A stretch of DNA of 62,632 nucleotides, counting the filler, from Dugesia japonica (taxonomy: Eukaryota), in the NCBI GenBank assembly GCA_001938525.1. It is 6 parts of 6 records of this genome, joined end to end, with 100 filler letters (N's around TTAATTAATTAA, not from the genome) between each part and the next. Parts side by side here need not be neighbours in the genome. Positions count along the whole stretch, not along the records: positions 47,258 to 62,632 come from MQRL01372838.1; 5 more parts are not named here. The stretch is one strand, 5' to 3'. Positions 1 through 62,632 of the stretch are shown piece after piece. Made by a program: the position numbers and the translations under genes. The notes beneath the pieces were generated by a model that ran no database searches, had not been told where the DNA came from, and saw nothing but the letters and a program-made list of their open reading frames with translations. Position 1 is the first letter of the stretch. The number at the start of each line of letters is the position of its first letter.

Positions 1-454
1 TCATATTTTACAAGTCTTAGAGTAGGAAATAACTCTGGTTCGAACTAACAGTTGACTATTATTGCTAATTTATACAAATTTATTGAAGCTTCCATATTTA
101 CGACAATGGATAGCGATTGTAATTGCACATTTTATATATTAGAAGAGTTCAAATCATCCAGCTCCAATAGTTTTTTACAACCCATTATTCTACATTTTCC
201 TGATCTGAACAGTATAATTGTATATTTTTCACTTTTGACTTGGAATTGACATGGTTTGCCTGTAGGAAAGCTCATTTTATTTGTTANNNNNNNNNNNNNN
301 NNNNNNNNNNNNNNNNNNNNNNNNNNNNNNNNNNNNNNNNNNNNNNNNNNNNNNNNNNNNNNNNNNNNNNNNNNNNNNNNNNNNNNNNNNNNNNNNNNNN
401 NNNNNNNNNNNNNNNNNNAATGTAATAAATTATGAATAAATTAAAGAAAACAAG

Positions 455-1069
455 ATGGAAAGATTAAGAAATGACGCAGTCTATAAAATTGTAGGACCTA
501 GTGGCAGTGGGTAAACATTGTTTGTATATCAATTATTGAAATCAAAGTTATTTAAGTCTAAATTTGAAAACATATACTGGTATAGGGGTGCAGATGAGAA
601 GCATGGATTGACAAAATTTGAATTTTGTAATATTAAAATGAAAATTATAAATGGTTTTGATTCTAATTGGAGCAAAAGATTAAGACCAGGTGATGTTATT
701 GTTGTTGATGATCTGTATCAGGAGGCAAACAAAGAAAAGGATTTCAATAGTTTATTCACAAAAATATCGAGACATCGTAATGTAACTGTGATATTTATTA
801 CACAAAATCTATTTCATCAAAGAGGTAGTCATAGAACTTGTAATTTAAACGTGCAATATTTGGTTTTATTCAAAAATCCTAGAGATCAGTCTGTTGTTGA
901 TTTTCTAGCAAGACAAGCATGCCCAAATAAAAGACAGTTTTTTATTGAATCATTTCATGATGCCACAGACAAATTACGTGGATATCTATTTCTTGACTTT
1001 ACACAACAATGTCCCGATGATTATAGGGTGAGAACAGATATATTCAATCCAAATGGTATCACAATATAA
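455..1069 (+). pseudogene. Polinton A32/FtsK-like DNA packaging ATPase
   Basis: Walker A GPSGSG*T (Lys replaced by TAA at 512-514), Walker B VIVVDDL, FTKISRHRNVTVIFITQNLF, VLFKNPRD. Confidence 0.93.
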
Positions 1070-1334
1070 AAACAAAATAGGTAATTTTTCCTAATATTTC
1101 GAAGAATGACAAAATTAAAGAAATTTTGTAGTTGATCAAGTAACTAATGGCGTTGTAAAACGTCAAAAAATATCTTTAGAGAAGAAAAAGTATGGAAAAA
1201 AGAAGAAACAATCGCATAAGGAACATCATGTAAATAAGAAGCAACGAGTAAATAAAAGAAATATGTTTAAAAAACTTGCAAAAAGAAGGGGAAAGAAGCT
1301 GCGAATAATGAACAGAAAAGCAATTATAAACAAA

Positions 1335-1680
1335 TAAATGGTATCTATTATTTTAATAAATAATGATGAAATTACAAAGAAGCGATCCATTATTTACAGC
1401 TTTGATTAAATCATCAAAACCTTTTAGAATGAGAATTTAACAATCATTCCCACCATATGTTATAGATTATTTACTTGAAATTATTATAAATATTGTTCGT
1501 GGTAATTTAGATTTGAGTGCAACCAAAATGAAAACATTGAAGAAACCTAAAAAAACTTTATTAACTCTTGTAAACTCAAAAAAGAGAAAATCAATGAGAC
1601 GAGTAATGAACAATCGAGGTACTGGTTTTATAGCAGCATTGCTATCAATTGCATTAGCTGCATTAGGCTTAACTCATTTC
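1335..1680 (+). pseudogene. Small basic Polinton protein (core/virion-associated), disrupted
   Basis: LLEIIINIVRGN...KKRKSMRRVMNNRGTGFIAALLSIAL resembles the short Polinton ORF that ends in a GGF-hydrophobic motif. Confidence 0.55.
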
Positions 1681-1909
1681 AAATAAACAATAGTTGAAAT
1701 ATAACAATAACCTNNNNNNNNNNNNNNNNNNNNNNNNNNNNNNNNNNNNNNNNNNNNNNNNNNNNNNNNNNNNNNNNNNNNNNNNNNNNNNNNNNNNNNN
1801 NNNNNNNNNNNNNNNNNNNNNNNNNNNNNNNNNNNNNNNNNNNNNNNNNNNNNNNNNNNNNNNNNNNNNNNNNNNNNNNNNNNNNNNNNNNNNNNNNNNN
1901 NNNNNNNNA

Positions 1910-2100
1910 ACATGTCAATGTTGAAAAGATTTCCAACAAGACCATATAAAGCTTATGGTATTGATGATTTATGGTAAATGTATCTATTTGAAATGATTAA
2001 TAAATTTTACAAGTATATTTTTATCTTTTATCGTTGTATTCATTAGATTTACAAGAGCTGTTCTATTTTAATCAAAGGGACCTGAAAGAATAAACAATGT
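1910..2100 (+). pseudogene. Polinton retroviral-like integrase, N-terminal fragment
   Basis: KRFPTRPYKAYGIDDLW*M...YKYI matches the R.F.RR....GIDD.WQ.DL motif of Polinton integrases. Confidence 0.75.
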
Positions 2101-2170
2101 AAAATGATATAAATACCAAAACCAATTTGAATAGTAGCAACACAAATAAAATAACAAGACAACAATTTTG

Positions 2171-3270
2171 ATGAAATCAAATAATTTCTATACTCTTTTA
2201 CCTAGTAATAGTAGTCCACTAGTTCATCNAAATAATACTGCTAGTAATTACATCGTTGAGCTTCGAAATCCAATTTATATGGATGATAGATGGGAAGTTG
2301 CCATGATGGATTTCACCTTTGTATATTCAACTATGCCGATTTACAGTCAATCTAGGATTGATTATGAATTATTTACAATAATTGAGAAAGAAATAATATT
2401 TGATGTTAACAATAAAGAAAACATAGTTCTTTTAACGTTTAATTTTCAAGACAAATATAAAAATAACAAAGAAACCGTTATACAATTAACGGAAGAAAAT
2501 GTTTTAGTCTTTACTAGTGATATTACATACCACAGTTTAGTATTTGAAAATCAGTAAACTATAAAAAGATTTTCATATTTTAGTGGTGAATTTGTAAGTA
2601 AGGAGAATACATTAACTTTTGATTCTAGTAAACATTTTGGAGATAAAACATTTTTTCTTGGCTTTCAACACTTTAAAAACGATGACTGCATTGAAAAAAT
2701 AATTAAATATTTTTATCCGATTGAAACTAAACATTCTTTTCAATTCGAATATGAATTGTAAATACAGGATTTAAATCAACTAAATGACTNTTTTAAGAAA
2801 CACCTTCCAAAGTTATTTAAAACATTTTCATTAAAACAAGATGAGATATTTGAATTTATATTAGCAAGTAAAACTAAAAGTGTTAAATTCGATAAAATCT
2901 TAACAAAAACATTAGGATTAAAGGAATCGCAATATACTCAAATACACTTTAATGATAAACAACTACTATATAAAAGTAATAAGAAACCTAGAATATTAAA
3001 GTGTTATAATGAAATGTTCATCTATTGTAGTATTATTGAACCTATAATTGTTGGAGATGTTAATGTTCCCTTATTGAAAGCAGTATAGATAGAAGAACAT
3101 GATAATGATGAGGTAATACAAATAATTGTTGATAATCCGATGTATTTACCTATTTCTTCGTCATATATAAACAATATAGAAATCAATATACGTGATGATA
3201 GTCAACTTTGTTAGTCAACTTTGCTGAAGATTCAAAAACACATTTAACGTTACATTTTAGAAAAATTAAT
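2171..3270 (+). pseudogene. Polinton minor capsid (penton) protein
   Basis: N-terminal FYTLLPSNSS..NTASNY...WEVAM and C-terminal MFIYCSIIEPIIVGDVNVPLL...NPMYLPI...IEINIRDD...LTLHFRK; internal stops. Confidence 0.88.
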
Positions 3271-3271
3271 A

Positions 3272-4020
3272 ATGAACCCTGATATTGTATCAATGTATAG
3301 TACTAGTCAAGCAGGTGGAGAATTACCTTACTTTCTGGGAAAACAATATGGATCTTGTTGGTTACGAACAATAGGGAGATTTGCTTTGCCTATTCTTAAA
3401 CGTATTTATTCTTTTGGTATGAAAACAGCTCCGGGTGTACTAGCTAATGATGGCAAAATACTACCCAAATTGAAATCTAATGCATTAACTGAGCTTGGAA
3501 ATGTAGTTTCTTCCTTACCTAGTGNNNNNNNNNNNNNNNNNNNNNNNNTAGCAGGTATATTACCGCAAAGTATAACTAATACAATACCATCTGAAATAAC
3601 TAATATGCTATCAAATCAAGTCCAAAGACTACCAAATATTAGGAAACGAAAGAAATCTCATTTATCACGTATAAACAAACGAATGAGAGGGCATGGAACA
3701 ATATTTGNNNNNNNNNNNNNNNNNNNNNNNNNNNNNNNNNNNNNNNNNNNNNNNNNNTGGCAAAATACTACCCAAATTGAAATCTAATGCATTAACTGAG
3801 CTTGGAAATGTAGTTTCTTCCTTACCTAGTGAAGTTACCAGTATGATTTCAAAAATAGCAGGTATATTACCGCAAAGTATAACTAATACAATACCATCTG
3901 AAATAACTAATATGCTATCAAATCAAGTCCAAAGACTACCAAATATTAGGAAACGAAAGAAATCTCATTTATCACGTATAAACAAACGAATGAGAGGGCA
4001 TGGAACAATATTTGAAAAAT
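3272..4020 (+). pseudogene. Polinton core/protein VI-like ORF (partly duplicated by assembly)
   Basis: QAGGELPYFLGKQYGSCWLRTIGRFALPILKRI motif, basic C-terminus; lies immediately before the major capsid gene. Confidence 0.65.
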
Positions 4021-4225
4021 TTGCGGTAAAACTGAATTATGTATTTTTGATCGACCATCTCCCAAAGCTGTAATTGAAAATGGTACATTCGAAGATGTTT
4101 TTCCTATGAATTCAATTTCTGAATCACAAAGTGATTTAGAGTTTTTTATAAATGGATCTCAAACAGAATATTTGGATTTGAATGATTCTTTATTGTATAT
4201 TAAATTAAAAGTTGTTGATAAAAAG
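4020..4225 (+). pseudogene. Polinton major capsid protein (double jelly-roll), N-terminal fragment
   Basis: LCIFDRPS...VIENGTFEDVFPMNSISESQSDLEFFINGSQTEYLDLNDSLLYIKLKVV, then abrupt truncation. Confidence 0.85.
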
Positions 4226-5159
4226 CTTTCAAAAATATCAAGACTTCGCTCTTCCACAGTCGAAAATCTTACAAAACAACACTTCCCCGATCAAAAAACC
4301 AAAAAACTAACCAAAAATGCATCAAAAACTCAAAAATGATATTACTTTCATTAAATTCATCAAATTAAGCAATATACAGCATTTTTACCAACGTAATTAT
4401 TTCAAATATTTATGACGTCATAACGACCCGACAGAAAAATTTCAAGTAAATCTTAAAAAATCTGATAATTAATTTTCTTTCCACATATACAAACTTCCAC
4501 CTCACAAAAAAATTTTTTAACATACTTATACTACTTACAAAATAAACCAATCAAAAAGTAGTCTTAAAATAAAAAATCAAAGCACATTCGACAACCATCA
4601 TATTCACCATCACATTACTTCTCCAACCAGCCAACAAACAACAAATTCCATCAACAACATAAAAAACTACAACTAAAACAAAAATCACCCACGATAACTC
4701 ATATTTTGTGCCCGTGTGCCACTACCCATCCAAAGTCATAAGTTCTTTAGACAATATATAGACCAAATTTTTGTCCGACAAGAAATAAATCTTCAAAATA
4801 CAAAAAAATTATCACCAAGATCTCCAGCTACTCCTCGTTTTTTTCAGTCTTTTACACACACACACACAAACACAACTTGGCCTACTTTTTCAAAAGCACA
4901 TTAACAACCAAACCTAAAAAAAATTTAAATTTAAAAATACACACACACCTTCAGGATAAAAAAAATAATTTGATCTGATCAAAGATTTTTTGATCCCAAA
5001 AATCTTAGAAAAAAAATCGATCACAAAAATCATGGTTAAAAAAACGCAGCTTAAGCCTAATGTGTTTCCGAGGGGACTCGATAACTGCTTAAAATGAATT
5101 GTGCCCGAATTTTGGCTCATTGCCAAATTGTGCCCGTGTGCCACTATCTACCTACTTTC

Positions 5160-5499
5160 AATGATAAAACCAATAATTTCATGATAATATCCATAATAAC
5201 CATTAAACCTATATTTTCAATGTTTAGATCACTATTACAGTATATTTTAATAGACTGATTGTCCTTCTGCTTCGTTGTTTATGCATTGGTTCCCTGCGTG
5301 CACCTTGTCAACACTTCTTGCACTTTTGATTTTATGTTTAATTTCTCTTTAAATACCTTATTATCAGTTGCTTTGTTAGAAAATATGAATTCAACATAGA
5401 AAATATGTTCTCATCATTAAAAATATTAATCACAATGTATATATATATATTTAATAGGTAAATATGGGTATTATCATGAAAATATTGGTTTTATCATTA
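5160..5499. mobile_element. MITE-like element, ~340 bp
   Basis: ~36-bp imperfect inverted repeats AATGATAAAACCAATAATTTCATGATAATATCCATA / TATGGGTATTATCATGAAAATATTGGTTTTATCATT. Confidence 0.6.
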
Positions 5500-6229
5500 A
5501 ATATAAGTTTATTAAACCAGGTATATTCAATAAACAAATTGTTGTACGTAGGTACACTACATTATACTTTATTGATATTTATTACTTAGACCAACATATT
5601 AAGTTAGAAAAATAATAAGTAACAATAAGAGTGGAAGAAAGCTAATGCGAATGATGACAAGAAAGAGTGAGATAGTATTATCAAATTTACATGAAGTCAA
5701 ATAATTTTTTCTGAAATTTACATGAACGATTTAATTATTATTGAAAAATGACAAGGACTTTTTATCATCACTGCAAAACGACACAAACCTTTAAAATATT
5801 GTTTAAAGTTTACTAGAACCTTTCTAAAATCAAAGAATGTTTTGTAAAAAAGCGGGAAAATAATTCTAAAATTTACTAGAACGTTTTTAAAATCATTGAA
5901 AATTTACATGAACATTTCTAAAACTAGTCACAATTTTCAAAATCCTTTAAATAATCGTTTAAAATGTCCAAAAATTTCTAAAACTAGTTAGATTTTACAT
6001 AAACGTTTTTGTAATAATGAATCTAATACTGACAAGTGACTATATTATTCAATTTCATATACTATTCACTCAATCAATTGTACTTTGATTGTACTATAAA
6101 TCAATCNAAATGATTCAGTCAATCATTCACATATTTTCTATCTTTATATAATAAAATCCTTTGAAAATATAGGCTCATTCCGAACTAATATGCATTATTC
6201 ACATATTAATTATACTTAATATAATATTC

Positions 6230-6430
6230 GCTAGTAGATAGTTTAGGTTATAGTACGAGACTCTCACTATCATTAAGTCTTAATATACACAACACTCTCT
6301 ATAAGTATGTATTAACATACACAATAGTTGCTATCAATAAGTCTTAATACATAATATTCACTATCAACAGCTCTTAACATATACAATTCTTATTATCATC
6401 AAGTATTAACATACAAAATACTCGCTATCA
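6230..6430. repeat. Degenerate minisatellite (~33-35 bp unit)
   Basis: Recurring AAGT(C/A)TTAA(C/T)A(T/C)AC...C(A/G)CTATCA. Confidence 0.55.
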
Positions 6431-6719
6431 TAATTTACTTATTGATTATTCAGTTAATGGTTCAAACTGTTCATCGCTTATTCTTATAGTCGGTTATATA
6501 ATTCACACTGAATAATATACCTTACAACCAATAACTGGTTAATTTTTCACATATTTTCATATTAATATAGAAAACTCATTTAAAAATGGACCCTATAATG
6601 TGTTTTATTAAACAATTAATCATCAATTTGTAAAATAAATAATCATTGAATTATTAAAATTCTAACCATTTATTCATAAACTTATTATTAATCTTTCAAA
6701 TTAATTAAATAATTAAATA

Positions 6720-8230
6720 GCAATCAAAGAAGAACCAGTCCCTAAACTTCTTCATTGGGATTCCTATAGGTACCTAAGAGTTGATTTTGGTCGCGATAAT
6801 TTCCAAACTCCCACGGCAATGTTTGCAAAATCTGCCAGGAAATATTAGCCAATTCGGTTCATTATCCGTGGCAGAAAATCCACGCATGCCGAACTTTTAT
6901 CCACTCAAGGTTCACGTTCGCGTTTAGGAATTTCAACATTCCGTCGAGCAAATTCGATTGCAGTGGCCACTCCGAAAATGGCATAACTTATAGGCTTCGG
7001 GATATCAATAAGCGCATTTGCACAAATATTAGGCAAATCTTCTCTGTTCCCTTTTGCGCACTTTCTGACTATCTTTATAGTTGCCGAAAATTATGGGGTC
7101 GGCTTAAATTCGGCGAAGGACAAATACTCTGTTCAATCTTTGGTTCATGCATTTAAATGCTTGTATGTCCAGATGATATTGTACGGGATGTAGCGCTTCC
7201 AGCTGTGGTCAATTGCTCAAGCTCTAGACTGATTCTCTACTGATACTACAAATTTAAAACTCAAATGGAGTGGTCTAAGGTCCCTGACGCAATCATTTAT
7301 CTCTACAAAATGCTCCATCTGCAAGTCAGATGCAAGCGTAACAAGATAGAAGTCTGCATGCGGGTGATTGATTGCGTCGATGAAAGAAACTATCTGACTT
7401 CTTTCAAGGAACGAAGAGTTTTTACCAAATTGCTTCATAGTCTTCTCAGTTGGGAACATACAAGGAAATGGAATGCCTTGATAAAAAAACTTGAGCGCTA
7501 TCCACAGATATCGGGACATTCCCACTATTCACCAAACCGCTGTACGATGGCTCTATTAAACCTGATCAATAGCGTTTCATATACTGAACAAGGACGAGCA
7601 GGCTTCAAATAGGTTGCAACTATTGGATGCCATTCAAATCATGTCGGAAAAGTGGTTACCACTTGGAAATCAAGCACATGTCTTGTATCATTGGCCTCCT
7701 TTCTCAGCTTTTAAAATAGGGTGACATAATTATGTGCTTGATTTACTCGCAAGGTTTATTATAGCCAACACTTGCTTTAGTGTCATCGTCGATCCGACTT
7801 GTGACCTTGTTAACAAGACTGATCGTGTTGACTTGCAACTAATAAATAGCGAGGAAAGAAAATTATATTACTGGATTTAAAGAACCCCTATGATACATCC
7901 AGCAATCTAAAATTAGCGAGAGACTTAGACATGGCGAAATATACTCTACTCAAGGAGGAAATCCAGAAAAACTTATCCTAATGTAAAGTCTTCTTTGAGA
8001 CGATCTCAATCGAGTGTCTGGGATCATGGTGTTTTGAAAATAAGCTTGTGCATAAACATGTTGGATTCAGCGCTAATACTATCAAAAGATTCGCTCTTGT
8101 CTCGATCAGAAAGTGCATAGCCTGTTCGAGAAACCATTAAAGATTCTACAACGGACAAGCTGGAAATCTGGATATTGAAGAAAATGAAGACTCCAGAGCC
8201 AAAATGTCTGACGTGGATGAAACTAAATAG
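6720..8230 (+). mobile_element. 5'-truncated RLE-type non-LTR retrotransposon (NeSL/Utopia/R2-like): RT thumb, zinc-knuckle region, restriction-like endonuclease
   Basis: YL.VDFG, PWQKIHA.RTFIHSRFTF, RVDLQL...LD.KNPYD...ARD...AKY, CLGSW; many stops and frameshifts. Confidence 0.8.
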
Positions 8231-9424
8231 GGTTCCAAATAAATCCTGCCATTTCCTTGCGCCATTTTATTTTTTTTCTCTGTGTTTATTTTAAATACAG
8301 CTTCAATCTGGCCCAACCAGGACATAATTAAGCTTGGTGAGGATTTTCTAACCTGAAATATGGTTTTTTATATCGCAGCGTATCAATACGTGTAGTCCTT
8401 TTCCACTTATTTTACACTTTGTTTTTTCTTTATATATTTTATCTATAAAGTTTGATGATTTGTAACCATGATTTTCTTACTCAAAACAAAATTATCTATC
8501 TTTAATGGTCGAATTCGAGTTAAGTAGATGTTTATTCTTTACAAAATTTTATCTATAAGGTTTAATGATTTTAAGTTTACATATGTATAATCAGTAAAAG
8601 ATTCAGTGTCGACGAATTTTGAGATACTTTTCTAATTTTCGAAAAAAGTTACCAAATTTGGGAAGACCGCTGATTATATTTGTTAGGAAGCATTTTTACC
8701 GAGACGATATTTTAAGTTTGCAATGTCACTTTTTCTTTTATATGAGTAAAATAATATTAAATTCGAAACCATACGTGTAATGTACGATGATAAAATTAAG
8801 CACCAAAATTCAAACTTTGAGATTTTTCACCACATAATCTTATTTATTTCATTCCGGATAAACTTTGGCGATATTAGGTTTATATATTTGGAATCAACAA
8901 TAAATTTTCTATCTAATGGACATAATCATTTAATGTAAAGATGAGAAATAATTTTTTCGAAAAATTTTTATTTGAGAAAAATAATCTCCATCAAAGTCTG
9001 CATCGATTGATAAAAAAAACTCGACAAAAACGTTTTCAGAAATTTTTAAAATTTCAGATGTTCTCCCAGATTCTCATAAAAATATGATTTAAAAATTTGA
9101 AAAGTCTAAAAATTTAAACAAAAATGACGTTTTTTAAAATGAACCTTTTTACAAATAAATTTTATTTTGATCGAAATCTCAAATGCGATGAATGGTTAAG
9201 TCCAACAATTATTCTCACAATAATTGTAATTATAAAATACTAAATCTTCCCAAAATTAATCTATTTAACCATTCCCGGGGAAATAATTGATCAATATTGC
9301 CTTAACCGACTAAATAATTAACCGAATCACCGAAAACATTACCCAAACTAACTAATCCCGAGGAAAATTTTAGCCAATATTGCCTAAACCACTCAAAAAT
9401 TGACAACATTCGACCTAACCAAAT

Positions 9425-9733
9425 AGTAGTGGAAAAGGAGGACGCGAGGACAAACAGGAGGGGTGGTAACCGTTGCCATTGAAACGGTTCCGCGACCGTG
9501 ATCACGACGTAAATCGCGACCGTTTCCATGGTGACGGTATCGAAACCGTGATCAGGACCGTTTCAATGGCAACCGTCGCGACGAGAGAAAATTGATTTTG
9601 TGCGGTAACCAAGGACGTAACCATGGCAACAATGGGTGCGTTGTGTGTGTCGTGAATGCCCGTATCTATGGCAGCTGTTGTCATGGCAACCAAAAATTTT
9701 TATATATTTTTTGGGAATTTTTTCTGAAAAAAT
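9425..9733 (+). repeat. Probable Polinton terminal inverted repeat start containing an RFX X-box cluster
   Basis: Starts AGTAGTGG; GC-rich island with GTTGCCATTGAAAC, GTTTCCATGGTGAC, GTTTCAATGGCAAC, GTAACCATGGCAAC, GTTGTCATGGCAAC. Confidence 0.6.
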
Positions 9734-9833
9734 NNNNNNNNNNNNNNNNNNNNNNNNNNNNNNNNNNNNNNNNNNNNTTAATTAATTAANNNNNNNNNNN
9801 NNNNNNNNNNNNNNNNNNNNNNNNNNNNNNNNN
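9734..9833. other. Artificial contig linker
   Basis: 100 bp N44-TTAATTAATTAA-N44 (stop codons in all six frames). Confidence 0.97.
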
Positions 9834-10720
9834 AAATATAAAATAATTTTACTCGAAATAATTCCAAAATTGAAACAAAAGCAATCAATGATATACGAAT
9901 CTGAATGCAAAATCAGTATAAAAAGGGAAAAAAATTATGCGAAACTTACCCTTATCAGTCTCGTCATCTCGACACAACAATCCACGTTTGTTAGCATCGA
10001 TTTAATTAGAAACGAGTTATAGAGAATCTCTGAAAATCAAAAACAATTCAAATTTCCAGAAAAACTTGCAACAAATTTTTCAATTCAATTACGACCAATC
10101 AGATCGATAACTAAGATTTAAATTTTCCTAAAGAACACATCTTACAAATTTCACAGTCTAACTTACATCCTGCTATCGACATTCAAATTAGAAAACGACA
10201 TCGGCCACTCAAAGGACATCTAGCGGCTCCATTATCCCAGATAATCTCAGATCAAAAATCGTAATTGCCATACGATGACCAGGTGAAACCAGGAGATAAT
10301 AGTCAAATTTTAAATCACAGCTATCCGGGTGAAGCAGGAAATCAGCGGTCATTCAATCAAATCGTTGCTCTACTAGGCTACTATAAATAGTCTACTATTC
10401 AGAACAGAAAAAGAAGGGGAGAAATATTAATTTTCCAATTATTTGTGATTCTCGCATCGAATTAATCAGTTCATTTCATTATCACAGCGAACGTCAATTA
10501 TCCAATATCCAATCAACTCAAGATCGCGGCCAGTTTTAATGGACAACTGGCTACAACGAAACATTTGTCCATAGCATGTCAAGCCCTTCAAGAGAAAATA
10601 GAAATGCTCGAATTTGAAATTTACAAAGAGTTAATGAGTATATATGATTATGAGTATATTATTAGCATAGTTACCTTGTATTGTTTACATAGGAACTATG
10701 TATTATAGGGTCTATGAGTG

Positions 10721-13700
10721 TGTTGGGTTGCTAGGCTTTTGATTTTGTTTTAATATTATTTATATCGATTTTTATTATGAATCTCTCGATAACCATTGTT
10801 CCTTCTCTTAGATATCATTTCTGTCTGGGGGATGATACCTAGCAACCACAGAAATTTGCGTTGCTCTTTCTAGCAACACGACCCCCCTTTTACCGGATTC
10901 AGCAAGACTCTGCTGTATCCCATCTTGTTTGTTCAATTTCTGTTTTATCCGGCTCTCAACTTATTGCTGTTATTAGTTGTTATTAATTATCAATTCCCTC
11001 TTCAATTGTAACAATTTATAAAATGCTTTATTTCCAAACACAACTATTTATTCGTTAATGTTAATGATTTCTTTATCTTTACTGGTTTCCTTGGCTGGCT
11101 TTGACACCTAGGTAAGTGTGCGAACCGTTGCTATCAGAACACTTTCTCGATCTGCGTATTCCTTAATAATATCAGTCATTGCTCAAAATGACTACGCTTG
11201 TTCCTTCAATTTGCCAACTTTACTTCTGAGTTGTGCATTCTGATGTTGCAATTCTATGATCTCATTCTTTAACTTCTTCTATATTGAGCACCATTTTGCT
11301 CTGATATCTGCCACTGAAATGTCAGTTAGTTTCTTTGCCTTGGACACTGAAATTATTGATAAGTAAATTTCTATAGCTTTAATTATCTTCACATAATCAT
11401 ATCATTAAATTTAAAATTATTAAGAAAATTCATTATTGTTTACGACATCAGCTTTACTTTATAAATCATTTTTCCATGTTTAACACTCTCAATTAGTGAT
11501 TTACTGAACAAGTGTTAATTTGAAAGAAGAAATTTCATGAGAAAAATTATATTGACTTTTAACACAAGATTAGACACCGGTCACATGGACATCAAATGTA
11601 TCGACTAATGGTAATAATATTCGTTGTAGCCAGGTTTCGATTTTCTTTGTTACGCGCCCGGACAATTTTGCATATTCTTCCGCCTCTGTTTGTACTGTTT
11701 GTATCGCAATAATTGGGTGCTGTGTCGATCTTGAGAGTTCCGTTTTGCGAATTTGGAGTGCCACTAACTCCTTCTCCCGTTGTTACTGTCCGGTAGTCAG
11801 TTCTGCAATTCACTGTTCCTGTTGGTCGACTCTGAGTTGAAGTTGGTCGATTCGAACCAGTTGATCCACGCGTTGTTCTCTCTGTCGCAGTATGGCTGTT
11901 TGTAGCAACTTTATCTCCTACTCCTTTGAGCGTATTCATTCCTGCGTGATCCACCATGGATCTATGTCCGTTCCATATGCACCAATAGAGTCCCATAAAT
12001 TTGGCATCGTGTGAGCTATTTCCGTCTGGAATAAGCATTCTTCCAGCTTTAATAAATCCATGACCACCGTATGATTAATCGCTTTAGACTTGCTAGATAT
12101 CAGCAATAATTTGCATGTATCAAATTTTAGAATTCAGAACACTAAGAAGGTTTAATAATGTAATTGTAATTTAATTATATTTTAAAAGGAACTAAATGTT
12201 ACTCCCGACCAATCTACGATCACTCGTCATTGTAGATAGTGTTGGATTTTCTTTATCAATAATTCATTTGTATAATCAATTCATATTCTCTTCATAAAAT
12301 CTTTGTTGAACTACATTTTGAGAGATCCATCTCCCTCCGAATGACGAATGATCCATCGGCCAGCTTCATTATCATTATCTAGTAACCATAAGAATATTGT
12401 TCCATTATCTATCAATAATCATTTGCAATAAAAACACTAATCAAAATTAATCGGATGAGTTAATATTTTCATAAACATTTACAATTTTAATTATACAAAC
12501 AAAATAACATAGAAGTTAATCAAAGATAGGATTCAACTACCAACTCTTAGTAACATCTTTTCAGTTTAATTTGCATTTTTTTATTAAATGAATCATCATC
12601 AACCTCATCAATATAGACATCTCATCTCTCTATCAGTTATCAACATCTATTTCATAATTTAACATCTATTTCATAATTTGACTTCTATTTGCTAATCACT
12701 CAATGATATCTCTCGTAACACATTACATCTGTTATAAACATTAACATCTCATAACATCTTTCGTCTTTCATAAACAGTAACACCTTATAAGTATCAACAT
12801 ATTATCATGGGTAGATAATCTCGTGGATATCTGAATGATGACGATCATCATTACCAACAAAGCTAAGTAATGCTGATTCATTATCTCAGTCTTCCGATGC
12901 ACCGTTTCAATTTAATAATTATTAAATAAAATAAAAATAATTACTTCTACTTCTAGATATCTTTTCCTTTTTAAATGTGCTAATATAATCAATTTATAAC
13001 TTTTAACAATAAGTTAATAAGTGAATTAATTTATGAATTTTTCGAGATGATTTAAGTGATAATTCGATTTTTTTATACTAAACTTTTAGCATCAATTTTT
13101 GACAGGTGTAGGCACCCACTTCAACTTTTTCTAAAATTCATTGAATCGTGCGGTGCTCACTTGCAGATTTGCTTACGATACCTAAATTTGGACATGATTT
13201 TATTTTCATATTAGTTACCGTATTTTTTCTATCATTCCATATGATTACCGGTGCTCAATCAGCATCATAGATTTGTATTATTATCATGTATATTGCTGGG
13301 TGCTCACCCGACACAGATTGTTTAGTTGTGAATTGCTCAGAGTGTGTTTAGTGCTTGCCAAATACACAGTATCATTTATTGCTACATTAAATGTACGGTG
13401 CTCACCCGATACATAATTTCTATTAGGAATTGATCTGTTCCAACGTGCAAGGCTCCAATGAAATCTGTGTTCATTGAACCAGCACAAATCAAAAATATTT
13501 TTTAATAATATTTTTGACTGAAAATAATAATTTTTTTTCTTATTATTAAATATATAAGTAAGGATAAATACATTAATACATATAAATAATTTAATATCAT
13601 TTTTAAATTTTAATTTAACTTTTCATTTTCTTTCATAATATCTAACTTTATTCCAAAATTCAAATTCTTTCGTCATAAATAATAATATTTATTCAATAAT

Positions 13701-14875
13701 AATAAATTTAATAATATTTATCGTAAAATTATAATAATCTTAGATAGTTTGTCTCTATATTATACATAGAGATTTTTATGTGAATGAAACAAAATCCTAA
13801 CTTAACTTTTTATTATCTTTCATTAAATATAATTCTAGTTTCTTCTTCATAATTAATAATATTTAACTAAAAATAATAATAATATTACAGTCTATTCATT
13901 AAAATACCTTACTATAATAATTAAAATTTTCCCAACGGCCTAATAATAATTTCTTTAATGTTTTTTACCTATAATAATATCGATCTATTTCATATTTCTT
14001 TTCTATAATAATTCCAATTAATTCGACGAAAATCTTTTATTGAACTATTTTTGTTTTAATCTTACTTTCTTACATTAATTACTTTATTATATTCTAAATA
14101 TATATTTATACTTTTATAACATAAATATAATTATAAATAATATTATAACGCACATTTTGATTTCGATTTCGTTCATTATTCCTTCTTACCATTTCGTGAC
14201 ATAGTTCATATATTTAATTCGAATTTTTTTATTTCTTGAGCCATATTTATATTTATTTTGAGTTTTTGTGCTTTAATTTGTTGATTATTATTTCTTCGAT
14301 CCTTTTATCATTTCTCGATTAATTTATTTTCTTCGTTTAATATTTCTTGTATAAAGTATTCATCCATTAATTTATCGAATTATTATTCTTTTTATTTCAT
14401 ATCTTCATTTATTGTTTAATATTATTCTTTTATCTCCGAATTTACCAGTTGAGCATTCTTTTTGGTTCATCATCTTCTTAAGCACTATTGGATTTCAATT
14501 ATTAATTTATTCTTTTCTTATATTTTAATTTGATAATTACTGGTTCTTGAATTTATTTAATTCTTCCATAATAATTAGATCTTAACTTTCACAGCATTTT
14601 CGAGCTTTTGATTTACTTTTATGATCAATGTTTATCTGTTTCCTTTTATCCTGATTATTATTTTCTATTCAATTCTCTTAATTAATTTAATTTAATTTTC
14701 ATTTCATTTATCGATTCATTAAAGCCATTATTTTATTTTATTCTTTATTATCTTTTTTCGCTTTTCTATTTCCTTTATTACTTCATTTATGTTTGAACAC
14801 CATTGTCTCTTCCCTTTACTAGTTTGTTTTTTGTTTGAATATTTATTTTAATAACTGGCCTGTTTCAGCCCAACA
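10721..14875 (-). mobile_element. Giant solo LTR (~4.15 kb) with internal coding segments
   Basis: Ends TGTTGGG...CCCAACA, 4-bp TSD AGTG (10717-10720 and 14876-14879), interrupts a minisatellite that continues on both sides; termini match copies at 30763 and 35196. Confidence 0.82.
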
Positions 14876-15360
14876 AGTGTATATGGCTTATGAGTATATA
14901 GAGTTTATGAGTATATTATTTGCATAGTTACCTTGTATTATTTACATAGCAACCATGTATTATAGGGTTTATGAGTATGTGTATATAACTTAAATTTTCT
15001 GTATAAATATCTTATAAGTCTATATAAAAACTTATAAGTGAATATGGTTATGATTGTAAGGGTTTATGATAGTATAGGTTTATGAGTGTATATGGTTTAT
15101 GAGTGTATTATTTACATAGTTAACTTGTATTATTTACATGGCAAAGGTGTATATAACTAAAATTACTGAATAAAAACCTTATGAATAGGATATTATGAAT
15201 ATTATGAATATAGGATTTACGAATGCATTATTTGTATAGTTAACTATTATTATTTACATAGCAAAAGTGTAATATATGGTTTATGAGGGTATTATTTGCA
15301 TAGTAACCCTGTAACATAGAGTTTTTAAGTAATAAAGGGTTTATGAGTGTTATACGTTTG
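14876..15360. repeat. Minisatellite (GGTTTATGAGT...TATTATTTGCATAGTTA type); its other part is at 10635-10720
   Basis: Direct tandem repeats on both sides of the solo-LTR insertion. Confidence 0.8.
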
Positions 15361-15725
15361 TAAATAAAATTTAAAATGTCTGGAAATTATTGTCTGGAAA
15401 GTTGTTATATAAAATCAATATAATTAAAATTTGAATTTAAATGTTATTGATATGTGAATAATTTAATTAATTACGATGCAATTTAGAATGTCCAAAATCT
15501 AGGATTATTTTGATATATTTTTAAAATAACTATAAAATTATATTCATGTAAAATCACAAGATATAAACTCATGATATAAAAACATATGAACACATTAGTC
15601 TCTAATAAACCAATATTTTGAAAAACAAATTTAAATAAAATTTATTTTCAATTGCAAAGATCAAAACGATATTTTTCTAAATTTTATTTATAACGTTTTC
15701 TGAGCGTATACTTTGTTCCTAATCT

Positions 15726-17390
15726 TTATCTGTTGTTTTTGTATATTTTAACGTTTCTTTTCCTTTTTGGGTCCTTATGTTTTATTAAACACTGCTCGCA
15801 ATCTGGCAATCGTGAAAGTGCATCAGCATTAATATGTTCACGAATTTTTCTAAATTCTACGATCATATAAAAAATTTCCAGTTCAGCTTTCCATATGCAG
15901 TATTGTGACGTATTTGGGCTACCCCAATTAAGCATCCATTTTAATGCTTGATGATCTGTTTGCACAACAAATTGTGATCCCATTAAATAGTACTTAAACT
16001 TATGGACAAACACATATATTGCCAGAAGCTCTTTTCTTGTGATGCAGTACTGTTTCTGACTTTATGTTAGTGTTTTCGATGCATAGTATAATACTCGTTC
16101 CTTGCCATCTTGTACTTGAAAAAGTACAGCACCAATTGCGTTGTGAGAAGCATCTGTATCCAAGATATATTTTCCATCCTTTGTTGGCAAAGCTATCATT
16201 GCTGGTTCTGTCAACCGTTTACGTAGCTTGTAAAAATATTCTTAATTTTCATCTGTCCACTGAAATTTGTTTTCTTTCATTAGCATCAAACTGAGAGGTT
16301 TTGATAAATTTGCATAATTCTTTATGAATCGATTATTATAATTACAAAACCCTAAAAATGTTTGAAGTTCTTTTCGACATTGAGGAATCTCACATTTTTG
16401 GATTGCCATTATCTTATCAGGATCTGTTGCGATTCCATTTTTAGTTATTATATGCCCTGGATATTGTATTTTGTCCTGTACAAATTTACATTTATTTGGT
16501 GCTAATTAAAGTCCAGCTTCTCTTATTCTTCCTAATATTTGATCTAGTCTTTCATTATGTTTTTCTACAGTTTTACCGAATATTAAAACATCGTCCAAAT
16601 ATATTACGCCCTTTTTCCAATTTTCATTTCGCAATACAATATTCATAAGCCGCTGAAATGTTGCTGGTGCTGAGCATAATCCAAACGGCATTCTAGTAAA
16701 TTCGTATTTTCCAAACTTTGTGCCTAATGCTGTTTTTCCATGATCTTTTTTAACTATCGGCACTTGGTGATATCCACTTGAAAGGTCTAGAGTTGAAAAA
16801 TAGTTAGCTCCAGCAATACTGTCAAATATTTCTTCTGATGATGGTATTGGAAAGATTGGTCGGTTTGTTTTAGCATTCAATGTCCTGTAGTCAATACACA
16901 TACGGTTATCACCGTTTTTCTTTTTTACCACTACAATTAGAAAGCTTTATGGAGAAGTCCTCGGCTTTGCAACACCAAAATCTATCAAATTTTTTACCAT
17001 ATTTTTTACTTTATTTTCGAGTCCTTTTGGTATTCTTTGTGGCTTGAAAGCAATTGATATGCTATCAGTTGTTTCTATTTGATGTTCAATCATATCAGTT
17101 TTACCCACATCTATCTTATATCTACTAAATACATCTTTATTCCTATCAAGAATTGACAATGTTTTGATCACATCGTAGTAATTGTTTGTAACTTTCATAT
17201 CATTTTTAATTTTCTGCAGTATATTTTCTGTAATTTCTTTCTCTGTTCTTTGCTTTTCAGAGGACAATTGTCTAAGTGATACTTTTTCAAACACTTTTTC
17301 ATTTTTATTACACTCTTCTACATATCCGAGTGTAGTTCCAGTGTCTAAAGTTTTACATCCGCCTTCTAACATATATATTCTTACCCACAA
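15726..17390 (-). mobile_element. Ty3/Gypsy pol fragment (RT and RNase H), disrupted
   Basis: VKKKNGDNRMCIDYRTLN, LDLSSGYHQV, RMPFGLCSAPATFQR, YLDDVLI, TDHQALKW, NADALSR. Confidence 0.95.
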
Positions 17391-17879
17391 GATACAGAAT
17401 AACCATATACCTCTTTTATTATAATTATTTTTATTTCACCAAATGTCTTTATGACAAACAGTCCGAATGACCATATGGTTATGACTAACTGTCCTATGGC
17501 CAAATGCTCTATGACCAGAAGTCCTAGAACCTCAATTTCTACTTGATCATATTGAGAATAATTTTGAATTATAAAAAAAAGATTTATTTTAAGAAAACTA
17601 ATGTTTATATTCTTGATATGATACATACATACTTGTTATTTGTTAGTTTTTATTAATCTTTTCTTGTTTTAAAAGAAATGACTGGTTATTATTCATTTTA
17701 ATTTATTTGATTTATAAAAATAAGACATGCTTTTCAAAATAAAATCATTTAAAAAATGTCTAACTTTGAAAATTTAATAATGAGCTACTTAGATATGGAA
17801 TGTTATTATATTAACTAAGGTCGAGATAAAATAAAACAAAGTCCTAATTTCAAAACTATAACGCATTACAGAGACATCT

Positions 17880-18254
17880 TCGGATCACCAGAAAAAAATG
17901 ATTTGTCAACAGCATACTTGCAGTGGTCAAGTATGATTTAATTCGTAATGATCGTAAACGTCCACACAAATATAAGAATTATTTAAATGAGTTGGTCTAT
18001 GATGAGCAGAAAATGCCGATGAAGCTCATCAATATCCCGGAATTTGAGCGGGAAAACGATTTATCAATAACTGTTTTCAAATATAAAGAAGTACTTGATG
18101 GAGAAGAAGACAGTAAAATTGTATCTAAAAATCCATATGTTGATGTGATTTTCCGAACAAAAAACCCACATGAACGTCCCGTAAATTTGTTGGTGCTGGA
18201 AAATGATGAAGATTATCATTAAACGGGTGTGGTAAATTTGGAAAGATTATTGAA
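17880..18254 (+). pseudogene. Polinton protein-primed DNA polymerase B, N-terminal region fragment
   Basis: SILA...R...Y...P....IPEFEREN.LSITVF...VNLL.LE....H pattern typical of the pre-exonuclease region of Polinton pPolB. Confidence 0.7.
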
Positions 18255-18354
18255 NNNNNNNNNNNNNNNNNNNNNNNNNNNNNNNNNNNNNNNNNNNNTT
18301 AATTAATTAANNNNNNNNNNNNNNNNNNNNNNNNNNNNNNNNNNNNNNNNNNNN
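18255..18354. other. Artificial contig linker
   Basis: N44-TTAATTAATTAA-N44. Confidence 0.97.
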
Positions 18355-18599
18355 TAGACCTGATTTTATATAAAGACGGACCCCCTAGAAATAATTACCT
18401 AAATCGTCTAAATAAAAAGGGTAGAACCTCAACACATATAATGTGACAAATTTATAAAATTCGTGTTTTAAATTTCTTATTGAAATAAATAAAATTATTC
18501 AAACAAATGTCAATCTGAATTAAAATAAAAAATAGATTATTAAAAATTAGCTACCCTACAAAATAAATTTCCGACCAAATAAATTAAGCATTTTTCATT

Positions 18600-19060
18600 G
18601 ATCTAGTTGAATCAGTTCATTTTTGGGCGGTTTGGTTGAAACTTACCTCAAGAATAGTCAATATGGGCCAGTTTTGGACAATTTGGTCAGTTACTTACTC
18701 ACTTTTGGCAATGTTGGTTATTTTCTTACAAGGTTTGGACAATGTTGGTCAATTATTTGGTCACAATTGTAATATTTGGATAATTTGGTTGAGTTATTTC
18801 CTCGGGAATAGTTAATTTGGTTCAGTTTTGAATGATATTGTCAATTATTTACTCAGTGCTCAGACTTTGGTTGACACTGCTCCAATTTTGGACGATTCGG
18901 TCAATTATTTCCTCAGCATGGATAAACTTAGTCAATTATTTATTCATGGTAATTGGTTTTGGGTGGTTTTTGGAAAAGGATCAATTATTTGCGCACAAGG
19001 TTAATATTAGACGAATTCGGCCAATTCATAATCTATATTGAAATATTTGGTTACAAAAGT
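18600..19060. repeat. Degenerate ~40-bp tandem repeat; an inverted relative lies at 9250-9424
   Basis: Recurring TTTTGGACAAT(T/G)TTGGTCAATTATTT(C/A)CTC. Confidence 0.6.
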
Positions 19061-20029
19061 CTTTAAGATATAGTCAAACCTATTTGGAAAATTAAATCCA
19101 TTAAAAGCTTTATTGAGTAAATATTATTATTAATAAATAATTTGTCTTATTATTTTGTAACTTTTTATTTACCTTTTTATAAATCAAAACAAGTTTATTT
19201 AACAGTACAGTTTATTTAATTGAATCCCATACTATTCGATGTTCCAATGATTGTTCTACATGACATATGGCAACTGAAATTATAAAATTAAAAATAGATT
19301 ATTAAGGCAACAAAGATTACTTAGGTATTTGGATCTCTTTCCATGTTGTATTGATGTTGTTGTCTTAATGCTTTCAGTTTTATATTCATTTGAGTTTGAT
19401 TTATTGATTCAGCGCTTGAATAACTTAAATCATCATTAAATTCTTTGATTAATGCTTCTTTTGCGTTCTCATAAGACTCATTTACAACCGCTGACAATTT
19501 GAGAATATTATATTTAACTAAATTATCTATTAGAAATGTCATTAAAAATTTTTGGAATAATAGTTCTTCCACTCATTTTCATGAAAAATATTGTAAATGC
19601 ATCATCATCTTCAACAACATCTTGATTACATAGTTCTATTTCGTTCAACATGTCCTTCTGTTAAGATTACATCATCCATTTTTGAAAAGTGTACAATGCT
19701 TACAATCACTTAATTTAAACAATAATAGTTAAATGATTAATTAAGTTAATTAATTCTTTTAATATTTTATTAACAATTCATTGATTCCAATTGAAAATAA
19801 ATGAACACANATTGGATCATATTTTGAAATTCTTAATCTTGGGAATATTTTAGGTTCATATACACATTTATCTAATTTGACTGATACACATTTGGATAAT
19901 TCATATTATTAGGTAATTTTAGAAATTCGTAAATTTTTTAATATTTTTAAAATTTAATAAGGTTTTTATTAAAACCAATGTTTATTAGCTTAAATTTTTA
20001 AATGTAAATTTGAAAATTTAATTGTAAAG

Positions 20030-21648
20030 ATTCTTACAATAAAGCTCTTGAAATGTGGAAAATTACTGGATAATAACTTATTTGACTTAATAATGGTTTA
20101 TTTAAAACTTCATGTTTTCTTTTGACTGACTTCTTCCAGCAATTTAGACAAAAATCTTTAGCTCACAATAGACTTGAACCGCTAAACTTCTTTAGAATTC
20201 CAGGCATGTCATTGGCTTTTGCCTTGATGACTTTAATCGATCCAATTCAGTTATTGACTGACAATGACTTGTATACCTTCTTTGAGAGTGGTATTGGAGA
20301 AGACCTTATCCTTGTTAACAAGCATTATGTGTTTTATGATGAATAATTTAAATATTAATATATATAAATTAATAATATAAATTAATATAAATAATTTATA
20401 TGATTAAGCTTTAAGTCAAAATCTTCCTTATAAGAATTTTGAATGAATTTATTCTGGTTTTGATAACTTATTGAATGATTGTTTGATTTTTGACTTAGAT
20501 TCTTTATCTTATGGATATACTTTTGAGGTTAATATAAAAATTCCTACTAAATTAGATAATTATTTATCTGATCTTCTTGTTGCTGCTGAACACCAAAGTC
20601 CACTTGGATCTAAGGTAAAAAAGTTGTTGCTAATACATTATCCTAAGAATAATTATATTGTTGATTGGAGATTGTTGCTAATACAATTACAGTTAGGTGT
20701 TAAAATTAATAAAGTTCATAGAGCTGTTAAGTTTAGACAGGACAATATTTTTAAGAAATATATTGATGATGCTACCCAATTAAGAGAACAAAGTAACTCA
20801 GATCTCGATAAAAATTATTATAAATTCTTGAATAATAGTTTTATGGAAAATCTGTAGAAAATCTATTGATTCGTATGAATCTTAGACTTTGCAATTCGGC
20901 TAAAAAGCTTGTAACTTATACGCTGAAACCAGGCTTAAAGAAATCCATTAAGATAGATGATCACTTGATTACTGTCTGGTTGAGTAAGGAATTGGTTTGT
21001 TTAGATAGACCTAATTACACTGGTCAAATAGTTTTTAATCTTTCTATATTAAGGATGTACCAATTACAGTACATTGAACTTGAGAAATATAGGAAGGAAG
21101 AGAATTGTAAGATCAATATTAATGCTGGTGATACCGAAAGCTTCTTCCTTGAAGTTAAAGATATCAAATTAGAGAAATTGTTAGGCTTAATGGTTCGTAA
21201 TAATCTGCTTGATACTTTAAATTATTCTAAAACACATCCTCTGTATAGTGATAAGTTGAATTCAGTTATAGGAAAGTTTAAAGATGAAAATAAGGGTAAT
21301 AAGTATAAGAAATGGTTGTTCTTGAGACTTAAGTGTTACAGTTTTCTTAGCGATAACAAGTCAATGAAAACTAAAGGTGCAACACTGAAAGATAGTGGCA
21401 TTAACTATAAGTCATATCTTGATTGTTACAACAACAATAAAAAGGTCTCAGTACAACAATTTAGGATAGGAACTAAAAATCATCAGTTGTTTAATTTTAA
21501 CGATTCAAAAATAGCACTATCTAAAACTGACAACAAAAAAGTATGGCTAGAAAAGAATAAAAGTCTACCATACGGCCATTGTAGTATTCCGACCAATAAT
21601 AATGAAGTAACAACCAATGTAAAGGTAAAAACTTTATTTGTTAATTGA
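20030..21648 (+). pseudogene. Polinton pPolB catalytic domain, inactivated
   Basis: YLKL.V..LTD.FQQFR, PGMS, F.ESGI, YYKFLNNS, catalytic DTDS changed to DTES, IGKFKDE, LR.KCYS, SLPYGH. Confidence 0.92.
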
Positions 21649-21819
21649 AATTAATTAATTTTTTATTATTTAGTAATTCAACTCATTCGTTAAAATAGTT
21701 CAAGAAGATTATCAGACAACAGATTTTATTGAAATAACTATAAGTTTGAAAATATTTTTGTTTTTAATATTTTTATTTTTATTATTTTATGTAAATTATT
21801 GTTGATATTTACCTGAGAT

Positions 21820-22590
21820 TTAATTTAGAAATGTTCGATGGAATGCGGCAGATTGATACACAAAGGCAGTATTTTGTAAGGTAGTATGATGTACTAGAAG
21901 GTTGAATTTGGCAGCATCCATGGTTTTTTCTGTGAATGTATTCTCATACTGAAGCTTATCTAATATTTTAATGTAGAACATAAAATGTATTCTTTCAGCC
22001 TTCAATATTTTTATTAACTGATGTTTTTGTTTTTTCAAAAACTGACCATAACTGACTGTTCTAATGTCATTATTAATTTGTTTCATTGTTATGGAGTCAT
22101 GCTGGGTGGAGATGTCTTGGAATTCACTGACAGGATCATAAAAATCGGGAAAGTCTTTCTGTTCGAGAAAAGGGGTGAGATGGGAAAAGCGCGTACTATT
22201 GTTATACGGCATTTCAACCATGAGGGTTAGTGAGACAATTTGTCCAACAGAAGGTTCTTTAACATAACAGAAATTTGCACGACGTAATTTGGTATCATAA
22301 ATTTTTTGGGATCTACAAGAAGGACAAGGTACATTATCTGAGTTGGTTATATTAAAATATTCAGTTATACAAGCAAAACAAAAGAAGTGCTCACATGGTG
22401 TGATACGGGGTAAAATAGACTGGTCATAACATAAAGGACATATAGGTTTGTCTGTGATAAGTAACGTACCTAGTGCAATGTCTGGCCAACAAAAATTGTA
22501 AGGGTTTGTTAAATTCCAGTGTTTCTCATATAAAGTTATACGTGCTGTCTGCAATATAAACAATTGTTGTGATTGATAACTGGAATTCAT
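21820..22590 (-). CDS. C3HC4 RING finger protein, RNF10/Mag2-like, intronless
   Basis: CPLC...PRITPCEHFFCFACITEYF...CPSC followed by VGQIVSLTLM and C-terminal FVYQSA.....FLN, parallel to RNF10 (as recalled). Confidence 0.75.
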   Translation of the reverse strand: MNSSYQSQQLFILQTARITLYEKHWNLTNPYNFCWPDIALGTLLITDKPICPLCYDQSILPRITPCEHFFCFACITEYFNITNSDNVPCPSCRSQKIYDTKLRRANFCYVKEPSVGQIVSLTLMVEMPYNNSTRFSHLTPFLEQKDFPDFYDPVSEFQDISTQHDSITMKQINNDIRTVSYGQFLKKQKHQLIKILKAERIHFMFYIKILDKLQYENTFTEKTMDAAKFNLLVHHTTLQNTAFVYQSAAFHRTFLN

Positions 22591-22672
22591 TCTAAAATAT
22601 ATAATATTAATGATAGGGCTAGAGAGAGATACTATAATAACAATAGATAAATATATATAGTTCTTTTTTATG

Positions 22673-23734
22673 TTACTCATTGTTAACTGAAAGTGTAAGT
22701 GTNNNNNCCTTTTCCGTGACAGCGATGGTGTTAAGCAAAACATTTTCAACAACAAATTTTAATGTCTTCTTACTATCCTCTTTAATGGTTGTTAATCTAA
22801 TGCGTTTCTTTCCAAACTGTAATTGCATATCTTTACCTGATATTCTTTTCAAAGTGTTTTTTGCATTGCTAATATTTCCATCCAACTTATCTATTTTGAG
22901 GGCTCTATTCAAATTGATTGTGCCCCTACCAGGTTTGTATATATCAATTTGTGGTCCAGAACCGAGGTCATCACTGTCGCTATCCGTATGATACGGCATC
23001 ACCTCGAAATCTCCTCTTACTTGATCCAACCTAAGATCTTCCACTTCCTCACCTGACCAGTATTCAGTTTCACTTTCAGACACCTTTTGTTCTCTCTGTG
23101 ACATTGTCCGTTCTGGAATCTCATCATCCTCAGATGCGTCCATATCTGTTTGTATCTGTTTAGGATTTCTTCGTATCATATCATCAATTAGTGTCTGCTG
23201 CTCACCAGTGTCGTTATGCGGTCTAAGTTCTTCTGGTAAGTCTTCCTCGTTCCACTCTATATCTATGTCATTACTCATATTAGATTGACTATCTGTGCTT
23301 CTATCTGTCTCTTCTCCATTCTCTTCCATATCTGAATCTTGTTCAGAATCTAATATCCATACTACACTATCTGGTTTCTCCTGTTCTCTAGTCATGACTT
23401 CTTGCAATATTGACGCATTATTTTCTATACCTTGCATAACCGGATTATTACCAGGATATATAGAATATTGCCATGGTTGCTGAGTAATTATTTGTTTGTA
23501 TATAATCTTTATGAATGTTATTCGTTTTGCTGTCGATTCCTGCGCTTTTTCTCTCGCTGTTTTCAACATATTTCTGATGACCCTATCTTGTCTTATGGGT
23601 TTGAATACTGCTTCCATAAGTTTGATCAATTTCAACTTCTTTACATTTGGAATATTACAATCATATGCTACCATCGCATTTGCTCCTCTTGCTAATTCCA
23701 ATAACATTATTATAATTGTTATTATTGTACCCAT
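22673..23734 (-). CDS. Signal peptide plus AYDCN glycoprotein stub fused to an acidic low-complexity region
   Basis: TIITIIIMLLELARGANAMVAYDCN matches TTILLLFLIMGRSEAILAYDCN at 54140-54210; the rest of the ectodomain is missing. Confidence 0.65.
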   Translation of the reverse strand: MGTIITIIIMLLELARGANAMVAYDCNIPNVKKLKLIKLMEAVFKPIRQDRVIRNMLKTAREKAQESTAKRITFIKIIYKQIITQQPWQYSIYPGNNPVMQGIENNASILQEVMTREQEKPDSVVWILDSEQDSDMEENGEETDRSTDSQSNMSNDIDIEWNEEDLPEELRPHNDTGEQQTLIDDMIRRNPKQIQTDMDASEDDEIPERTMSQREQKVSESETEYWSGEEVEDLRLDQVRGDFEVMPYHTDSDSDDLGSGPQIDIYKPGRGTINLNRALKIDKLDGNISNAKNTLKRISGKDMQLQFGKKRIRLTTIKEDSKKTLKFVVENVLLNTIAVTEKXXTLTLSVNNE

Positions 23735-24167
23735 TAGTGGTCAATTTGATTTTTTTAGTTTCTTTATTAATAAGTTTCTTTATTTCATCTTCTTGTTCTG
23801 TTTGTTGAATTTTTTGTTTACGATTATTTGTTGGATATAACGTTTCCCAACCTCCTTCTTGTGTGATCCACGCGTTAATCCCTTTATTCCAAAATCGATT
23901 AACTATTCGTTTTACAACCAAAATATTTTTATCCGGTTTCTCAACTAATTGTTCTCGATTCTTAAGTATTATATACGAAATAGCTGTGATTACTTTAATT
24001 TTATTTATTCCTTCTTTCATCATTGTTTTTATCACTTTATAATCATCAATTTCNGGATCTGCTATTATTAATTTGCTCACTTCTTTTATTATGAGTTTCA
24101 TGTCTTCGAATATCATTAATGCTTTATTCTGAGTTATTATGCAGTCATATAGATCAGCATGTACCAA
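23735..24167 (-). CDS. Bcl-2-like domain
   Basis: BH1-like MMKEGINKIKVITAISY and BH2 NAWITQEGGWETL (23844-23870). Confidence 0.72.
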
Positions 24168-24199
24168 TTTAATTAGACTTCTTATAAGTCCTTGATCTG

Positions 24200-25121
24200 A
24201 TCCTGCTTATGCTTGTTCATCATATCTTTGTGATATATTATTCAAATGTTCCGCTTGCACTTTTTCTGGTATTATATCCTCTAATTTTGGTCTACCTCTT
24301 GATCTTTTGTAATCTGATACTTTGTCTTTAAATACTTTCTGTCTTGGCATCTCGCTTCTTACATTATCTGATGTTGATGGTTTTTCATTCCTTGTGGTCG
24401 ATGTTGGTGGCTATTGCTGGCTTGCTCTTTCCTCCTCAGCTTTATTTGCTTGTGCCATCATACTTAAAATTTCTTCCATAGATTGTTGTTGATCATCTGT
24501 TAATACTTGTGGCTTATGTTTCATAAATGTCGCTTTTATGATATTAATCTTACCTGGAATAATTCCATATTCCATCAATGTTTTGTTCTCATTTAGTTCT
24601 GTATTGTAGAACGATAGCTGTATCACATCTTCATTTTGCAACAATACTGGCCAATATCTATTTACTATTTTATATAATTTATTTGTTTTTGTACACGCAT
24701 GTACTGTCAATTCTAATGCTGTCACCGAGCATTCGTTTTTTCCTGCTACCACTTTGATATTTAATGACTCTTGCAACATTTCGTTTCCTTTTACGTATTC
24801 ACTATATTTTTGAAATATCTCATCTATTGTTTCTAGATTTTCTGATATCTCTATTCTGTTTCGACTCTTTGCTAACATGATTATTATTGGTTTAATTTTT
24901 TGAAAATTGATAGGATATTCGTTAACATCTTTCAAATATTGTAACAATCTAAGTTCATTAATTCTTTCTTTTGTTATTTCCAATCTGACATTCTCTATCA
25001 ATATTTCTTGCTTCTTTTCGTCTATTGCATCTAAATCTACTTCTGTTGGTTCACACATATTTATTTCATATTCCTCTCTCTCTTCTTGTCTCTCCATCAT
25101 ACGCTGATAATGTATTTTCAT
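24200..25121 (-). CDS. Ubiquitin-like domain plus AT-hook (one in-frame stop at 24411)
   Basis: IQLSFYNTELNENKTLMEYGIIPG resembles the ubiquitin C-terminal half; KRSRGRPKL at 24282-24308 is in the same frame after the stop. Confidence 0.65.
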
Positions 25122-25219
25122 ATCTTAGAACTCAATTCTCATATTTTTATAAGCTTCATTATCGATTACTTCAATAGCATAAGTTTCTCTTGTTTCTGGG
25201 CTGAATGATACATCTTTCT

Positions 25220-26405
25220 TCAGAATACTTCTAGAATCATTTGGTTTATTTCTACNNNNNNNNNNNNNNNNNNNNNNNNNNNNNNNNNNNNNNNNNNNNN
25301 NNNNNNNNNNNNNNNNNNNNNNNNNNNNNNNNNNNNNNNNNNNNNNNNNNNNNNNNNNNNNNNNNNNNNNNNNNNNNNNNNNNNNNNNNNNNNNNNNNNN
25401 NNNNNNNNNNNNNNNNNNNNNNNNNNNNNNNNNNNNNNNNNNNNNNNNNNNNNNNNNNNNNNNNNNNNNNNNNNNNNNNNNNNNNNNNNNNNNNNNNNNN
25501 NNNNNNNNNNNNNNNNNNNNNNNNNNNNNNNNNNNNNNNNNNNNNNNNNNNNNNNNNNNNNNNNNNNNNNNTTTCTGTTGTAATTGCTATAATTTCTTTG
25601 GTAATAATCCGTTTTAAATTTTACATCCTGCTCCTTTCTACTATCTTGACGATTTTGATATGCTTTCCTCATCTCATTCCATGACGATTCCTCATTGCTT
25701 GCATATATTTCAATTGCATATATTTGTCTGGTTTTATCTTTATGTTTTGTATTTGCCTCAATTTGTCTCGTTTTTCTTGTTAGTTCTTCTAAGTTTTTAT
25801 ACTCTGCTGCAATTAGAGCATCACGAATATATTTATGTGTCCCATTTAGAAATTGAAATTCTATAGTATTATCTCCTTTTCCAAAAGCTTGCTCTGCTAA
25901 CCTTGTTAATTTATATATATATTCGCCCACTATTTCATTTGTTAATTGTGTTCTATCTCTAAAGTTTTGTATACAAATTCTTTCTAATTCACTTGGAACT
26001 ATTATCTTTTCCTCAATTTTGCTATTAGATCATTCCATTTATCAGGTTTGGCATCCAGATTTTTATAACATTTTAATGCNTTTTAATACTGTATTTTAAT
26101 TCTTTTAAATACAGTGGCAATCTTTTAATTAATTCTGCTTCAGTCCATCCATAAGCTGTGGCACAGACCTGCATATGGTCAAAGTATTCATCGGCCTCCT
26201 CAGGTTTCCCTGCATAAAATTGTATTGGTAATATATTTAATGTACCTCGGTGTCCAAATTCACCTCCTACTTGATCATTAATTGGTAAATTTTTAAATGG
26301 CATATTCACAGTATTATTATTTGCTGCAGCCATTTTTTTGATCTCTCTGTTTCTCAAATTATATATTGTATTCTCTTCAATGATTATTCCTTCAGTTTTT
26401 TTCAA
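25220..26405 (-). pseudogene. Gag capsid (Ty3/Gypsy retrotrans_gag type), frameshifted, contains a gap
   Basis: FYAGKPEEADEYFDHMQVCATAYGWTEAELIKRLPLYLK; R.Q...E.VGEYIYKLTRLAEQAF...QFLNG. Confidence 0.85.
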
Positions 26406-26414
26406 CTGGAATGC

Positions 26415-26570
26415 TAATAATTATTTTCTTCGGTATCGTTTCAAACAGTATACTAATCAAACAAATTCTTCGGTATCATTTCAACCGGAATACTAATCAA
26501 ACAAATTCTTCGGTATCATTTCAACCGAAATACTAATCAAACAATTTCGTCGGTTTGGTTTCAACCGATA
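26415..26570. repeat. 40-bp tandem repeat (~4 copies) in the gag leader
   Basis: TTCTTCGGTATCATTTCAACCGGAATACTAATCAAACAAA repeated. Confidence 0.85.
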
Positions 26571-26830
26571 AACTCTGAATCACATTTAACTTTATTACTT
26601 AAAGGGAACTGATTATATATTATCAGAACTTTGACAAGAGATTGCGGTAGGAATTCGATCCAAATCTAATACCAAACTTAAGATAATCAAATTAATCAAC
26701 TTTGATAAGAGATCGTAGTAGGATTTTCTCCAATATCTGATATCAAACTGATCAATACACGGTATATTTTAATAAAGGTTTGAAAACCCCCTTGATTTTA
26801 AAATAATTTTAATGATTTTTATTATTTTGA

Positions 26831-26849
26831 TTCCCGGTTCGCGGCACCA
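26831..26849 (-). promoter_or_regulatory. tRNA primer-binding site (His- or Phe-like)
   Basis: TGGTGCCGCGAACCGGGAA four nt after the LTR end ...CCAACA. Confidence 0.85.
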
Positions 26850-26853
26850 AATT

Positions 26854-27504
26854 TGTTGGATATTTAACTCAACAAAAGTTTATGGTTCGTATTAAAATGG
26901 TTGTAAGATTGTGTATAATTTATCTTTTTAATTATTGTTATGCAATGTATGTAGCTACAAATATTATATAGACGATATTTTTACCAAAAATATAAATAGA
27001 ATTATATATTGTATAATTCCTTGTATAAATTAAATAAGTAATCACATTTAAAATATTTATTAGGGATATATACTTCAACTTATAAGCGATAGTTTATTTA
27101 AAGAAGGAAAGCCACTTAAAGAAAGAGGTTTCCTTAATTAAAAAATGTCTGAAAAATAAACTGACATACGTCAGTATTTATAGTAAAATTTACACTAGGC
27201 CTCATGCATTGACCTAGTGATTGTTATTCAAAATTTTTATTTATAAACATAAAATTTTCCATAAAAAATCAAAATTTTTACTTACAGATAATAATAAAAT
27301 TTTCCATTCAAATAATAATAAAGTCTAATTTACAGATAATAATCAAATAATAATAAACTCCAATTTACAGATAGTAATAAAGTTCAACATAAAATTTTCA
27401 AGTTCAACATATTTGTAAAATAATAAAATAAAATATAATGCCAGCATTGAAATAAAATATAATGTCAGAAAATTTTCAAGTTCAGCATAATAATAAAATA
27501 AAAT
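26854..27504 (-). repeat. 5' LTR (3' part only; cut by contig end)
   Basis: Ends ...TCCAACA just upstream of the PBS; internal short tandem repeats at 27280-27500. Confidence 0.75.
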
Positions 27505-27604
27505 NNNNNNNNNNNNNNNNNNNNNNNNNNNNNNNNNNNNNNNNNNNNTTAATTAATTAANNNNNNNNNNNNNNNNNNNNNNNNNNNNNNNNNNNNNNNN
27601 NNNN
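27505..27604. other. Artificial contig linker
   Basis: N44-TTAATTAATTAA-N44. Confidence 0.97.
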
Positions 27605-27629
27605 CTTTTATATTAAATAAATTCTATAA

Positions 27630-29640
27630 AACGATCAATGGTTAAGTCCAACAATTATTCTCGTAATAATTGCAATTGCAAAAATAATAATGATAATTTA
27701 TTTATTTCATAAATTATTTTTATGATACAAATTTAAATATTTAACAAATCTGATTTCAATAAATTCCGCCTCAAAATACTAAAAATTCAAATCTGCTTTT
27801 AAAAACAATTTTACAATTATGATGTGTTAGTTGGGTTTTGAAAACTCATCGAATCATTAACATCAAAATTCAAATTCATTACAACTATTTATTAATATAA
27901 AAAACTATAACCAACAATCTTTGTTAATCAAACAAATTATAATCCCGTGTTTTAATTGGTAATCTTTTCTCCAAAATTAAAAATTGAAATTTTTAAATTA
28001 TTAAACGTAGTTTAATTCACTTAAAAATATTTTATTTGTTTACTTAATTTTCATTTATAATTTAAATTTCTCTTTTAAACAAAAGATTTTAAAAATAAGA
28101 TCACCAATCACACAAAAATTTGAACTTGCTTTTCAAAACTGCTCACAATATGAAATTGATTTGTATTTTAACATTTTTTAGTAATTTTGAATTTTGAAGT
28201 GATAAAATATTTAAAAATAATTTTCGCTTTTTTNNNNNNNNNNNNNNNNNNNNNNNNNNNNNNNNNNNNNNNNNNNNNNNNNNNNNNNNNNNNNNNNNNN
28301 NNNNNNNNNNNNNNNNNNNNNNNNNNNNNNNNNNNNNNNNNNNNNNNNNNNNNNNNNNNNNNNNNNNNNNNNNNNNNNNNNNNNNNNNNNNNNNNNNNNN
28401 NNNNNNAATTAAAAATATTATTAAATGGTAAAATAGATCACTAATTACTCAAATGTTTTATGATTTATTAAATTTTTTTATTAGTAATATATGATTTCAA
28501 AACTAATGAACTGTTAAATGTTTACTAAATTTTAAGTTTTTTATTTATTTTGAAATCTTTTCATATTAAAATTTATGTTAAATGCTTTTATTAATTATTA
28601 AGTTATAATTAATTTATAACAAAATATTTCTAAATGCAAAATTTTAGAAAAAAAGATAAATAAATAAAAATAAATAAAGATAAAAAAAATAAAACCCAAA
28701 GTATATTTATATTTTTTATTAAAAAATATTTTTTAGTAATAAACACCCGGAATAATAAGTTGTTATCTTATTATAATAGCACTTCAAACTGATATTTTGA
28801 TCTTCTTTAACTGANNNNNNNNNNNNNNNNNNNNNNTTTTTTAGAAGAAAATAATTTAAAGTTTACCTGAATATTTGGAAAAGAGTAAATTTTTATTTAA
28901 ACTTTATTTTTAAATGCAAAGATTAAAATAATGTTCTTCTACTTTCATAGCTTGTTCAATATTACGGCTATTCCTTCAGGAATTATTGTTCAACTCATTC
29001 TGGTTATAAATGTTTTTAATAAAAATTCAATTTATATTAATCTTGTTGAAATTAATTTTCATTGGTTACTAATCATAACATTAAAATTTAAATTTATTGA
29101 ACGAATTCTCGGTTAATTGGTTCAAACCATATTTTGATCTTTGAATTTAAAAATAAATTTGAAATGAAAATTTGTTTTTTTCAAAATATTTATTTATTCT
29201 AAATTATTAAGTCTTTAAAGAGCAGAAATTTACATTTAGAATTTCGCTGACAGATTTCAAATCTTTGTCATCTTCATATACTTTAATTATTCGTTTCTTT
29301 TTTTAATAAATATCAAGTAAAAATTTAAAATATACTTCGAATAGCTATTTTGCAGTTTGTTGAATAGGAACCCACACATGAAATCTTTTCGAAATTCATT
29401 TTAATTTTTTTAAATAACACTTATTAAGCTTTCAAAATGAGTGCTTGCTGTATGTGAATTATTTTTACTAACCTATTTCTGTAATATATAAACTTTTAGT
29501 AAGTTTTCAATGTATATCAATTGATTTTAGTTATATTATATGTATCCAATCAGATTTCCAAATAATTATCAGGTTGGTATTTTAATAGAATTTCAAACTT
29601 ACTAAACTTTTTAAGTGTATATTTATTAGTTTAATATTTT
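27630..29640 (-). mobile_element. Highly decayed Penelope-like element relics
   Basis: 27900-28130 is the inverted homologue of 46075-46325, which lies next to a hammerhead; shares a ~60-bp motif with 9176 and 41768; faint RT-thumb/GIY-YIG traces. Confidence 0.4.
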
Positions 29641-30762
29641 CTTTGTTATAAATCGTTCTCAGAAAACGAATTTTTTTGGATGTATTAATTTATTTATTTG
29701 ATGTCTGACAAAATAAATGTATACCATTAGTCATATTTTACACGTCTTTACATATGTAACTACACAATTAGCTAAGGGATCACGTTGACAGACGTTTGGT
29801 CAAAATTGAGAATTAACTATTCGTAAATTAGTGTTTTAGTTGTTATTTTAGTATATTTTTTGTTTTTAATAATTTCTAAAAATATTTGGGTTTCGGTAGA
29901 CTAAAGTTAATATTACAAGTGATGTGAGGCTCACTGAGAACACCTATTAGAACCCACAAGAACTAAACTAGGTATCCTATGCAGGTCTTTAGTCACTTAA
30001 GCAGTGACTAGCTTCTCTGGATTGTATTTAAGTGATACGATGTTTAGCGTAAATGAAAAATCACAAAGCTAGTCATCATATCTTAATTCAGTAAAGTTCA
30101 TAATATTCTTCAGTTCCAAAAAAGAATGATATCTTTTAAATCCCATACTCGCCAAAGTACTTTAACTTGAAAAAAATATTTTTTTGAAATATGAATACAG
30201 TTCGCGGGTCTCACAAAAATACGCGGCGAGCCACAGTTGGCCTACACCATACAAAAAATATTTTTCTTGGATGTTTTTTATTGATTATTTTAAATTACTA
30301 TTTAAGAAGCAACCAATTGAAATACTTGACGCCAAAATGCAAAAAAAAAGACTTCAATTTTAAAATATGGAGGTACTAAAAGTAGATAGATAGTGGCGCA
30401 CTGGATAAGACCTCCTTTGATTTAGAAGATTTAGAATTAAAGCCAGTAGCAATGGAAAGGAAGTTTAACAGTAGGTCAACATGTATTCACGCAATTTTTC
30501 CAAAAATGTTTTCTTCCCTATGAAAATCGAGTTTAAAAGTTTTTATTTATAATTTTAATATTTAATTTTTTTGGTTAAAATTTATCCTATAGTTATAAAT
30601 TTGGTACCATTAGACTAAGAATTAAAAACTAACTATATGTTATACAAGGTTTGTTATATAAATATACTTAATTTCCCTGTGAGTAATTCAAAACATATTT
30701 ATTTACTAAAATTATAAGTTTAAAGTTACTCAAAATATAATAAATGATTATTTTATTAATTT

Positions 30763-32340
30763 TGTTGGCCTGAAACAGTCAGGCAAATTGGTATATTATA
30801 ACATGAAAATTATTAAAGAATGTAGTACTCGAGTAAAATGGCAGAAATAATTAATAATAGAGCAGAATTGATAATATAGTAGAAATTAATAATAAAATAA
30901 AACGAAGAAAATTAAAGATAAAATAACAAATAAAATGTAAATCTAACGATCATGCTCAAGAAAATATAAAATAGTAAAGATAAAAGAGCCAAATTAGTAG
31001 GATTTAATTTGAAATTTTAATTAAATTATTAAGTGTATTAAAACAAAAAAATAATTAGAAAAAAGAAATAACTAATAATAAAATACTGCTTGAGAACATA
31101 AAAGAAATGATGAAGAAACTATATTACTAAACATAAAAGCGAAAAAATAAAGTAGATTAAATAATAATACTCAAGAAAAAAGAGCCAAATCGAAATATAA
31201 AAGAAATTAATAAAAATGAAAACAATAATTCTTAGCCAATATAATATAAAATGAGAAATAACAACGAAAAGGAAAGAAATCAATTATCATCAGAAAACGA
31301 GAATTAAAACAAAAATGTTAAAACGGAAAAGCTAGATCGGAAGAAGTAATCCGATATATTATTATTTATATTTTGATGAATATTAATATTAGTAGATATA
31401 TGATAAAGGAATATTATAATATAAGTAAATTATTTAGATTAAAACAAAAATAATTATTTAATATTTATAAAAGTAAAATTACTATTATAAAAAAAATAAA
31501 ACTATTATTATTAAAAGTGTATTGATGATAAATTAATATAATTGGTAGAGGAAAATTATTATCATAATTATTTTTACTGTAAAATTATATTATTAATGTA
31601 TTAATAAATTAAATGTCTAATAATATAATTATTATAATTTTAGATAAATATTATTAAATTAATATTATTAAATAAATATTATTATTTATAATGGAAACAT
31701 AATTTATAAATTATTTTTAAATTTTATAAATTAAATTATTAATTTATATATTATTAAATAAATATTATTTATAAAGGAAACATAATTTAGAAAATAAAAT
31801 TATATTGAATGAAAGATTATATATTATTTTACATTTTGTATTAAAATTAAAATATTTTAAAGGAAAATGTAATATTCAGTATTTATATGCCAATACAGAC
31901 TTTTAAAATAATAATTTTTGAACGATAAGTATTGTTAATTTTTAAAATTGTTCGCGCCGGTCCAATGATTTCTATTTTTTGGTGACATCGTTGCAAGTTG
32001 CGACACCATTTTTTTAGAAACAAAAATTACATTGTGTATCGGCTGAGCACTGTACACGTTGATAGAAGAATTTAGTGAATTGTTATCGGATGAGCACCTG
32101 TACCATAGAGAGAATGTATCGAGTGAACACTGATTGATATAAGAAAACTTAAAAAATAATAGTGTATGATGTTTCCGGTGATTGTGCACCGTTGGGTAAC
32201 AATAGAATAAAGTATTGTATACGATTAGTGGTGAGTACTGCCAGTCCAATAAGAAAATTGCAAATCTAAAATTTTGAAGTGGTGGCCCACTGGTAATCTG
32301 TCAAAGTTTACGATGAAAATTCCGATAAAAGTAATCTTAA
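30763..32340 (+). mobile_element. Partial copy of the giant LTR family (end equivalent to 14875)
   Basis: TGTTGGCCTGAAACAG matches the reverse complement of 14858-14875; the TGAGCAC array at 32040-32240 mirrors 13150-13410. Confidence 0.72.
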
Positions 32341-32459
32341 CTTTGTTAGAAAATAATCACAAAAGATTGAAAGTTTTCTGCGCTGATTGAATAAGAAAAA
32401 GTATTACTTATGCGCTTTTACGTTTGTGTCTGCTCATTAAGTCAAGGACTACAATCTGA

Positions 32460-32690
32460 TATTTGGCCAGGCTATGTGAGTCTGACGTATGGTGTTTCAT
32501 GTTCGGGGCTGGCGGCTATCTCCAAGATAGCAAGTCAGCAGTACTAGATTCTCCTGGATACAAGACCGTAGCGGTATGGTAGCCCTAGAGGACAATAGTC
32601 ATAATGGGGGTGTTTTAGTGTATTCAAGTCCCACAACTTGAAAAGGTATCCGAAGGGATTTCTCTTCCAGAATGGTGAAAACAAAAAAAA
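32460..32690 (+). mobile_element. 3' tail of a non-LTR retrotransposon or SINE (R1/RTE-like)
   Basis: GC-richer island with GTTTTAGTG...AGTCCCACA motif and an A-rich end. Confidence 0.4.
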
Positions 32691-32913
32691 TGTTATTGGA
32701 AAAGAAACTTATTTTAGGATTGCGTACACGATCATTTGAATCTCGCCTTTTGAGTTTAGTAGGTTCAATACTTTCGTGAAGTGTTTGAAAAAAGTTTTTG
32801 TGACAATATCTTCATTTCGCGGAATTCTAGCTAAGTTATTGACATATTTTATTTTGTTTATTTTAAAAAAAATATTACGTGCTTTATTTTATATTTTCAT
32901 GATTATAAATATA

Positions 32914-34261
32914 TAGGATTAAATTGAAAGTCTTGTCCGATAGAAAATAATATTTATTTAACCAATAAAGACAAAATGTAACTTGAGAAATATAAACAAA
33001 ACATCATTCGTGCGTGGATCTGAAATGTTAAAAATAGTCACTTTTAAGGTACACACACTTGCCAGTATTCTGGAATTTTTTTTATGCCATTAGCATAGAA
33101 TTCTGCAGGGTTTGAAGCGAACCAGGTTTCCAAATCACCGTTAACTTCTTCAGCAGAGTGATACGTTTTCCCACGAAGTGAGTTTTTCATAGGAGAAAAC
33201 TGGTAATAGTCGGATGGAGAAAGGTCTGGGGAGTATGGTGGATGTGGCAATACCGTAAAACCGATCTCAGCAAGCTTACTTCAAGTTAATCGTGGTCGAG
33301 CGTTGTCCTGGAGAAAATTGAAATTTTCAAAACGGTTTCCACGCAGTCGGTGTCTTTGTTGTCGAATCGCATCTACGACTTTGACCAACTGAGTGCAGTA
33401 AATTTATGCGTTTATGTTTTTTCCTTGAGGAAGTACATCACACAGAATAATTCCTTTCACATCTCAAAAAATGGTTGCAAGGTGCTTTTGTGCTGTCAAA
33501 CATCGATGAATTGATGTTGTTGGTTGATCAACGATCGTGATAAGATAGATTGGCATTGCCCCAATATACCCACACCTCATCCACCGTTATGAGTTGGAAT
33601 AAAAAGTCGTTCCGTTGGTGCATAGTCAATTATTCGCCACAAATTCTTTCCCTGTTGGCTTTATTTTCATTTGACAAAAAATGTGGCAACCATTGCCAAG
33701 TATTGCTTTCCCATTTTATGCAAGTGTCGGAGTATTGTTGTATGAGACAACGACAGCTCTTCTGCCATATTACGAGATGAAGCATATTTGATGTAAGTCA
33801 GAACCTCTTTGATTCGATCTTCTACATCATCTTTAAGCAATGGTCGCCCGCTTCTCTCTTCATCATCAACGACGAAATCACTAAAAATGAATTTTGCAAT
33901 TTTTCGCTGACAGTTTCTCGCTGACACAGTACATGTGCCAAGCATGGAGTTAATGTTCTTCTCAATTACAGGCGCATTCATTCCATCTTTCCACAAAAAA
34001 TACGTCAGCTTTTTTAAGTCGCTTCTGTTAAACTCCATCATATGTNNNNNNNNNNNNNNNNNNNNNNNNNNNNNNNNNNNNNNNNNNNNNNNNNNNNNNN
34101 NNNNNNNNNNNNNNNNNNNNNNNNNNNNNNNNNNNNNNNNNNNNNNNNNNNNNNNNNNNNNNNNNNNNNNNNNNNNNNNNNNNNNNNNNNNNNNTACATG
34201 TTGTCTTTATTGGTTAAATAAATATTATTTTCTATCGGACAAGACTTTCGTTCCAATCCTA
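32914..34261 (-). mobile_element. Mariner (DD34D) transposon, full length, decayed transposase
   Basis: ~65-bp TIRs (TAGGAT...GAAAGTCTTGTCCGATAGAAAATAATATTTATTTAACCAATAAAGACAA), TA flanks; ERSGRP, ITVDEVWV, QDNARP, HPPYSPDLSPSDY. Confidence 0.95.
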
Positions 34262-34689
34262 TATATATAATTCACTATTCATAATTGCTGTTTTTTTAAT
34301 GAGACAAAATAACAGTTCCATACAATCTTGATTGAGAAATGATAATTTATTTTCATTATTGAATTAGACATATTTAGCATATTTTTAAAATTGATTACTG
34401 TTTGAAATTCAGAAATTTTGAAATTATCATTTATTATTTTATAAACAATGAGTCATTGATTGTTTATTGTTATTGATAATGACTATTATAAGAGACGTGC
34501 TATTCACGGAAATGAGTTTTTTTACTTCAATTTATTATTCGAAAATGACTTATTTATCAAAAATTTCGATGAACAAAAGAAAACTTACCATAGTTCAAAT
34601 ACGTAAAATGTTATTTTTTGTATTAATAATAAATAATTAATTTTTATTTATGCACAATAATTAATTTTGTTCAAACATTTTATTCTAGA

Positions 34690-35195
34690 TTCTAATCTAA
34701 GAATATGTGAAAGATTTAAAAGTGGCGTTTGCAAACTCAAGAAAAAGAAGCTACAAGAGTATGAGGCAAAGAAGCTAACAATGATTATTGCTTACATGCA
34801 TTTGCCAACTAGTACTACTCAAGTGGAAGCAATGTACCACGTTGTATGGTATTTTTTTTGTACAGAATTTTTTTCAGACACCTATTGAGAAACATCAAGT
34901 TCAAGATATCGCAAATTTAGATAGTGATGTCACATATATGTTTACTGTAAGCCAGTCCTAATATTTTACTTAGTAATTGTGCAGATTGGTACAGGTCACT
35001 TTTGGATATTTTAAGTGAAATAAGGGAAAATTTGGATGCACTTGAGCAAACAGCAAAAATTACGTTATCAAATATTGAATATAGAAAGGCAAGAAGAATA
35101 ATAAGAAGTAAAAGACAAGGAAATTACGAAAATTCATCTCACTCTGATGCCTTAGACGAACTATCTTTAAGAGATAAATTTAAGATTAAATCATT
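34690..35195 (+). pseudogene. hAT transposase fragment, interrupted by the LTR insertion
   Basis: ILSEIRENLD...RRIIRSKRQ...LSLRDKFKIKSF resembles the hAT insertion/C-terminal region. Confidence 0.5.
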
Positions 35196-38100
35196 TGTTG
35201 GGTTACTAGGCTTTTGATGTTAGCTATATTCTCTCCTGCATATCTTAATTTGTTAATGCTATGTTGTTTTAAAAGATTGTCTGGGGGATGATGCCTAGTA
35301 ACCACAGAAATTTGTGATGCCTTCTCCTACCTTACGATTCCCCATTCCCGAGTTCAGCGAGACTACGCGGTATCTCATCTTGACAAAAAGTTCTGATTGA
35401 AACTGGCTCTTATTTTTGTTCTAAATCGAAATGAAAGAAAACAACTCTGAACTCAATATGTATTTATTCAATCACTGTTCATGGTGAACCGAAAATGGTT
35501 TCTTCTGTGATTGTTTCTCCTTGGTCTTTGACGATCTGGGTAGGATATTCTCTCCAGAGAATTCGGACATTTTCTAGTAATTCGAATTATTGATCGGTGC
35601 AACCTTTAATAATTTCAGTCATCATCCAATTATTAGCTATGAGTGTGAGTTTCCTTCTTTTACTCACACTCAATCTTTCTTTCAATGTGGACAACTTCTT
35701 CTTAGTCTCACTTGCCATCTCTCGCAATTCACGATTCTCTTTCATTAATCTCTTGATCTCTGTCCGAGTATTCTGGTGTTCGATCAACAACTCTTCTCTT
35801 GTAGGTTTTGTGATCCTGGTTGACATATCTAAATAATTCATGAAATTTTTATGTTAATTTAATTTGCAAATATGTGCTATAACTATAATAATTTAGTGTC
35901 GAGTGGCTGCTTCGATAAAAACTACTTTATTTAGTGGATTCTTTAATTTCATCATATTTCGGTTTACTTCAACTTGTTTGTTTTAAACATTTTATTTGCA
36001 TCGTTTAATTAATTCTTTTATTTGAAATAATTTATAATTTATGTAATTCCACATTAATTGCTAACAACGACATTTTCAAAATATATTAATTCATTTACAG
36101 GATCACACTTCCGATTCTACTACCTCTTCTGTCTCCAGCATCTCTAAATAGGCTATAAGCACAGGTATGGTACGTTCGATTTGTTGACAGATTCGTCTAC
36201 CGACCTGATTATGGGTGAGGAGATTGTTCTTAAGCACCGTCTGACGATCCGTGATAGTTGGAGCTCGTCTTAAATGATCCTAGGCACGAGACAACAAATC
36301 TGCTAGTGCGGAGTTCTGTTGTTGTCGGTCATTCTCCTGATACTTGAGCTGCTCTTGTAACTGTTTAACATGAGCTCGCAGCATCAGTATTTCCTCCTTT
36401 TGTTCCTGGATTTCGATGTTTTGTGTTTTTATTTTATCTTCCGATACCCACCAGGGGTCTTGATCTGTTCCTGATTAACCCCATGAATCATAAATAATCG
36501 GCATATCATTGCATTTTCCGGAAGTAAACCACCATTCATTCAGCGATTTCTTGGCCTCTGATAGATTTATCCTTCTTAACATCTAAACAATTCATCATTA
36601 AATAATAATTAGTTGCATTTTTTCACGAGTGAAATCGTTAATTCCTTTACTCTAAAATCTATCTATCCTATAATTATTGTTAATTCAGCGAAACAGGAGT
36701 TAGAATTCCTCGGTGAGAACTTAGTACCTTATTGTTCTCAGGGAATTCTACTTCCTCCTTCGCTTTGCGTCTATTATTATTAGGCTACATTTTAAGAACC
36801 GGCATTCAGTTTAAATCATTAGTTAAAGTCTCGGTCAAAGTCAATTATCATATCGTTAACCAAATAGTACATTATAAGATAAGTTCCTTATCAAAATTAA
36901 ACAGAAAACATTTAATTTAAACATTTCATATAACCAAACTAAGTATTCAAAATATCANTAACCTAATCATAAATAATAATTAAAATCATAATTTAAATAT
37001 TTTATCTAACCGAAATTACATAAATAATTATTACAAATATATATAAGTTAGCAATAGTGAAATAATAACTGAAATAATAATAAAAAGTATCCAGAAATAT
37101 TAACCGGATTTATTGAAAATACAATTAATAATATTCCTAAAATTATATTCTATTTACTGAAATAATCATGCAAGATAATTCTTCATAGTTCATAACCTAT
37201 AATTTATTGTTACATTGTCAGTTCATTAAAACAAAAATATCTTATATATTAGGAATTGTACCTAAAACCTTGTATCCAAAAAAATTCCTTTTCGATAGGA
37301 AACACTTCGCCGTTTATCACAATCTATCTTGATGTTAATTGTCTTTTATTGTTTCAATATATAATTACTGTGATAAATTCATATTTTTATTATTTCATTG
37401 AATTTCGAGTCAGGAAAAGTTCAAACACTATGTACGATTAGTTATAAAAATTTCAGGTTTCAGAATATTATCATTTTATGATTAATATATAATATACTTC
37501 CTAACTAAAATTATCAACAACTCCGAGAAATAATAAAATCTTAAGGCATCTATATTACCAAATCATTACCAAAACCTAAAATTATAATTAATAATTAAAT
37601 AAAACATTTATAACTAAAATATATTATACTAAAGGCCATTATAAAATAAAAATCATAAAATTAAAATAAGAATTATACAATAAAATCATAAAATTAAAAT
37701 AATAAAATATAAATTACGCCTCTCNNNNNNNNNNNNAACCATCACCAGTAAATATTCACTTCAATTTCTGCACATTTCATTCTCAGCATTTAAATATTCA
37801 TTTACATTTCTTCGTATTTTTATTATCAGTATTTAAATATTCATTTATATTTCTTCTCGGTTTCATTATCATCATTCAAATATTCATTTAATTATCAGCA
37901 TTTAAATATTCATTTCTTCGCATTTTCATTATAAGCATTTAAACATTCATTTCTTCATCAGCATTTAATTATTCATTTCTTTATCAGTATTTAAACATTC
38001 ATTTCTTTATCAGCATTTAAACATTCATTTCTTCGCAGACTGGTATGGGTGGAGACCTCGGATCAGCAGCTTAACATGTTTTCTAATTACTTTTTAAATG

Positions 38101-38492
38101 AATTCTTTTCTGGATTGCTTGCTATCTGACGTAATTTCTAATCAATCGAGCTTGAATTGTTAGATATTAGTTCTAAATTTTTGTTGTTGTGTGTGTGATG
38201 ATTATTCTGATGATGATTGATTTTTGCTAGTTTTCACTTCTGATTATATAGTATTTCAGGACTAGGTGGGCCTCGTTGCTCACTGTGAGCACCCACCAAA
38301 AATCATTGAACTGCAAATCAAATGATTATTAGATTTTATTCTGTTTGTGCCTCCTCCAGAACGAAATGTAGTCTAATTCAAATTTGAATTGACTTATTTG
38401 TTTTTCTATTTTATCATTTTAAATGTCACCCTGGTGACCTTTGCAAATATAAATAAAATATTAACATTATAAATAATAATATAACCTATACT
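35196..38492 (-). mobile_element. Second copy of the giant LTR family (cut by contig end)
   Basis: TGTTGGGTTACTAGGCTTTTGA matches 10721; shared GTCTGGGGGATGAT.CCTAG.AACCACAGAAATTTG block; homologous minus-strand peptides (GTD.DPWW, MT.IIK). Confidence 0.8.
37750..38035. repeat. Minisatellite inside the LTR copy
   Basis: Repeated CAGCATTTAAA(T/C)ATTCATTTCTT. Confidence 0.8.
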
Positions 38493-38592
38493 NNNNNNNN
38501 NNNNNNNNNNNNNNNNNNNNNNNNNNNNNNNNNNNNTTAATTAATTAANNNNNNNNNNNNNNNNNNNNNNNNNNNNNNNNNNNNNNNNNNNN
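38493..38592. other. Artificial contig linker
   Basis: N44-TTAATTAATTAA-N44. Confidence 0.97.
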
Positions 38593-38920
38593 GAAAAACA
38601 TCATATAACATGAAGAACATTAGAAATAGGCTACATTTCTACAGTTCATGGGAAAAATCATGAAGAAATATTGATCAAAGAGGATAAACCTAAAATCAAT
38701 GCAATTTACAATAATTAAAATAAACTTAAATAAATTTAATATAAATTAATTAAAAATTGTCCAATAAAATGCAAACAATTTTGAAAAATTTTCTAATATT
38801 GGTTAAATCAATCAAAAAGTTAAATCTTGAAGAAGACAAAGTCTAAAATTTGAAATATTAACAACTAAAAAAATTGTAAAATATATTTAAAAAAAACAAC
38901 ATTTTGATCGAAGAGAATTA
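38593..38920 (+). mobile_element. Penelope-like element 3' end (GIY-YIG C-terminus plus degenerate hammerhead)
   Basis: EEILIKEDKPKIN then stop; TTGAAGAAGACAAAGTCTAAAATTT; ATTTTGATCGAAG tail. Confidence 0.6.
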
Positions 38921-40059
38921 AATACTTCCAATAATTAATTAATTTGATGTAATTAAATAAATAATTCTGGTTAATTTCCACAATCAACTTTAAAATTAAT
39001 TAAAATTACATTTAAACTTTTTAATTATTTCTATGGGCGATTATTGGTAAGTTGAAAGTAATCAATGTTTAAAAAAATTTTTAATATAGATTTTATTAGA
39101 GAAAATTAAAATTATTTATAACCGTATTCCAACTATATCTAGGTTTAGAATTTCTTTTCTGAAATAAGTTTGTTTTTTGGACATCATTTCCGAACGGAAG
39201 AATTTATTTATTATCCAGTGTTGTAAAAAATGTTTGAATTAGTTTTTATAAAGTTTATAATAAAACCAAGCAATAAATACACATATTGTAAATTACAATT
39301 AAATTCATTCTGACCATTAAAAAATAATGAAAATATTCCAACATTTTATAATAATACTCTTTTATTAACGCTCATTCTGAGTTGCAAATTTATAGCACTA
39401 CGTGAATTTTGGTAGATTTTAACCTCTTTAAAAAATATGCATTTTGTTAACAAAATATTTTATCAAGATGTTTTATAAAATTATTCATTTTAAATTAAGA
39501 AAAAATTTACATAACTTTTTGATTATGCTTGTTAAAACATTCTGCTCATATTCCAACAAGATGTTTTCTGTGTATTAGTTTCTTACACAAATGACGGCTA
39601 CATGGAGTCTTTCTTTTTCTTTCTTTGAACCTCCTGAACAGTTTTTGTAACTGTATCAACTGGTTCTTTATATCAGAGATTATCAACATTTTATCGATCA
39701 TTGCTCCCTTTGAGTATCCATAATATCCCTGTGGCCATGGATTGATATAGGATGTTATATGTACTTTGAATGCGCTATGTTTGATATATACAATGTATTT
39801 ATTTATAATATAAATAATGATTAAAATCATAGAATGATTATTTAAGGTTTTTAAAATTTTTGGTTTCTGTTTAATGCTGATGCTTTATTTTTTATGCAAT
39901 TTTCAATTTTAACAATTGAAGCTTTCGTGGCCCCAGATTTTAAAAATATTTTCTGTGGCCCCTTGGGAATGACTGCTTTATGTTTCAGATATTTCATTAG
40001 TCAAGTCAAGAATGAATTAACATCTAACTCTCTTTCTCTGCGTCTGAAAGTAATAAGTA

Positions 40060-40500
40060 TAAATATTTGTAAATAAAAGACGATTATTATTAGGAGTGGT
40101 ATACAGTCCTGTGTCTGTTAGTTTTTTATAAAATGATGTATTATAGTTGCGACCTGCCTACAAACTAGAACATTTTAGAATTGTAGTTTACCTTCTTTTT
40201 CAACTTCTATAGTGAATTTCTTATTTGGATGAAGACTGTTCATATATTCAAGGAAAAGTAGTATAACATCTTGGTCTTTAAAAATAATGGAGATCATCTA
40301 CGTATCTTTTGTATTATATTCTAAGTGTTAGCAAGCATATGCAATTTAGTAGGAAAAGTTCGATTTTAGATCATCCCTGTTTCGGCAAATATAGAAAAGG
40401 CAGAAAAAGCATTGATGAGTTTACAGTTTTGAACAGCATTTTGGTAACTATTTTGAAAGAATTGTGTGTGAGGCTTTGAGAATTGGGTTGCATAATCCGA
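40060..40500 (-). pseudogene. Penelope-like reverse transcriptase fragment
   Basis: KRYVDDL (about 40293-40304), MNSLHPNKKFTIEVEKEGKLQF*NVLV, FYKKLTDTGLY. Confidence 0.85.
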
Positions 40501-41669
40501 TTATTAATACTCAAATTGACACACATTCACTTTTAAATTTATTTTAATCTTATTTTATTGATTGATTATGTAACAGGTTTTATTGGCCAGTATATAAACA
40601 ATTTCCTTCTTATTTTACCGCAGTTAAATTTGTCGATAGTGATTATATAATTAAATACTGTTAAATATTTCTCTAATAAAATCTATTTTAAAAAAAATTT
40701 TTAAACATTGTTTACTTTTAACTTCTTAATAGTTGCCCATATAAATAATTAAATTGTTTAAATGAAATTTTTATTAAAAATAAATAAATTGTTTTTAAAT
40801 CTTACTATATTTGCAGTTTGATGGAAATAGAATATTGTAGTTTCAATAATTATTTATTTCAACGAATAGAATCATGTTAAATATTATTTAATATTTTAAA
40901 TTAGATCTTTTTATATTACAATTATTAGAATTTTAGGCATTTAACTTTTTTATTTCAGATTTCATTAAATTAAAAACTTCGATCCAAATGTTATTTTTTT
41001 CTTTTTATTTCTTTTTTTGGTAGTTATTCAAATTTTCGACTATTGTCTTCTTCGTGAATTAATCTTTTTACATATGATCTTATACCTATGTTGTGATACA
41101 TGTTGATGGTGTGCCATAATAACTATAGCTTCTTGTTTAGTGAAGTATAAGTTGGAAATGCGAATAATAATGTTTTCTATCACAATAAGAAATGTCCAAA
41201 AGAATTTATAAAAAGCAGAAAATTGATAATAAAATTACTGTAACTCTATTATTAAATTTATCTTTTGTTTAAATTTGTCTTGTAAAATATAAATAATTTT
41301 TATTTTCCTTCTAGACTATTCGACAAAATTGATTTCGAAAATATAATAAATTTCATCTATCTTATAAATTATTCCAAAAATTTCGTGTTCAATTTTTTGA
41401 ACATTTTTTTGATTGACTTTAGAATGACTATCAGTTTAATTGTTGAAATTAATAAATTTTTACATCAATACTTGAACTTTGATGGTAACTTATCCAAATT
41501 TCGTTATTTAATTGATTGTATAATGTTACATAATACGTTTTTATTGTATTTTTTTTTAAGTTGGGGCGTATAAAAAGCAAGTTTAAATAATGAAAAAACT
41601 AACTTAAGTTATACTTTAAATATACCGAATAAGTGAAAATATACAAAAATATATACTTCAATATTTCGA

Positions 41670-41767
41670 TTTCATTAAAGTAAAGAAAAAGCTTCGATCA
41701 AAATAAAATGTATTTGAATTTCTTTACATTTTATTTTGGTCGAAGCTTTTTCTTTATTTTAATGAAA
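41670..41767. repeat. 43-bp inverted repeat of the Penelope pLTR tail
   Basis: Arms 41670-41712 and 41725-41767, near-perfect complements containing AAGCTTCGATCAAAAT. Confidence 0.8.
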
Positions 41768-41839
41768 CATCTCAAATGCGATCAATGGTTAAGTCCATCA
41801 ATTATTCGCACAATAATTGTAATTATAAAATTCAATATT

Positions 41840-42870
41840 TAGCTCATAGGCTCCTAATTGGCGGTACTACCCCACAGTGGGCGCTGAAATCTTTTATGGG
41901 CCGATAGAAGATCTACAGGTAAATATGGGGCATTAGTACAGTCATGATGGGTGGTCTGTTGTATAATATGACAAGGTTTAAATAGGGAAAATTAAAAATA
42001 ATTAAAGTTAGTGAAAGAAACTACCTGTAGTCAATGTACTTGCTATCCCTTTTATTATTCATCCTTAGCATTTGGTTGAATATTCTGGATGAACGCTTAC
42101 ATACATCACATTACATTATTAGATCAGTCTATAAGATTAGAAACAATTCATTGCGTGACTGATTATTTGGCCAACTTTGTAGTGAAAATGAAGATTGCAA
42201 TCGCTTGCTGCTACATACAGAGATTCGTTGGCTCTCAATATGTATGTGTTTGAATCGTTCTTTTTAACTATTTGTCTCAGTACTGGACTTCCTTGAAAAT
42301 AGAAATGAAAACCTGATTACATCCAAAAATGAAGTCGCTTTTTTGACAGACCTGTTTATTTATTTATATATAATGAAGTAAATTTACAATTGTAAGATGA
42401 TCAGTCGAATTTAATTAAAACAAAAAACGCCATCATTGCTTTTGTGGGATAACTTATTCGGTTCAAACAAAATCTAGGTAAAATTCAATACATCCAGTTT
42501 CCCGCACTATCAATAGTCTCAGAAAACCCGAAATTTTACTTACTCTCAACACTTAGACGCTCTTCGTGATGATTGTACGGAGTGATTCAAAAATATCTTA
42601 AACAGGAATATACCGTGTTAGGTTTTAGATCCTTTCGCAAATACAGATACAAAAGATTCATTCAAATTAGAAGAGGAACTTGTAGAACTCATAACTAACG
42701 AATAATTAAAAATAAATTTCAGAAATGAATAGCAGGAGTTCTGGCTTCAAACATCAATACCTGCTCTCTACCCTGACTTGTATACAAGAGTACAGAAGTT
42801 TTTAATTGCATTTACTTCATCATATTTGGCTGCGCATGGGTTCAGTCCTTATTATTATTTTTTATGTAAC
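41840..42870 (+). mobile_element. hAT (Buster/SCAND3-like) transposase relic
   Basis: LFGQLCSENEDCNRLLLHTEIRWLS; FW......YPDL...VQKFLIAFTSSYL...GFS dimerisation motif. Confidence 0.85.
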
Positions 42871-44149
42871 AATCTGAAACAAAGCGAACGAAAACCTAAG
42901 TATAATTTAAATATTATTGTAAGTTGTAAAAATCACGGTTTAAAATCTTCTACAAATATATAAATAAAAACAACTATTGTACCTTAATTTAACCAAATTC
43001 AAAATAAAACTGTCAATTCTAGAATCGTTGTGCAACAAAGTAAAAAAATCAAAAAGTAATCTATTCTTTTAAAAACCTTGTTTCTTAAAAATATAGTATT
43101 TGAGAAACGCAATTTGGTTCAAAAATTACCAGTGATTGGAAATACTTCTACTACCTATTGACACGGATTAATAAATTTTCAAAATTAAATTCGTAAAGAC
43201 TAGCGGATGTCAAAACAAATTCATAAAATTCTATTTTACGGGTTCAATGGATTTTTTAAAAGAAGTTTTAAATACTTGAATAATTTTTCTTAAAACATTG
43301 ACTTTTTGCAGAGAAAATCCGGTTTCATAGAAAAATACCGGTTTGTTGTTTTAAGAAATGAAGGACTTGACTTTTTGGCAAAATTTCAATTTTGATCGCT
43401 TTCTATAGAATTCATTTAAAATAAAAGCTTCGATCAAATCAAAATTTTTTTTGTATTGATATTTGATAACAATTCGATATTTCGATTTAGTCTTCTTCAA
43501 AAATTAGCTTTATATGGGCTGAAATTATTAATTATTTCCTTATATCCCTCTTCTGTCTAACCTTTTCTAGATTTCTCTTTAGTCGTTTCCCTTTTTCTTC
43601 TTGTACCACATATCGTCATTCGTGAATTTTCTCAATTATTCGATAAGAACCTTAAATCTGTTTCAGCTTTCATTTGTTGTTTGAACCTTGATTTTGACAT
43701 ATTCTCCTACTTCGAAGTCTCTATTAGTAATCACTTCTGAACTGTTTTCTTTAGTTCTCCCTTAAACTTACCAATTTTCTCTGCTAAATTTCTTTCTAAA
43801 TACAATTTCAGTCGAGCTCATTGCAGTCATCGTCTTTGTTGTGTTCAATATATATTCATTGTCTAATCTGTTGTCATTCTCTCCTGAAGTGTGGCATTAA
43901 TTAAATCACTATTCATCCTGCACTGTCTATAATGAATGAATTCCATTAACAGTGGATGTCTCCAAGCAACTCCTCTACTGGTGGAGCCCTGTCTTTTGTG
44001 TGCTGCCTTTCGGAATCACTTCCATATATTTACTCATATTCATTGTCTGCATTGACTTCAGCTCCAATTGCATGTATTCAATTGTATCCGTTCCTGGTCC
44101 TCTATTAGTTAAAAATTTATTCAATATTATGTTTTCCAAGTAAAAATAG

Positions 44150-46020
44150 AGAATTTATTTCGGACATGGATGCGAGTTTCGACACGATTAGTGCAGTTCT
44201 ATCTTAAAGGGACAACAATGGACAAGAAAGAGTAATTGCATATGGGTCACACGCAATGACGAGTCATGAAAAAGGATATTGTACTACGCAGAAAGAATTA
44301 CTTGCAATGTACTACTTTTGTATTCTTTTCAAACATTACTTATATAGGAAGAGATTTATCCTTAGAACAGAACATAAAGCTATCACTGTTATGTTAAATT
44401 CCAAGAAACCGATTACATCAGTTTCAAACTTGGATTAATTATTTGAGCAGTTTAGATATAAAATTGGGATATAGAAAAGAATCGCTTCATACAAAATGCG
44501 GATATGTTGTCAAGAAGTAAATGCGATACATGTGCACAATGTTAAATGTCACATGAAAATCATAAGAGTGGAAAATGAAAAACAAGGATGTTAAATACAG
44601 TATGTATCCATGAGAAACAAGGCGATTTGGAGAAAATGATGAAGGAACATGGATACTTGANGATAAATTAGAAGAGGTTATAATGAGGAAAGGTAGCAGC
44701 GTATATGAAGTGTAAATATACCGCAAAACATTTGTAGAGCAAAGTACAAGAGGTTGTCCGAAGTTGTATAACATGCCAGAAAGAGAAACTGTGGACAACA
44801 AAAACGAAGGAAGAAACGAAAAAGACGCAGNNNNNNNNNNNNNNNNNNNNNNNNNNNNNNNNNNNNNNNNNNNNNNNNNNACTTTTGTATTCTTTTCAAA
44901 CATTACTTATATAGGAAGAGATTTATCCTTAGAACAGAACATAAAGCTATCACTTTCATGTTAAATTCCAAGAAACCGATTACATCAGTTTCAAACATGG
45001 ATTAATTATTTGAGCAGTTTAGATATAAAATTGAGATATAGAAAAGAATCGCTTCATACAAATGCGGATATGTTGTCAAGAAGTAAATGCGAAACATGTG
45101 CACAATGTTAAATGTCACATGAAAATCATAAGAGGGGAAAATGGAAAACAAGGATGTTAAATACAGTATGTATCCATGAGAAACAAGGCGATTTGGAGAA
45201 AATGATGAAGGAACATGGATACTTGANNNNNNNNNNNNNNNNNNNNNNNNNNNNNNNNNNNNNNNNNNNNNNNNNNNNNNNNNNNNNNNNNNNNNNNNNN
45301 NNNNNNNNNNNNNNNNNNNNNNNNNNNNNNNNNNNNNNNNNNNNNNNNNNNNNNNNNNNNNNNNNNNNNNNNNNNNNNNNNNNNNNNNNNNNNNNNNCAG
45401 CCGAAATGTTTGAACTGTTATTTAAAAAGTTTGTGAATCACTGCAAGAGACAAGAGGTCGAAAAAGATATGTTCGCGGTATAATAGATCACTGCAGTAAG
45501 TATATAGCTTTGATAGCAATGACAAGACAAGACAAACTTACCATACGGAAAGCAATAATAGAGAAGTGGATATTAAAGTTTTGGTGTCCGAGAGAAATTC
45601 AAGTTTATTGTGGAAGAGCATTTGAATCTAAATTAATAAAAGCTGAACATTGAATTACCCTCAGGTTTTTGAGTCCATATCATCATAACACAAATGGACA
45701 AATCGAGAAGCAGTTTAGAACTATGCGTGATATGATAAATGCGACACTTCAAGAATAGAAAACCTCAGATTGGGCTGATGTATTGCCAGAGATAGAATTT
45801 ACCTTGAATGCTACAAAACAGAAGACCGCCGGGAAAAGTCCTGCTGAAATCGTATTTGGAAAGAGAATACGCAGCGAAAAATGGTACAAAAGAGATTCAA
45901 GGTTGGTTATGAGGCTTTGGTAAAAGTTGAAACAAGAATCAAGATTGTTTTGAAGGACCATATAAGATAAAAGGAAAGGTTCACGATAGACGTTTTATTT
46001 TTTGAAGATACAATCGGAAA
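44150..46020 (+). mobile_element. Ty3/Gypsy RNase H-integrase fragment
   Basis: DAS..AVL, GQERVIAYGSHAM..HEKGYC.T.KELLA, RTEHKAI, SPYHHNTNGQIEK, SPAEIVFGK, FEGPYKI. Confidence 0.88.
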
Positions 46021-46416
46021 AAGTTTCGAAAAAAAATTCTTANNNNNNNNNNNNNNNNNNNNNNNNNNNNNNNNAATTGAAATTTTTGTGTGGTTGGTGA
46101 TCGTTTTTTTTAAAATCATTTATTTAAAATTTTTTTACTTGTAGATGTATTTTGTATTACATTTTAAAGTACGTTTAAAATAATAAAACAAAAATTTGTA
46201 TTAAGTTTAAATGAAAATTTTTAATAACCTTAAATAAATTTTTAAAAAAACTTGAAAATTCGATCACCAATTAAAACATCTATTTTAATTTGCTTGAATA
46301 ATCAAATATCGTTGGTTATAGTTTTGCTTTTGAAAAAAATTTTCCTATGGAGTTGAATATTGGTATTCATGATCCACTGAGAACTCCAAACTAATCTAAC
46401 ATTCAAAATTTTATTT

Positions 46417-46477
46417 TTCTTGAGAATTGACAATTCCTGACGAAGACAAAGTCGAAAATTTCAAATACTCTCAAGAA
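46417..46477 (+). ncRNA. Minimal type I hammerhead ribozyme (Penelope pLTR type), probably degenerate
   Basis: CTGACGA-A-GAC(AAA)GTC-GAAAATTTC core; distal pairing TTCTTGAG/CTCAAGAA. Confidence 0.65.
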
Positions 46478-47157
46478 CTAAAAAACATTTTGGTCGAGGC
46501 TTTTAATTTTAACATTAATTTTCTTAATTTAATAATTTGTGTTAAATAAATGTCACAAAAATCTAAATTATTTCTTGATTGGTTATTATGCTTAATTCCT
46601 AAAATTTTGTCAGCGGTCAACACAGATTCATTTGCATTTACTCATTTACACTTGTTTAATCGATTGAGATTTGATGGGGAAGTATATTCAAACCTTTAAA
46701 AAGGTAAAAAGGTTTCAGCAACGGTAAAGAGCATTCGACTAGAGTCGTGATATCGTGACATGAGAAGTATCTTAGAATATAAACGGAAAGCTGAAGAAAT
46801 CGATATTAATATGGTGAGAGTCAAAAAATTGGTAAATACTTTTTCGCAAATAAGAACATTACATAAAAGAAACTTACGGTAAACTTATTGATACATTGCA
46901 CCAGAAATAAAAGAGCTCGCAAAGAGGTATTTCTTTGTCAAATGAATTATGTAGAAGATATTAAGAAGATATGGCGGTAATTGGATAAGATAGAAAGCAG
47001 AGTGAGTTTAAGCTATATTATGAGTGATGCTAAGATTTTTAAAGAAAGAAGAGTAAAAAATCGAAACATTTATGAAAAATCAACAAAAGTTTCTTTTTTT
47101 GAAATCGTGTTTGGTCGGAAGATGAATCTTTATACGAAAAAGGAAATGCTCTCAGGA

Positions 47158-47257
47158 NNNNNNNNNNNNNNNNNNNNNNNNNNNNNNNNNNNNNNNNNNN
47201 NTTAATTAATTAANNNNNNNNNNNNNNNNNNNNNNNNNNNNNNNNNNNNNNNNNNNN
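47158..47257. other. Artificial contig linker
   Basis: N44-TTAATTAATTAA-N44. Confidence 0.97.
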
Positions 47258-48176
47258 GAGCCGCCGATCCCTCAGAAAACTCTCGGTACTCCCCCAGGAA
47301 GAATTATTAAAAGTGTGCATGTTACCCCGGCATTAATGTAAAAGGAAGGAAGAAAGCCAGAAGAGTTCGCCTATACTACAGCAAAATGGGTACTCTCACA
47401 CTCAGGAAGAGATAACCTAGCATAATAAGGGAAGACTTAATCAAGGAAATTAAAGGAAGTTTAAAGGAAGACTTATTTAACGAAAATTAAAGAAAGTAAA
47501 GCAAGGAAGATGATTTTAAGACTGTGATGACAAGTATGGAGCAGCATGATAGTAAAGTAAGTTTAAAATCTGGAAAAGGAGTGATTGCCTCCTCAGTAAA
47601 GACAATTAGGAGAAAAATTTATTCTAGAAACCCAAACCACAAGTATTACAAAACCAAAACCGAAGCACAGCGAGAAACCAACTAACCAGACTCTGACAAG
47701 AAGATTCCGACTCGGAAAATAGGAAACCACTTACAAGGTCCAACACAACGGGATTATTTACCTCAAGCTCAGTTCTAAAAGAAAACTAACTTTCGAGGCA
47801 AAAATCATCAAGGAAACTAAAGAACTCATCACTTTATTTGGACCAGGAAGAGAATATTTGTTGACTCAGGAAACCAGAATTCGACAAAACAGTATCCAAA
47901 ACTAAAACGTTTGTAACCATCAGCTCTAACAGTAGTCCGAGTGATAAGGAAAATAAAACTAACCCGAAAACCACATCCGGTAAAATTTCGGTAGCTAGTA
48001 ACTGATCAAGTGGGATAAGTTATACCTCAGAGGAATCAGAAATTACAGAAGTAACAGACAGTAATCAAGTAAACACCGACTCAGTGGTAACACGGTCAAA
48101 CAATTTAGAAACCGAAACACTCACATTAACAAACCAAGACCCGAAAATAGAAACTAATCTAGTAAAAGATAAAAGC

Positions 48177-49200
48177 ATGGCAAACAAAACTGAAAGCCAA
48201 CGACCAGAGTGGAAAATAAAATTTGATGGCGAATATTTTAGTGGAATACCAGAGAAGTTGGATGAATTTATCCAAAACTATGAAATGTACGCCAAAACTT
48301 GTGGTTGGGACGAAGAAGCAAAAAGAAAGCGGTTACCTGCTTATTTGACAGGAGTAGCTAAAACTGTGTTCTGGGATCACACTAAGGGCATGGAAGCCAT
48401 ACCCGAAATGGAAAGATGTGGTGAAAATATTAACCGATAATTTCCAAAATTTTAAGTTGACTGGCCAAGACTTCGAACAATTTACCAATCGAAAACAGCA
48501 GCGAGGAGAAACTCCACAGACTTATATGATGGAACTCTAGAGACGCGGCAAACTAGCCCTAGCAGATAAACTGGAAGATAGTAAAGTGCTAGCCATATTC
48601 TTAAATGTTTTACGCGATGAGAACGCCAAGCTAATAGTAAAGTTGAGTAAGCTAGTGACTCTACAGGATGCTCTAGCCACGTTGCGAATTGCAGCAGATA
48701 GACCTTCCAAACGGATATTCAAAGTTGAAGGACAGACAGAGGAGACCACACCAAGGATATCGGACTTCATACCTAACACCCAATCAATGATGAAAACCCT
48801 GACTCCAGGGCAAGAACGGAATAACAGGAATGATTGGCCCAACTACCCACGAGGAAATGGTGGAGGATTTAATATCCCTCGGAACAATTGGCAAAATAAC
48901 CGAGATATACAATGCAATACCTGTGGAAGAAGGGGGCATATAGCCCGCGATTGTAGAAGTAGAGGCATTATTAATAACAACAATCGATTTTGTACCTATT
49001 GCAAGAAGACCGACCACAATGTAGAAACGTGCTTTTTGAAAAACCCAACTGTCTTTTATAAGTGTAACAGAAGAGGGCATATGGCCAAGGAATGTCCAAG
49101 CGGAAATCAAGCAAGTTACAATCGAAACCCGAATGCAAATCTGGATAATCTAATGCAGAAAAACGAGAGATTGAGGCAGCGAGTAAATCAAAATAAAGGA
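48177..49200 (+). pseudogene. gag: Gag capsid plus three CCHC zinc knuckles
   Basis: FSG.PE.LDEFI..YE......GWDE......LPAYLTG.A; CNTCGRRGHIARDC, CTYCKKTDHNVETC, (F)YKCNRRGHMAKEC. Confidence 0.93.
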
Positions 49201-49619
49201 CAAGTAAACTTGGTGCACCAAAGTACTTTCGATAACGTGTACCACAATGCCCAACAAGAAAGTGATTGGCTTAAATGGCAAAACCAGGATTTGCAAGTAC
49301 AGCAGGAAAGACTAGCAAGGAGAAACTTGCTAAACGAACCACACAAGAATCAATGTAATATGATCAGAACCCATAGACAAATCTATAACCAACATGACAA
49401 AACCACGGAAGTTATCGAAATGGAAGACACGCGGAAACAACTCTTGATTACATCACCAGAATTCGAGTGGACTAATGAAATCATCTATAAAACAATAGAA
49501 ACATCAACCACAACCACCTGGAGAAGACGAGTGACGAATCAGTTACTTCGATTATACCAACACCCACAAGTACATACAAAAGTAAAAGCTAATTGGCAGA
49601 AAATAATATCGGATTACAT

Positions 49620-52600
49620 CGCCGAGCTCAATAAAGAAACTCAGTTAGAAGACTATGAATTCGAAATTCAATATGTATGGCATAACAACCCGGAGGTAAT
49701 CCCGAAACGACTAAAGCTGGTACTAAAGGAAATGACAGTTCGTCACCTAAAAGAAGCTATTAACTGAATAAAATGGAGAGAATTAAACGGTATTAAAGGT
49801 ATGACGGTAAATCCGTTTCTCGAATCACCACCATTTAACGATCAACAACAATGGAATGGAAAATGGAATAGGCACAGACTGCAAATAGGTAATATATGAA
49901 TCAATATTCTTCTAGATGATAAGAATCTAATCTATTACGGGGCACAACCTCACGAAACAACCGATATCAAACTGATAAACCGGGGATTGGTCTTCAGACT
50001 CCAAATAGTAATTCAGGAGATAGAAACAGACGAGTTATATCATAACCTCAAAGTAACATTTATAAAAGAAATAGTTCCTACTCAGGCTCAAAACTACCTA
50101 CGAAAACGATTTGAAAAGTTGAGACTAAGGGACTATCCAGACCTGGAACAAAAGGAAGCCTCGCGATTATCCTTAGCCCGAATTAACGAGATACTTATAG
50201 CTGCCCAGAAACTCCATGATACGATAAAGAGGGGTGTATACTTGAAGTTGACCAATCGATTAGTAGAATTATTAGAAGTTATGAAATTGATCACAAATTT
50301 TGAAAGCGATTGGACAGAATGGTTACCTGTACATTATGATTTGGTAATATCCAACATGGGATTATCAGAATACAAAGTATGGTTGTATAACCCAGAAGGT
50401 AATATGAAACTGACACTCACGGGATTAATGGTAAAAGATCTGGAATCGGCACTTAATCAAGCAGGTTATCCATGTGTAACTGATAAATATGTATGTACTC
50501 CAAGTGCAATAGTGGATTTTAATGCCAGAAAAAGACATCTCTACGATTTTGAAGTAAAGCTAGGAGAAGAAATTGATCTTGTAGTATTGGACAAACACCC
50601 TGGTATTGATTATGACATATGGGTAACGAAAACCGGAAGATCGGCATTAGAAATCATGGGGGAATGGAATATCTATATAAACAAGAAGTAGAACCTATAA
50701 AATTAAGATACTTTCCACAGTATTGGGAAAGAAAGACAAGCTAACAAAGGAGGAAAGGAAGCAGTTACTGATGACGCGTAAAGATTTTCTCAAACAACGA
50801 TTAGAGAGAAGAGACGGGAAATGCAACATGATAAGAATGCGACAAATGCCGTCAAGGGAAGTAGTAGCAATGCGTAAAGTGGAGGAAATGGTTAAACTAT
50901 TCCATCAGAGTCAGTCTCCTCAGCAAAGAGGGAAGCATAAAAAAGGTGGATATGATAGTATTGGAAGGATTAACTATCCGACATGTTATAAAACCAAATA
51001 AGAAGTGGTTATGGCCAAAATCACTCAAGTCATATAAAATGCAGGCGGGAGCAACAATGATCATATTGGCCAAGAAAGAAGATCATATTTTCCTACACGA
51101 TATTAAACCAGGAGAGACCACTGAAATCAAGCTACGCCTCGGAAAATGACAATAGATATTCCTATACCAAAAATGCCGGATACCGATCAACTTATATTCA
51201 ACATGATGAGTCTGTATATACAAGAAATATTACCGGTAGAAAATGAACGTCTCATAAATACGTACGGAGAAAGCAAAGCCCAAGTAAACATGGTCAGGAA
51301 TAATGGATCCAAAATCCCAGTCCTGACATCGGATGAGGAGGAGGAGGAAGAAACCGCAGACGATACCGTCAAACCCAAACTATTACCGTTTAAACAAGAA
51401 TTTGTTGGCCCTTTCAGGTCCCCTCAAGCCAAGCGGATATCAAAGATAATTTCTGATTTCTGTTATTTTCTGGGAAAAATACCCAGGGCAAAATTTTGGA
51501 ATGCAATAAATTTACTAACGGATTTGTCAAAATATACCGAAATAGTAAAAAAGAACGTAATTAGTGGAAATCTATACTCAAGTTGCATACTGGTGCAGTT
51601 AAGGCCAGTGCCAAGGGAGATGATTTTCAGGTCACCATAGAATATTGGACACCAAACAAGAAACCCAGAAAGGAACAAGAATTGGCCTTAATGTACATTC
51701 CACATTTCGATAGCACAGGAGCATCGGAATTACAAGAAACTATAGAGTCGTTGGATATAGCTGATCAACAGAGTGGCTACGTAATCACAAGTGACCATTT
51801 GTGATTTCCTATCAAGTTTGAAGGAAACAGCATTTAATGAACGTAGGGTTGAGATCAGGGGAAAATACTTTTCTCTAAATACAGAAACCCGAATATTACA
51901 CTCCAGGTCCAGTAAAGTCTATGAAAGAAGTATTACGACAACTCGAAGATTTATACGAACAAGAAATCGGCAGTGGAAAACTGTTTGAAGAAGTCGACGA
52001 TAGAACAATGGAGATAAATATTGAGTCATGGGAAGATAGTAAAACTTGGGGAAGCCTGCCTCGAGTAATAATGAAAATACTTAAGACACGACAAAGTTAT
52101 GCAATTAATCCTTAAGTTAAATCAACTACGAGCTATAAGTCGAATGCCAGGAGACGTAATGGATGTAATATTAAATAAAGCAGTTCGCATGATAACTAAT
52201 GAAGCAGTTGACGTAATAATCAAATTTCCGGATGAAAGCGAAATTCATTGGCAGGTCCAAATGAATGAAACATGGGCTAAGTTACGGAAAAGGATTATAA
52301 AATTTATGAACCAACAGTGTATCCTTGACGAGGAGGAAAATGGAACGCAACCATTAGTACAAGAAGACGACATAGTGCTCTATTATAACCAAGTAATAGA
52401 ACCAGACCAAATGAGATTGCCAGTGAAATATATCGGGATTTCGCCAGGAACTAAATTGAAAATGTATGTAACAGCAAAGAAGGCGGAGAGACGACGACCA
52501 CGGGTCTCGGAGAAAAATGGAAACAGGAAGCCAGAGAAGTAGTGGAATATTATATCGAGGAGATACATCCACTAGTATTCGCAAGAGCTAAGCTCCCTAA

Positions 52601-53120
52601 ACAAGAACAGGGTAAACCACGAGTGGAGATGGTAGCAGTTCTGACAAACACACCCGCCAAGGATCAGAAGCCAGAGGACAATTTACCAAAATTATTCGAA
52701 TTGCTAGTCGGTGATAAGTTAATAAAGCCAGAAATCATACGTCGATCCAATATAATCCTACAACAAGATCTGGCAGTAGAAGACCTCAGAAAACTACGAC
52801 GGTTAATTATGGCCATCAAGGTATCCCATGTGTGGGATCCGATTCAATTCAATAAAATTTTGGTTTAATGGCGAAAAGCGGAAATGGGACAAGCCACTCC
52901 CTTGAAAATCAAATTTAGAATAATCGATCTGGAAAGAGACAAGATTACGGTTAAGATACCGGTATATAATACGGTAAAACACTTACGGGATAAGCTACCA
53001 TTTAAGCCACCCGGATGAGGATGAAATAATAGAAGATACCACTCCAATCGGTCTAATGAAAATAAATTTAGTTAAACCTAATACATTATGGATTTTCCAG
53101 AATTAGGAGGTACTCTCACT
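49620..53120 (+). pseudogene. Accessory polyprotein region with multiple ubiquitin-like (beta-grasp) domains
   Basis: TVRHLKEAI...LIYYGAQP; MVKDLE...LYDFEVKLGEEIDLV; VDVIIKFPDESEIHWQVQMNETWAKLRKRI...YIGISPGTKLKM; TVKIPVYNTVKHLRDKL. Confidence 0.6.
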
Positions 53121-53624
53121 CGGAAAGACGCAGACCCTTACAAGGCAGCAGATAAAACGAGACCAATAAAAAACACAAAATATTCACCTCCAACTAGGAA
53201 AAGTGAAGAAATAAGGGTCAAAGGGTCAACACGAAGTAAAAAATATGATCCTAGCAAGGTAGATTTGGATGAAGAAGATGTATTGGAAGAACAACCATTA
53301 TCACCAATATTGAGTAGAATAGCAAAAGAATTGCCCTCCTCAGTTATGGACGTTTTAATGGATACAAATCACCCCTTAGAAATGGAAAATACTATAGAGA
53401 CAGAAGAGGAAGAAGTGCCGCCAAAACCAGTACGCACCCGAGTAGATGTAGAAACAATTACCGAACCTCCCATTTGAGGCAGACCAAGAACAAAACCTCC
53501 GGGAAATCCGGAGGAGGAGGAAGCATTAAAACAAAAACGATTAGCAACATCAATAAATCACTAAACCAAGAGATTAGCAACGGTATCACAGGAAAGAGAT
53601 CACGAGAATTCAGCGGATGAGGAC

Positions 53625-54015
53625 ATGCCCACAGAATTAGTAATACGGCAACTATTGTTAATGCTTTACCCAGAGCTAAAGATATGGATTGGTAAATTCG
53701 AACTATCCGATGGCCTCAGACTGCTTGCAAAGGAAATAGAAGCGGCCATCAGGAAATTTCCCGCTACTAAAGGAACTAGTTATGGTACAAAAGACAACCT
53801 AGAAGGGGTAATGGATGAGTTGCTACAGGATTCATCAACGAAAGGGAGAATAGTGGAGTCTTTAGCGCATTTTTATTAATCAAACACATCTATCAATCGC
53901 TAGAAGCAAGCCGTCAAAAAACTTCATTCTTAGTAAATTACCGATATTGGATTTAATGCAAAACAAAATTGGGCCGCTGATAAAGCAGCAAGGAGGATGG
54001 AAAAGTTTATTGAGA
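53625..54015 (+). pseudogene. Bcl-2-like domain (frameshifted)
   Basis: BH3-like LRLLAKEIE, BH1-like VMDELLQDSSTKGRIVESL, BH2 LIKQQGGW/EKFIE at 53977-54015 (alternate frame). Confidence 0.75.
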
Positions 54016-54139
54016 CCATATGCCCTAAACCACAGCCATCACATGAAAATGCAACTAGAGTAATAAGGATTGTTCGGGACCAGTTAAATGAGATCGAGAA
54101 TGGATGGGCACGTGAGCCTCGCGGAAATTCTTGGCAAGC

Positions 54140-56424
54140 ATTAACAACTACAATACTCTTGTTATTCTTAATTATGGGCAGAAGTGAAGCCATATTGGCA
54201 TATGACTGCAATAGGATGCAAGTTGGGAAGGAAGTATTCTCATTAGTAGATACTGAGGAATGTCCAGACGTAAACCCGAAGAAAATCTCACTCCGTAATA
54301 ATTCCGTTTATCACTTATATCAGGAATCAGATTATTACAAGGCCCAAGTACGCGAATGTACGGTAACAATGAAGACATTTATATTTCATTGTGGTTACCA
54401 CAGTTATACCTCGATAATCGATCCGAGAACAGTGAGACATCCAGTACATCTAACGGGACAACAATGCAACGCAGGGTTCACAACTGGTAAAATTACTATC
54501 AAACATGGAACTCAGGTTGTCGCCAAGAAAGGACATGTAATCGACCAACCAATAGAAGCAGCAGGGAGTATATCGTCACATAAAGGTAACTGTGAATATG
54601 GTACGTACACTATACGAGGAAAGGTATGGCAGTATGCGGTAGCCATTGAAACCTACACAGTAGAACTCAAAGAATACGAAGAATTTTTCGATGCACAGGA
54701 TTTAACTATGAAAGGAAGGTCATACTGCAAAGCAGCGGATGGATCATGTAATACAGGTACGTCGACGTTGATATACCAAGTAGATCACCAGGATTGCAAG
54801 AAGCAGTGTTTAATGAATACCAAGGACAACGTGTTATAGCACCTATTGATCAAGCTCCCAAGGAAAGTAATCTAAAAGATAGAATAGATAACTTTAAAGA
54901 AACAATAAAATCGGGCCCGAGGTCATACGATCAGCAATGGCACACCACGCCCACGGTGTTAATGTCTTCAGAACAAGATGAGACAATCCGATTAATCAAA
55001 GGAAATTCTATGTCTAAATGTGGCCAAATAGTATACAAAACAAACTATAAAGGAATATTTGTATCAGAATATCGAATAAAAACGGCACAAGCTGCAGTAA
55101 TGTCCCAAGATATCAAGCTGCACCTCTATGCCAATAATAAAATGGACAACTTATTCCACCGGATGCAGGATACTATCGGACGAATGTACCACGACCTTAT
55201 ACAAAACGATTGCACATTAAACAAGGAAATATTGAAAGCTAGCAATGGCGGTTACAAATCCAAATAGTTTAATCCCGTTACTTCCTCTAGAAAAAGGACA
55301 ATTTGGGCGAGTAGTAGGTGAAGTAATGTACCTATATAAATGCAAGGCGATAGATGCAGAATTTTCATTCAATCCCAAAAACTGCTATAATGAGATAGAA
55401 ATCATCCACAATAATGAGAAACGTTATGTCCAACCAATTACTCGAATAATATCACCGCTGGGTTATAAGCCAAATATCATAAATTGTTCTAATGTATTTG
55501 AACCACAATACATAATGACAGATGGGTCCTGGATAAGGTTTCCACAACAAAAAAGGAGTCGAACCACGGAAATTCTCAATGTTACGATGAAATAAGGGAA
55601 TGCAATTTACGCCAATCGATATAAATTAAGAAGAAATCTATAGCAGGGAAGATTTAGAAAAAGCAAGGGAATATATGTTGTTTCCGGTTCAAAGGATGCA
55701 AATCCTATCGAATATAGTACAATTAACCAGTGGAACTAACATTGACGGACGAGTAAATTACGATGCACTCTTATCAGCGGATCATTTTCAAAAAGCCACC
55801 GAAAATGTAATGCGGAAGATGTGGGGAAGATTTATAATATTTGGACAAGCGATGGCAGGATTGCTGGGAGTCATGTTGATAATTTCAGTAACACGGGTAG
55901 TAATTAACCAATTGTTTGCCTGTTTTGACATATACAAAAGAGAAAAGAAAGTGAATTGGAAAATGGTAACTGGAATATTCCCATTCCTAGCCAAAACCAT
56001 AGTGCTTAATAGTCACTCTAAAGACATCGAAAGGATAAAACGATTTATTCGGAAGCTAGGACAAATAAGAGGATTGGACAAGGAGGTCATAATGCAACTT
56101 AGATTATTGTGTGAAGAAATGAGTAATGCTAAAAAGAAAATATCATATTTCAACCAATTCAAAGAAAGATTCAAGAACAAAAGCGAGATTAGTAGCAGTA
56201 GTGACGACGACAGAGGAGGAAGCAGTGGAATACCACACGTGCCTAGTTATAAAACCGCCATGGAATACGATGCAGAATTTAAAAGACAACAATATGAAAA
56301 AATCAGTAAGATGCAACGATTAAGAAATGCATTAAAATTTGGAGGAAATGAAAATATACCAGCACCAGCACAAATGTACTATAACGCCTATCCGCAACAC
56401 GGATGGCAACCTATGAATCAATAA
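54140..56424 (+). pseudogene. env: Envelope glycoprotein, chuvirus (Jingchuvirales) G-like, with signal peptide and C-terminal TM
   Basis: SEA/ILAYDC...SLVDTEEC, HCGYHS, LY.N.K, GEVMYLYKC, C.NEI, PITRII, TM FIIFGQAMAGLLGVMLIISVTRVVI. Confidence 0.85.
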
Positions 56425-56469
56425 TCACAACAGGTATGGGCACCAGGTCCCATATATAACACCCCTTAT

Positions 56470-56985
56470 ATGGGTTCACCACAAGCTCGTAATATGGCAT
56501 TATTAACAGAGAACAATTTATCAACGATTGACCGAAGAATTACTGACCAAAATTTGTACTCTCCAAATAACCAAATTACTGAGGACGATAAACTAGAAAC
56601 TCAAACTGTGTGCATGATGATCTCTCCGCGAGCAAAACTATTACAAAAAAGAATAAAAATAGATGGAAGATGGGTACTAGCCATTATCGATACGGGAGCA
56701 AGTACGACGTTAGTCCACAAAAGGGTACTAGAAGACTATCGACTACTCCGAATAACAATTCCTAAAGGAGTTATCATCACAGTCTCGGTGGAAAAGATCT
56801 CACTCGTTGGACAAGCAATATGTGCAGTAGAAAGTGACGGACTACGTCTATGGCGTAAACTACAAATAATGAATGAACTAACTTTCGACTGTTTATTAGG
56901 ATTGGATCTCTTACCACGCCTTTGTCCAGAAGGGATATTAGACCTGCGGAAACTAACCATAAGGGAGAATCATGATCGAGAATAA
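56470..56985 (+). CDS. Retropepsin aspartic protease 1
   Basis: AIIDTGASTTLV and CLLGLDLL; same frame as the env tail, separated by one TAA. Confidence 0.9.
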   Translation: MGSPQARNMALLTENNLSTIDRRITDQNLYSPNNQITEDDKLETQTVCMMISPRAKLLQKRIKIDGRWVLAIIDTGASTTLVHKRVLEDYRLLRITIPKGVIITVSVEKISLVGQAICAVESDGLRLWRKLQIMNELTFDCLLGLDLLPRLCPEGILDLRKLTIRENHDRE

Positions 56986-57142
56986 GCGCCGGTAGGGTAT
57001 CAGAAAACTAGAATAATAACCCAACAAAGACGATTAGCCATGGAATCAACCAACGTACAACCAAAAACCGTGACTCTCACCAGGCAGAGGCGAGCAAGGT
57101 AACTCAAACCAAAAGCGTGAGAAAACTACAAGCACATCCACC

Positions 57143-58153
57143 ATGATAAGAGACGATTGGATAAGGTTTCAAGAGCGAGAACCTAGATGGAAAAATCAAA
57201 AGCAGCCTAAAACCAAGCATAACTCTTCAAACGTGGTATGTACAAGTCTCAGCGGGGGACCTGTATTAACAATTATGATTAAAATCAATGGTAGACCTAC
57301 AACGGCATTATTGGACACAGGAGCAACAATCTCACTATTATCAATAGAAGAGATCGCGATCACGGAATATAAAAACATATTACCTACTAACACCACAGCA
57401 GATGTGACAAACGGAAGCAGTCTTAAAATTTTTGGGGAATTAGCTTATGAGGTTGAATATCAAGACAACAAAATTAAACACAAAATGATAGTAGTAGAAA
57501 TGGCTGGAGAGTGTATTTTGGGTACAGACATTCTCCCAATTTTGATGAAGGATGGCATATTAAACTTTTCCACATTACAGTTGCAATCCTTGGAGGGGTA
57601 TACCCACGTTAAAGATCATGAAGTATTCACTACAGAAGAAATCTTGGTATCTAGTAGATGCCAAGTCTATTGCGTAGTAAGTACGAAAAGTGCATACGAA
57701 GGATATTGCTATTTTGAACCTTATGACGGATTTGCACAACAATATGAGTTACCTACGGCAGGAGGAATAACCACAGTAAATAAAAGCGGAGAGGTACCGG
57801 TTAGCTTGGTCAATTTCACTGAAAAGGATATCAAAATCAAACCGAATTCCAGGATGGGCAGACTAACTCCCATCGAACCAGAAGCCGAAGAGATAGAGGA
57901 AATAGTCGCCGAACTCGAAATAGATAGAACATTTAAGGTGGGAACAGAAACACTATCAGATGATCAAAAACAGGCAATACTACAATTGTTGGAAGAATTT
58001 AGGGATATCTTTGCATGGACTGATGAAGAGCTAGGTATGTGTACAGCTACAATGCAAACCATTCCCTTAACAGATGAAACACCAAGCAAGCAGAAACCAT
58101 ATGCTATGACAGTGGAGAAAAAGGAGTTTGCAAACAAGGAAACGGCCAAATAA
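57143..58153 (+). CDS. Retropepsin aspartic protease 2 plus beta-rich spacer before RT
   Basis: ALLDTGATISLL and CILGTDIL; V.LVNF....I.I......G spacer; LLEEFRDIFA. Confidence 0.9.
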   Translation: MIRDDWIRFQEREPRWKNQKQPKTKHNSSNVVCTSLSGGPVLTIMIKINGRPTTALLDTGATISLLSIEEIAITEYKNILPTNTTADVTNGSSLKIFGELAYEVEYQDNKIKHKMIVVEMAGECILGTDILPILMKDGILNFSTLQLQSLEGYTHVKDHEVFTTEEILVSSRCQVYCVVSTKSAYEGYCYFEPYDGFAQQYELPTAGGITTVNKSGEVPVSLVNFTEKDIKIKPNSRMGRLTPIEPEAEEIEEIVAELEIDRTFKVGTETLSDDQKQAILQLLEEFRDIFAWTDEELGMCTATMQTIPLTDETPSKQKPYAMTVEKKEFANKETAK

Positions 58154-60700
58154 GTAAAAATCGGTGTGATAGAACCCAGTTGCTCACCATGGCAATCACC
58201 AGTGGTACTAGTCGATAAAAAAGACGGGACACAGCGATTCTGTATCGATTACAGGAGATTAAATGTGCAAACTAAAAAAGATACGTATCCGTTACCGGAT
58301 ATCAATGAATTACTTCAACTACTGTGTAACGCTAAAATATTCACCACATTGGCTACTCGCAAATACAGATCAAACCAGAGGATAGAGAAAAAACAGCCTT
58401 TTCTACAGGCAAAAACTTATATCAGTTTATCCGTATGCCATTTGGGCTTACCAATGCATCAGCTTCTTTTCAACGAATGATGAATTATGTGACTCATGGT
58501 ATATCTCAATGTATGGGCTATATTGTCGACCTATTGATCTATTCACCAACATTCGAGGGACATTTCAATGATTTACGTAGTGTATTTATCCGATTGCGGA
58601 AATGGAATTTGAAAGTTAAACCCACCAACTGCGAATGGGTGAAGAATAAGGTAACATATCTCGGACATTTGATATCGGATAAAGGAAAAGAGCCTGATCC
58701 TCGAAATAACGAGAAAATACGAAATATAGCACCGCCAAATTGTGTGCTCAAAATACAAGAATTTCTCGGTCTTGCAAACTATTATCGCAAATTCATTAAG
58801 GATTTCACTAAAACTGCGAAACCAATGCAGAAATCGGTCAAACAAAATACTGCCTTCATATGGGAACCAGAGCAACAGCAATCATTTGAGACGTTACGGG
58901 ACAAATTATTAATGCACCAATTCTGGTACATCCAGATTTCTAAAGGCCCTTTATATTAGCCACTGACGCTAGTGGTTATGCGATGAGCGCAGTATTAAGT
59001 CAACTAGATGAACAAGGAAGAGAAAGAGTGATCGCATATTTTAGCAAAAAATTTCAAGGAGCAGAATTAAATTACAGCACTACAGAACGGGAAATAATGG
59101 CTATCGTGAAAGCCACCAAACATTTTTTATCTCTCATACATGGTCACGAGGTGTTAATCTATACGGATCACCTACCAATCACATCCATGGCTCAGAAACC
59201 ATTGCGATGGAACAGAATAGCAAAATGGCAATTAGCAATGCAAGATTATTGCCATCTGTTGAAGTTTAAAACGGGGAAAGCGAACTCAAATCCCGATTGT
59301 CTGTCAAGAATCGGTGGACCAGAAACTACGAAGAATACACCAGAAGATACAGAAACATTTACATTACGGGAATTATTAGAGAAAAAAGTAAGAATGGTAT
59401 ACTTTATATTAGCCGAGGATAGAAATTTCGATGGGCTAAAACAAGCACAGGCCGACGATGAGGAAATTAAGATCATCATGAAATATATGGAGAATTATAA
59501 TTTAGAGAAGTTAGAATGCGAACCTAAGATGAAAGAGCACTTNNNNNNNNNNNNNNNNNNNNNNGCACTTACCAAAGGATGGTTGACAGCTCAAGACGGA
59601 GAGAATACCATATTGGGTATCCCTAAAGCAAGGCGGGATAAATTACTTGAACAATATCACAATGGTGTACTCGGCGGACACATGTCTCATAAGAAAACCG
59701 AGTCAAAATTAAGACAGAAATATTACTGGCCACACATGACAGAATCTGTAAAAAAATAGATTGCCAAATGTTAAATATGTGCTGCCAGGAGAGGAACAGG
59801 CAAAAGAGTAAAAGCATTATTGAAACCAATCGCAGTACCAGCAGCGCCAATGGAAATCATCGCTATGGATGTAGTTGGGCCATTACCACCAACCCTAAGT
59901 GGAAATATTTACATACTTAACATAATGGATTATTTGTCCAAATTCCCCGAGGCGTTTCCAATGAAAAATCAAAAGGCCACAACTATAGCGGACACAATGG
60001 TACGGAAATCTTTCAGTCGATATTGTACACCCAAGAAAATATTAACGGATCAAGGAAAAAATTTCATGAGCAATATATTGGCAGAAATATCGAATTTTCT
60101 TAAAATCCACCAGTTACGGACATCACCTTATCATCCCCAAACAGATGGATTAACGGAACGATTTAATAAAACTCTGATCAATATGCTGTCTAGTTATGCG
60201 CAAAAAGAACAGAATAATTGGGACAAACATATTCAGCTATGTCTATTTGCCTACCGTATGAGTGTGCACCCAGCCACTAAATACACTCCGTTCGGTCTTA
60301 TGTATGGAAGAGAATGTAACATGCCAATCGATCTAGAATTTCAATTACCTATAACACAATATCAAGACGAAACCAATTTCGTGGCGAACTTCAAAGAAAC
60401 CCTGCAAAAGATATGGAAACAAGCCAAGGAGAACGTGGGATTTTACCAAGAAAGTTACAAAGATTTACATGATAAAACTGCAACGCAACATTCCTTTTAA
60501 AAAAACGACGTGATATTGATTAATTTGCCCGATATTTGTGTTGGCACTACGTCAAAACTGAAAAGGCCATGACAAGTGCCATACGAAGTAATTGAGGTAA
60601 CCGAAACCAATCTCAAAGTTCGAAAGAAAGGAAATCTCTTGGAAAAACCTAAAATATACCACGCCAACTTATGTAAAAAGGCTGCAACGATGGAGGAAGT
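58154..60700 (+). pseudogene. pol: RT-RNase H-integrase (Gypsy order), inactivated
   Basis: SPWQSPVVLVDKKDG..RFCIDYRRLN, MPFGL.NA, YIVD in place of YxDD, TDASG, TDH, GGH...YYWP, MDVVGP, TDQG, YHPQTDGLTERFN, .PY motif. Confidence 0.96.
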
Positions 60701-62632
60701 TATGCCATCCACCAGTATTACACTGACTACGATGGAACACAGAGAACCAGGTAGGCCACGTAAGTCGGAAAATATGAAGCCGCACATTTCACGTAGTTAT
60801 CCATTAAGATCACAACAAACTATGATAATACTCGGGAATTCATCCACACCAATATTTGTGTTAGGTCAATTAAGTCAGCGGGTTAAAGTATTGGGTACCA
60901 CAACAATCTATCCTATAATTCCACGAGGAACACAGTCACCAGTACCATAAAACTGTTGCGCTCACCTATATCGGGTGACATACCCTATCTCACCAACACT
61001 ACTGGAAGCAAGTTGTCTTACCTGCATACGGGAAATACAATCAGTTTTGAAGTCGACATTACGAGACGTCGCTGGTCATAGATTTTGGTTGTTGCAGCAA
61101 GATGAATTTGGTGGATTTACCTATAAAACGCATGACAAACTGACAGTGCAAGCACCTTTGACGTCTTGCGAATTAGACACTCTATGCGAACGTTGTATCG
61201 GTAATTATAATGAAACCCTCACTCGAGCTATTGAGAATTTCCATGTGATATTAATAGTGTGGGATTGGTTGGTACTATGGTCTCAACCAGTTGATCATCC
61301 ACCATGGAGTGGCTTAGAGCCATTATCAGGAAAAAGAAGTCTCAACGAGAACGCTGAGTCTGAAGAAGATGGGGAAGGGGAACTAATGAAGAAAGCTGTG
61401 AAGTCGGAAACGGACATACAACCAAAAGACGATGAAAAGATAGAAACAGAGTTACANAAAATAACGAGATTATTGAAAGATGGCGTATTAAAGTATGCAG
61501 ACAAACAAAGAAAAGAAAGGAAGTTGAAAGAAAGCGGAGCATCACGTCAGGACTTTCATAAAATTGGCAACGAAAATACGAACACAAGGGATATTGCGCT
61601 AGACACCAAAGGATTAAATATTTCGAATAAACTAGTTACGCTGAAAATGACTAAGACATCAGATATTAATCATCCGCCCCAAGTTCAAACTACATTATCT
61701 ATGAATCCACTATTATGTCACAAGAAATTAAACATGTATCTTTTGGTTTAGACAATCAAATGCGTCAGCCACTGGCAGTTGAAGCTATGAATGCTACATA
61801 CTATACAATCACATGTCAGGGGAACAAGACACCAAGATCCGAAGAAAGTTGTAATAACATTAACTATACAACTTGTCCGCTGTCAGCACTGCAATCGGAA
61901 GAGAATTGTTTGCAATGTATCAAACAAACACAAAAAGTATTAAAAAATGCGCTAAAGGCCATTTACGATCAAAGAGCATGCTTATCCAAACCAGAAAATT
62001 GGTTCAGAAAATACTGCGATGGGTCACAAATCAAATTACCCATTCAAGCACCAATTCATCAATCTTTCATCAAAAAATAATGCATGCCATGTACAGATAT
62101 CTATAGTCAGGAATTATTAGCGTCAATTCAAGTATTTCACCATACGCTAGTACAATGGAACTGGATCAGAGTATATAAACCTTTGGAGATCCAATTACCA
62201 TGAAAAAGACTGAGCCAACCATTTTAAACAAATACAATCTTAAAANNNNNNNNNNNNNNNNNATACAATCTAAATAAGTGGCTTCCAGAAAAATGGAACC
62301 AATCAACATTGTGAACACTCAGAAAGGATTACAAAGACAAGTGACATCAATGAGAGAAGCATTTCAGGATCAATGGAATGAAATGGAGAAAAAGTGGAAA
62401 CAATTAGCCAAAATAACGCCAAGAAGGGCAAGAAGAAAGGAAATGAAACTAGTACAAGACGAGATGAATCAAACCGAACCAAGAAAATCAGAAAATAAGT
62501 CACCACAAGGAAACAAGAACGGGATTACAACAGAAATGCTAATCAAAATAGCCTTATGGTTATGGGCGGTATTCAACACAAGTTGGGATTATGGCATATT
62601 AATTTGGTTGACAATGAAAGTTATCGGAAATA
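60701..62632 (+). pseudogene. Post-integrase extension: AT-hook, two Cys-rich repeats, hydrophobic segment at the window end
   Basis: PGRPRK; SCLTCIREIQSVLK..QAP..CERC versus NCLQCIKQTQKVLK..QAP..CMPC; same frame as integrase up to 61751. Confidence 0.6.

Follow-up and report, generated by a model that had tools for sequence, protein, structure and literature searches.

LTRs are usually regarded as promoters that code for nothing, and solo LTRs are taken for inert scars. The antisense genes of HTLV (HBZ) are accessory ORFs that run opposite to gag-pol. In plants, the Retand and Grande elements likewise have accessory ORFs opposite to gag-pol, some of them with coiled-coil (Smc) matches, that have been proposed as regulators (accessible portion of PMC11963269). 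There, as in HTLV, the ORFs are located between pol and the 3' LTR (same portion of PMC11963269) and disappear when a solo LTR forms, whereas ORFs of the type described below would stay in every solo LTR. The sag/naf gene of MMTV codes for a protein, lies entirely within the LTR and has a U3 promoter of its own (PMC9412291, in excerpt), but it is one sense ORF of a vertebrate retrovirus, while our locus has two or more, probably antisense, and tests for a relation in sequence came out negative. The kind is therefore already known from retroviruses, i.e., MMTV sag and the antisense genes. Within the Metaviridae, sORF1 and sORF2 of the MDG1 group are two small accessory ORFs with their own poly(A) site, although sense, unspliced, upstream of gag and outside the LTR; sORF2 is a membrane fusogen (PMC11952523, in its accessible text), in contrast to the soluble long helix predicted by modelling for one of our products. 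Giant planarian elements of the Burro / GYPSM1 type exceed 30 kb in total, with an internal part of up to 25 kb, and accessory ORFs are a known Burro habit, but in the internal region and not in the LTR, as far as the excerpt of PMC6431247 goes. A literature search, with the original Burro description, supplements and Repbase outside its scope, found no precedent for several ORFs wholly inside a Gypsy LTR.

The insertion and its relatives

The window analysed here is a stretch of 62,632 nucleotides of Dugesia japonica DNA (GCA_001938525.1), filler included. It contains the following insertion, its two relatives and a neighbouring LTR end.

10721..14875, unstranded: copy A, a 4,155-bp insertion, likely a solo LTR, with TG..CA ends, a 4-bp duplication and an empty site that restores the satellite
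10717..10720, plus: left target-site duplication AGTG
14876..14879, plus: right target-site duplication AGTG
10721..10730, plus: left short inverted repeat TGTTGGGTTG, fitting the integrase signal TGTTRNR
14866..14875, plus: right short inverted repeat CAGCCCAACA, fitting YNYAACA
35196..38492, unstranded: copy B, a diverged relative with intact left end, cut by an assembly gap
30763..32900, unstranded: copy C, a third relative in inverted orientation, whose end, TGTTGGCCTGAAACAG, corresponds to copy A's right end
26830..26859, minus: 5' LTR end and primer-binding-like site of a neighbouring Burro-like element, with the terminal hexamer of copy A but of another family

The initial annotation had described TG...CA ends, an inverted repeat of 7-10 bp and an AGTG target-site duplication, and all of these were confirmed: copy A is a real insertion. 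Its termini, TGTTGGG...CCCAACA, match in inverted orientation over 7 bp perfectly and over 9 of 10 bp overall, and joining the flanks across AGTG restores the local satellite. The consensus of LTR integrase ends is TGTTRNR...YNYAACA (PMC3601003, in excerpt), and an integrase-type insertion with LTR-consensus ends is supported. Copy A is likely a solo LTR, its LTR identity and orientation being what we infer from these features. Neither loose read ends at 10721 or 14875 (among those listed) nor a PBS, PPT or gag-pol directly beside either end of an LTR of this type were seen, and pattern scans for the family in metagenome and viral contigs gave 0 loci.

Copy B runs into the gap at 38493, leaving only its left end present, so that the 38492 end and any duplication there are uncheckable. 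After TGTTGGCCTGAAACAG, copy C has the same AT-rich arm and TGAGCAC motifs as copy A; its long matches at 60% are low-complexity. As to the TGTTGG terminus reported as common with the LTR at 26854, the latter is a true LTR end followed by a minus-strand primer-binding-like site, but the window has 43 copies of this hexamer, counted on both strands (21 + 22), and the matches of this LTR to copy A are otherwise of low complexity only and gave no orientation for copy A.

Coding blocks, their decay and a homolog of block 2

Several minus-strand islands were delimited in copy A, with counterparts of two of them in copy B.

11570..12092, minus: block 2, broken ORF with a GTDxDPWW motif and then a coiled coil, 4 internal stops; homolog P0002
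11048..11346, minus: block 3, broken coiled-coil ORF behind the acceptor TTTCAG (11347), 4 internal stops; match in copy B
36103..36582, minus: block 2 of copy B, with an ATG immediately following its acceptor, 159 codons and 2 internal stops
35479..35828, minus: copy B block 3, ATG 2 nt past the acceptor, 1 internal stop
12190..12420, minus: island 1, candidate small ORF or leader exon, broken (3 stops), with RNA coverage and third-position differences
12768..12881, minus: island 0, hydrophobic ORF of 37 codons, candidate only

The conserved minus-strand peptides of the initial annotation (GTDIDPWW/GTDQDPWW and others) are present, in one frame per block in both copies and beyond chance. For block 2 the A-B protein comparison scored 117 against a shuffle maximum of 65 (0 of 2000 shuffles), and for block 3, with 29% identity, it scored 58 (1 of 2000), while a spacer used as control was not significant (143 of 2000). 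Identity of block 2 at codon positions 1, 2 and 3 was 0.48, 0.59 and 0.29 in a protein-guided alignment. Judging from the sequences, both blocks were likely kept by selection at the protein level. In copy A the first in-frame ATG of block 2 is at 12061, 163 codons from the stop at 11572. Among 78 island pairs compared, only those of the two block 2 and the two block 3 sequences were convincing; the likeness of block 3 of copy A to block 2 of copy B (0 of 100 shuffles) was put down to generic coiled coil, and that to the third island of copy C (4 of 100) does not exceed chance. The whole window was also searched with profiles of blocks 2 and 3, which found no third copy. An open frame of 148 codons overlapping block 2 was rejected as a gene, the matching frames of copy B being closed.

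Both copies are pseudogenes and copy A is dead. Internal stops number 8 in copy A (block 2: 11938, 11920, 11812 and 11785; block 3: 11281, 11194, 11185 and 11110) and 3 in copy B (36477, 36282 and 35589). A gene that survives in the solo LTR, as had been proposed, is not supported, given this breakage of both copies and the lack of any RNA read 99% alike to copy A. The earlier description did not include the frame breakage. In RNA reads of relatives, stops 11920 and 11938 are missing from 13 of 13 each (run X9) and stop 12283 from 11 of 11 (run X11); stop 11281 is missing from 2,426 of 2,581 of the DNA depth.

Island 1 is the most RNA-covered island, mostly with the first mate on the plus strand. 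Six of its seven majority DNA differences fall at third codon positions (among differences listed, with the frame one of three); this count leaves out 12282, 12283, 12285 and 12288, of minority DNA depth, with which it becomes 6 of 11. The same count gave 2 of 5 in block 2 and 0 of 2 in block 3, again among differences listed. Island 1 had no match in copy B (169 of 2000 shuffles) and island 0 none in Pfam.

A single match among 1.84 billion representatives (E 9.5e-5) was the homolog P0002, of 171 aa and with no known genomic context. It aligns with block 2 of copy A, and with block 2 alone, from start to end (blastp E 7e-14). Block 2 is an unnamed protein family with a GTDxxPWW head and a long helix, its product being modelled as a small head plus a helix of 87 residues, predicted to be soluble. 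The five peptides of copies A and B showed no transposase or other Pfam family above cut-off, only sub-threshold coiled-coil matches. A PDB sequence search gave 0 matches, Foldseek against BFVD and PDB 0 at E 0.001, and Rfam 0. With P0002, the best value in the ESM Atlas was 0.92, in unnamed clusters (recognition 1807, weak). Word-based protein searches retained 0 of 101 candidates and, of another 45, only P0002 itself; locus scans with P0002 in contig collections gave 175 and 13 pattern matches, with 0 confirmed.

Terminal signals, spacers and RNA strand

Outside the coding blocks, copy A has the following parts.

10726..10735, unstranded: terminal arm of a long-range pairing, a 10-bp perfect complement of 10838-10847
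10838..10847, unstranded: inner arm of the pairing, within the conserved terminal block
10817..10927, unstranded: non-coding block common to very many diverged elements, with 76% DNA identity to 35278-35382
11047..11052, minus: AATAAA at the end of block 3, with GT-rich sequence behind it; predicted to be the poly(A) signal for the unit on the minus strand
11348..11569, minus: AT-rich spacer between blocks 2 and 3 (the intron of the initial annotation), GC 0.21, no conservation with copy B
13153..13406, unstranded: four GTGCTCA repeats, predicted enhancer/promoter region
13500..14865, plus: very AT-rich, T-skewed arm, candidate R-U5 side by its T-A skew

The left-end pairing (10-11 bp) was equalled in 1 of 2000 shuffles and is compensated in copy B. 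Summed contig depth, which is not copy number, reached 141,973 in the bin 10817-10875 against 43-905 in most interior bins. The terminal block was tried as a fourth exon and rejected, since its conservation is at the DNA level and the plus strand holds its best pair of frames. The same GAATAAATA context found at the AATAAA follows block 3 of copy B at 35468; AATAAA is frequent on the A-rich minus strand (23 in copy A). Eight of the 11 occurrences of GTGCTCA in the window lie in copies A, B and C, which make up 16% of it, the motif having been picked after sighting. T-A skew was 0.40 over the last 650 nt of copy A, compared with 0.10 at the proven U5 side at 26854, and TATA and poly(A) candidates for a U3-R-U5 order were found on both strands of copy A.

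The RNA evidence comes from three informative runs of one study, with 82-111 reads each, all of them from relatives. RNA over the terminal block had mostly the first mate on the minus strand (20.1/17.0/24.1 vs 4.4/13.6/7.8 in the three runs), and spacer RNA had it there only. The 5' part of block 2 and island 1 showed mostly first mates on the plus strand, the 3' part of block 2 (11584-11819) only reads with the first mate on minus, and 11053-11170 mixed strands. If the library is of the usual type, its chemistry being unstated, this pattern indicates that RNA running through the LTR is plus-strand and that RNA over the ORFs is minus-strand. The ORFs may thus be antisense to the genomic RNA of the element, one of two options (the other being alternative splicing) in the initial annotation, a relation to which the strand bias in three runs of one study points weakly. 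Plus-strand RNA over the LTR could also be host read-through.

Blocks, introns and alternative origins

Our explanation, to which we would give roughly even chances, is that copy A is a solo LTR left by a giant, Burro-like Gypsy element and that its two broken minus-strand blocks are likely separate small accessory genes, probably antisense. The neighbours of copy A have the Burro layout (PMC6431247, in excerpt) and the multi-kb size of copy A fits the total size of such elements, the link to a Burro body being drawn from these neighbours. The element would have landed in the satellite, and LTR-LTR recombination would have removed its body. Leftward transcription would start from a promoter near the GTGCTCA repeats (13153-13406), alternative splicing would join a leader to the acceptor ahead of each ORF, and the minus-strand transcripts would finish at the AATAAA at 11052. 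As antisense signals, and so inactive on the genomic RNA, the splice and poly(A) sites would pass unchanged through reverse transcription. By analogy, our best guess for the block 2 product would be a regulator that forms oligomers and controls either expression of the element itself or silencing by the host. The compensated left-end pairing may serve as a signal for replication or integration.

Two separate small regulatory genes are more likely than the intron-split gene of the initial annotation, in which block 2 would be spliced in frame to block 3 and which we consider improbable, though still worth weighing. The spacers (223 and 274 nt) are AT-rich, with GC of 0.21-0.22 vs 0.37-0.44, and non-conserved, and in both copies YAG acceptors precede block 3 at corresponding positions and with identical phase. 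The acceptor-like ends reported for them hold for TTTCAG at 11347 and ATTTAG at 35829, but 36583 reads GTTTAG, not ATTTAG. A stop just beyond the donor is frequent in AT-rich introns. However, while the acceptor is common to both copies, an in-phase donor is not: the sole in-phase GT of copy A before the stop, at 11577, is altered in 204 of 211 of the depth of relatives, and in copy B it is elsewhere, at 36173 or at 36098, the latter after the stop. Spliced RNA was looked for over 10699-12450, where 0 joints were listed in all three runs, whose reads come from relatives mostly <90% alike, and unspliced reads cross the spacer at 11348..11569 in one direction only. Moreover, block 2 of either copy ends in V-stop at the corresponding position (163 vs 159 codons), P0002 and P0003 end where block 2 ends, and the weak, word-based search for a longer homolog found 0 fused block 2-block 3 proteins among 6,586 longer candidates. 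The two acceptors of copy B are followed by an ATG after 0 and 2 nt; no ATG adjoins the block 3 acceptor of copy A. A gene caller would likewise cut an exon at ATG and stop. Splice joints of every kind are absent from the RNA listed, and alternative splicing is as unproven as the intron. A solo LTR with sense ORFs is an unlikely but serious reading as well: U3 would run from 14875 leftwards and hold the ORFs as the MMTV U3 holds sag, and the left conserved block would be R-U5. Conservation within an LTR is usually highest in R and U5 (PMC3601003, in excerpt), and the conserved block, the pairing and the AATAAA with GT-rich tail at the left end fit this orientation. Yet RNA of the terminal block and spacer is mostly opposite to that over the ORF starts, working acceptors on the genomic strand would tend to lose the spacers during copying, and at 26854 the proven U5 side shows, more weakly, the T skew that the right arm has on the plus strand.

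That copy A is no LTR but a non-autonomous, TG-ended DNA transposon with passenger genes, the Ginger-like alternative raised in the initial annotation, fits badly and seems to us very unlikely. Ginger1 and Ginger2 share the TG..CA ends and 4-bp duplication, and their genes may hold introns (accessible text of PMC2836005), and the LTR status of copy A is likely rather than certain. In the same text, however, they have long TIRs (40-270 bp in Ginger1, 50-180 in Ginger2) and a DDE transposase, whereas the inverted repeats of copy A are of only 7-10 bp, its target is not CCGG/CCGT and no DDE integrase was found in the five peptides of copies A and B, although a non-autonomous copy need not have one; its left and right ends are also conserved independently in copies B and C. 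The peptides might also be accidental, or remnants captured from the host, without a selected role in the element, since copies A and B are both broken and lack any Pfam, PDB or fold match. We regard this as barely credible, given a protein likeness that persists at a third-position identity of 0.29, the agreement of two diverged elements in order and position, and the existence of an outside homolog.

Returning to the solo LTR with separate, probably antisense genes, a wider and rather doubtful extension is that the LTR itself is a multi-gene cassette, antisense, alternatively spliced and polyadenylated, with its own promoter and two to four small proteins that belong to no family known so far, many solo LTRs each being born as a working regulatory package independent of gag-pol. 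Selected genes inside Burro-type LTRs, if real, would explain why these LTRs measure 4-5 kb and would add an unnamed protein family (GTDxxPWW head and long helix); planarian solo LTRs could go on making element proteins after loss of the body, and their opposite-strand RNA could feed piRNA or dsRNA pathways.

Burro family members are expected to have a gag-env-pol polyprotein with extras of BCL2, BIR or RING type, and such bodies occur here only as neighbours of copy A. Among these neighbouring elements, the stretch at 23664-24206, which we take to be BCL2-like from its motif, matched 0 Pfam families. The neighbours also have a gag with zinc knuckles, a weak SUMO-like match and a RING, together with a fusion protein of Monjiviricetes type that sits between gag and protease, the protease in turn being followed by a dUTPase-like stretch (E 4e-33, 6e-19, 2e-4).

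The insertion and its ends

That copy A is a true insertion with LTR-type ends, as the initial annotation had it, is seen from its termini and from its target. The element opens with TGTTGGGTTG and closes with CAGCCCAACA, and both ends match TGTTRNR...YNYAACA, the integrase signal of animal Metaviridae LTRs according to the accessible text of PMC3601003. AGTG flanks it on the left and on the right, and its excision in silico restored the surrounding satellite. This satellite (10500-10720 and 14876-15330) was very abundant in DNA contigs and was found on both strands in poly(A) RNA. The features considered are the following:

10721-14875: copy A, the insertion of 4,155 bp
10817-10927: terminal block, conserved and non-coding, at the left end of copy A
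11048-11346, minus strand: block 3, coding
11348-11569: spacer between blocks 3 and 2
11570-12092, minus strand: block 2, coding
12190-12420: island 1, upstream of the blocks, GC-richer, with most of the RNA
12768-12881: island 0, upstream of the blocks, GC-richer, a 37-codon hydrophobic ORF
30763-32900: copy C, a relative in inverted orientation, beginning with a counterpart of copy A's right end
35196-38492: copy B, a diverged relative truncated by the gap at 38493

Copy A is probably a solo LTR, although neither end of the copy A-type LTR was observed with an adjoining PBS or PPT. A Ginger DNA transposon is unlikely on TIR length and transposase, as these are set out in the accessible text of PMC2836005. 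The TGTTGG terminus said to be common to the LTR at 26854 does mark a true LTR end there, with a primer-binding-like site, but that LTR is of a different family, and such a hexamer is frequent (43 occurrences in the window, both strands). Joints of 44 N, TTAATTAATTAA and 44 N lie at 9734, 18255, 27505, 38493 and 47158, and interrupt copy B and the 26854 LTR.

Coding blocks and their arrangement

Comparison of copies A and B shows protein-level conservation of both blocks. For block 2 the score was 117, the highest of 36 frame pairs and reached by 0 of 2000 shuffles, with identities of 0.48, 0.59 and 0.29 at the three codon positions (104 codons, protein-guided alignment) and a different codon at 19 of the 33 identical residues. 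Block 3 scored 58 (1 of 2000 shuffles; 0.61, 0.52 and 0.41 over 71 codons, aligned in the same way), and the spacer showed no conservation between the copies (143 of 2000 shuffles). The conserved coding capacity claimed previously is upheld at the protein level, but the frames are broken in both copies, by 4 + 4 internal stops in copy A and 2 + 1 in copy B (blocks 2 + 3). Stops 11920 and 11938 are absent from relatives (13 of 13 reads of RNA run X9 differ), as is 12283 (11 of 11 in run X11), and at 11281 the DNA depth of relatives differs in 2,426 of 2,581. The coding blocks are real but dead in copy A. Summed contig depth, which is not copy number, peaked at the GTDxDPWW motif (4,602 vs 94–256 in the remaining block 2 bins), indicating that this motif is common to many diverged elements. 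In island 1, 6 of 7 majority DNA differences fell at third codon positions, or 6 of 11 when four minority places were included. A second minus-strand frame over block 2 (11592-12074) runs uninterrupted through 160 codons (148 when counted from ATG) where the conserved frame has 4 stops; it is closed in copy B, has no Pfam match and is probably a shadow frame.

The blocks had been taken for one intron-split gene, in which block 2 would be spliced in frame to block 3, and the acceptor before block 3 does keep its place and phase in both copies. The in-phase donor, on the other hand, is not shared: that of copy A (11577) is altered in 204 of 211 depth of relatives, and the sole candidates in copy B lie 22 codons before the stop or just past it. 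In both copies block 2 terminates in V-stop at the equivalent site, which gives lengths from ATG of 163 and 159 codons, and in copy B an ATG lies 0 and 2 nt past its acceptors, although no such acceptor-adjacent ATG was found at block 3 of copy A. A profile of two block 2 peptides retrieved one protein in 1.84 billion representatives, P0002 (171 aa, E 9.5e-5; a cluster of two members on 2-kb contigs), and the alignment covers block 2 from start to end, including the late GxxTKxxxxW-like stretch. No RNA joint was among those listed for three runs against 10699-12450, the 13 listed joints all coming from DNA contigs, and a weak search of 6,586 candidates found no longer fused form of block 2. 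Because of the unshared donor, the common V-stop, the span of P0002, the acceptor-adjacent ATGs and the lack of a listed RNA joint, the blocks are likely a row of separate small ORFs, and the spliced gene is the less likely arrangement. Just past block 3 both copies carry GAATAAATA and a GT-rich tail. One DNA contig of data set X2 joins 10858, in the terminal block, to 12325, in island 1; it leaves out 1,466 bp, has a short side of 28 letters and is possibly a relative devoid of blocks 2 and 3.

The predicted structure of P0002 (three-row model, mean pLDDT 75) has a short helix and two strands (2-46) followed by a single 87-residue helix (47-133). Nothing specific was retrieved from Pfam, PDB sequence, Foldseek or Atlas searches with the block peptides or P0002. 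Our best guess, by analogy with accessory genes elsewhere, is that the block 2 product would be an oligomeric regulator acting either on the element or on host silencing.

Transcription, orientation and known systems

Near the left end, 10726-10735 perfectly complements 10838-10847 (1 of 2000 shuffles), and in copy B the pairing extends over 11 bp with one pair altered on both arms. Summed DNA depth was far greater in the block around the inner arm than anywhere else (141,973). Folding z-scores were low on both strands (−2.8 and −2.9 in copy A, −1.9 and −2.8 in copy B) and so do not tell the acting strand; Rfam gave no match. GTGCTCA occurs four times at 13153-13406 and again in copies B and C. 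Of its 11 window occurrences, 8 fall within the three copies, which make up 16% of the length, for a motif picked post hoc.

Expression of copy A itself was not seen: among 82, 105 and 111 reads not one reached 99% identity to it, and those in the 95–99% range numbered 2, 6 and 4. RNA runs X8 and X12 contributed 24 and 50 reads, largely from the satellite. In reads of relatives, first mates over the terminal block lay mostly on the minus strand (20.1, 17.0 and 24.1, against 4.4, 13.6 and 7.8 on the plus), and over 11348-11583 on the minus only, whereas over the 5' part of block 2 and island 1 they were mostly on the plus. Under the usual library type this would mean that unspliced plus-strand RNA traverses the LTR, with minus-strand RNA over the ORFs. 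Such opposed directions fit antisense genes in U3, and we lean slightly towards antisense rather than sense ORFs. The strand data nevertheless come from one study of unstated library chemistry, the 3' part of block 2 is covered by first-mate-minus reads alone, and host read-through could produce the same bias. Sense ORFs would also suit the most conserved, structured end with AATAAA upstream, which resembles a usual R-U5 (as portrayed in the accessible text of PMC3601003).

In its working the arrangement would most resemble a cross between MMTV sag, an ORF in U3 (PMC9412291), and the antisense ORFs known from Retand elements (PMC11963269); MDG1 sORFs differ in being sense and outside the LTR (PMC11952523), all three as given in the accessible portions of these papers. 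Burro, the giant Gypsy-like LTR elements of planarians, is mentioned without LTR genes in the consulted parts of PMC8532177, PMC11410931 and PMC13238120. The literature searched, which did not extend to Grohme 2018 with its supplements or to Repbase, yielded no account of genes within Burro LTRs.

Neighbouring elements

A domain scan covered 16 neighbouring ORFs, several with the layout described for Burro (accessible text of PMC6431247), so that a planarian host is likely. Matches included zinc knuckles, a dUTPase-like stretch, a RING (E 1.6e-7), a viral fusion protein located between gag and protease (E values 4e-33 and 6e-19) and, weakly, gag and SUMO-like domains, distributed as follows:

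21820-27504, minus strand: a Burro-like element, 5' portion, with LTR end, primer-binding-like site, the RING ORF, the weak gag and SUMO-like matches, and a TATA and initiator-like motif (27182) at the LTR end
48006-62632, plus strand: broken body of a giant Gypsy element, with the zinc knuckles, a fusion protein of Monjiviricetes type between gag and pol, a dUTPase-like stretch and two that are protease-like
60951-62080: unknown ORFs past the integrase of the Gypsy body, resembling each other

The Burro-like element also holds what we take to be a BCL2-like motif (no Pfam match). Presumably 515-4339 and 17902-21648 are Polinton/Maverick-like pieces, judged by eye from packaging ATPase-like, capsid-like and DNA polymerase B-like ORFs. 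Copy C is split by a Tc1/mariner-like element whose 75-bp arms lie at 32906 and 34269, and copy B comes directly after copy C. At 34688-35195 the plus strand holds coding-like islands that have acceptor-like sites and match neither block 2 nor block 3; nor do the GC-richer coding-like islands on the minus strand at 39546-39884 and 43500-44120, within AT-rich DNA, match either block. By these minus-strand islands, CCAACA occurs at 39338 and 39553.

What the first reader, a model, noticed from the sequence alone, without database searches (positions are those of the whole stretch)
21820..22590. Intronless RNF10-like RING E3 ligase gene at the 3' end of the pol-less element
Seen: an open C3HC4 RING ORF co-oriented with and directly after the element's ORFs, with flanking motifs (VGQIVSLTLM; FVYQSA) like RNF10/Mag2. 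Known: RNF10/Mag2 ubiquitinate stalled 40S ribosomal proteins. Inference: a captured host E3 that, with the Ubl and Bcl-2 cargo, forms a host-manipulation toolkit.
Basis: partly seen in the sequence, partly recalled or inferred. Interest (0 to 1): 0.7.

Follow-up and report, generated by a model that had tools for sequence, protein, structure and literature searches.

The report
Retrotransposon-borne copy of ribosome-QC ligase RNF10
A broken jumping gene, likely from a flatworm, carries an uninterrupted, heavily diverged and cut-short relative of RNF10, the enzyme that tags stalled ribosomes for destruction; related copies recur in the genome beside the same neighbouring gene, so the element family likely captured it, but what it would do there is untested.

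Summary
The ORF is real: 21820-22590 (-), 256 aa, one intact C3HC4 RING. It is RNF10/Mag2-derived: 79 of 127 classifiable top hits form one family with named RNF10 members, and homology holds with the RING masked (27 bits, 0 of 200 shuffles). It is only the core, about 25% identical to any relative, and stops inside the conserved C-terminal subdomain. A 5-N gap separates it from the element, but two runs bridge it exactly, and diverged copies keep the RING next to the same upstream ORF. The join to the Polinton polB remnant appears only in locus-identical contigs, so Polinton cargo is unlikely. The element is a pol-less Burro-like LTR element; Ubl and Bcl-2 cargo are already published for Burro (PMC6431247), an RNF10 cargo was not found in my searches. 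Not shown: a 3' LTR, the donor gene, selection within the element, expression (0 reads in two confirmed RNA runs), any activity. This copy looks dead. Verdict: new variant of a known kind; 'toolkit' function is inference.

The parts
21820..22590 (-). RNF10/Mag2-derived ORF, 256 aa: pre-RING strands, C3HC4 RING, post-RING beta block, helical hairpin, ending just after the F-x-Y-Q motif, inside the conserved C-terminal subdomain
22315..22440 (-). C3HC4 RING, residues 51-92; all 8 zinc ligands kept; Arg after the last Cys
22591..22707 (-). AT-rich spacer between the acidic ORF and the RING ORF, with the 5-N gap at 22703-22707; length varies among copies; holds a hydrophobic 19-mer in the RING frame
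22673..23734 (-). ORF starting with an env-type signal peptide and the first env residues, fused in frame to an acidic, low-complexity region of no known family
   Evidence: no Pfam family; 16-residue match to the env start of the second element, E 0.009
23661..24206 (-). Bcl-2-like frame (weak but consistent)
   Evidence: Pfam Bcl-2 E 0.77, TIGR00865 E 0.02, Bcl-xL chains E 0.15-0.7, match to the same region of the second element E 0.012
24411..25121 (-). ORF with a Ubl/SUMO-like stretch (weak)
   Evidence: PF11976 E 0.024; no PDB match at E 1
25220..26420 (-). gag, in pieces and partly under an N gap
   Evidence: Retrotrans_gag E 0.027; match to gag of the second element E 3e-6
26832..26849 (-). 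primer-binding-site-like sequence starting TGG, four bases after a CA end
   Evidence: sequence
26854..27504 (-). 5' LTR or part of it (outer edge not determined; contig ends at 27504); no second copy in the window
   Evidence: (record X1-8 joins 26875-27076 to unrelated flank)
21649..21819 (.). AT-rich junction between RING ORF and Polinton remnant; among listed records crossed only by locus-identical contigs
20447..21648 (+). Polinton-type protein-primed DNA polymerase B remnant, convergent with the RING ORF; neighbour, not part of the element
   Evidence: PF03175 E 6.3e-5

Best explanation
This is a diverged, core-only and cut-short RNF10/Mag2 relative that sits behind the env leader of a pol-less Burro-like LTR element and recurs beside the same upstream ORF in other copies; it was likely captured long ago from an mRNA, is likely copied in trans with a sub-family of the element, and is predicted to work in intact copies as a RING E3 ligase that borrows host E2-ubiquitin. 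Shown: RNF10 homology inside and outside the RING, physical join, multi-copy linkage to the acidic ORF, truncation of this copy. Inferred: capture by template switching in place of env-pol, trans-mobilisation, E3 activity. Guess (about 0.3): the target is still the 40S/iRQC pathway, either by ubiquitinating uS3 or by competing with host RNF10. This genomic copy is likely dead.
For: Family: 381 hits in 1.84 billion proteins; 79 of the 127 top-150 hits with a RING and 60+ residues after it form one family by post-RING sequence; 5 of the 20 clusters looked up carry an RNF10 name. Profile of the 79 scores the frame 108.9 bits, next best of 972 window pieces 7.6; RING masked 27.1 bits, 0 of 200 shuffles. 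AlphaFold with 97 rows: pLDDT 80, pTM 0.78. 8 of 8 zinc ligands and 24 of 41 conserved columns kept at about 25% identity with no stop. Gap bridged with 0 differences (X11 22623-22839, X8 22664-22895); 4 listed joints with side over 40 (X3 three, X11 one) link the RING side to the acidic side in other copies. Summed contig depth on RING (269-413) matches the acidic ORF (349-550), about 10 times the locus-identical contigs (33-35). Four-fold sites lack the element's A bias (A:T 26:31 vs 144:67, p 0.003), as expected of foreign sequence. Precedent: LTR-mediated retrocopies (PMC5131818, abstract), Burro cargo (PMC6431247, section 7).
Against: No 3' LTR in the 9.1-kb contig. The gag-Bcl-2 half is far deeper (2,143-48,003) than the acidic+RING module, so most copies lack the module; only one listed diverged record (X1-6, 23414-23606) probably spans that boundary, whose place I could only estimate, and one (X8-31) departs at 23464. 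Only 16 of 12,787 and 32 of 1,514 records were listed. 0 reads on 21585-23480 in confirmed RNA runs X22 and X21, and none of their 139 laid reads was 99% alike. Tree does not place it among animal RNF10. Departures at RING positions that are near-invariant in the family (L55, G67, and the hydrophobic residue after P90). The pre-RING part and the tail motif are not significant alone (25 and 18 of 200 shuffles). If read as one polyprotein behind a signal peptide the RING could face the wrong side of the ER. No dN/dS among copies could be computed.
Confidence: 0.6

Rival explanations
1. Neutral passenger: a piece of a fast-evolving host RNF10 paralogue was captured by the element and multiplied with it, with no benefit to the element. 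The conservation reflects selection in the host before capture.
For: This copy is truncated and the element is broken; the 7 listed places in the ORF where nearly all other copies differ fall on all codon positions (2 of 7 third positions), as in drift; no reads in confirmed RNA runs; most element copies lack the module.
Against: Copies differ by 8-18% yet stay collinear over the ORF; the ORF is about 25% identical to every RNF10 found and shares two otherwise absent states with an unrelated core-only protein P0003. A ubiquitously expressed close parent should have left reads at 90% likeness in X22 or X21 and did not.
Confidence: 0.22
2. The acidic+RING module is part of a separate repeat (another LTR family or a virus-like element) that recombined with the Burro-like element in this copy or a few copies.
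For: Sharp depth step near 23500-23600; one diverged record leaves the alignment at 23464; no 3' LTR; different base bias.
Against: The env leader and the acidic region form one open 342-codon frame across the step; a 92%-identical record runs 23414-23606.
Confidence: 0.13
3. The ORF is cargo of the adjacent Polinton.
For: It abuts and converges on a polB remnant; Polinton-like adintoviruses carry small RING genes (Oncoid, RING-only match); four-fold composition does not differ from polB (p 0.16).
Against: Depth falls to 81-163 at 21705-21834 between two deeper blocks; the junction is crossed only by 0-difference contigs at single-locus depth in X1, X2, X3, X5; 4 of 4 listed diverged records that run past the ORF's 3' end continue with other sequence.
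Confidence: 0.03
4. It is an exon of the host's own RNF10 gene into which elements inserted.
For: A splice-donor-like site follows the stop by 7 bases.
Against: Multi-copy and diverged; no reads in confirmed RNA runs; in-frame stop before the donor-like site; no other RNF10 piece in the window.
Confidence: 0.02

Closest known systems
RNF10 (animals) / Mag2 (yeast) RING E3 ligases (PMC11604940, PMC12008924, PMC13075771: passages read)
   Same: C3HC4 RING with the same flanking blocks: conserved Trp 16 residues before the RING, post-RING beta block with the invariant Leu, helical region, F-Y-Q motif; predicted fold.
   Different: 256 aa against a family median of 620; no N-terminal extension, no second half of the C-terminal subdomain (H-L-P motif) or basic helix and tail; about 25% identity; Arg after the last Cys, seen in 0 of 79 family rows; multi-copy and element-linked; activity untested.
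Burro / GYPSM1 giant Gypsy-like LTR elements of planarians (PMC6431247, section 7 read whole)
   Same: Order gag, Ubl (PF11976), Bcl-2-like, env start; the second element in the window (47258-62632) has the gag...env-PR-dUTPase-RT-RH-IN order. Cargo tied to apoptosis and ubiquitin is already described.
   Different: No env body and no pol; an acidic region and an RNF10-derived ORF stand in their place. The review's 'AIR1 ... RING Zn-finger' motif is listed among ORF1 motifs; from my own knowledge that annotation usually marks CCHC knuckles, and no RNF10 is named.
LTR-mediated retrocopies (Tan et al. 2016, PMC5131818: abstract and outline read)
   Same: Uninterrupted host-derived ORF inside LTR-element sequence, on the element's sense strand.
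   Different: Those are young, single copies with an identifiable parent and LTR pieces on both sides; this one is old, multi-copy, parent unknown, 3' side missing.
P0003, unnamed 319-aa protein on a 7,015-base Logan contig
   Same: Best single-stretch hit (E 1.9e-11); also core-only; shares E126 and F250 found in 0 of 95 other rows and the Arg after the RING; sister in the quick tree (SH-aLRT 94).
   Different: Keeps the complete C-terminal subdomain; context unknown; both branches are long, so the join may be an artefact.
Viral manipulation of 40S ubiquitination by herpesvirus deubiquitinases (PMC12914758: passages read)
   Same: Shows that parasites gain from interfering with RPS3 ubiquitination.
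   Different: They use a deconjugase, not an RNF10 homologue; no RNF10-like fold in BFVD (0 matches at E 0.001, RING-only rows).

Membership tests
RNF10/Mag2 | C3HC4 RING with all zinc ligands | tested here: met
RNF10/Mag2 | Family-specific homology outside the RING (post-RING block) | tested here: met
   residues 93-135 24.1 bits, RING-masked ORF 27.1 bits, 0 of 200 shuffles each; profile was built from the query's own hits, the masking removes most but not all of that circularity
RNF10/Mag2 | Pre-RING block and F-Y-Q motif | tested here: inconclusive
   W35, Y245, Q246 align to conserved columns but neither piece beats shuffles alone
RNF10/Mag2 | Complete C-terminal subdomain (H-L-P motif), basic helix and tail | tested here: not met
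   186 well-filled family columns follow the ORF's last residue
RNF10/Mag2 | N-terminal extension with the NLNHLL-type motif | tested here: not met
   absent from the ORF; the acidic ORF does not score on the profile
RNF10/Mag2 | Nests among animal RNF10 orthologues | tested here: inconclusive
   quick tree, 71 rows (12 family rows under 380 aa left out), branch 3.1, no starred set holds it
RNF10/Mag2 | Ubiquitinates uS3/uS5 on stalled 40S | not testable with these tools
   needs a bench assay
Burro-type LTR element | gag, Ubl, Bcl-2-like in this order before env | tested here: met
   each match is weak but order and Pfam families agree with PMC6431247
Burro-type LTR element | env body and PR-dUTPase-RT-RH-IN | tested here: not met
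   only the env leader; so a non-autonomous Burro-like derivative, not a full member
Burro-type LTR element | Paired LTRs around the cargo | tested here: not met
   5' LTR end and PBS-like site only; no second copy in the window; other loci not readable
LTR-mediated retrocopy | No intron over the copied part, sense orientation | tested here: met
   collinear with the family in one open frame
LTR-mediated retrocopy | Parent gene with introns identified; microsimilarity at the joints | not testable with these tools
   no genome held; intron loss itself is therefore not shown
Polinton cargo | Linked to Polinton genes in other copies | tested here: not met

The most novel reading that the evidence does not exclude
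A non-autonomous Burro-like family swapped env-pol for a streamlined RNF10 and uses it to steer the host's 40S quality control (iRQC/18S decay) in its favour: the first mobile element with its own ribosome-surveillance ligase, and one of a wider, unrecognised clade of core-only RNF10 derivatives (with P0003) on mobile DNA.
Probability: 0.2. Interest if true: 0.8.

Novelty: new variant of a known kind. Interest (0 to 1): 0.55.

Why it matters
Burro elements were already suspected of meddling with apoptosis and ubiquitination; an RNF10-derived cargo would extend that to ribosome quality control, a pathway that viruses are known to attack with deubiquitinases but, in my searches, not with a captured copy of the ligase. 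The core-only form also marks out a natural minimal RNF10 domain, for which the PDB copy has no structure, and offers a test of which parts RNF10 needs to find stalled 40S subunits. If the cargo is neutral, it is still a dated example of LTR-mediated gene capture that went on to multiply.

Tried and rejected
No genome held, so other copies were seen only as short Logan contigs. Three word-index protein searches found nothing; the exact proteins are not in the collection. Single-sequence AlphaFold was useless (pLDDT 30). Loci L001, L002 were chance matches; the 15 viral loci fetched with P0003 match in the RING only. Fold searches gave RING-only rows. ESM Atlas ran once: pan-eukaryotic unnamed C3HC4 proteins of 399-608 aa at 0.91-0.92, with a recognition value below its threshold, so weak; a RING-free query could not be run. 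An INLN stretch in the acidic ORF looked like the RNF10 N-terminal motif; profile test negative. A tblastx hit of the RING region to the second element (E 0.008, off-frame) was treated as chance. The look-up of sequencing runs listed no holder on record as RNA: no evidence. Runs X8 and X11 hold locus-identical pieces but are only guessed to be RNA; X8 lacks identical cover at 22277-22663, which proves nothing. The careful tree did not finish; the quick one is reported. The bacterial promoter scan and tRNA scan were uninformative. Grohme et al. 2018 could not be read. No complex prediction was run.

Full report
Observation. The frame 21820-22590 (-) is open for 256 codons from an ATG, and stop-free back to 22758. 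It holds the window's only C3HC4 pattern (Pfam E 1.4e-7); 0 of 2000 shuffles gave a comparable open frame. The window is a chain of contigs joined by 100-nt spacers; the finding lies in 18355-27504. No whole genome is held.

What the protein is. Word-index searches failed, but phmmer over 1.84 billion representatives gave 381 hits. Of the 150 listed, 127 had a RING and 60 or more residues after it; 79 of these cluster into one family by post-RING sequence. Of 20 clusters looked up, 5 carry an RNF10 name (locust-labelled, Trichuris, Geranomyces, Lottia, Hydractinia); the rest are unnamed or generic RING. A profile of the 79 scores the frame at 108.9 bits against 7.6 for the next of 972 window pieces. 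With the RING masked it still scores 27.1 bits, 0 of 200 shuffles; the pre-RING part and the tail do not score alone. The alignment places W35, the eight zinc ligands, L102, L123, Y245 and Q246 on conserved columns, and shows the ORF ending inside the C-terminal subdomain, with 186 well-filled columns left over. It keeps 24 of 41 conserved columns. AlphaFold with 97 rows gives pLDDT 80, pTM 0.78; fold searches match the RING only. So it is RNF10/Mag2-derived, but it fails two membership features and is not filed as an orthologue. A quick tree (71 rows, 12 short family rows left out) gives it a branch of 3.1, outside the animal rows, joined to the unnamed core-only protein P0003 (SH-aLRT 94). 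Long-branch attraction is possible, though the two share E126 and F250, seen in 0 of 95 other rows.

The element. Upstream on the same strand lie an LTR end with a PBS-like site (26832-26854), gag pieces, a Ubl-like ORF, a Bcl-2-like frame and an ORF that begins like env and turns into an acidic region. Each domain match is weak, but the order is that of planarian Burro elements (PMC6431247, section 7 read whole), and a second element in the window has the full Burro order with pol. The organism is therefore likely a planarian; this is inference, and earlier AI notes on this genome say the same without being independent. There is no env body, no pol and no second LTR in the contig.

Is the ORF part of it? 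A 5-N gap lies between the RING ORF and the acidic ORF. One contig each of X11 and X8 crosses it with 0 differences. Four listed joints with more than 40 letters on the short side (three in X3, one in X11) tie the RING side to the acidic side in other copies, one on a record about 83% identical that includes the first RING cysteines. Summed contig depth at 90% likeness is 269-413 on the RING ORF and 349-550 on the acidic ORF, against 33-35 for locus-identical contigs and 2,143-48,003 on gag to Bcl-2. The tool warns that this is no copy number; I use it only as an order of magnitude: a module of tens of copies attached to a much larger family. The step between the two lies near 23500-23600 by my estimate; the open frame runs through it, and one 92%-identical record (X1-6) probably spans it, while one other (X8-31) departs at 23464. 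On the 3' side, depth drops to 81-163 at 21705-21834, the junction to the Polinton polB remnant is crossed only by 0-difference contigs in four DNA runs, and 4 of 4 listed diverged records that run past the ORF's end go on with other sequence from 21823-21835. Polinton cargo is thus unlikely, and this copy was probably cut at its 3' end, which would explain both the truncated domain and the missing LTR. Only 16 of 12,787 and 32 of 1,514 records were listed. The spacer between acidic and RING ORFs differs in length among copies, and some lengths are compatible with one continuous frame; in this copy the two are in different frames. Four-fold sites of the ORF lack the element's A bias (p 0.003), but do not differ from the acidic ORF (p 0.12) or polB (p 0.16).

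Expression and state. Confirmed RNA runs X22 (128 reads laid, a quarter of the run read) and X21 (11 reads, 6% read) put nothing on 21585-23480, and none of their reads was 99% alike. Two runs only guessed to be RNA hold locus-identical pieces; X8 laid 35 records against 920 for DNA run X3, a weak hint of selective presence. The 7 listed places in the ORF where nearly all other copies differ fall on all codon positions, as do 12 that I picked in the acidic ORF; the tables were cut, so this is a small sample, but it fits drift in a dead copy.

Mechanism. Shown: homology, join, linkage, truncation. Inferred: an RNF10 mRNA was captured by template switching, as described for LTR elements in animals (PMC5131818, abstract and outline), replaced env-pol, and spread in trans. 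Keeping the fold and all zinc ligands at 25% identity needs long purifying selection, but whether in the element or in a donor lineage is open. Predicted: intact copies act as a RING E3; the Arg after the last cysteine is the linchpin position in many active RINGs (my own knowledge). RNF10 ubiquitinates uS3/uS5 and its overexpression lowers 40S levels (PMC11604940, PMC12008924, PMC13075771; passages), and herpesvirus deubiquitinases counter this step (PMC12914758; passages), so acting on or competing in iRQC is a reasonable guess, about 0.3. None of the passages that I read maps the RNF10 regions that bind 40S.

Novelty. Ubl, Bcl-2, BIR and MATH cargo and the 'tinkerer' idea are in print for Burro. 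I found no RNF10 cargo in paper searches (listings only, apart from the papers named), in passages of PMC13524379 and PMC8532177 (no whole-word hits), or in this scan's notes. The primary Burro paper with its supplements and Repbase entries could not be read and may already list a RING. Verdict: real, RNF10-derived, most likely cargo of a Burro-like sub-family, function untested; new variant of a known kind; interest 0.55.

Noticed in passing
window 47258-62632 (+): A second, decayed Burro-like element with pol: gag zinc knuckles, weak Ubl, Bcl-2-like stretch, Monjiviricetes-type fusion glycoprotein (PF24664, E 3.5e-33), two aspartic-protease-like ORFs (56470-56985, 57143-58153), dUTPase, RT, RNase H, integrase, then unassigned frames at 60951-62080. 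No RING. Only protein-level likeness to the pol-less element.
   Followed up: partly
window 22930-22950 (-): The acidic ORF holds P-x-I-D-I-Y-K-P-G, which resembles the exon-junction-complex-binding motif of SMG6/UPF3 as I recall it; recall only, and a PDB search with this part found no such peptide.
   Followed up: partly
P0003 (Logan, 7,015-base contig): Unnamed core-only RNF10-like protein, singleton cluster, closest single-stretch hit; context unread.
   Followed up: partly
window 22026-22086 and 22292-22341: Short stretches of the ORF draw extra depth and loose ends in all four runs, so a more diverged, more abundant repeat shares these stretches.
   Followed up: no
window 638-4073 (+) and 20447-21648 (+): Polinton-type remnants: A32-like ATPase (PF04665 E 0.012), further ORFs, and polB; polB pieces have RNA reads from related copies.
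   Followed up: no
window 26426-26574: Three 40-nt tandem units in the element's 5' leader, between PBS and gag.
   Followed up: no
window 9734, 18255, 27505, 38493, 47158: 100-nt spacers (N44, TTAATTAATTAA, N44) join separate contigs; neighbours across them are not physical neighbours. The finding's contig is 18355-27504.
   Followed up: yes
window 16506-17372 (-) and 33667-34041 (-): Another Gypsy pol fragment and a mariner-like transposase fragment, judged by eye.
   Followed up: no

Follow-up and report, generated by a model that had tools for sequence, protein, structure and literature searches.

A decayed Burro-type Gypsy element of Dugesia japonica that probably lost Env and Pol behind a conserved Gag–Ubl–Bcl-2 front end

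Two diverged retroelements of Dugesia japonica raise the question of whether the cassette of short motifs that they have in common was inherited as a unit, and of what became of one of them downstream of it. The window (the whole stretch of DNA analysed, 62,632 nt) consists of AT-rich scaffolds strung together with separators of the form N44-TTAATTAATTAA-N44, located at 18255-18354, 27505-27604 and 47158-47257. The element under study, element 2, is encoded on the minus strand of a 9-kb scaffold (18355-27504). Element 1, which serves for comparison, is on the plus strand of a separate 15-kb scaffold (47258-62632) and fills it. The earlier note had placed the two on different contigs and strands, with no obvious DNA identity; the scaffold layout agrees with this, and blastn of element 1 against element 2 gave no DNA match. 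From its 5′ end, element 2 comprises the following parts.

26854..27504, minus: putative 3′ part of the 5′ LTR, from sequence; it ends with CAACA at 26854 and is truncated where the scaffold stops
26829..26849, minus: PBS-like 21-mer starting with TGG, 4 nt past the LTR end (sequence)
26400..26567, no strand: 40-nt tandem array in the leader, 4.2 copies with 84% match (repeat search)
26076..26333, minus: N-terminal part of Gag, its frame disrupted close to the N at 26080 (tblastn against the gag of element 1, E = 9e-7; shuffles, z = 14.6)
near 26150, minus: Gag motif GWTEAELIKRLPLYL
25574..26029, minus: second part of Gag (Retrotrans_gag, E = 0.026, second of five families, below cutoff)
24510..24800, minus: ubiquitin/SUMO-like domain (Ubl), a weak call (PF11976 Rad60-SLD, E = 0.0086, the sole family, below cutoff)
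near 24580, minus: Ubl motif ENKTLMEYGI
24285..24308, minus: AT-hook-like KRSRGRPK (sequence)
23840..24206, minus: Bcl-2-like domain (Bcl-xL the top PDB match, E = 0.15; PF00452, E = 0.049; alignment to element 1)
GGW at 23855, minus: BH2 motif AWITQEGGWE
23654..23734, minus: hydrophobic signal-like segment and the first Env residues, AYDCN at 23668-23654 (hydropathy 2.4; PF24664 positions 4-32, E = 0.019; z = 6.9 against element 1)
23646..23655, no strand: junction at which other family contigs diverge (depth step, loose contig ends)
22709..23653, minus: ORF of 315 codons that continues the frame of the signal, with basic ends and an acidic middle (sequence)
21823..22590, minus: unbroken, multi-copy ORF of 256 aa that encodes a RING finger of the C3HC4 type (PF00097, above cutoff at E = 1.4e-7)

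The PBS-like 21-mer may resemble the 3′ end of tRNA-His; ARAGORN found no tRNA genes in the window. A single LTR end is present, with no second LTR copy or 3′ LTR of element 2 within the window or scaffold. The N-terminal part of Gag has no Pfam match, and the second part is followed by a 316-N gap (25256-25571), in which zinc knuckles could lie hidden. Element 1 comprises the parts below.

48006..49767, plus: Gag with CCHC knuckles (zf-CCHC, E = 1.3e-9)
near 48300, plus: Gag motif GWDEEAKRKRLPAYL
53478..54212, plus: AT-hook-like motif, Bcl-2-like region, signal and AYDCN (sequence and alignment to element 2)
53478, 53992 and 54198, plus: GRPR of PI*GRPR, GGW of PLIKQQGGW, and AYDC, respectively (sequence)
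54138..56007, plus: Env of the class III fusion type, in four pieces (PF24664, E = 4.3e-33, 3.2e-11, 4.7e-14 and 1.7e-18)
56600..60500, plus: Pol, with two protease-like segments, a dUTPase-like segment, RT, RNase H and integrase (Pfam)

All the motifs quoted in the earlier note were found in their places and in identical order in both elements. In the six-frame translation of the window, AYDC occurs twice, both times within the elements, GRP[RK] three times, confined to the elements, and GGW three times. Stops and frame changes interrupt both copies, at differing places. In element 2 the stops are close to 25125, 24411 and 24207, and the frame is broken close to 26080 and around 23740-23790; this copy is dead. 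Its signal-like segment is in another frame than the Bcl-2 domain. A programmed frameshift between the two was considered and judged unlikely, since the elements break at differing places.

Homology between the cassettes extends beyond the quoted motifs. Unbiased six-frame blastp yielded just two matches, one in Gag (39 aa, 38%, E = 1.4e-4) and one around BH2 (E = 0.21). In targeted comparisons, none of 2000 shuffles reached the score observed for the N-terminal part of Gag (z = 14.6), the BH2 region (z = 8.7) or the signal (z = 6.9); the C-terminal part of Gag, the AT-hook and all six Ubl comparisons were not significant. A read-through alignment from the AT-hook to AYDCN, in which the X blocks at the breaks were placed by hand, covers 216 columns with 51 identities and scores 112; shuffles gave 29.4 ± 4.4, with 0/2000 reaching this score (z = 18.8). 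When each piece of element 2 was scanned over 2302 tiles of the window, the element 1 partner ranked first of about 160 loci for the Gag, Bcl-2 and signal pieces, fourth for the AT-hook and 44th for Ubl. The spacing of GRPR, GGW and AYDC is similar (441 and 187 nt in element 2, 514 and 206 nt in element 1); the Gag-to-Ubl span is 1.6 kb in element 2 and 4.2 kb in element 1, and the two lineages are only 24-38% identical in protein. By these sequence comparisons, the two elements are homologous throughout the interval that begins at the AT-hook-like motif and ends with AYDCN. The earlier note had envisaged that a pairwise protein alignment might reveal nothing beyond short motifs; the 216 aligned columns leave its proposal standing. 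Its link between the two Ubl domains is, by contrast, positional and is not borne out by alignment: direct Ubl–Ubl blastp of the two elements returned nothing, in line with the shuffles and the low rank.

The same arrangement is already in print. Burro (GYPSM1) elements, described from dugesiid planarians (Arkhipova and Yushenova 2019, PMC6431247, citing Grohme 2018 and Jurka 2007), are giant LTR retroelements of the Gypsy group, found in S. mediterranea and D. tigrina and as decayed fragments in D. japonica (PMC6431247). They encode Gag, a PF11976 domain before BCL-2, an Env of mononegavirus type in frame between BCL2 and the protease, and a dUTPase between the protease and RT, and they carry accessory ORFs (PMC6431247). 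The Pfam order in element 2 (PF11976, PF00452, PF24664) is the published Burro order. Among the Burro features, Gag, the PF11976 SUMO-like domain, the BCL2-like domain, Env and dUTPase recur here (all but BCL2 being matched in element 1), as do decay by stops and frameshifts and high copy number. Element 1 is Burro-like in its Env, protease, dUTPase, RT, RNase H and integrase, while element 2 has the front half of the layout only. The dUTPase-like segment of element 1, between protease and RT, is a weaker match (PF00692, E = 3.7e-4) than the other matches of that element; in element 2, which lacks Pol, it is absent. Burro elements exceed 30 kb and have two LTRs; the scaffolds here span 9 and 15 kb and include one LTR end. 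The BIR, ankyrin and MATH cargo, which varies among Burro elements, gave no Pfam match in either element (22 pieces in all), and the AT-hook-like motif has no mention in the Burro section of PMC6431247. Element 2 further differs from Burro in its short Gag-to-Ubl span, its acidic ORF and C3HC4 RING ORF, and the lack of the Env ectodomain and Pol. The view that the cassette is a conserved family trait and not a chance fusion is supported by the alignment and the locus ranking; it was already known, since PMC6431247 describes the same domains in the same order. The Gag–Ubl–Bcl-2–Env layout is thus a published property of Burro elements in planarians; what is new, and of smaller weight, is the offshoot that lacks an envelope.

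Platyhelminthes also possess GAG-ENV-POL errantiviruses of the HSV/gB type, about 15 kb long, such as Smed_errantivirus_1-6, according to Chary and Hayashi (2026, PMC13524379). The gene order and the approximately 15-kb scale of element 1 resemble theirs, and its Env is similar by eye to that of Smed_errantivirus_1/2 as given there (VYQES..AKVREC, TPVLMS, KCGQ.VY.TNY.G). The main text of that paper contains no occurrence of Bcl, ubiquitin, Burro or AT-hook. The Smed errantiviruses that it lists are intact, and their six entries carry no PBS type; element 2 differs from them in having a PBS-like site and in lacking the Env ectodomain and Pol.

Every Pfam match in the element 2 cassette is below the curated cutoff, and the pieces were cut by eye. 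None of 15 wrong-frame controls matched PF11976, PF00452 or PF24664, one of the 15 giving E = 0.019 to an unrelated family. In a 530-aa read-through of element 2, Pfam recovered neither Ubl nor Bcl-2; a 139-aa piece matched Bcl-2 at E = 0.14, second behind CATIP_N. The BH2 signature W-x(4-5)-GGW is present in element 2 (WITQEGGWETL, compared with WIQENGGWDTF of Bcl-xL), and the BH1 signature NWGR is absent (GINKIK, compared with GVNWGR); anti-apoptotic activity is therefore uncertain, as BH1 lacks the W-G-R of Bcl-xL. The BH1 position of element 1 reads KGRIV by eye. The Bcl-2-like domain, for which the matches are weak, directly precedes Env, the start of which is at most 190 nt downstream in element 2. 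A hydrophobic segment follows where the C-terminal membrane anchor of such a domain is expected, albeit across the frame break. Single-sequence AlphaFold models, made with no alignment, have pLDDT values of 37 for the Bcl-2-like domain and 40 for Ubl, too low to confirm either fold. A PDB search with the Ubl pieces yielded nothing relevant, the Ubl piece of element 1 matches UCH_UBL1 in Pfam at E = 0.047, and KRSRGRPK has no Pfam match. In a word-seeded protein search with the Bcl-2 ORF, a weak negative, 0/782 longer and 0/82 near-length candidates were related. Searches of viral and metagenome contigs gave no loci. It had been claimed that element 2 independently supports both the Bcl-2 and the Env calls. 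For Bcl-2 this stands: the call rests on element 2, with its Bcl-xL and PF00452 matches, as the Bcl-2-like pieces of element 1, taken alone, match nothing relevant in Pfam or PDB. To the Env call element 2 adds almost nothing, because it keeps only PF24664 positions 4-32 and the Env of element 1 reaches E = 4e-33 by itself.

Past AYDCN, a point overlooked in the earlier note, element 2 has neither an Env ectodomain nor Pol. With Env limited to those few positions and Pol missing, it is a derivative and not a complete Burro member. When public contigs were aligned to the window, a step in summed contig depth appeared at 23646-23655 in four of four runs; such depth does not equate to copy number and therefore only the contrast is used, with median ratios across the junction of 16 (X4), 37 (X6) and 31 (X5) in the DNA-like runs. 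Depth falls within about 10 nt past AYDCN, where the other family contigs diverge. At least 15 contigs in X5 and at least four in X4 have loose ends there, among those listed on the upstream side only. In X4, median depth is 1,449 for the LTR, 1,052 for the acidic ORF and 837 for the RING ORF (range 750-940), compared with 33,000-39,000 for the cassette and Gag; in the LTR part it drops from about 28,000 to about 1,200-1,700 past 26937. Depth also dips to 2,500-4,000 within the cassette at 23880-23969. Sites past the junction vary in 4-28 contigs per DNA-like run. Among the contigs listed, none represents a second, diverged copy that crosses the junction. An estimate of dN/dS from the read tables was rejected, the listed differences being mostly private changes of the element 2 copy.

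The 315-codon ORF contains no cysteine and no transmembrane or hydrophobic segment; the chance of such a frame remaining open is about 6e-12, and Pfam, PDB and contig searches found no homologues. That it continues the frame of the signal may be mere coincidence, since the product has no cysteines, is acidic and looks disordered. The RING ORF matches TRIM-type RINGs in the PDB (E ~ 4e-5) and has no BIR match in Pfam; in a word-seeded search among longer proteins 0/290 were related, a weak negative.

Taken together, element 2 is probably the decayed 5′ part of a Burro-type Gypsy element (order Gag–Env–Pol), in which the Env ectodomain and Pol have been replaced just past AYDCN by the acidic and RING ORFs, and it is likely a copy from a lower-copy, non-autonomous subfamily. 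Such a subfamily is suggested because both ORFs are multi-copy at the low level of the LTR. The parent family would make a single polyprotein; Gag and the Ubl module would be cut out of it by a protease of retroviral type. The hydrophobic segment past BH2 may serve both as the tail anchor of a cytosolic Bcl-2 domain and as an internal Env signal. Both elements have a small-x-small site three residues before AYDC, and signal cleavage would occur there, after ANA in element 2 or SEA in element 1. The Bcl-2-like domain might damp apoptosis in element-expressing cells. A deletion within the element, or a recombination, a short way into Env would have joined the signal in frame to a 3′ coding sequence, and the product, retaining the LTR end, primer site and Gag, could be copied in trans by the Pol of intact relatives. 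Non-autonomous LTR derivatives include LARD/TRIM and gag-only elements. Element 2 resembles them in keeping an LTR end, a primer site and Gag, in the loss of Pol and in being multi-copy; it differs in keeping the host-like Ubl and Bcl-2 modules and in an Env signal fused to a new ORF, and its 3′ LTR was not seen.

It is rather unlikely that, behind the same Burro-type front end, the junction is a one-off event, in which a single copy lost Env–Pol by deletion or by recombination with another repeat, while the acidic and RING ORFs represent the normal 3′ tail and an accessory gene in a lower-copy subfamily that is autonomous. Just one exact contig was seen to bridge the junction, and the acidic ORF, with no cysteines, looks intracellular and unlike a secreted protein. 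Accessory ORFs are a Burro feature (PMC6431247), and Burro1 has a RING-containing cargo, B-IAP, with a RING plus BIR, which protects stem cells (Dev Cell 2026, as cited in PMC13465017). B-IAP, which is tied to apoptosis control, and the RING ORF of element 2 are alike in that each is an accessory gene with a RING, carried by a Burro-type element; the ORF of element 2 has no BIR match, and any such role for it is putative. Copies running into Pol should, however, produce downstream-side loose ends at 23646-23655; none is among those listed, even though single-contig ends are included, and the post-junction sequence shows no likeness to the post-integrase region of element 1.

A more far-reaching version of the preferred reading, that of a replaced Env–Pol, is improbable. 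According to it, element 2 belongs to a many-copy non-autonomous Burro offshoot that keeps Gag, Ubl and Bcl-2, sends the acidic protein to the secretory route by means of the Env signal peptide and has its own RING ubiquitin ligase; the envelope slot would then have been turned to host-modulating cargo.

There is very little chance that the junction is an assembly chimera of two repeats. The assembly is fragmented, in the short-read style, with many N gaps, and the junction coincides with a change in repeat depth, but a 332-nt X1 contig (23389-23720) bridges it with no differences, a 232-nt X1 contig spans the N5 gap, and the frame is open across the junction. X1 may be the assembly's own source. 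That the elements have in common just a Gag of the general Gypsy kind and short motifs that coincide by chance, with Bcl-2 and Ubl as mistaken labels, is scarcely credible: unbiased blastp was significant for Gag only, database matches are sub-cutoff and single-sequence models are uninformative, but the z-score across the 216 columns, the partners ranked first and in order, and the matching set and order of domains published for Burro (PMC6431247) speak against it.

The retention of Bcl-2 before Env in two lineages this diverged fits long-term selection on the arrangement and opens to testing the proposal that one segment acts as both Bcl-2 anchor and Env signal. If the multi-copy subfamily is real, apoptosis and ubiquitin modules can persist without Env and Pol; the benefit of the modules would then be separable from particle entry, which is relevant to whether the element or the host profits from Burro cargo. 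Beyond PMC6431247 and PMC13465017, no literature on this derivative, or on Bcl-2 with a signal peptide in retrotransposons, was found; Grohme 2018 and Dev Cell 2026 may describe such offshoots, and passages of PMC8532177, PMC13238120 and PMC11410931 hold nothing further on architecture.

Two raw RNA runs contributed 136 and 33 reads, mostly less than 90% alike and partly aligned, from which nothing firm on expression follows. Beyond the RING ORF, a remnant of a DNA polymerase B is present on the opposite strand.

The 256-aa C3HC4 RING finger ORF on the scaffold of element 2, the decayed Burro-type front end, is multi-copy and lacks introns, as would be expected of captured cargo; by eye it may resemble RNF10/Mag2-type ligases. 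It adjoins, in tail-to-tail orientation, a DNA polymerase B remnant, which we infer to be Polinton-like, and a weak packaging ATPase match elsewhere in the window is possibly another remnant of this kind. These and two further fragments are as follows:

515–1066 (+), weak Pox_A32 packaging ATPase match (E = 0.0059)
16509–17435 (−), RT fragment, presumably of non-LTR or Penelope type (RVT_1, E = 7e-24)
20447–21648 (+), decayed DNA polymerase B remnant of the protein-primed type (DNA_pol_B_2, E = 6.3e-5)
21823–22590 (−), RING finger ORF
33670–34044 (−), HTH fragment, presumably Tc1/mariner-like (HTH_50, E = 6.6e-8)

RNA reads from two runs (about 70 from X22 and about 30 from X21) match only a 35-nt patch of the RING finger ORF, 22026–22060, and have loose ends at either side of it. 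These reads are a cross-match from a different transcript and do not represent expression from this locus.

In element 1, the Burro-type Gypsy element used for comparison, a Pfam search located two retropepsin-like segments in tandem (56600–57550, +), with DTGAS and DTGAT motifs, preceding a dUTPase-like region. The element extends beyond the integrase (60573–62632, +), with a second GRPR motif at 60750; this stretch of more than 600 codons had no match in the Pfam search. The interval from Gag to the AT-hook-like motif (49650–53015, +) seems, by eye, to contain up to four or five ubiquitin/SUMO-like repeats; the only piece with a Pfam match to such a domain, a weak one, is 52195–52485 (E = 0.047).

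A 347-nt direct duplication (44314–44660 and 44881–45226; 97.7% alike) flanks an N gap and is possibly an assembly duplication.

Follow-up and report, generated by a model that had tools for sequence, protein, structure and literature searches.

How a viral fusion glycoprotein comes to stand between Gag and Pol in a Ty3/Gypsy element, and whether all of these parts were once made as one chain, is the question raised by positions 48177-62632 of the window, meaning the whole stretch of 62,632 nucleotides from Dugesia japonica that was analysed. The first-pass annotation proposed a single ancestral polyprotein of more than 4,000 amino acids that was threaded through the ER. Our analysis suggests that the region is probably one decayed Ty3/Gypsy element of the Burro or GAG-ENV-POL kind, in which gag, cargo domains, env and pol likely formed a single ER-crossing polyprotein; the source of this Burro-type copy is likely a planarian flatworm.

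Domain order and extent of the element

The element runs from Gag with its zinc knuckles through two Ubl-like units, a Bcl-2-like domain, a signal-like stretch, a class III glycoprotein and a transmembrane (TM) stretch to two proteases (PR), a dUTPase-like stretch, reverse transcriptase (RT), RNase H (RH) and integrase (IN):

47258..48176, + strand: upstream leader, possibly part of a 5' LTR; multi-copy in DNA contigs, preceded by the gap 47158-47257
48177..49200, + strand: Gag, capsid-like start (zf-CCHC E 1.3e-9, Pfam); one frame change and one stop inside
49201..52194, + strand: coding-like stretch of about 1,000 codons with several frame changes (codon-usage path)
52195..52491, + strand: ubiquitin/SUMO-like unit 1 (a weak 14.8 bits against the relatives' Ubl profile, 0 of 1000 shuffles)
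52893..53103, + strand: ubiquitin/SUMO-like unit 2, frame change inside (a weak 14.3 bits with X at the break, 0 of 1000 shuffles)
53478..53489, + strand: GRPR motif, AT-hook-like core only (motif scan); a stop adjoins
53775..54021, + strand: Bcl-2-like domain, BH1-like and BH2-like stretches in separate frames (15.8 bits, E 4.7e-7, against a profile of six database relatives, read across the frame break with X; 0 of 1000 shuffles)
54141..54197, + strand: internal signal-peptide-like hydrophobic stretch (Kyte-Doolittle 19-mer 1.66)
54198..55830, + strand: class III fusion glycoprotein ectodomain, gB/chuvirus type, in four frames (PF24664, Pfam)
55834..55890, + strand: transmembrane-like stretch closing the ectodomain (19-mer 2.24, the strongest hydrophobic stretch of the element)
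55891..56640, + strand: env tail and linker to protease 1 in one frame, with a TAA at 56422-56424 inside
56641..56955, + strand: aspartic protease 1, DTG motif (Asp_protease E 2.4e-6, Pfam; family profile E 1e-18)
57266..57577, + strand: aspartic protease 2, DTG motif (gag-asp_proteas E 2.3e-7, Pfam; family profile E 1.5e-19)
57659..57871, + strand: dUTPase-like stretch (PF00692 E 2.4e-4, 21.3 bits against a cut-off of 22)
57947..58900, + strand: reverse transcriptase with one stop, one frame change and a degenerate catalytic motif (RVT_1 E 3e-17)
58944..59250, + strand: RNase H (RT_RNaseH E 8.8e-33)
59619..60680, + strand: integrase with H2C2, core and C-terminal part; four stops (Integrase_H2C2 E 3e-13, rve E 3e-13)
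60681..62632, + strand: coding-like extension behind integrase, cut off by the window edge (codon-usage path, motif scan)

The pol order PR-RT-RH-IN, with an H2C2 and rve integrase, is of the Ty3/Gypsy type (Pfam), and RT-RH is 30-46% identical to named and unnamed Gypsy polyproteins. Pfam places a gag-env-pol order on a Ty3/Gypsy pol. The domain order first described, in which env stands behind Gag and ahead of Pol, is borne out from Gag to IN; a dUTPase-like stretch that lies after protease 2 and before RT had been overlooked. The element had been ended at 61751, but coding-like sequence continues to the end of the window; along the codon-usage path it measures approximately 4,525 codons up to 61751 and some 4,800 if followed to the edge of the window. 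No partner repeat of the 47258..48176 leader, no tRNA gene and no host gene was found within the window. A second element in the window, which retains the Gag-Ubl-Bcl-2-signal stretch, no longer has the env body.

The Gag carries two intact CCHC knuckles (48913-48954 and 48991-49032) and a degenerate third at about 49054-49095 by motif scan; the Pfam zf-CCHC match falls in the fragment 48541-49767, and the region matches the N-termini of relatives by tblastn (e.g. P0162, E 1.6e-5). No Pfam family was matched in 49201..52194 at E<0.05. What had been called a Ubl array is reduced to two detectable units ahead of the Bcl-2-like domain, whose weak scores come from a profile for which the Ubl of the relative P0165, supported by Pfam, was the seed, while the other three of the five candidates failed against that profile. 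Unit 1 also matches UCH_UBL1 (E 0.048, Pfam), and its Atlas leads, Rad60-SLD at 0.87 and ubiquitin at 0.86, both stay below 0.9. The proposed AT-hook is present as a GRPR motif, but as a bare one beside a stop; a GRP[RK] motif stands upstream of env in 7 of the 22 relatives searched. The Bcl-2-like domain, which sits directly ahead of env, is real but split over two frames, and single-frame searches of the window gave no Bcl-2 match. Relatives match Pfam Bcl-2 weakly, and a model of this stretch in the relative P0002 matches Bcl-2 folds (Z 6-7.3). The window fragments, decayed and cut by the window end, gave no Pfam match to MATH, BIR or ankyrin.

Between 53937 and 56424, four successive Pfam matches to PF24664 (Monjiviricetes_fusion; E 4e-33 to 3e-11) identify the glycoprotein; they cover positions 5-226, 245-347, 350-458 and 478-601 of the 653 in the profile. 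P0002, which is 40% identical to the window over the first env piece, has an env model with a pLDDT of 85 that matches herpesvirus gB (E 6e-14, Z 10.4). A word-indexed search of proteins of 402-2000 aa with this first piece gave no match; a HMMER search did find relatives. The signal-like peak of 1.66 hardly exceeds the hydrophobic peaks within PR and IN (1.51-1.64); nevertheless, 22 of 23 relatives have such a stretch at the same place ahead of the conserved env start motif, and relatives, like the window, have one TM behind env.

Behind env, Pfam matches the aspartic protease twice, in the fragments 56425-56985 and 57074-58153, and tandem proteases are found in 8 of 13 stop-free env-pol relatives. 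Integrase similarity is carried to about 60680 by tblastn with relatives. The extension behind it contains a second GRPRK motif at 60750 and a twice-repeated Cys-containing stretch; it matched no Pfam family and did not match the second luminal domain of the relatives. These have a second, FnIII-like membrane protein behind integrase, whereas the window is too short there to show one. Pfam and PDB sequence searches gave no name for that luminal domain, and its model is of low confidence (pLDDT 47.7).

Decay and copies of the family

Over its 4,525 codons, the 48177-61751 copy has accumulated approximately 18 frame changes and 17 stops by the codon-usage path. As the first-pass annotation had it, RH, IN and the downstream sequence share one frame, although with five stops inside. 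The family is multi-copy in DNA contigs, whose alignments to the element are piecewise, with no contig spanning it whole. The stops at 49897, 53562, 55627, 56422, 56983 and 58151, six of the 17, are absent from 96-100% of the aligned contig depth among the matches listed (the best 40 of 1,958 and 40 of 80). Raw RNA reads at 55500-57400 are few (14, 0 and 9 partial), all less than 95% alike, and are no gauge of expression or splicing, the run X6 being RNA by guess. The window copy is a dead genomic copy of a many-copy element and, being broken throughout, cannot be the infectious retrovirus that had been suggested.

A probable single polyprotein and its alternatives

An intact ancestor with one ORF of more than 4,000 aa, env lying between gag and pol, is supported by the near-private stop behind env and by 13 stop-free database proteins in which a single chain carries PF24664, PR, RT, RH and IN. 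In 5 of these, Pfam also finds a Gag marker ahead of env-pol; continuity of env on its 5' side is seen in relatives only. The relative P0165, for example, has 4,057 aa in the order CCHC-Ubl-Bcl-2-like-env-Ank-PR-RT-RH-IN. The 11 closest relatives are 44-46% identical to the window over RT-RH. Furthermore, an RH-IN query alone retrieves 44 long proteins, of which the 9 at 41-44% identity all have PF24664 and the other 35 lack it. No relatives were found among viral contigs, and four metagenome loci are env-less Gypsy elements at 34% identity.

The way in which such a chain could be made is suggested by its hydrophobicity pattern, which fits ER threading. The internal signal stretch would lead the polyprotein across the ER membrane, and the env TM would bring it back to the cytosolic side. 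A cut by signal peptidase ahead of the glycoprotein would leave Gag-Ubl-Bcl-2 in the cytosol, held by the signal stretch, which may double as a Bcl-2 tail anchor; the second window element, with its Gag-Ubl-Bcl-2-signal stretch and without the env body, fits this role. The ectodomain is predicted to form a trimeric class III fusogen on the luminal side, while PR-PR-dUTPase-RT-RH-IN, tied to the env tail, would reach the particle via Env and not as Gag-Pol, after which the element's own proteases would free the enzymes. Intact family members might then be released by budding, as enveloped particles that move from one cell to another, and the Bcl-2-like and Ubl-like cargo may prevent death of the producing cell or weaken control by the host. 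Taken to its full extent, this leads to a tentative proposal that the clade consists of single-ORF enveloped reverse-transcribing viruses, the chain crossing the membrane four times and comprising a class III fusogen and an FnIII-like attachment protein behind integrase, with the enzymes in a cytosolic loop, entering via Env and freed by duplicated proteases, and with the env signal anchoring a viral Bcl-2.

A single polyprotein might instead serve an intracellular retrotransposon that makes no infectious extracellular particles and buds into internal membranes or passes from cell to cell. The fixed 1:1:1 ratio of Gag, Env and Pol and the bulky cytosolic tail would be unusual for released virions, and the literature passages searched report neither particles nor cleaved products. 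We consider this unlikely, as the fusogen is whole, its cysteines are conserved, the gB-like fold is confident in a relative, and env has been kept in step with RT in a clade of about 45% RT identity.

It is less probable still, indeed quite improbable, that a programmed stop, frameshift or splice sets unequal amounts of Gag, Env and Pol. The env tail and protease 1 do share a frame with a single TAA between them at 56422, as first described, and this could be taken for a read-through signal, all the more since 26 of 589 in contig depth keep it. It is missing, however, from the other 563 (96%; 17 contigs, DNA run X1), and is thus nearly private to the window copy. In addition, the 13 relatives run from env into PR stop-free, and the published Burro ORF1 has 4,873 or 5,140 aa (PMC6431247).

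The relation of env to pol was further addressed by two trees, both quick, without bootstrap and with no named Burro sequence included. The window RT-RH, on a long branch (1.22), is placed in an env-bearing set (14 rows, SH-aLRT 98), and the window env in a polyprotein-env set (20 rows, SH-aLRT 96). The two trees have six sub-groups in common and disagree on P0009 and on the pair P0167/P0168. The single-chain env-pol of the 13 relatives, together with these largely agreeing trees, indicates that env is no nested insertion. A separate env gene or a later insertion, for example of chuvirus origin, into an ordinary Gypsy element is largely refuted and hardly credible: chuviruses and BEL/Pao elements (P0073) do share the PF24664 family, and a frame change and a stop do part env from its neighbours in the window copy, but all nine closest pol relatives have env at the same place, a search for direct repeats found none of at least 9 bases joining the env flanks, GC and GC3 match pol, coverage of the env bins resembles that of the gag and pol bins in each of three DNA runs, and none of the 15 joints listed, of 142, removes the whole env.

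Comparison with known systems

The structural polyproteins of alphaviruses and flaviviruses are single chains that weave through the ER by means of internal signal and stop-transfer sequences. The window element would be alike in this respect if the predicted topology holds. These viral proteins are nevertheless unrelated to it, have class II fusogens and involve no reverse transcription.

The chuvirus-derived glycoprotein of mosquito BEL/Pao elements (Dezordi et al.) belongs to the same family, PF24664. In the BEL/Pao-like P0073, env lies behind the integrase tail (DUF5641), and the env tree places it apart from the set of polyprotein envs. A BEL/Pao identity was rejected for the window element, in which env precedes PR and pol is of the Gypsy type.

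Closer parallels are found among the GAG-ENV-POL errantiviruses that Chary and Hayashi (2026) describe in three phyla (PMC13524379). Their Platyhelminthes HSV/gB-type members, especially Smed_errantivirus_5 and _6, share the gene order and the gB-type env between a signal stretch and a TM, but they are intact while the window copy is dead. Over an ungapped 164 columns, 75 positions of the Smed_errantivirus_5 env are identical to the window (46%, a hand count by eye), which exceeds the 31-38% in 11 of the 12 pairs listed among Smed 1-6 and, by this by-eye comparison, brings the window env inside the range of variation of the Platyhelminthes set. A single polyprotein, tandem proteases and cargo domains are not discussed in the searched text of that paper.

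A close likeness by description is also to planarian Burro (GYPSM1), in which Arkhipova and Yushenova (2019) reported an in-frame env between gag and pol (PMC6431247). Both have a Gag with 2-3 CCHC knuckles, Ubi/SUMO-like and BCL2-like domains, an env in frame between BCL2 and PR that matches mononegavirus fusion proteins, and a dUTPase-like stretch between PR and RT; the Burro ORF is near 4,900-5,100 aa, and the window has about 4,800 codons and is still coding-like at its end. Burro elements exceed 30 kb in total length, and the window shows neither the LTRs nor the full length of its own element. Burro also has MATH, which can sit in a separate ORF, BIR, ankyrin and Smc, none of which was detected in the window part, whereas the two Ubl units and two proteases of the window go unmentioned for Burro in section 7 of that paper. 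Decayed Burro copies with stops and frameshifts are on record there as well. The Burro-type guess was thus right as to kind, given also the likeness to Smed_errantivirus_5, but the novelty implied for the layout falls away, since it was in print for Burro in 2019 and for GAG-ENV-POL elements (PMC13524379).

To conclude, the layout is already known for planarian Burro, and the broken window copy adds little to it. The single-polyprotein gag-env-pol design is among the oddest known in retroelements, its biogenesis being a prediction. What the window contributes is a deep branch within the clade, whose RT is about 45% identical to that of its nearest relatives in the databases. The family-wide features that it brings into view are duplicated proteases, a possible role of the signal stretch as a Bcl-2 anchor, and a second membrane protein behind integrase; the first and the last of these go unmentioned in the searched text of the published accounts, whose figures may show them.

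Layout and decay of the main element

The window is joined from short contigs, and the neighbourhood of its parts across the N gaps is therefore unsure. AT-richer host DNA reaches the last gap, and beyond it lie ~15 kb at 36-40% GC with a strong A excess.

9734-9833, 18255-18354, 27505-27604, 38493-38592 and 47158-47257: 100-base N gaps with the same 12-base linker
48177-62632, plus: main element, a Ty3/Gypsy retroelement of the Burro or GAG-ENV-POL kind

A Pfam scan of 24 stop-to-stop fragments of the main element returned, in order, zf-CCHC, PF24664 four times, two aspartic proteases, a dUTPase-like domain, RT, RNase H, H2C2 and rve. The four consecutive pieces of PF24664, the Monjiviricetes fusion glycoprotein, span profile positions 5-601 of 653. 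The first-pass annotation had proposed a giant Gypsy polyprotein with env between Gag and Pol; its order of Gag/CCHC, env, PR, PR, RT, RH and IN stands by Pfam, while its AT-hook proved in a motif scan to be a bare GRPR, a motif found 5' of env in 7/22 relatives. Of five ubiquitin-like (Ubl) candidates, two pass on a profile seeded with the Pfam-supported Ubl of the relative P0165 (14.8 and 14.3 bits, matched by 0/1000 shuffles each), and the other three failed the profile/shuffle test and were rejected.

As had been noted, a single TAA at 56422 separates the env tail from protease 1 within one frame, and RH, IN and the downstream fragments have a common frame, though with five stops. Between 48177 and 61751, a path traced by codon usage across the three frames, which is approximate and misplaces the break in the Bcl-2-like domain, requires ~18 frame changes and runs through 17 stops; the codon-usage signal stays coding-like up to the window end. 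RT has a degenerate catalytic motif, and the third of the zinc knuckles is incomplete. This copy is dead.

Several further pieces were seen in the window. Six contigs have an A-rich loose end at 47296, and 47258-47770 is the deepest of all bins in a run guessed to be RNA; these might mark an LTR end or another repeat. Env-less-looking Gypsy fragments lie at 17400-15720 (minus, RT-RH) and 44120-45870 (plus, RH-IN). The pieces at 515-4340, 17900-18220, 20447-21648 (plus) and 33667-34206 (minus) are Maverick/Polinton-like or mariner-like by look, the former with an A32-like ATPase (E 6e-3) and polymerase-like ORFs judged by eye, the latter with HTH matches at the transposase start.

A probable single ancestral reading frame

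Other copies, relatives and trees support a single env-pol ORF in the ancestors. In DNA runs of the same organism, 20,000-26,000 short contigs per run match the main element, mostly 85-95% alike and covering all 30 bins. Six of the 17 stops fall within the contig matches listed, and each is absent from 96-100% of contig depth; the TAA at 56422 is missing from 563/589 (17 contigs). Each of three DNA runs has one contig that omits 54079-54730 at the env start, so a genomic copy lacking this stretch exists.

With the first env piece as HMMER query, 246 proteins were found, one cluster including a 4,844-aa member; the domain scan covered 16 of the 150 proteins listed. Env, PR, RT, RH and IN form a single stop-free chain in 13 relatives, five of which have a Pfam Gag marker ahead of env. 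A search with RH-IN only among proteins of 2,488-7,919 aa gave 44 matches, and PF24664 is present in all 9 closest (41-44% identity) and in 0/35 others (26-34%).

A quick RT-RH tree (49 rows, P0154 left out) places the window, on a long branch, among the 13 env-bearing rows (SH-aLRT 98), and an env tree (40 rows, P0094 left out) places it among the polyprotein envs (support 96), with P0124 outside. P0009 and the P0167/P0168 pair take differing places in the two trees. P0009 (2,627 aa, env-PR-RT-RH-IN) is filed under a Flavobacteriaceae MAG and likely derives from animal DNA that was binned with a bacterial genome. A nested insertion of env is disfavoured: no direct repeat of at least 9 bases marking one was found, env GC3 is like that of pol, and six sub-groups are common to both trees.

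Predicted membrane threading, proteases and cargo

Among hydrophobic 19-mers in the coding fragments, one scores 1.66 just 5' of the env start and another 2.24 behind the ectodomain, with three weaker or equal peaks (1.51-1.64) inside PR and IN. In 22/23 relatives the conserved env start, A/G-Y/F-D-C, is preceded by a hydrophobic stretch whose last residues are small, and those long enough have a TM-like peak ~530-560 residues past it. The env model of P0002 (70-row alignment, pLDDT 85) resembles herpesvirus gB (Foldseek E 6e-14; Z 10.4, rmsd 9.0, 430 aligned). From established membrane biology, we infer that the polyprotein of the main element would be translocated into the ER at the internal signal stretch and cut there by signal peptidase, and that the env TM would act as stop-transfer, leaving pol in the cytosol, tethered to the env tail.

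At least two protease-like domains lie 5' of RT in 8/13 relatives. The double protease is therefore a family trait, one that may help a membrane-tethered enzyme to dimerise. P0151 (4,844 aa) has as many as seven protease-like domains, five ahead of RT and two behind integrase, and six other relatives also have such domains after integrase.

Past integrase, all 12 long relatives (P0029, which ends inside integrase, was left out) have two more hydrophobic stretches, 100-390 residues apart, followed by a short tail.

C-terminal parts of P0151, P0162, P0163, P0165, P0167-P0169, P0172, P0173, P0005, P0009 and P0015: post-integrase pair

The pair looks like a signal and a TM in 11/12, P0015 being less clear. 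The Cys- and Thr-rich, putatively luminal stretches between them have only weak similarity to one another (5 pairs at E<0.01), and Pfam and PDB sequence searches gave them no name. One of them, modelled at low confidence (pLDDT 47.7), resembles fibronectin type III arrays (best E 1.5e-5, TM-scores ~0.15), a lead towards a putative second, FnIII-like membrane protein. The window up to 62632 gave no match to the putatively luminal stretch. A bolder reading, for the family and not for this copy, would have two surface proteins, four membrane passes and Pol carried by Env.

The Bcl-2-like stretch before env gave no match in a single frame; its BH1-like and BH2-like parts sit in different frames, and against a profile built from six database relatives, the stretch read with an X at the break reaches 15.8 bits (E 4.7e-7), beating 1000/1000 shuffles. 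Pfam Bcl-2 matches of the relatives are weak (P0002 E 1e-3, P0083 2e-3, P0055 1e-2), and the modelled P0002 stretch reaches Z 6-7.3 against Bcl-2 proteins, values common for helical bundles. The BH2-like motif lies shortly before the env start (51-87 residues in six relatives, ~68 codons in the window), and thus the env signal stretch could also serve as a Bcl-2 tail anchor.

26420-21820, minus: second, distantly related element with a Gag-like start, Ubl-like and Bcl-2-like parts, a signal-like stretch and the opening residues of the env start motif

This element has no DNA similarity to the main one. Its Ubl-like unit matches the family profile at E 2.5e-7, and its Bcl-2-like domain is clear (57 bits). 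Past the env start motif, with neither env body nor pol, an acidic stretch is followed by a RING finger ORF (Pfam E 1.6e-7). The element appears to be a Burro-like derivative that lost its interior by deletion and retained the anti-apoptotic and ubiquitin cargo.

Published counterparts

In the text passages searched, no account of tandem proteases, a second membrane protein or ER topology was found. PMC6431247 places env in frame between the Bcl-2-like domain and PR in planarian Burro elements. PMC8532177 reports Burro1 transcription upon PIWI loss, PMC13465017 cites a 2026 study on an anti-apoptotic IAP of Burro1, PMC11410931 mentions Burro in passing, and PMC13524379 describes gB-type errantiviruses with GAG-ENV-POL order from three phyla (Nematoda, Bryozoa and Platyhelminthes), including six from S. 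mediterranea. By hand count, the env of the main element shares 75 identical positions over 164 ungapped columns with Smed_errantivirus_5 of PMC13524379, which makes a planarian host likely. The initial observation is real and its outline reading correct, and the main element is a further, decayed representative of a type already in print.

Follow-up and report, generated by a model that had tools for sequence, protein, structure and literature searches.

How did a glycoprotein gene resembling those of chuviruses come to lie in a retroelement of the planarian Dugesia japonica: was it captured independently by one Gypsy lineage, as proposed in a preliminary description made from the sequence, or was it inherited within an older group of elements? 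The window, i.e. the whole stretch of DNA analysed here (62,632 nucleotides, assembly GCA_001938525.1), consists of contigs joined with 100-base spacers, and the element carrying env is located on the last of these (47,258–62,632, 15.4 kb).

Identification and integrity of the env gene

All six motifs on which the preliminary description had based a chuvirus-like env at 54,140–56,000 were found within that interval on the + strand, at 54,198–55,434: AYDC (54,198), SL.D..EC (54,240), HCG.HS (54,387), GEV.YL.KC (55,317), C..E+.+ (55,383) and P.TRI (55,434). Four of them turned up only once when all six frames of the window were searched; AYDC was present twice, the second occurrence (23,668, − strand) being part of a related second element, and C..E+.+, with seven occurrences, is uninformative when taken alone. 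The four stop-to-stop pieces of the gene, which together span 54,183–56,043, all matched the Pfam family PF24664 (Monjiviricetes_fusion), with E values of 4.3e-33, 3.2e-11, 4.7e-14 and 5.8e-19 in order (114.6, 42.4, 51.7 and 68 bits, all above the curated cut-off of 27). The pieces were colinear on this profile (positions 5–226, 245–347, 350–458 and 478–601 of 653) and covered positions 1–208, 222–330, 330–445 and 434–562 of 564 in an env profile built from relatives; the gene is essentially of full length. Its frame changes three times (near 54.8–54.9 kb, 55.24 kb and 55.56–55.6 kb) and is interrupted by an in-frame stop near 55.63 kb, a breakage absent from the preliminary description. The − strand of the window gave no match to the env profile.

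The assignment to a chuvirus-like glycoprotein was thus borne out, by PF24664 in four of four pieces and by a chuvirus glycoprotein as the best viral match of an intact relative. A check for best matches to baculovirus F, to gypsy Env or to cellular proteins was negative; a class I protein of the baculovirus F/Drosophila gypsy Env type could be ruled out, since the env pieces matched no Pfam family other than PF24664 at E<=0.1 and the env profile retrieved only herpesvirus gB from PDB sequences (33 of 33 matches, best E 0.006). A phmmer match of env piece 1 to a phage dUTPase in the PDB (E 0.003) was considered to be due to chance. Env piece 1, compared with longer proteins by a direct word-index search, matched none of 821 candidates, and a search of viral contigs gave five pattern matches, none of which was confirmed.

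A hydrophobic stretch at 54,141–54,197 (mean hydropathy 1.66 over 19 aa), a counterpart of which also precedes the xYDC motif in relatives, probably serves as an internal env signal sequence, and a transmembrane anchor is predicted at 55,834–55,890 (mean hydropathy 2.24; same site in the intact relative P0126, residues 1843–1861), signal and anchor both being assigned from hydropathy alone. Between them lies the ectodomain of chuvirus-G/herpes-gB (class III) type (54,198–55,833), in four pieces colinear with P0126 at 30–43% identity; the class is taken from PF24664 and the predicted fold of another relative, P0127. A post-anchor tail (55,891–56,424) ends at a stop, beyond which the ORF list shows the first protease, with no change of frame. 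All of these features are on the + strand.

The host element

Pfam searches of 23 pieces returned the order CCHC knuckles, 4 kb without a confident family, env, protease, protease, dUTPase-like domain, reverse transcriptase (RT), RNase H and integrase. The gag region (48,177–49,767, +) comprises capsid-like and CCHC zinc-knuckle pieces (zf-CCHC, E 1.3e-9) with a break near 48.44–48.54 kb, and two of its stretches (48,177–48,371 and 48,808–49,311) match the N-terminus of P0126. Next comes an accessory region (49,768–53,564, +) made up of numerous short, broken ORFs, where no Pfam family fell below E 0.05 and no relevant PDB sequence match was seen. Downstream of env, still on the + strand, are two retropepsin-like protease domains, each with a DTGA motif (56,623–56,901, Asp_protease, E 2.4e-6; 57,272–57,544, gag-asp_proteas, E 2.3e-7), a dUTPase-like domain (57,608–57,871; PF00692, E 2.4e-4, at 21.3 bits just under the cut-off of 22), a frame-broken RT and RNase H (58,154–59,312; RVT_1, E 3e-17; RT_RNaseH, E 4.5e-33), in which the catalytic YxDD position reads YIVD (58,519), and an integrase with zinc-binding part, core and C-terminal part and with stops inside (59,566–60,770; rve, E 3.1e-13, and tblastn of P0126).

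The protease–RT–RNase H–integrase order, the Ty3-type RNase H, the lack of any Pao-specific Pfam family and the presence of gypsy-annotated proteins among the named integrase relatives identify the element as Ty3/gypsy (Metaviridae). The Gypsy host lineage and the unusual position of env, here between gag and protease in the Pfam order, had both been correctly recognised. The last contig has a GC content of 0.37–0.40, above that of most of the window, with even composition across the element, and is purine-skewed on the + strand along its whole length. Frame changes and stops affect gag, env and pol alike, and this copy is very likely inactive. No LTR or repeat pair was found on the 15.4-kb contig, and the contig end probably falls within the element.

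The region after the integrase (60,951–62,632, +), which ends at the window edge, contains two similar cysteine-containing stretches (60,951–61,448 and 61,670–62,077; 32% over 69 aa, E 7e-10) that matched no Pfam family and none of the stored proteins. The corresponding part of P0126 contains a signal-like stretch and a membrane anchor as well as other domains. As regards the tandem protease domains (56,623–57,544, +), several proteases are also present in relatives P0128–P0137; by motif count only, at least two protease motifs occur in 9 of the 13 env-bearing relatives examined, and P0131 has seven protease matches (motif count; Pfam stretches).

Putative accessory modules upstream of env

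Directly 5′ of the env signal, a probable Bcl-2-like remnant split over frames (53,565–54,012, +) is suggested by weak sequence similarity and a BH2-like GGW near 53,990. It aligned with the corresponding piece of the second element (35% over 34 aa, E 0.045) and with P0126 (E 0.024). With a Bcl-2-like profile the remnant scored 1.1 bits, under the best of 50 shuffles (3.3), as against 35 bits for the second element, and 53,565–53,876 had no Pfam or PDB match. Ubiquitin-like-looking stretches were noted by eye on the + strand near 52.2–52.48 kb and 52.93–53.06 kb; a Ubl profile gave −2.7 bits at 52,941–53,000, within the shuffle range. PDB sequence searches with the Bcl-2-like and Ubl-like pieces of this copy returned nothing relevant.

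Of 22 relatives compared with their upstream sequence, 5 had the BH2-like GGW 60–95 residues ahead of the point where that sequence ends; it was absent there from the rest. P0127 matched Pfam Bcl-2 (PF00452) at E 1e-3, below the cut-off, while a 7-sequence profile of relatives matched Bcl-xL at E 0.005, and a ubiquitin match in relatives reached E 0.03. Folded from its sequence alone, the Bcl-2-like piece of the second element reached a pLDDT of 46.7 and showed no Bcl-2 among 50 VIA rows, an uninformative result, and in the ESM Atlas this piece fell to three unnamed clusters with low recognition.

Intact relatives and homologue searches

The integrase search produced 257 matches among 804 candidates, the top 11 at 48–53% identity and the twelfth at 43%; searched with the same integrase, metagenome contigs gave four distant loci (32–43%). 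The cluster member P0126 consists of a single open frame of 3,735 aa in which Gag, env (PF24664, E 1e-91), protease, RT, RNase H and integrase were all identified. The window runs colinear with this frame, at 30–43% identity for the env pieces, 52% for RT and 42% for RNase H–integrase. Four further env relatives came from an additional search.

P0127 had 1,355 matches at E<=0.001 in an exhaustive search, and the best 150 of these were considered. Within these 150, the top tier consisted of envs within long polyproteins or fragments thereof, with up to 58% identity to P0127, and the next tier below of stand-alone glycoproteins of ~660 aa. Ten of the stand-alone proteins were looked up: two were named viruses, two cluster with insect genome proteins and six were unnamed. 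The named viral glycoproteins were 27% (Tacheng tick virus 4) and 26% (Wufeng shrew chuvirus 2) identical to P0127. When 153 homologues were ranked against each of the four env pieces, the first 16 places never included a named chuvirus glycoprotein.

A close pol relative, P0007 (81% to P0126 in RT/RNase H), carries at residues 50–235, right before the protease and in the same ORF, what by eye is a short signal-domain-anchor module and not env.

Predicted fold of env in an intact relative

The fold was computed for P0127, which is 40% identical over env piece 1, and not for the window protein itself (AlphaFold model from a 131-sequence alignment; pLDDT 82.5, pTM 0.58). In a Foldseek comparison with the PDB all listed rows were herpesvirus gB (best E 3.9e-14, TMq 0.29), with low TM-scores (TMq about 0.3 in the top rows), and VIA aligned the model with HSV-1 gB (Z 10.3, rmsd 10.1, 425 aligned) and Bourbon virus glycoprotein (Z 6.0). 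Among viral models, the best match was the Tacheng tick virus 4 glycoprotein (E 8.8e-41, TMq 0.53), with further matches to chu-like, qin-like, xinmo- and rhabdo-like proteins. The env of an intact relative is thus predicted to fold as a class III fusogen of gB/chuvirus-G type, in agreement with the class III expectation of the preliminary description as far as the AlphaFold model of P0127 and its best PDB match, gB, are concerned.

Phylogenetic placement of env and reverse transcriptase

The env tree was built from 57 of 122 env stretches, after 29 of 151 homologues had been left out as shorter than 430 aa, and the four window pieces were placed in it separately. All four, together with 16 top-tier relatives, fell on one side of a branch with SH-aLRT support of 98; 12 of these 16 relatives have a protease or RT in the same ORF. 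Forcing the window pieces together with two named chuvirus glycoproteins was rejected by the AU test (p-AU 1e-31) at a cost of 385 log units, to which the joining of these two viral glycoproteins to each other contributed. Forcing them together with P0186, which we take to be a Pao-type glycoprotein from its DUF5641 domain, was likewise rejected (p-AU 1e-41, cost 333 log units).

The RT/RNase H tree, which comprised 30 of the 31 candidates together with three pieces from the window and no reference Pao RT, united all eight env-bearing polyproteins, six other sequences and the window pieces on the same side of a branch (97/91). The window RT pieces had long branches and no resolved position within the base of the clade. 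Two sister pairs were common to the env and RT trees. Given this shared clade and the shared pairs, a long-standing association of env with this pol lineage is likely. Since both trees are unrooted, the donor and the direction of transfer between virus and retroelement are not given by them.

Comparison with published elements

A chuvirus-like env beside gypsy pol is already in print: nematode, bryozoan and flatworm elements with a gB-type env in the order GAG-ENV-POL were described by Chary and Hayashi (2026, PMC13524379), and a planarian polyprotein with in-frame env between gag and pol, Burro, by Arkhipova and Yushenova (2019, PMC6431247), who presented it as the first of its kind. The association with gypsy and the position of env, both put forward in the preliminary description, were therefore already known.

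The supplement of PMC13524379 prints domains I-II of six Schmidtea envs. Over these domains, window positions 54,309–54,779 were identical to Smed_errantivirus_5 at 74 of 157 gap-free positions (47%, by eye), within the range of 32–64% printed there for Smed pairs, and all eight domain I-II cysteines were shared (by eye). Smed_errantivirus_1-6 (configuration C1a) resemble the window element in their Ty3/gypsy pol, the placement of env between gag and pol, the gB-type env and the C1a cysteines. They differ in that they were chosen as intact, whereas the window copy is broken, and the parts of PMC13524379 considered here do not describe for them accessory modules or a second protease.

The Burro polyprotein is reported to contain Gag, Ubi2/SUMO-like, BCL2-like, env, protease, dUTPase-like, RT, RNase H and integrase parts, with an internal region of up to 25 kb and a total of >30 kb for Burro/GYPSM1 (PMC6431247). 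By description, not by sequence, it shares with the window element the CCHC Gag and the order env, protease, dUTPase-like domain, RT, RNase H and integrase. From gag to the integrase end the window element has ~4,200 codons, compared with 4,873–5,140 aa in Burro. In the published account Burro/GYPSM1 has BIR, MATH and ankyrin domains, none of which was detected in the window element (23 decayed pieces, E<=0.1), although ankyrin is present in relative P0131. Unlike Burro/GYPSM1 as described, the window element has two protease domains, and its Bcl-2 and Ubl modules are only weakly detectable. The Burro env region was matched in PMC6431247 to mononegavirus fusion glycoproteins and also called homologous to gypsy Env (F type), whereas the window env is not of F type.

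The mosquito element Anakin, a BEL/Pao element with a chuvirus glycoprotein (Dezordi 2020, PMC7642597), is likewise an LTR retroelement with a chuvirus-like class III glycoprotein. The window element differs from the published Anakin in being gypsy and not Pao, in having env upstream of the protease, and in an env lineage distinct from P0186, the one Pao-type glycoprotein compared. The Jingchuvirales glycoproteins of Tacheng tick virus 4 and Wufeng shrew chuvirus 2 belong to the same Pfam family, have the same fold and are the nearest named viral matches, but are encoded as stand-alone genes of ~660 aa, at 26–27% identity to the intact relative and outside the polyprotein-env clade. In arthropods, a clear gypsy capture was not found according to the portions of Dezordi 2023 considered here (PMC10084718), and PMC13524379 goes further.

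The element described here is a new, decayed representative of this published group. One decayed copy adds little weight by itself; the group as a whole connects chuviruses, herpesviruses and retroelements through their class III fusogens, and an env in frame within a gag-pol polyprotein is a rare design.

Origin of the env gene

Given the domain order, family match, breaks and tree placement observed above, we consider it highly probable that the locus is the broken env of a decayed Ty3/gypsy gag-env-pol element, likely a Burro-like flatworm errantivirus, and that env was likely inherited from an ancestor of the clade and not captured by this copy. The capture by this Gypsy lineage proposed in the preliminary description would, if recent and independent, account for the nearest named viral relatives being chuvirus glycoproteins in both sequence and fold, and for an env lineage apart from the Pao-type glycoprotein tested. 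We nevertheless regard it as very improbable: P0127 is only 26–27% identical to the named chuvirus glycoproteins as opposed to up to 58% to polyprotein envs (best 150 of 1,355 matches), the forced grouping was rejected (p 1e-31, part of the loss coming from forcing two viral glycoproteins together), the env and RT trees share a clade and two sister pairs, and a published planarian relative stands at 47% identity. The window env nests in a clade of polyprotein-embedded envs tracking pol (SH-aLRT 98; RT tree 97/91) and matches the published planarian GAG-ENV-POL errantiviruses. What stood of the claimed independence from the Pao capture applies to the clade as a whole (AU test against P0186, one Pao-type glycoprotein), and does not extend to a capture by this copy. 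A chance insertion of an endogenous chuvirus element into a gypsy copy, foreign to the retroelement itself, would recall insect genomes, where chuvirus glycoprotein fragments often adjoin gypsy fragments with capture unproven (PMC10084718), but it has next to no probability here: P0126, P0131, P0134, P0136, P0138, P0140, P0146 and P0151 are open polyproteins with the same env together with protease, RT and integrase, the second element in the window keeps the same gag to env-start order, and GC is even across the element (0.37–0.40).

Inheritance of env within the clade is compatible with a single ancient event, separate from the Pao capture, in which the ancestor of the gag-env-pol clade acquired env from a jingchuvirus-like virus; to this origin we assign roughly even chances. 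The occurrence of PF24664-type glycoproteins across chu-, xinmo-, qin- and rhabdo-like viruses and the precedent of the Pao capture (PMC7642597) speak for it; against it, the trees are unrooted, only two of the ten stand-alone matches looked up were named viruses, and PMC13524379, where no global class III phylogeny was inferred, argues for a pre-Cambrian association. The opposite direction seems unlikely, and we put it forward as speculation: the deeply diverged env of these gag-env-pol retroelements might be older than the jingchuvirus glycoprotein, as its ancestor or sister, so that negative-strand RNA viruses would have taken their fusogen from a retroelement, and the env signal sequence might double as the tail-anchor of the upstream Bcl-2-like domain, coupling cell entry to an apoptosis regulator.

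Under the favoured reading of an env inherited within the clade, intact members are predicted to encode one long polyprotein with a class III env, an in-frame fusion which is not visible in the broken window copy. Gag and the accessory Ubl/Bcl-2-like modules would be synthesised in the cytosol, entry of the env ectodomain into the ER would be directed by the internal signal sequence, and the transmembrane (stop-transfer) anchor would bring the chain back to the cytosol, where protease(s), dUTPase-like domain, RT, RNase H and integrase would thus remain. Signal peptidase and the element's own retropepsins may then release the polyprotein parts, with Env, as a putative fusogen, giving enveloped particles able to fuse with neighbouring cells. 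If the upstream product retained the signal sequence, the Bcl-2-like domain would presumably be anchored by it.

A second related element and other repeats in the window

Sequence and profile searches revealed a second, related non-autonomous element at 21,820–26,849 (− strand), comprising a primer-binding-like site, gag, Ubl-like and Bcl-2-like parts, the env signal with the first env residues, an acidic ORF and a RING ORF, and no pol. Its gag matched that of the first element at E 7e-5, and its profile matches included PF11976 (E 0.023) and PF00097 (E 1.6e-7). Env and pol have been lost from this copy and the Bcl-2-like module retained. Its RING ORF (22,758–21,820, −) is intronless and of C3HC4 type (Pfam E 1.6e-7), with TRIM-type RINGs as PDB matches; it resembles RNF10, in our estimation, and is possibly a captured host E3 ligase. 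The primer-binding-like site matches a His-tRNA primer at 10 of 12 positions when compared with the supplement rows of PMC13524379.

Other repeats were also seen. Polinton-like pieces at 515–4,339 (+) and 17,902–21,648 (+) include an A32-type ATPase (Pfam E 0.006); fragments of capsid and DNA polymerase B genes were recognised there by eye. At 17,435–15,726 (−), 44,100–45,900 (+) and 34,206–33,667 (−) lie other decayed gypsy remnants, from RT, RNase H and integrase, along with part of a mariner-like transposase, the latter recognised by eye.
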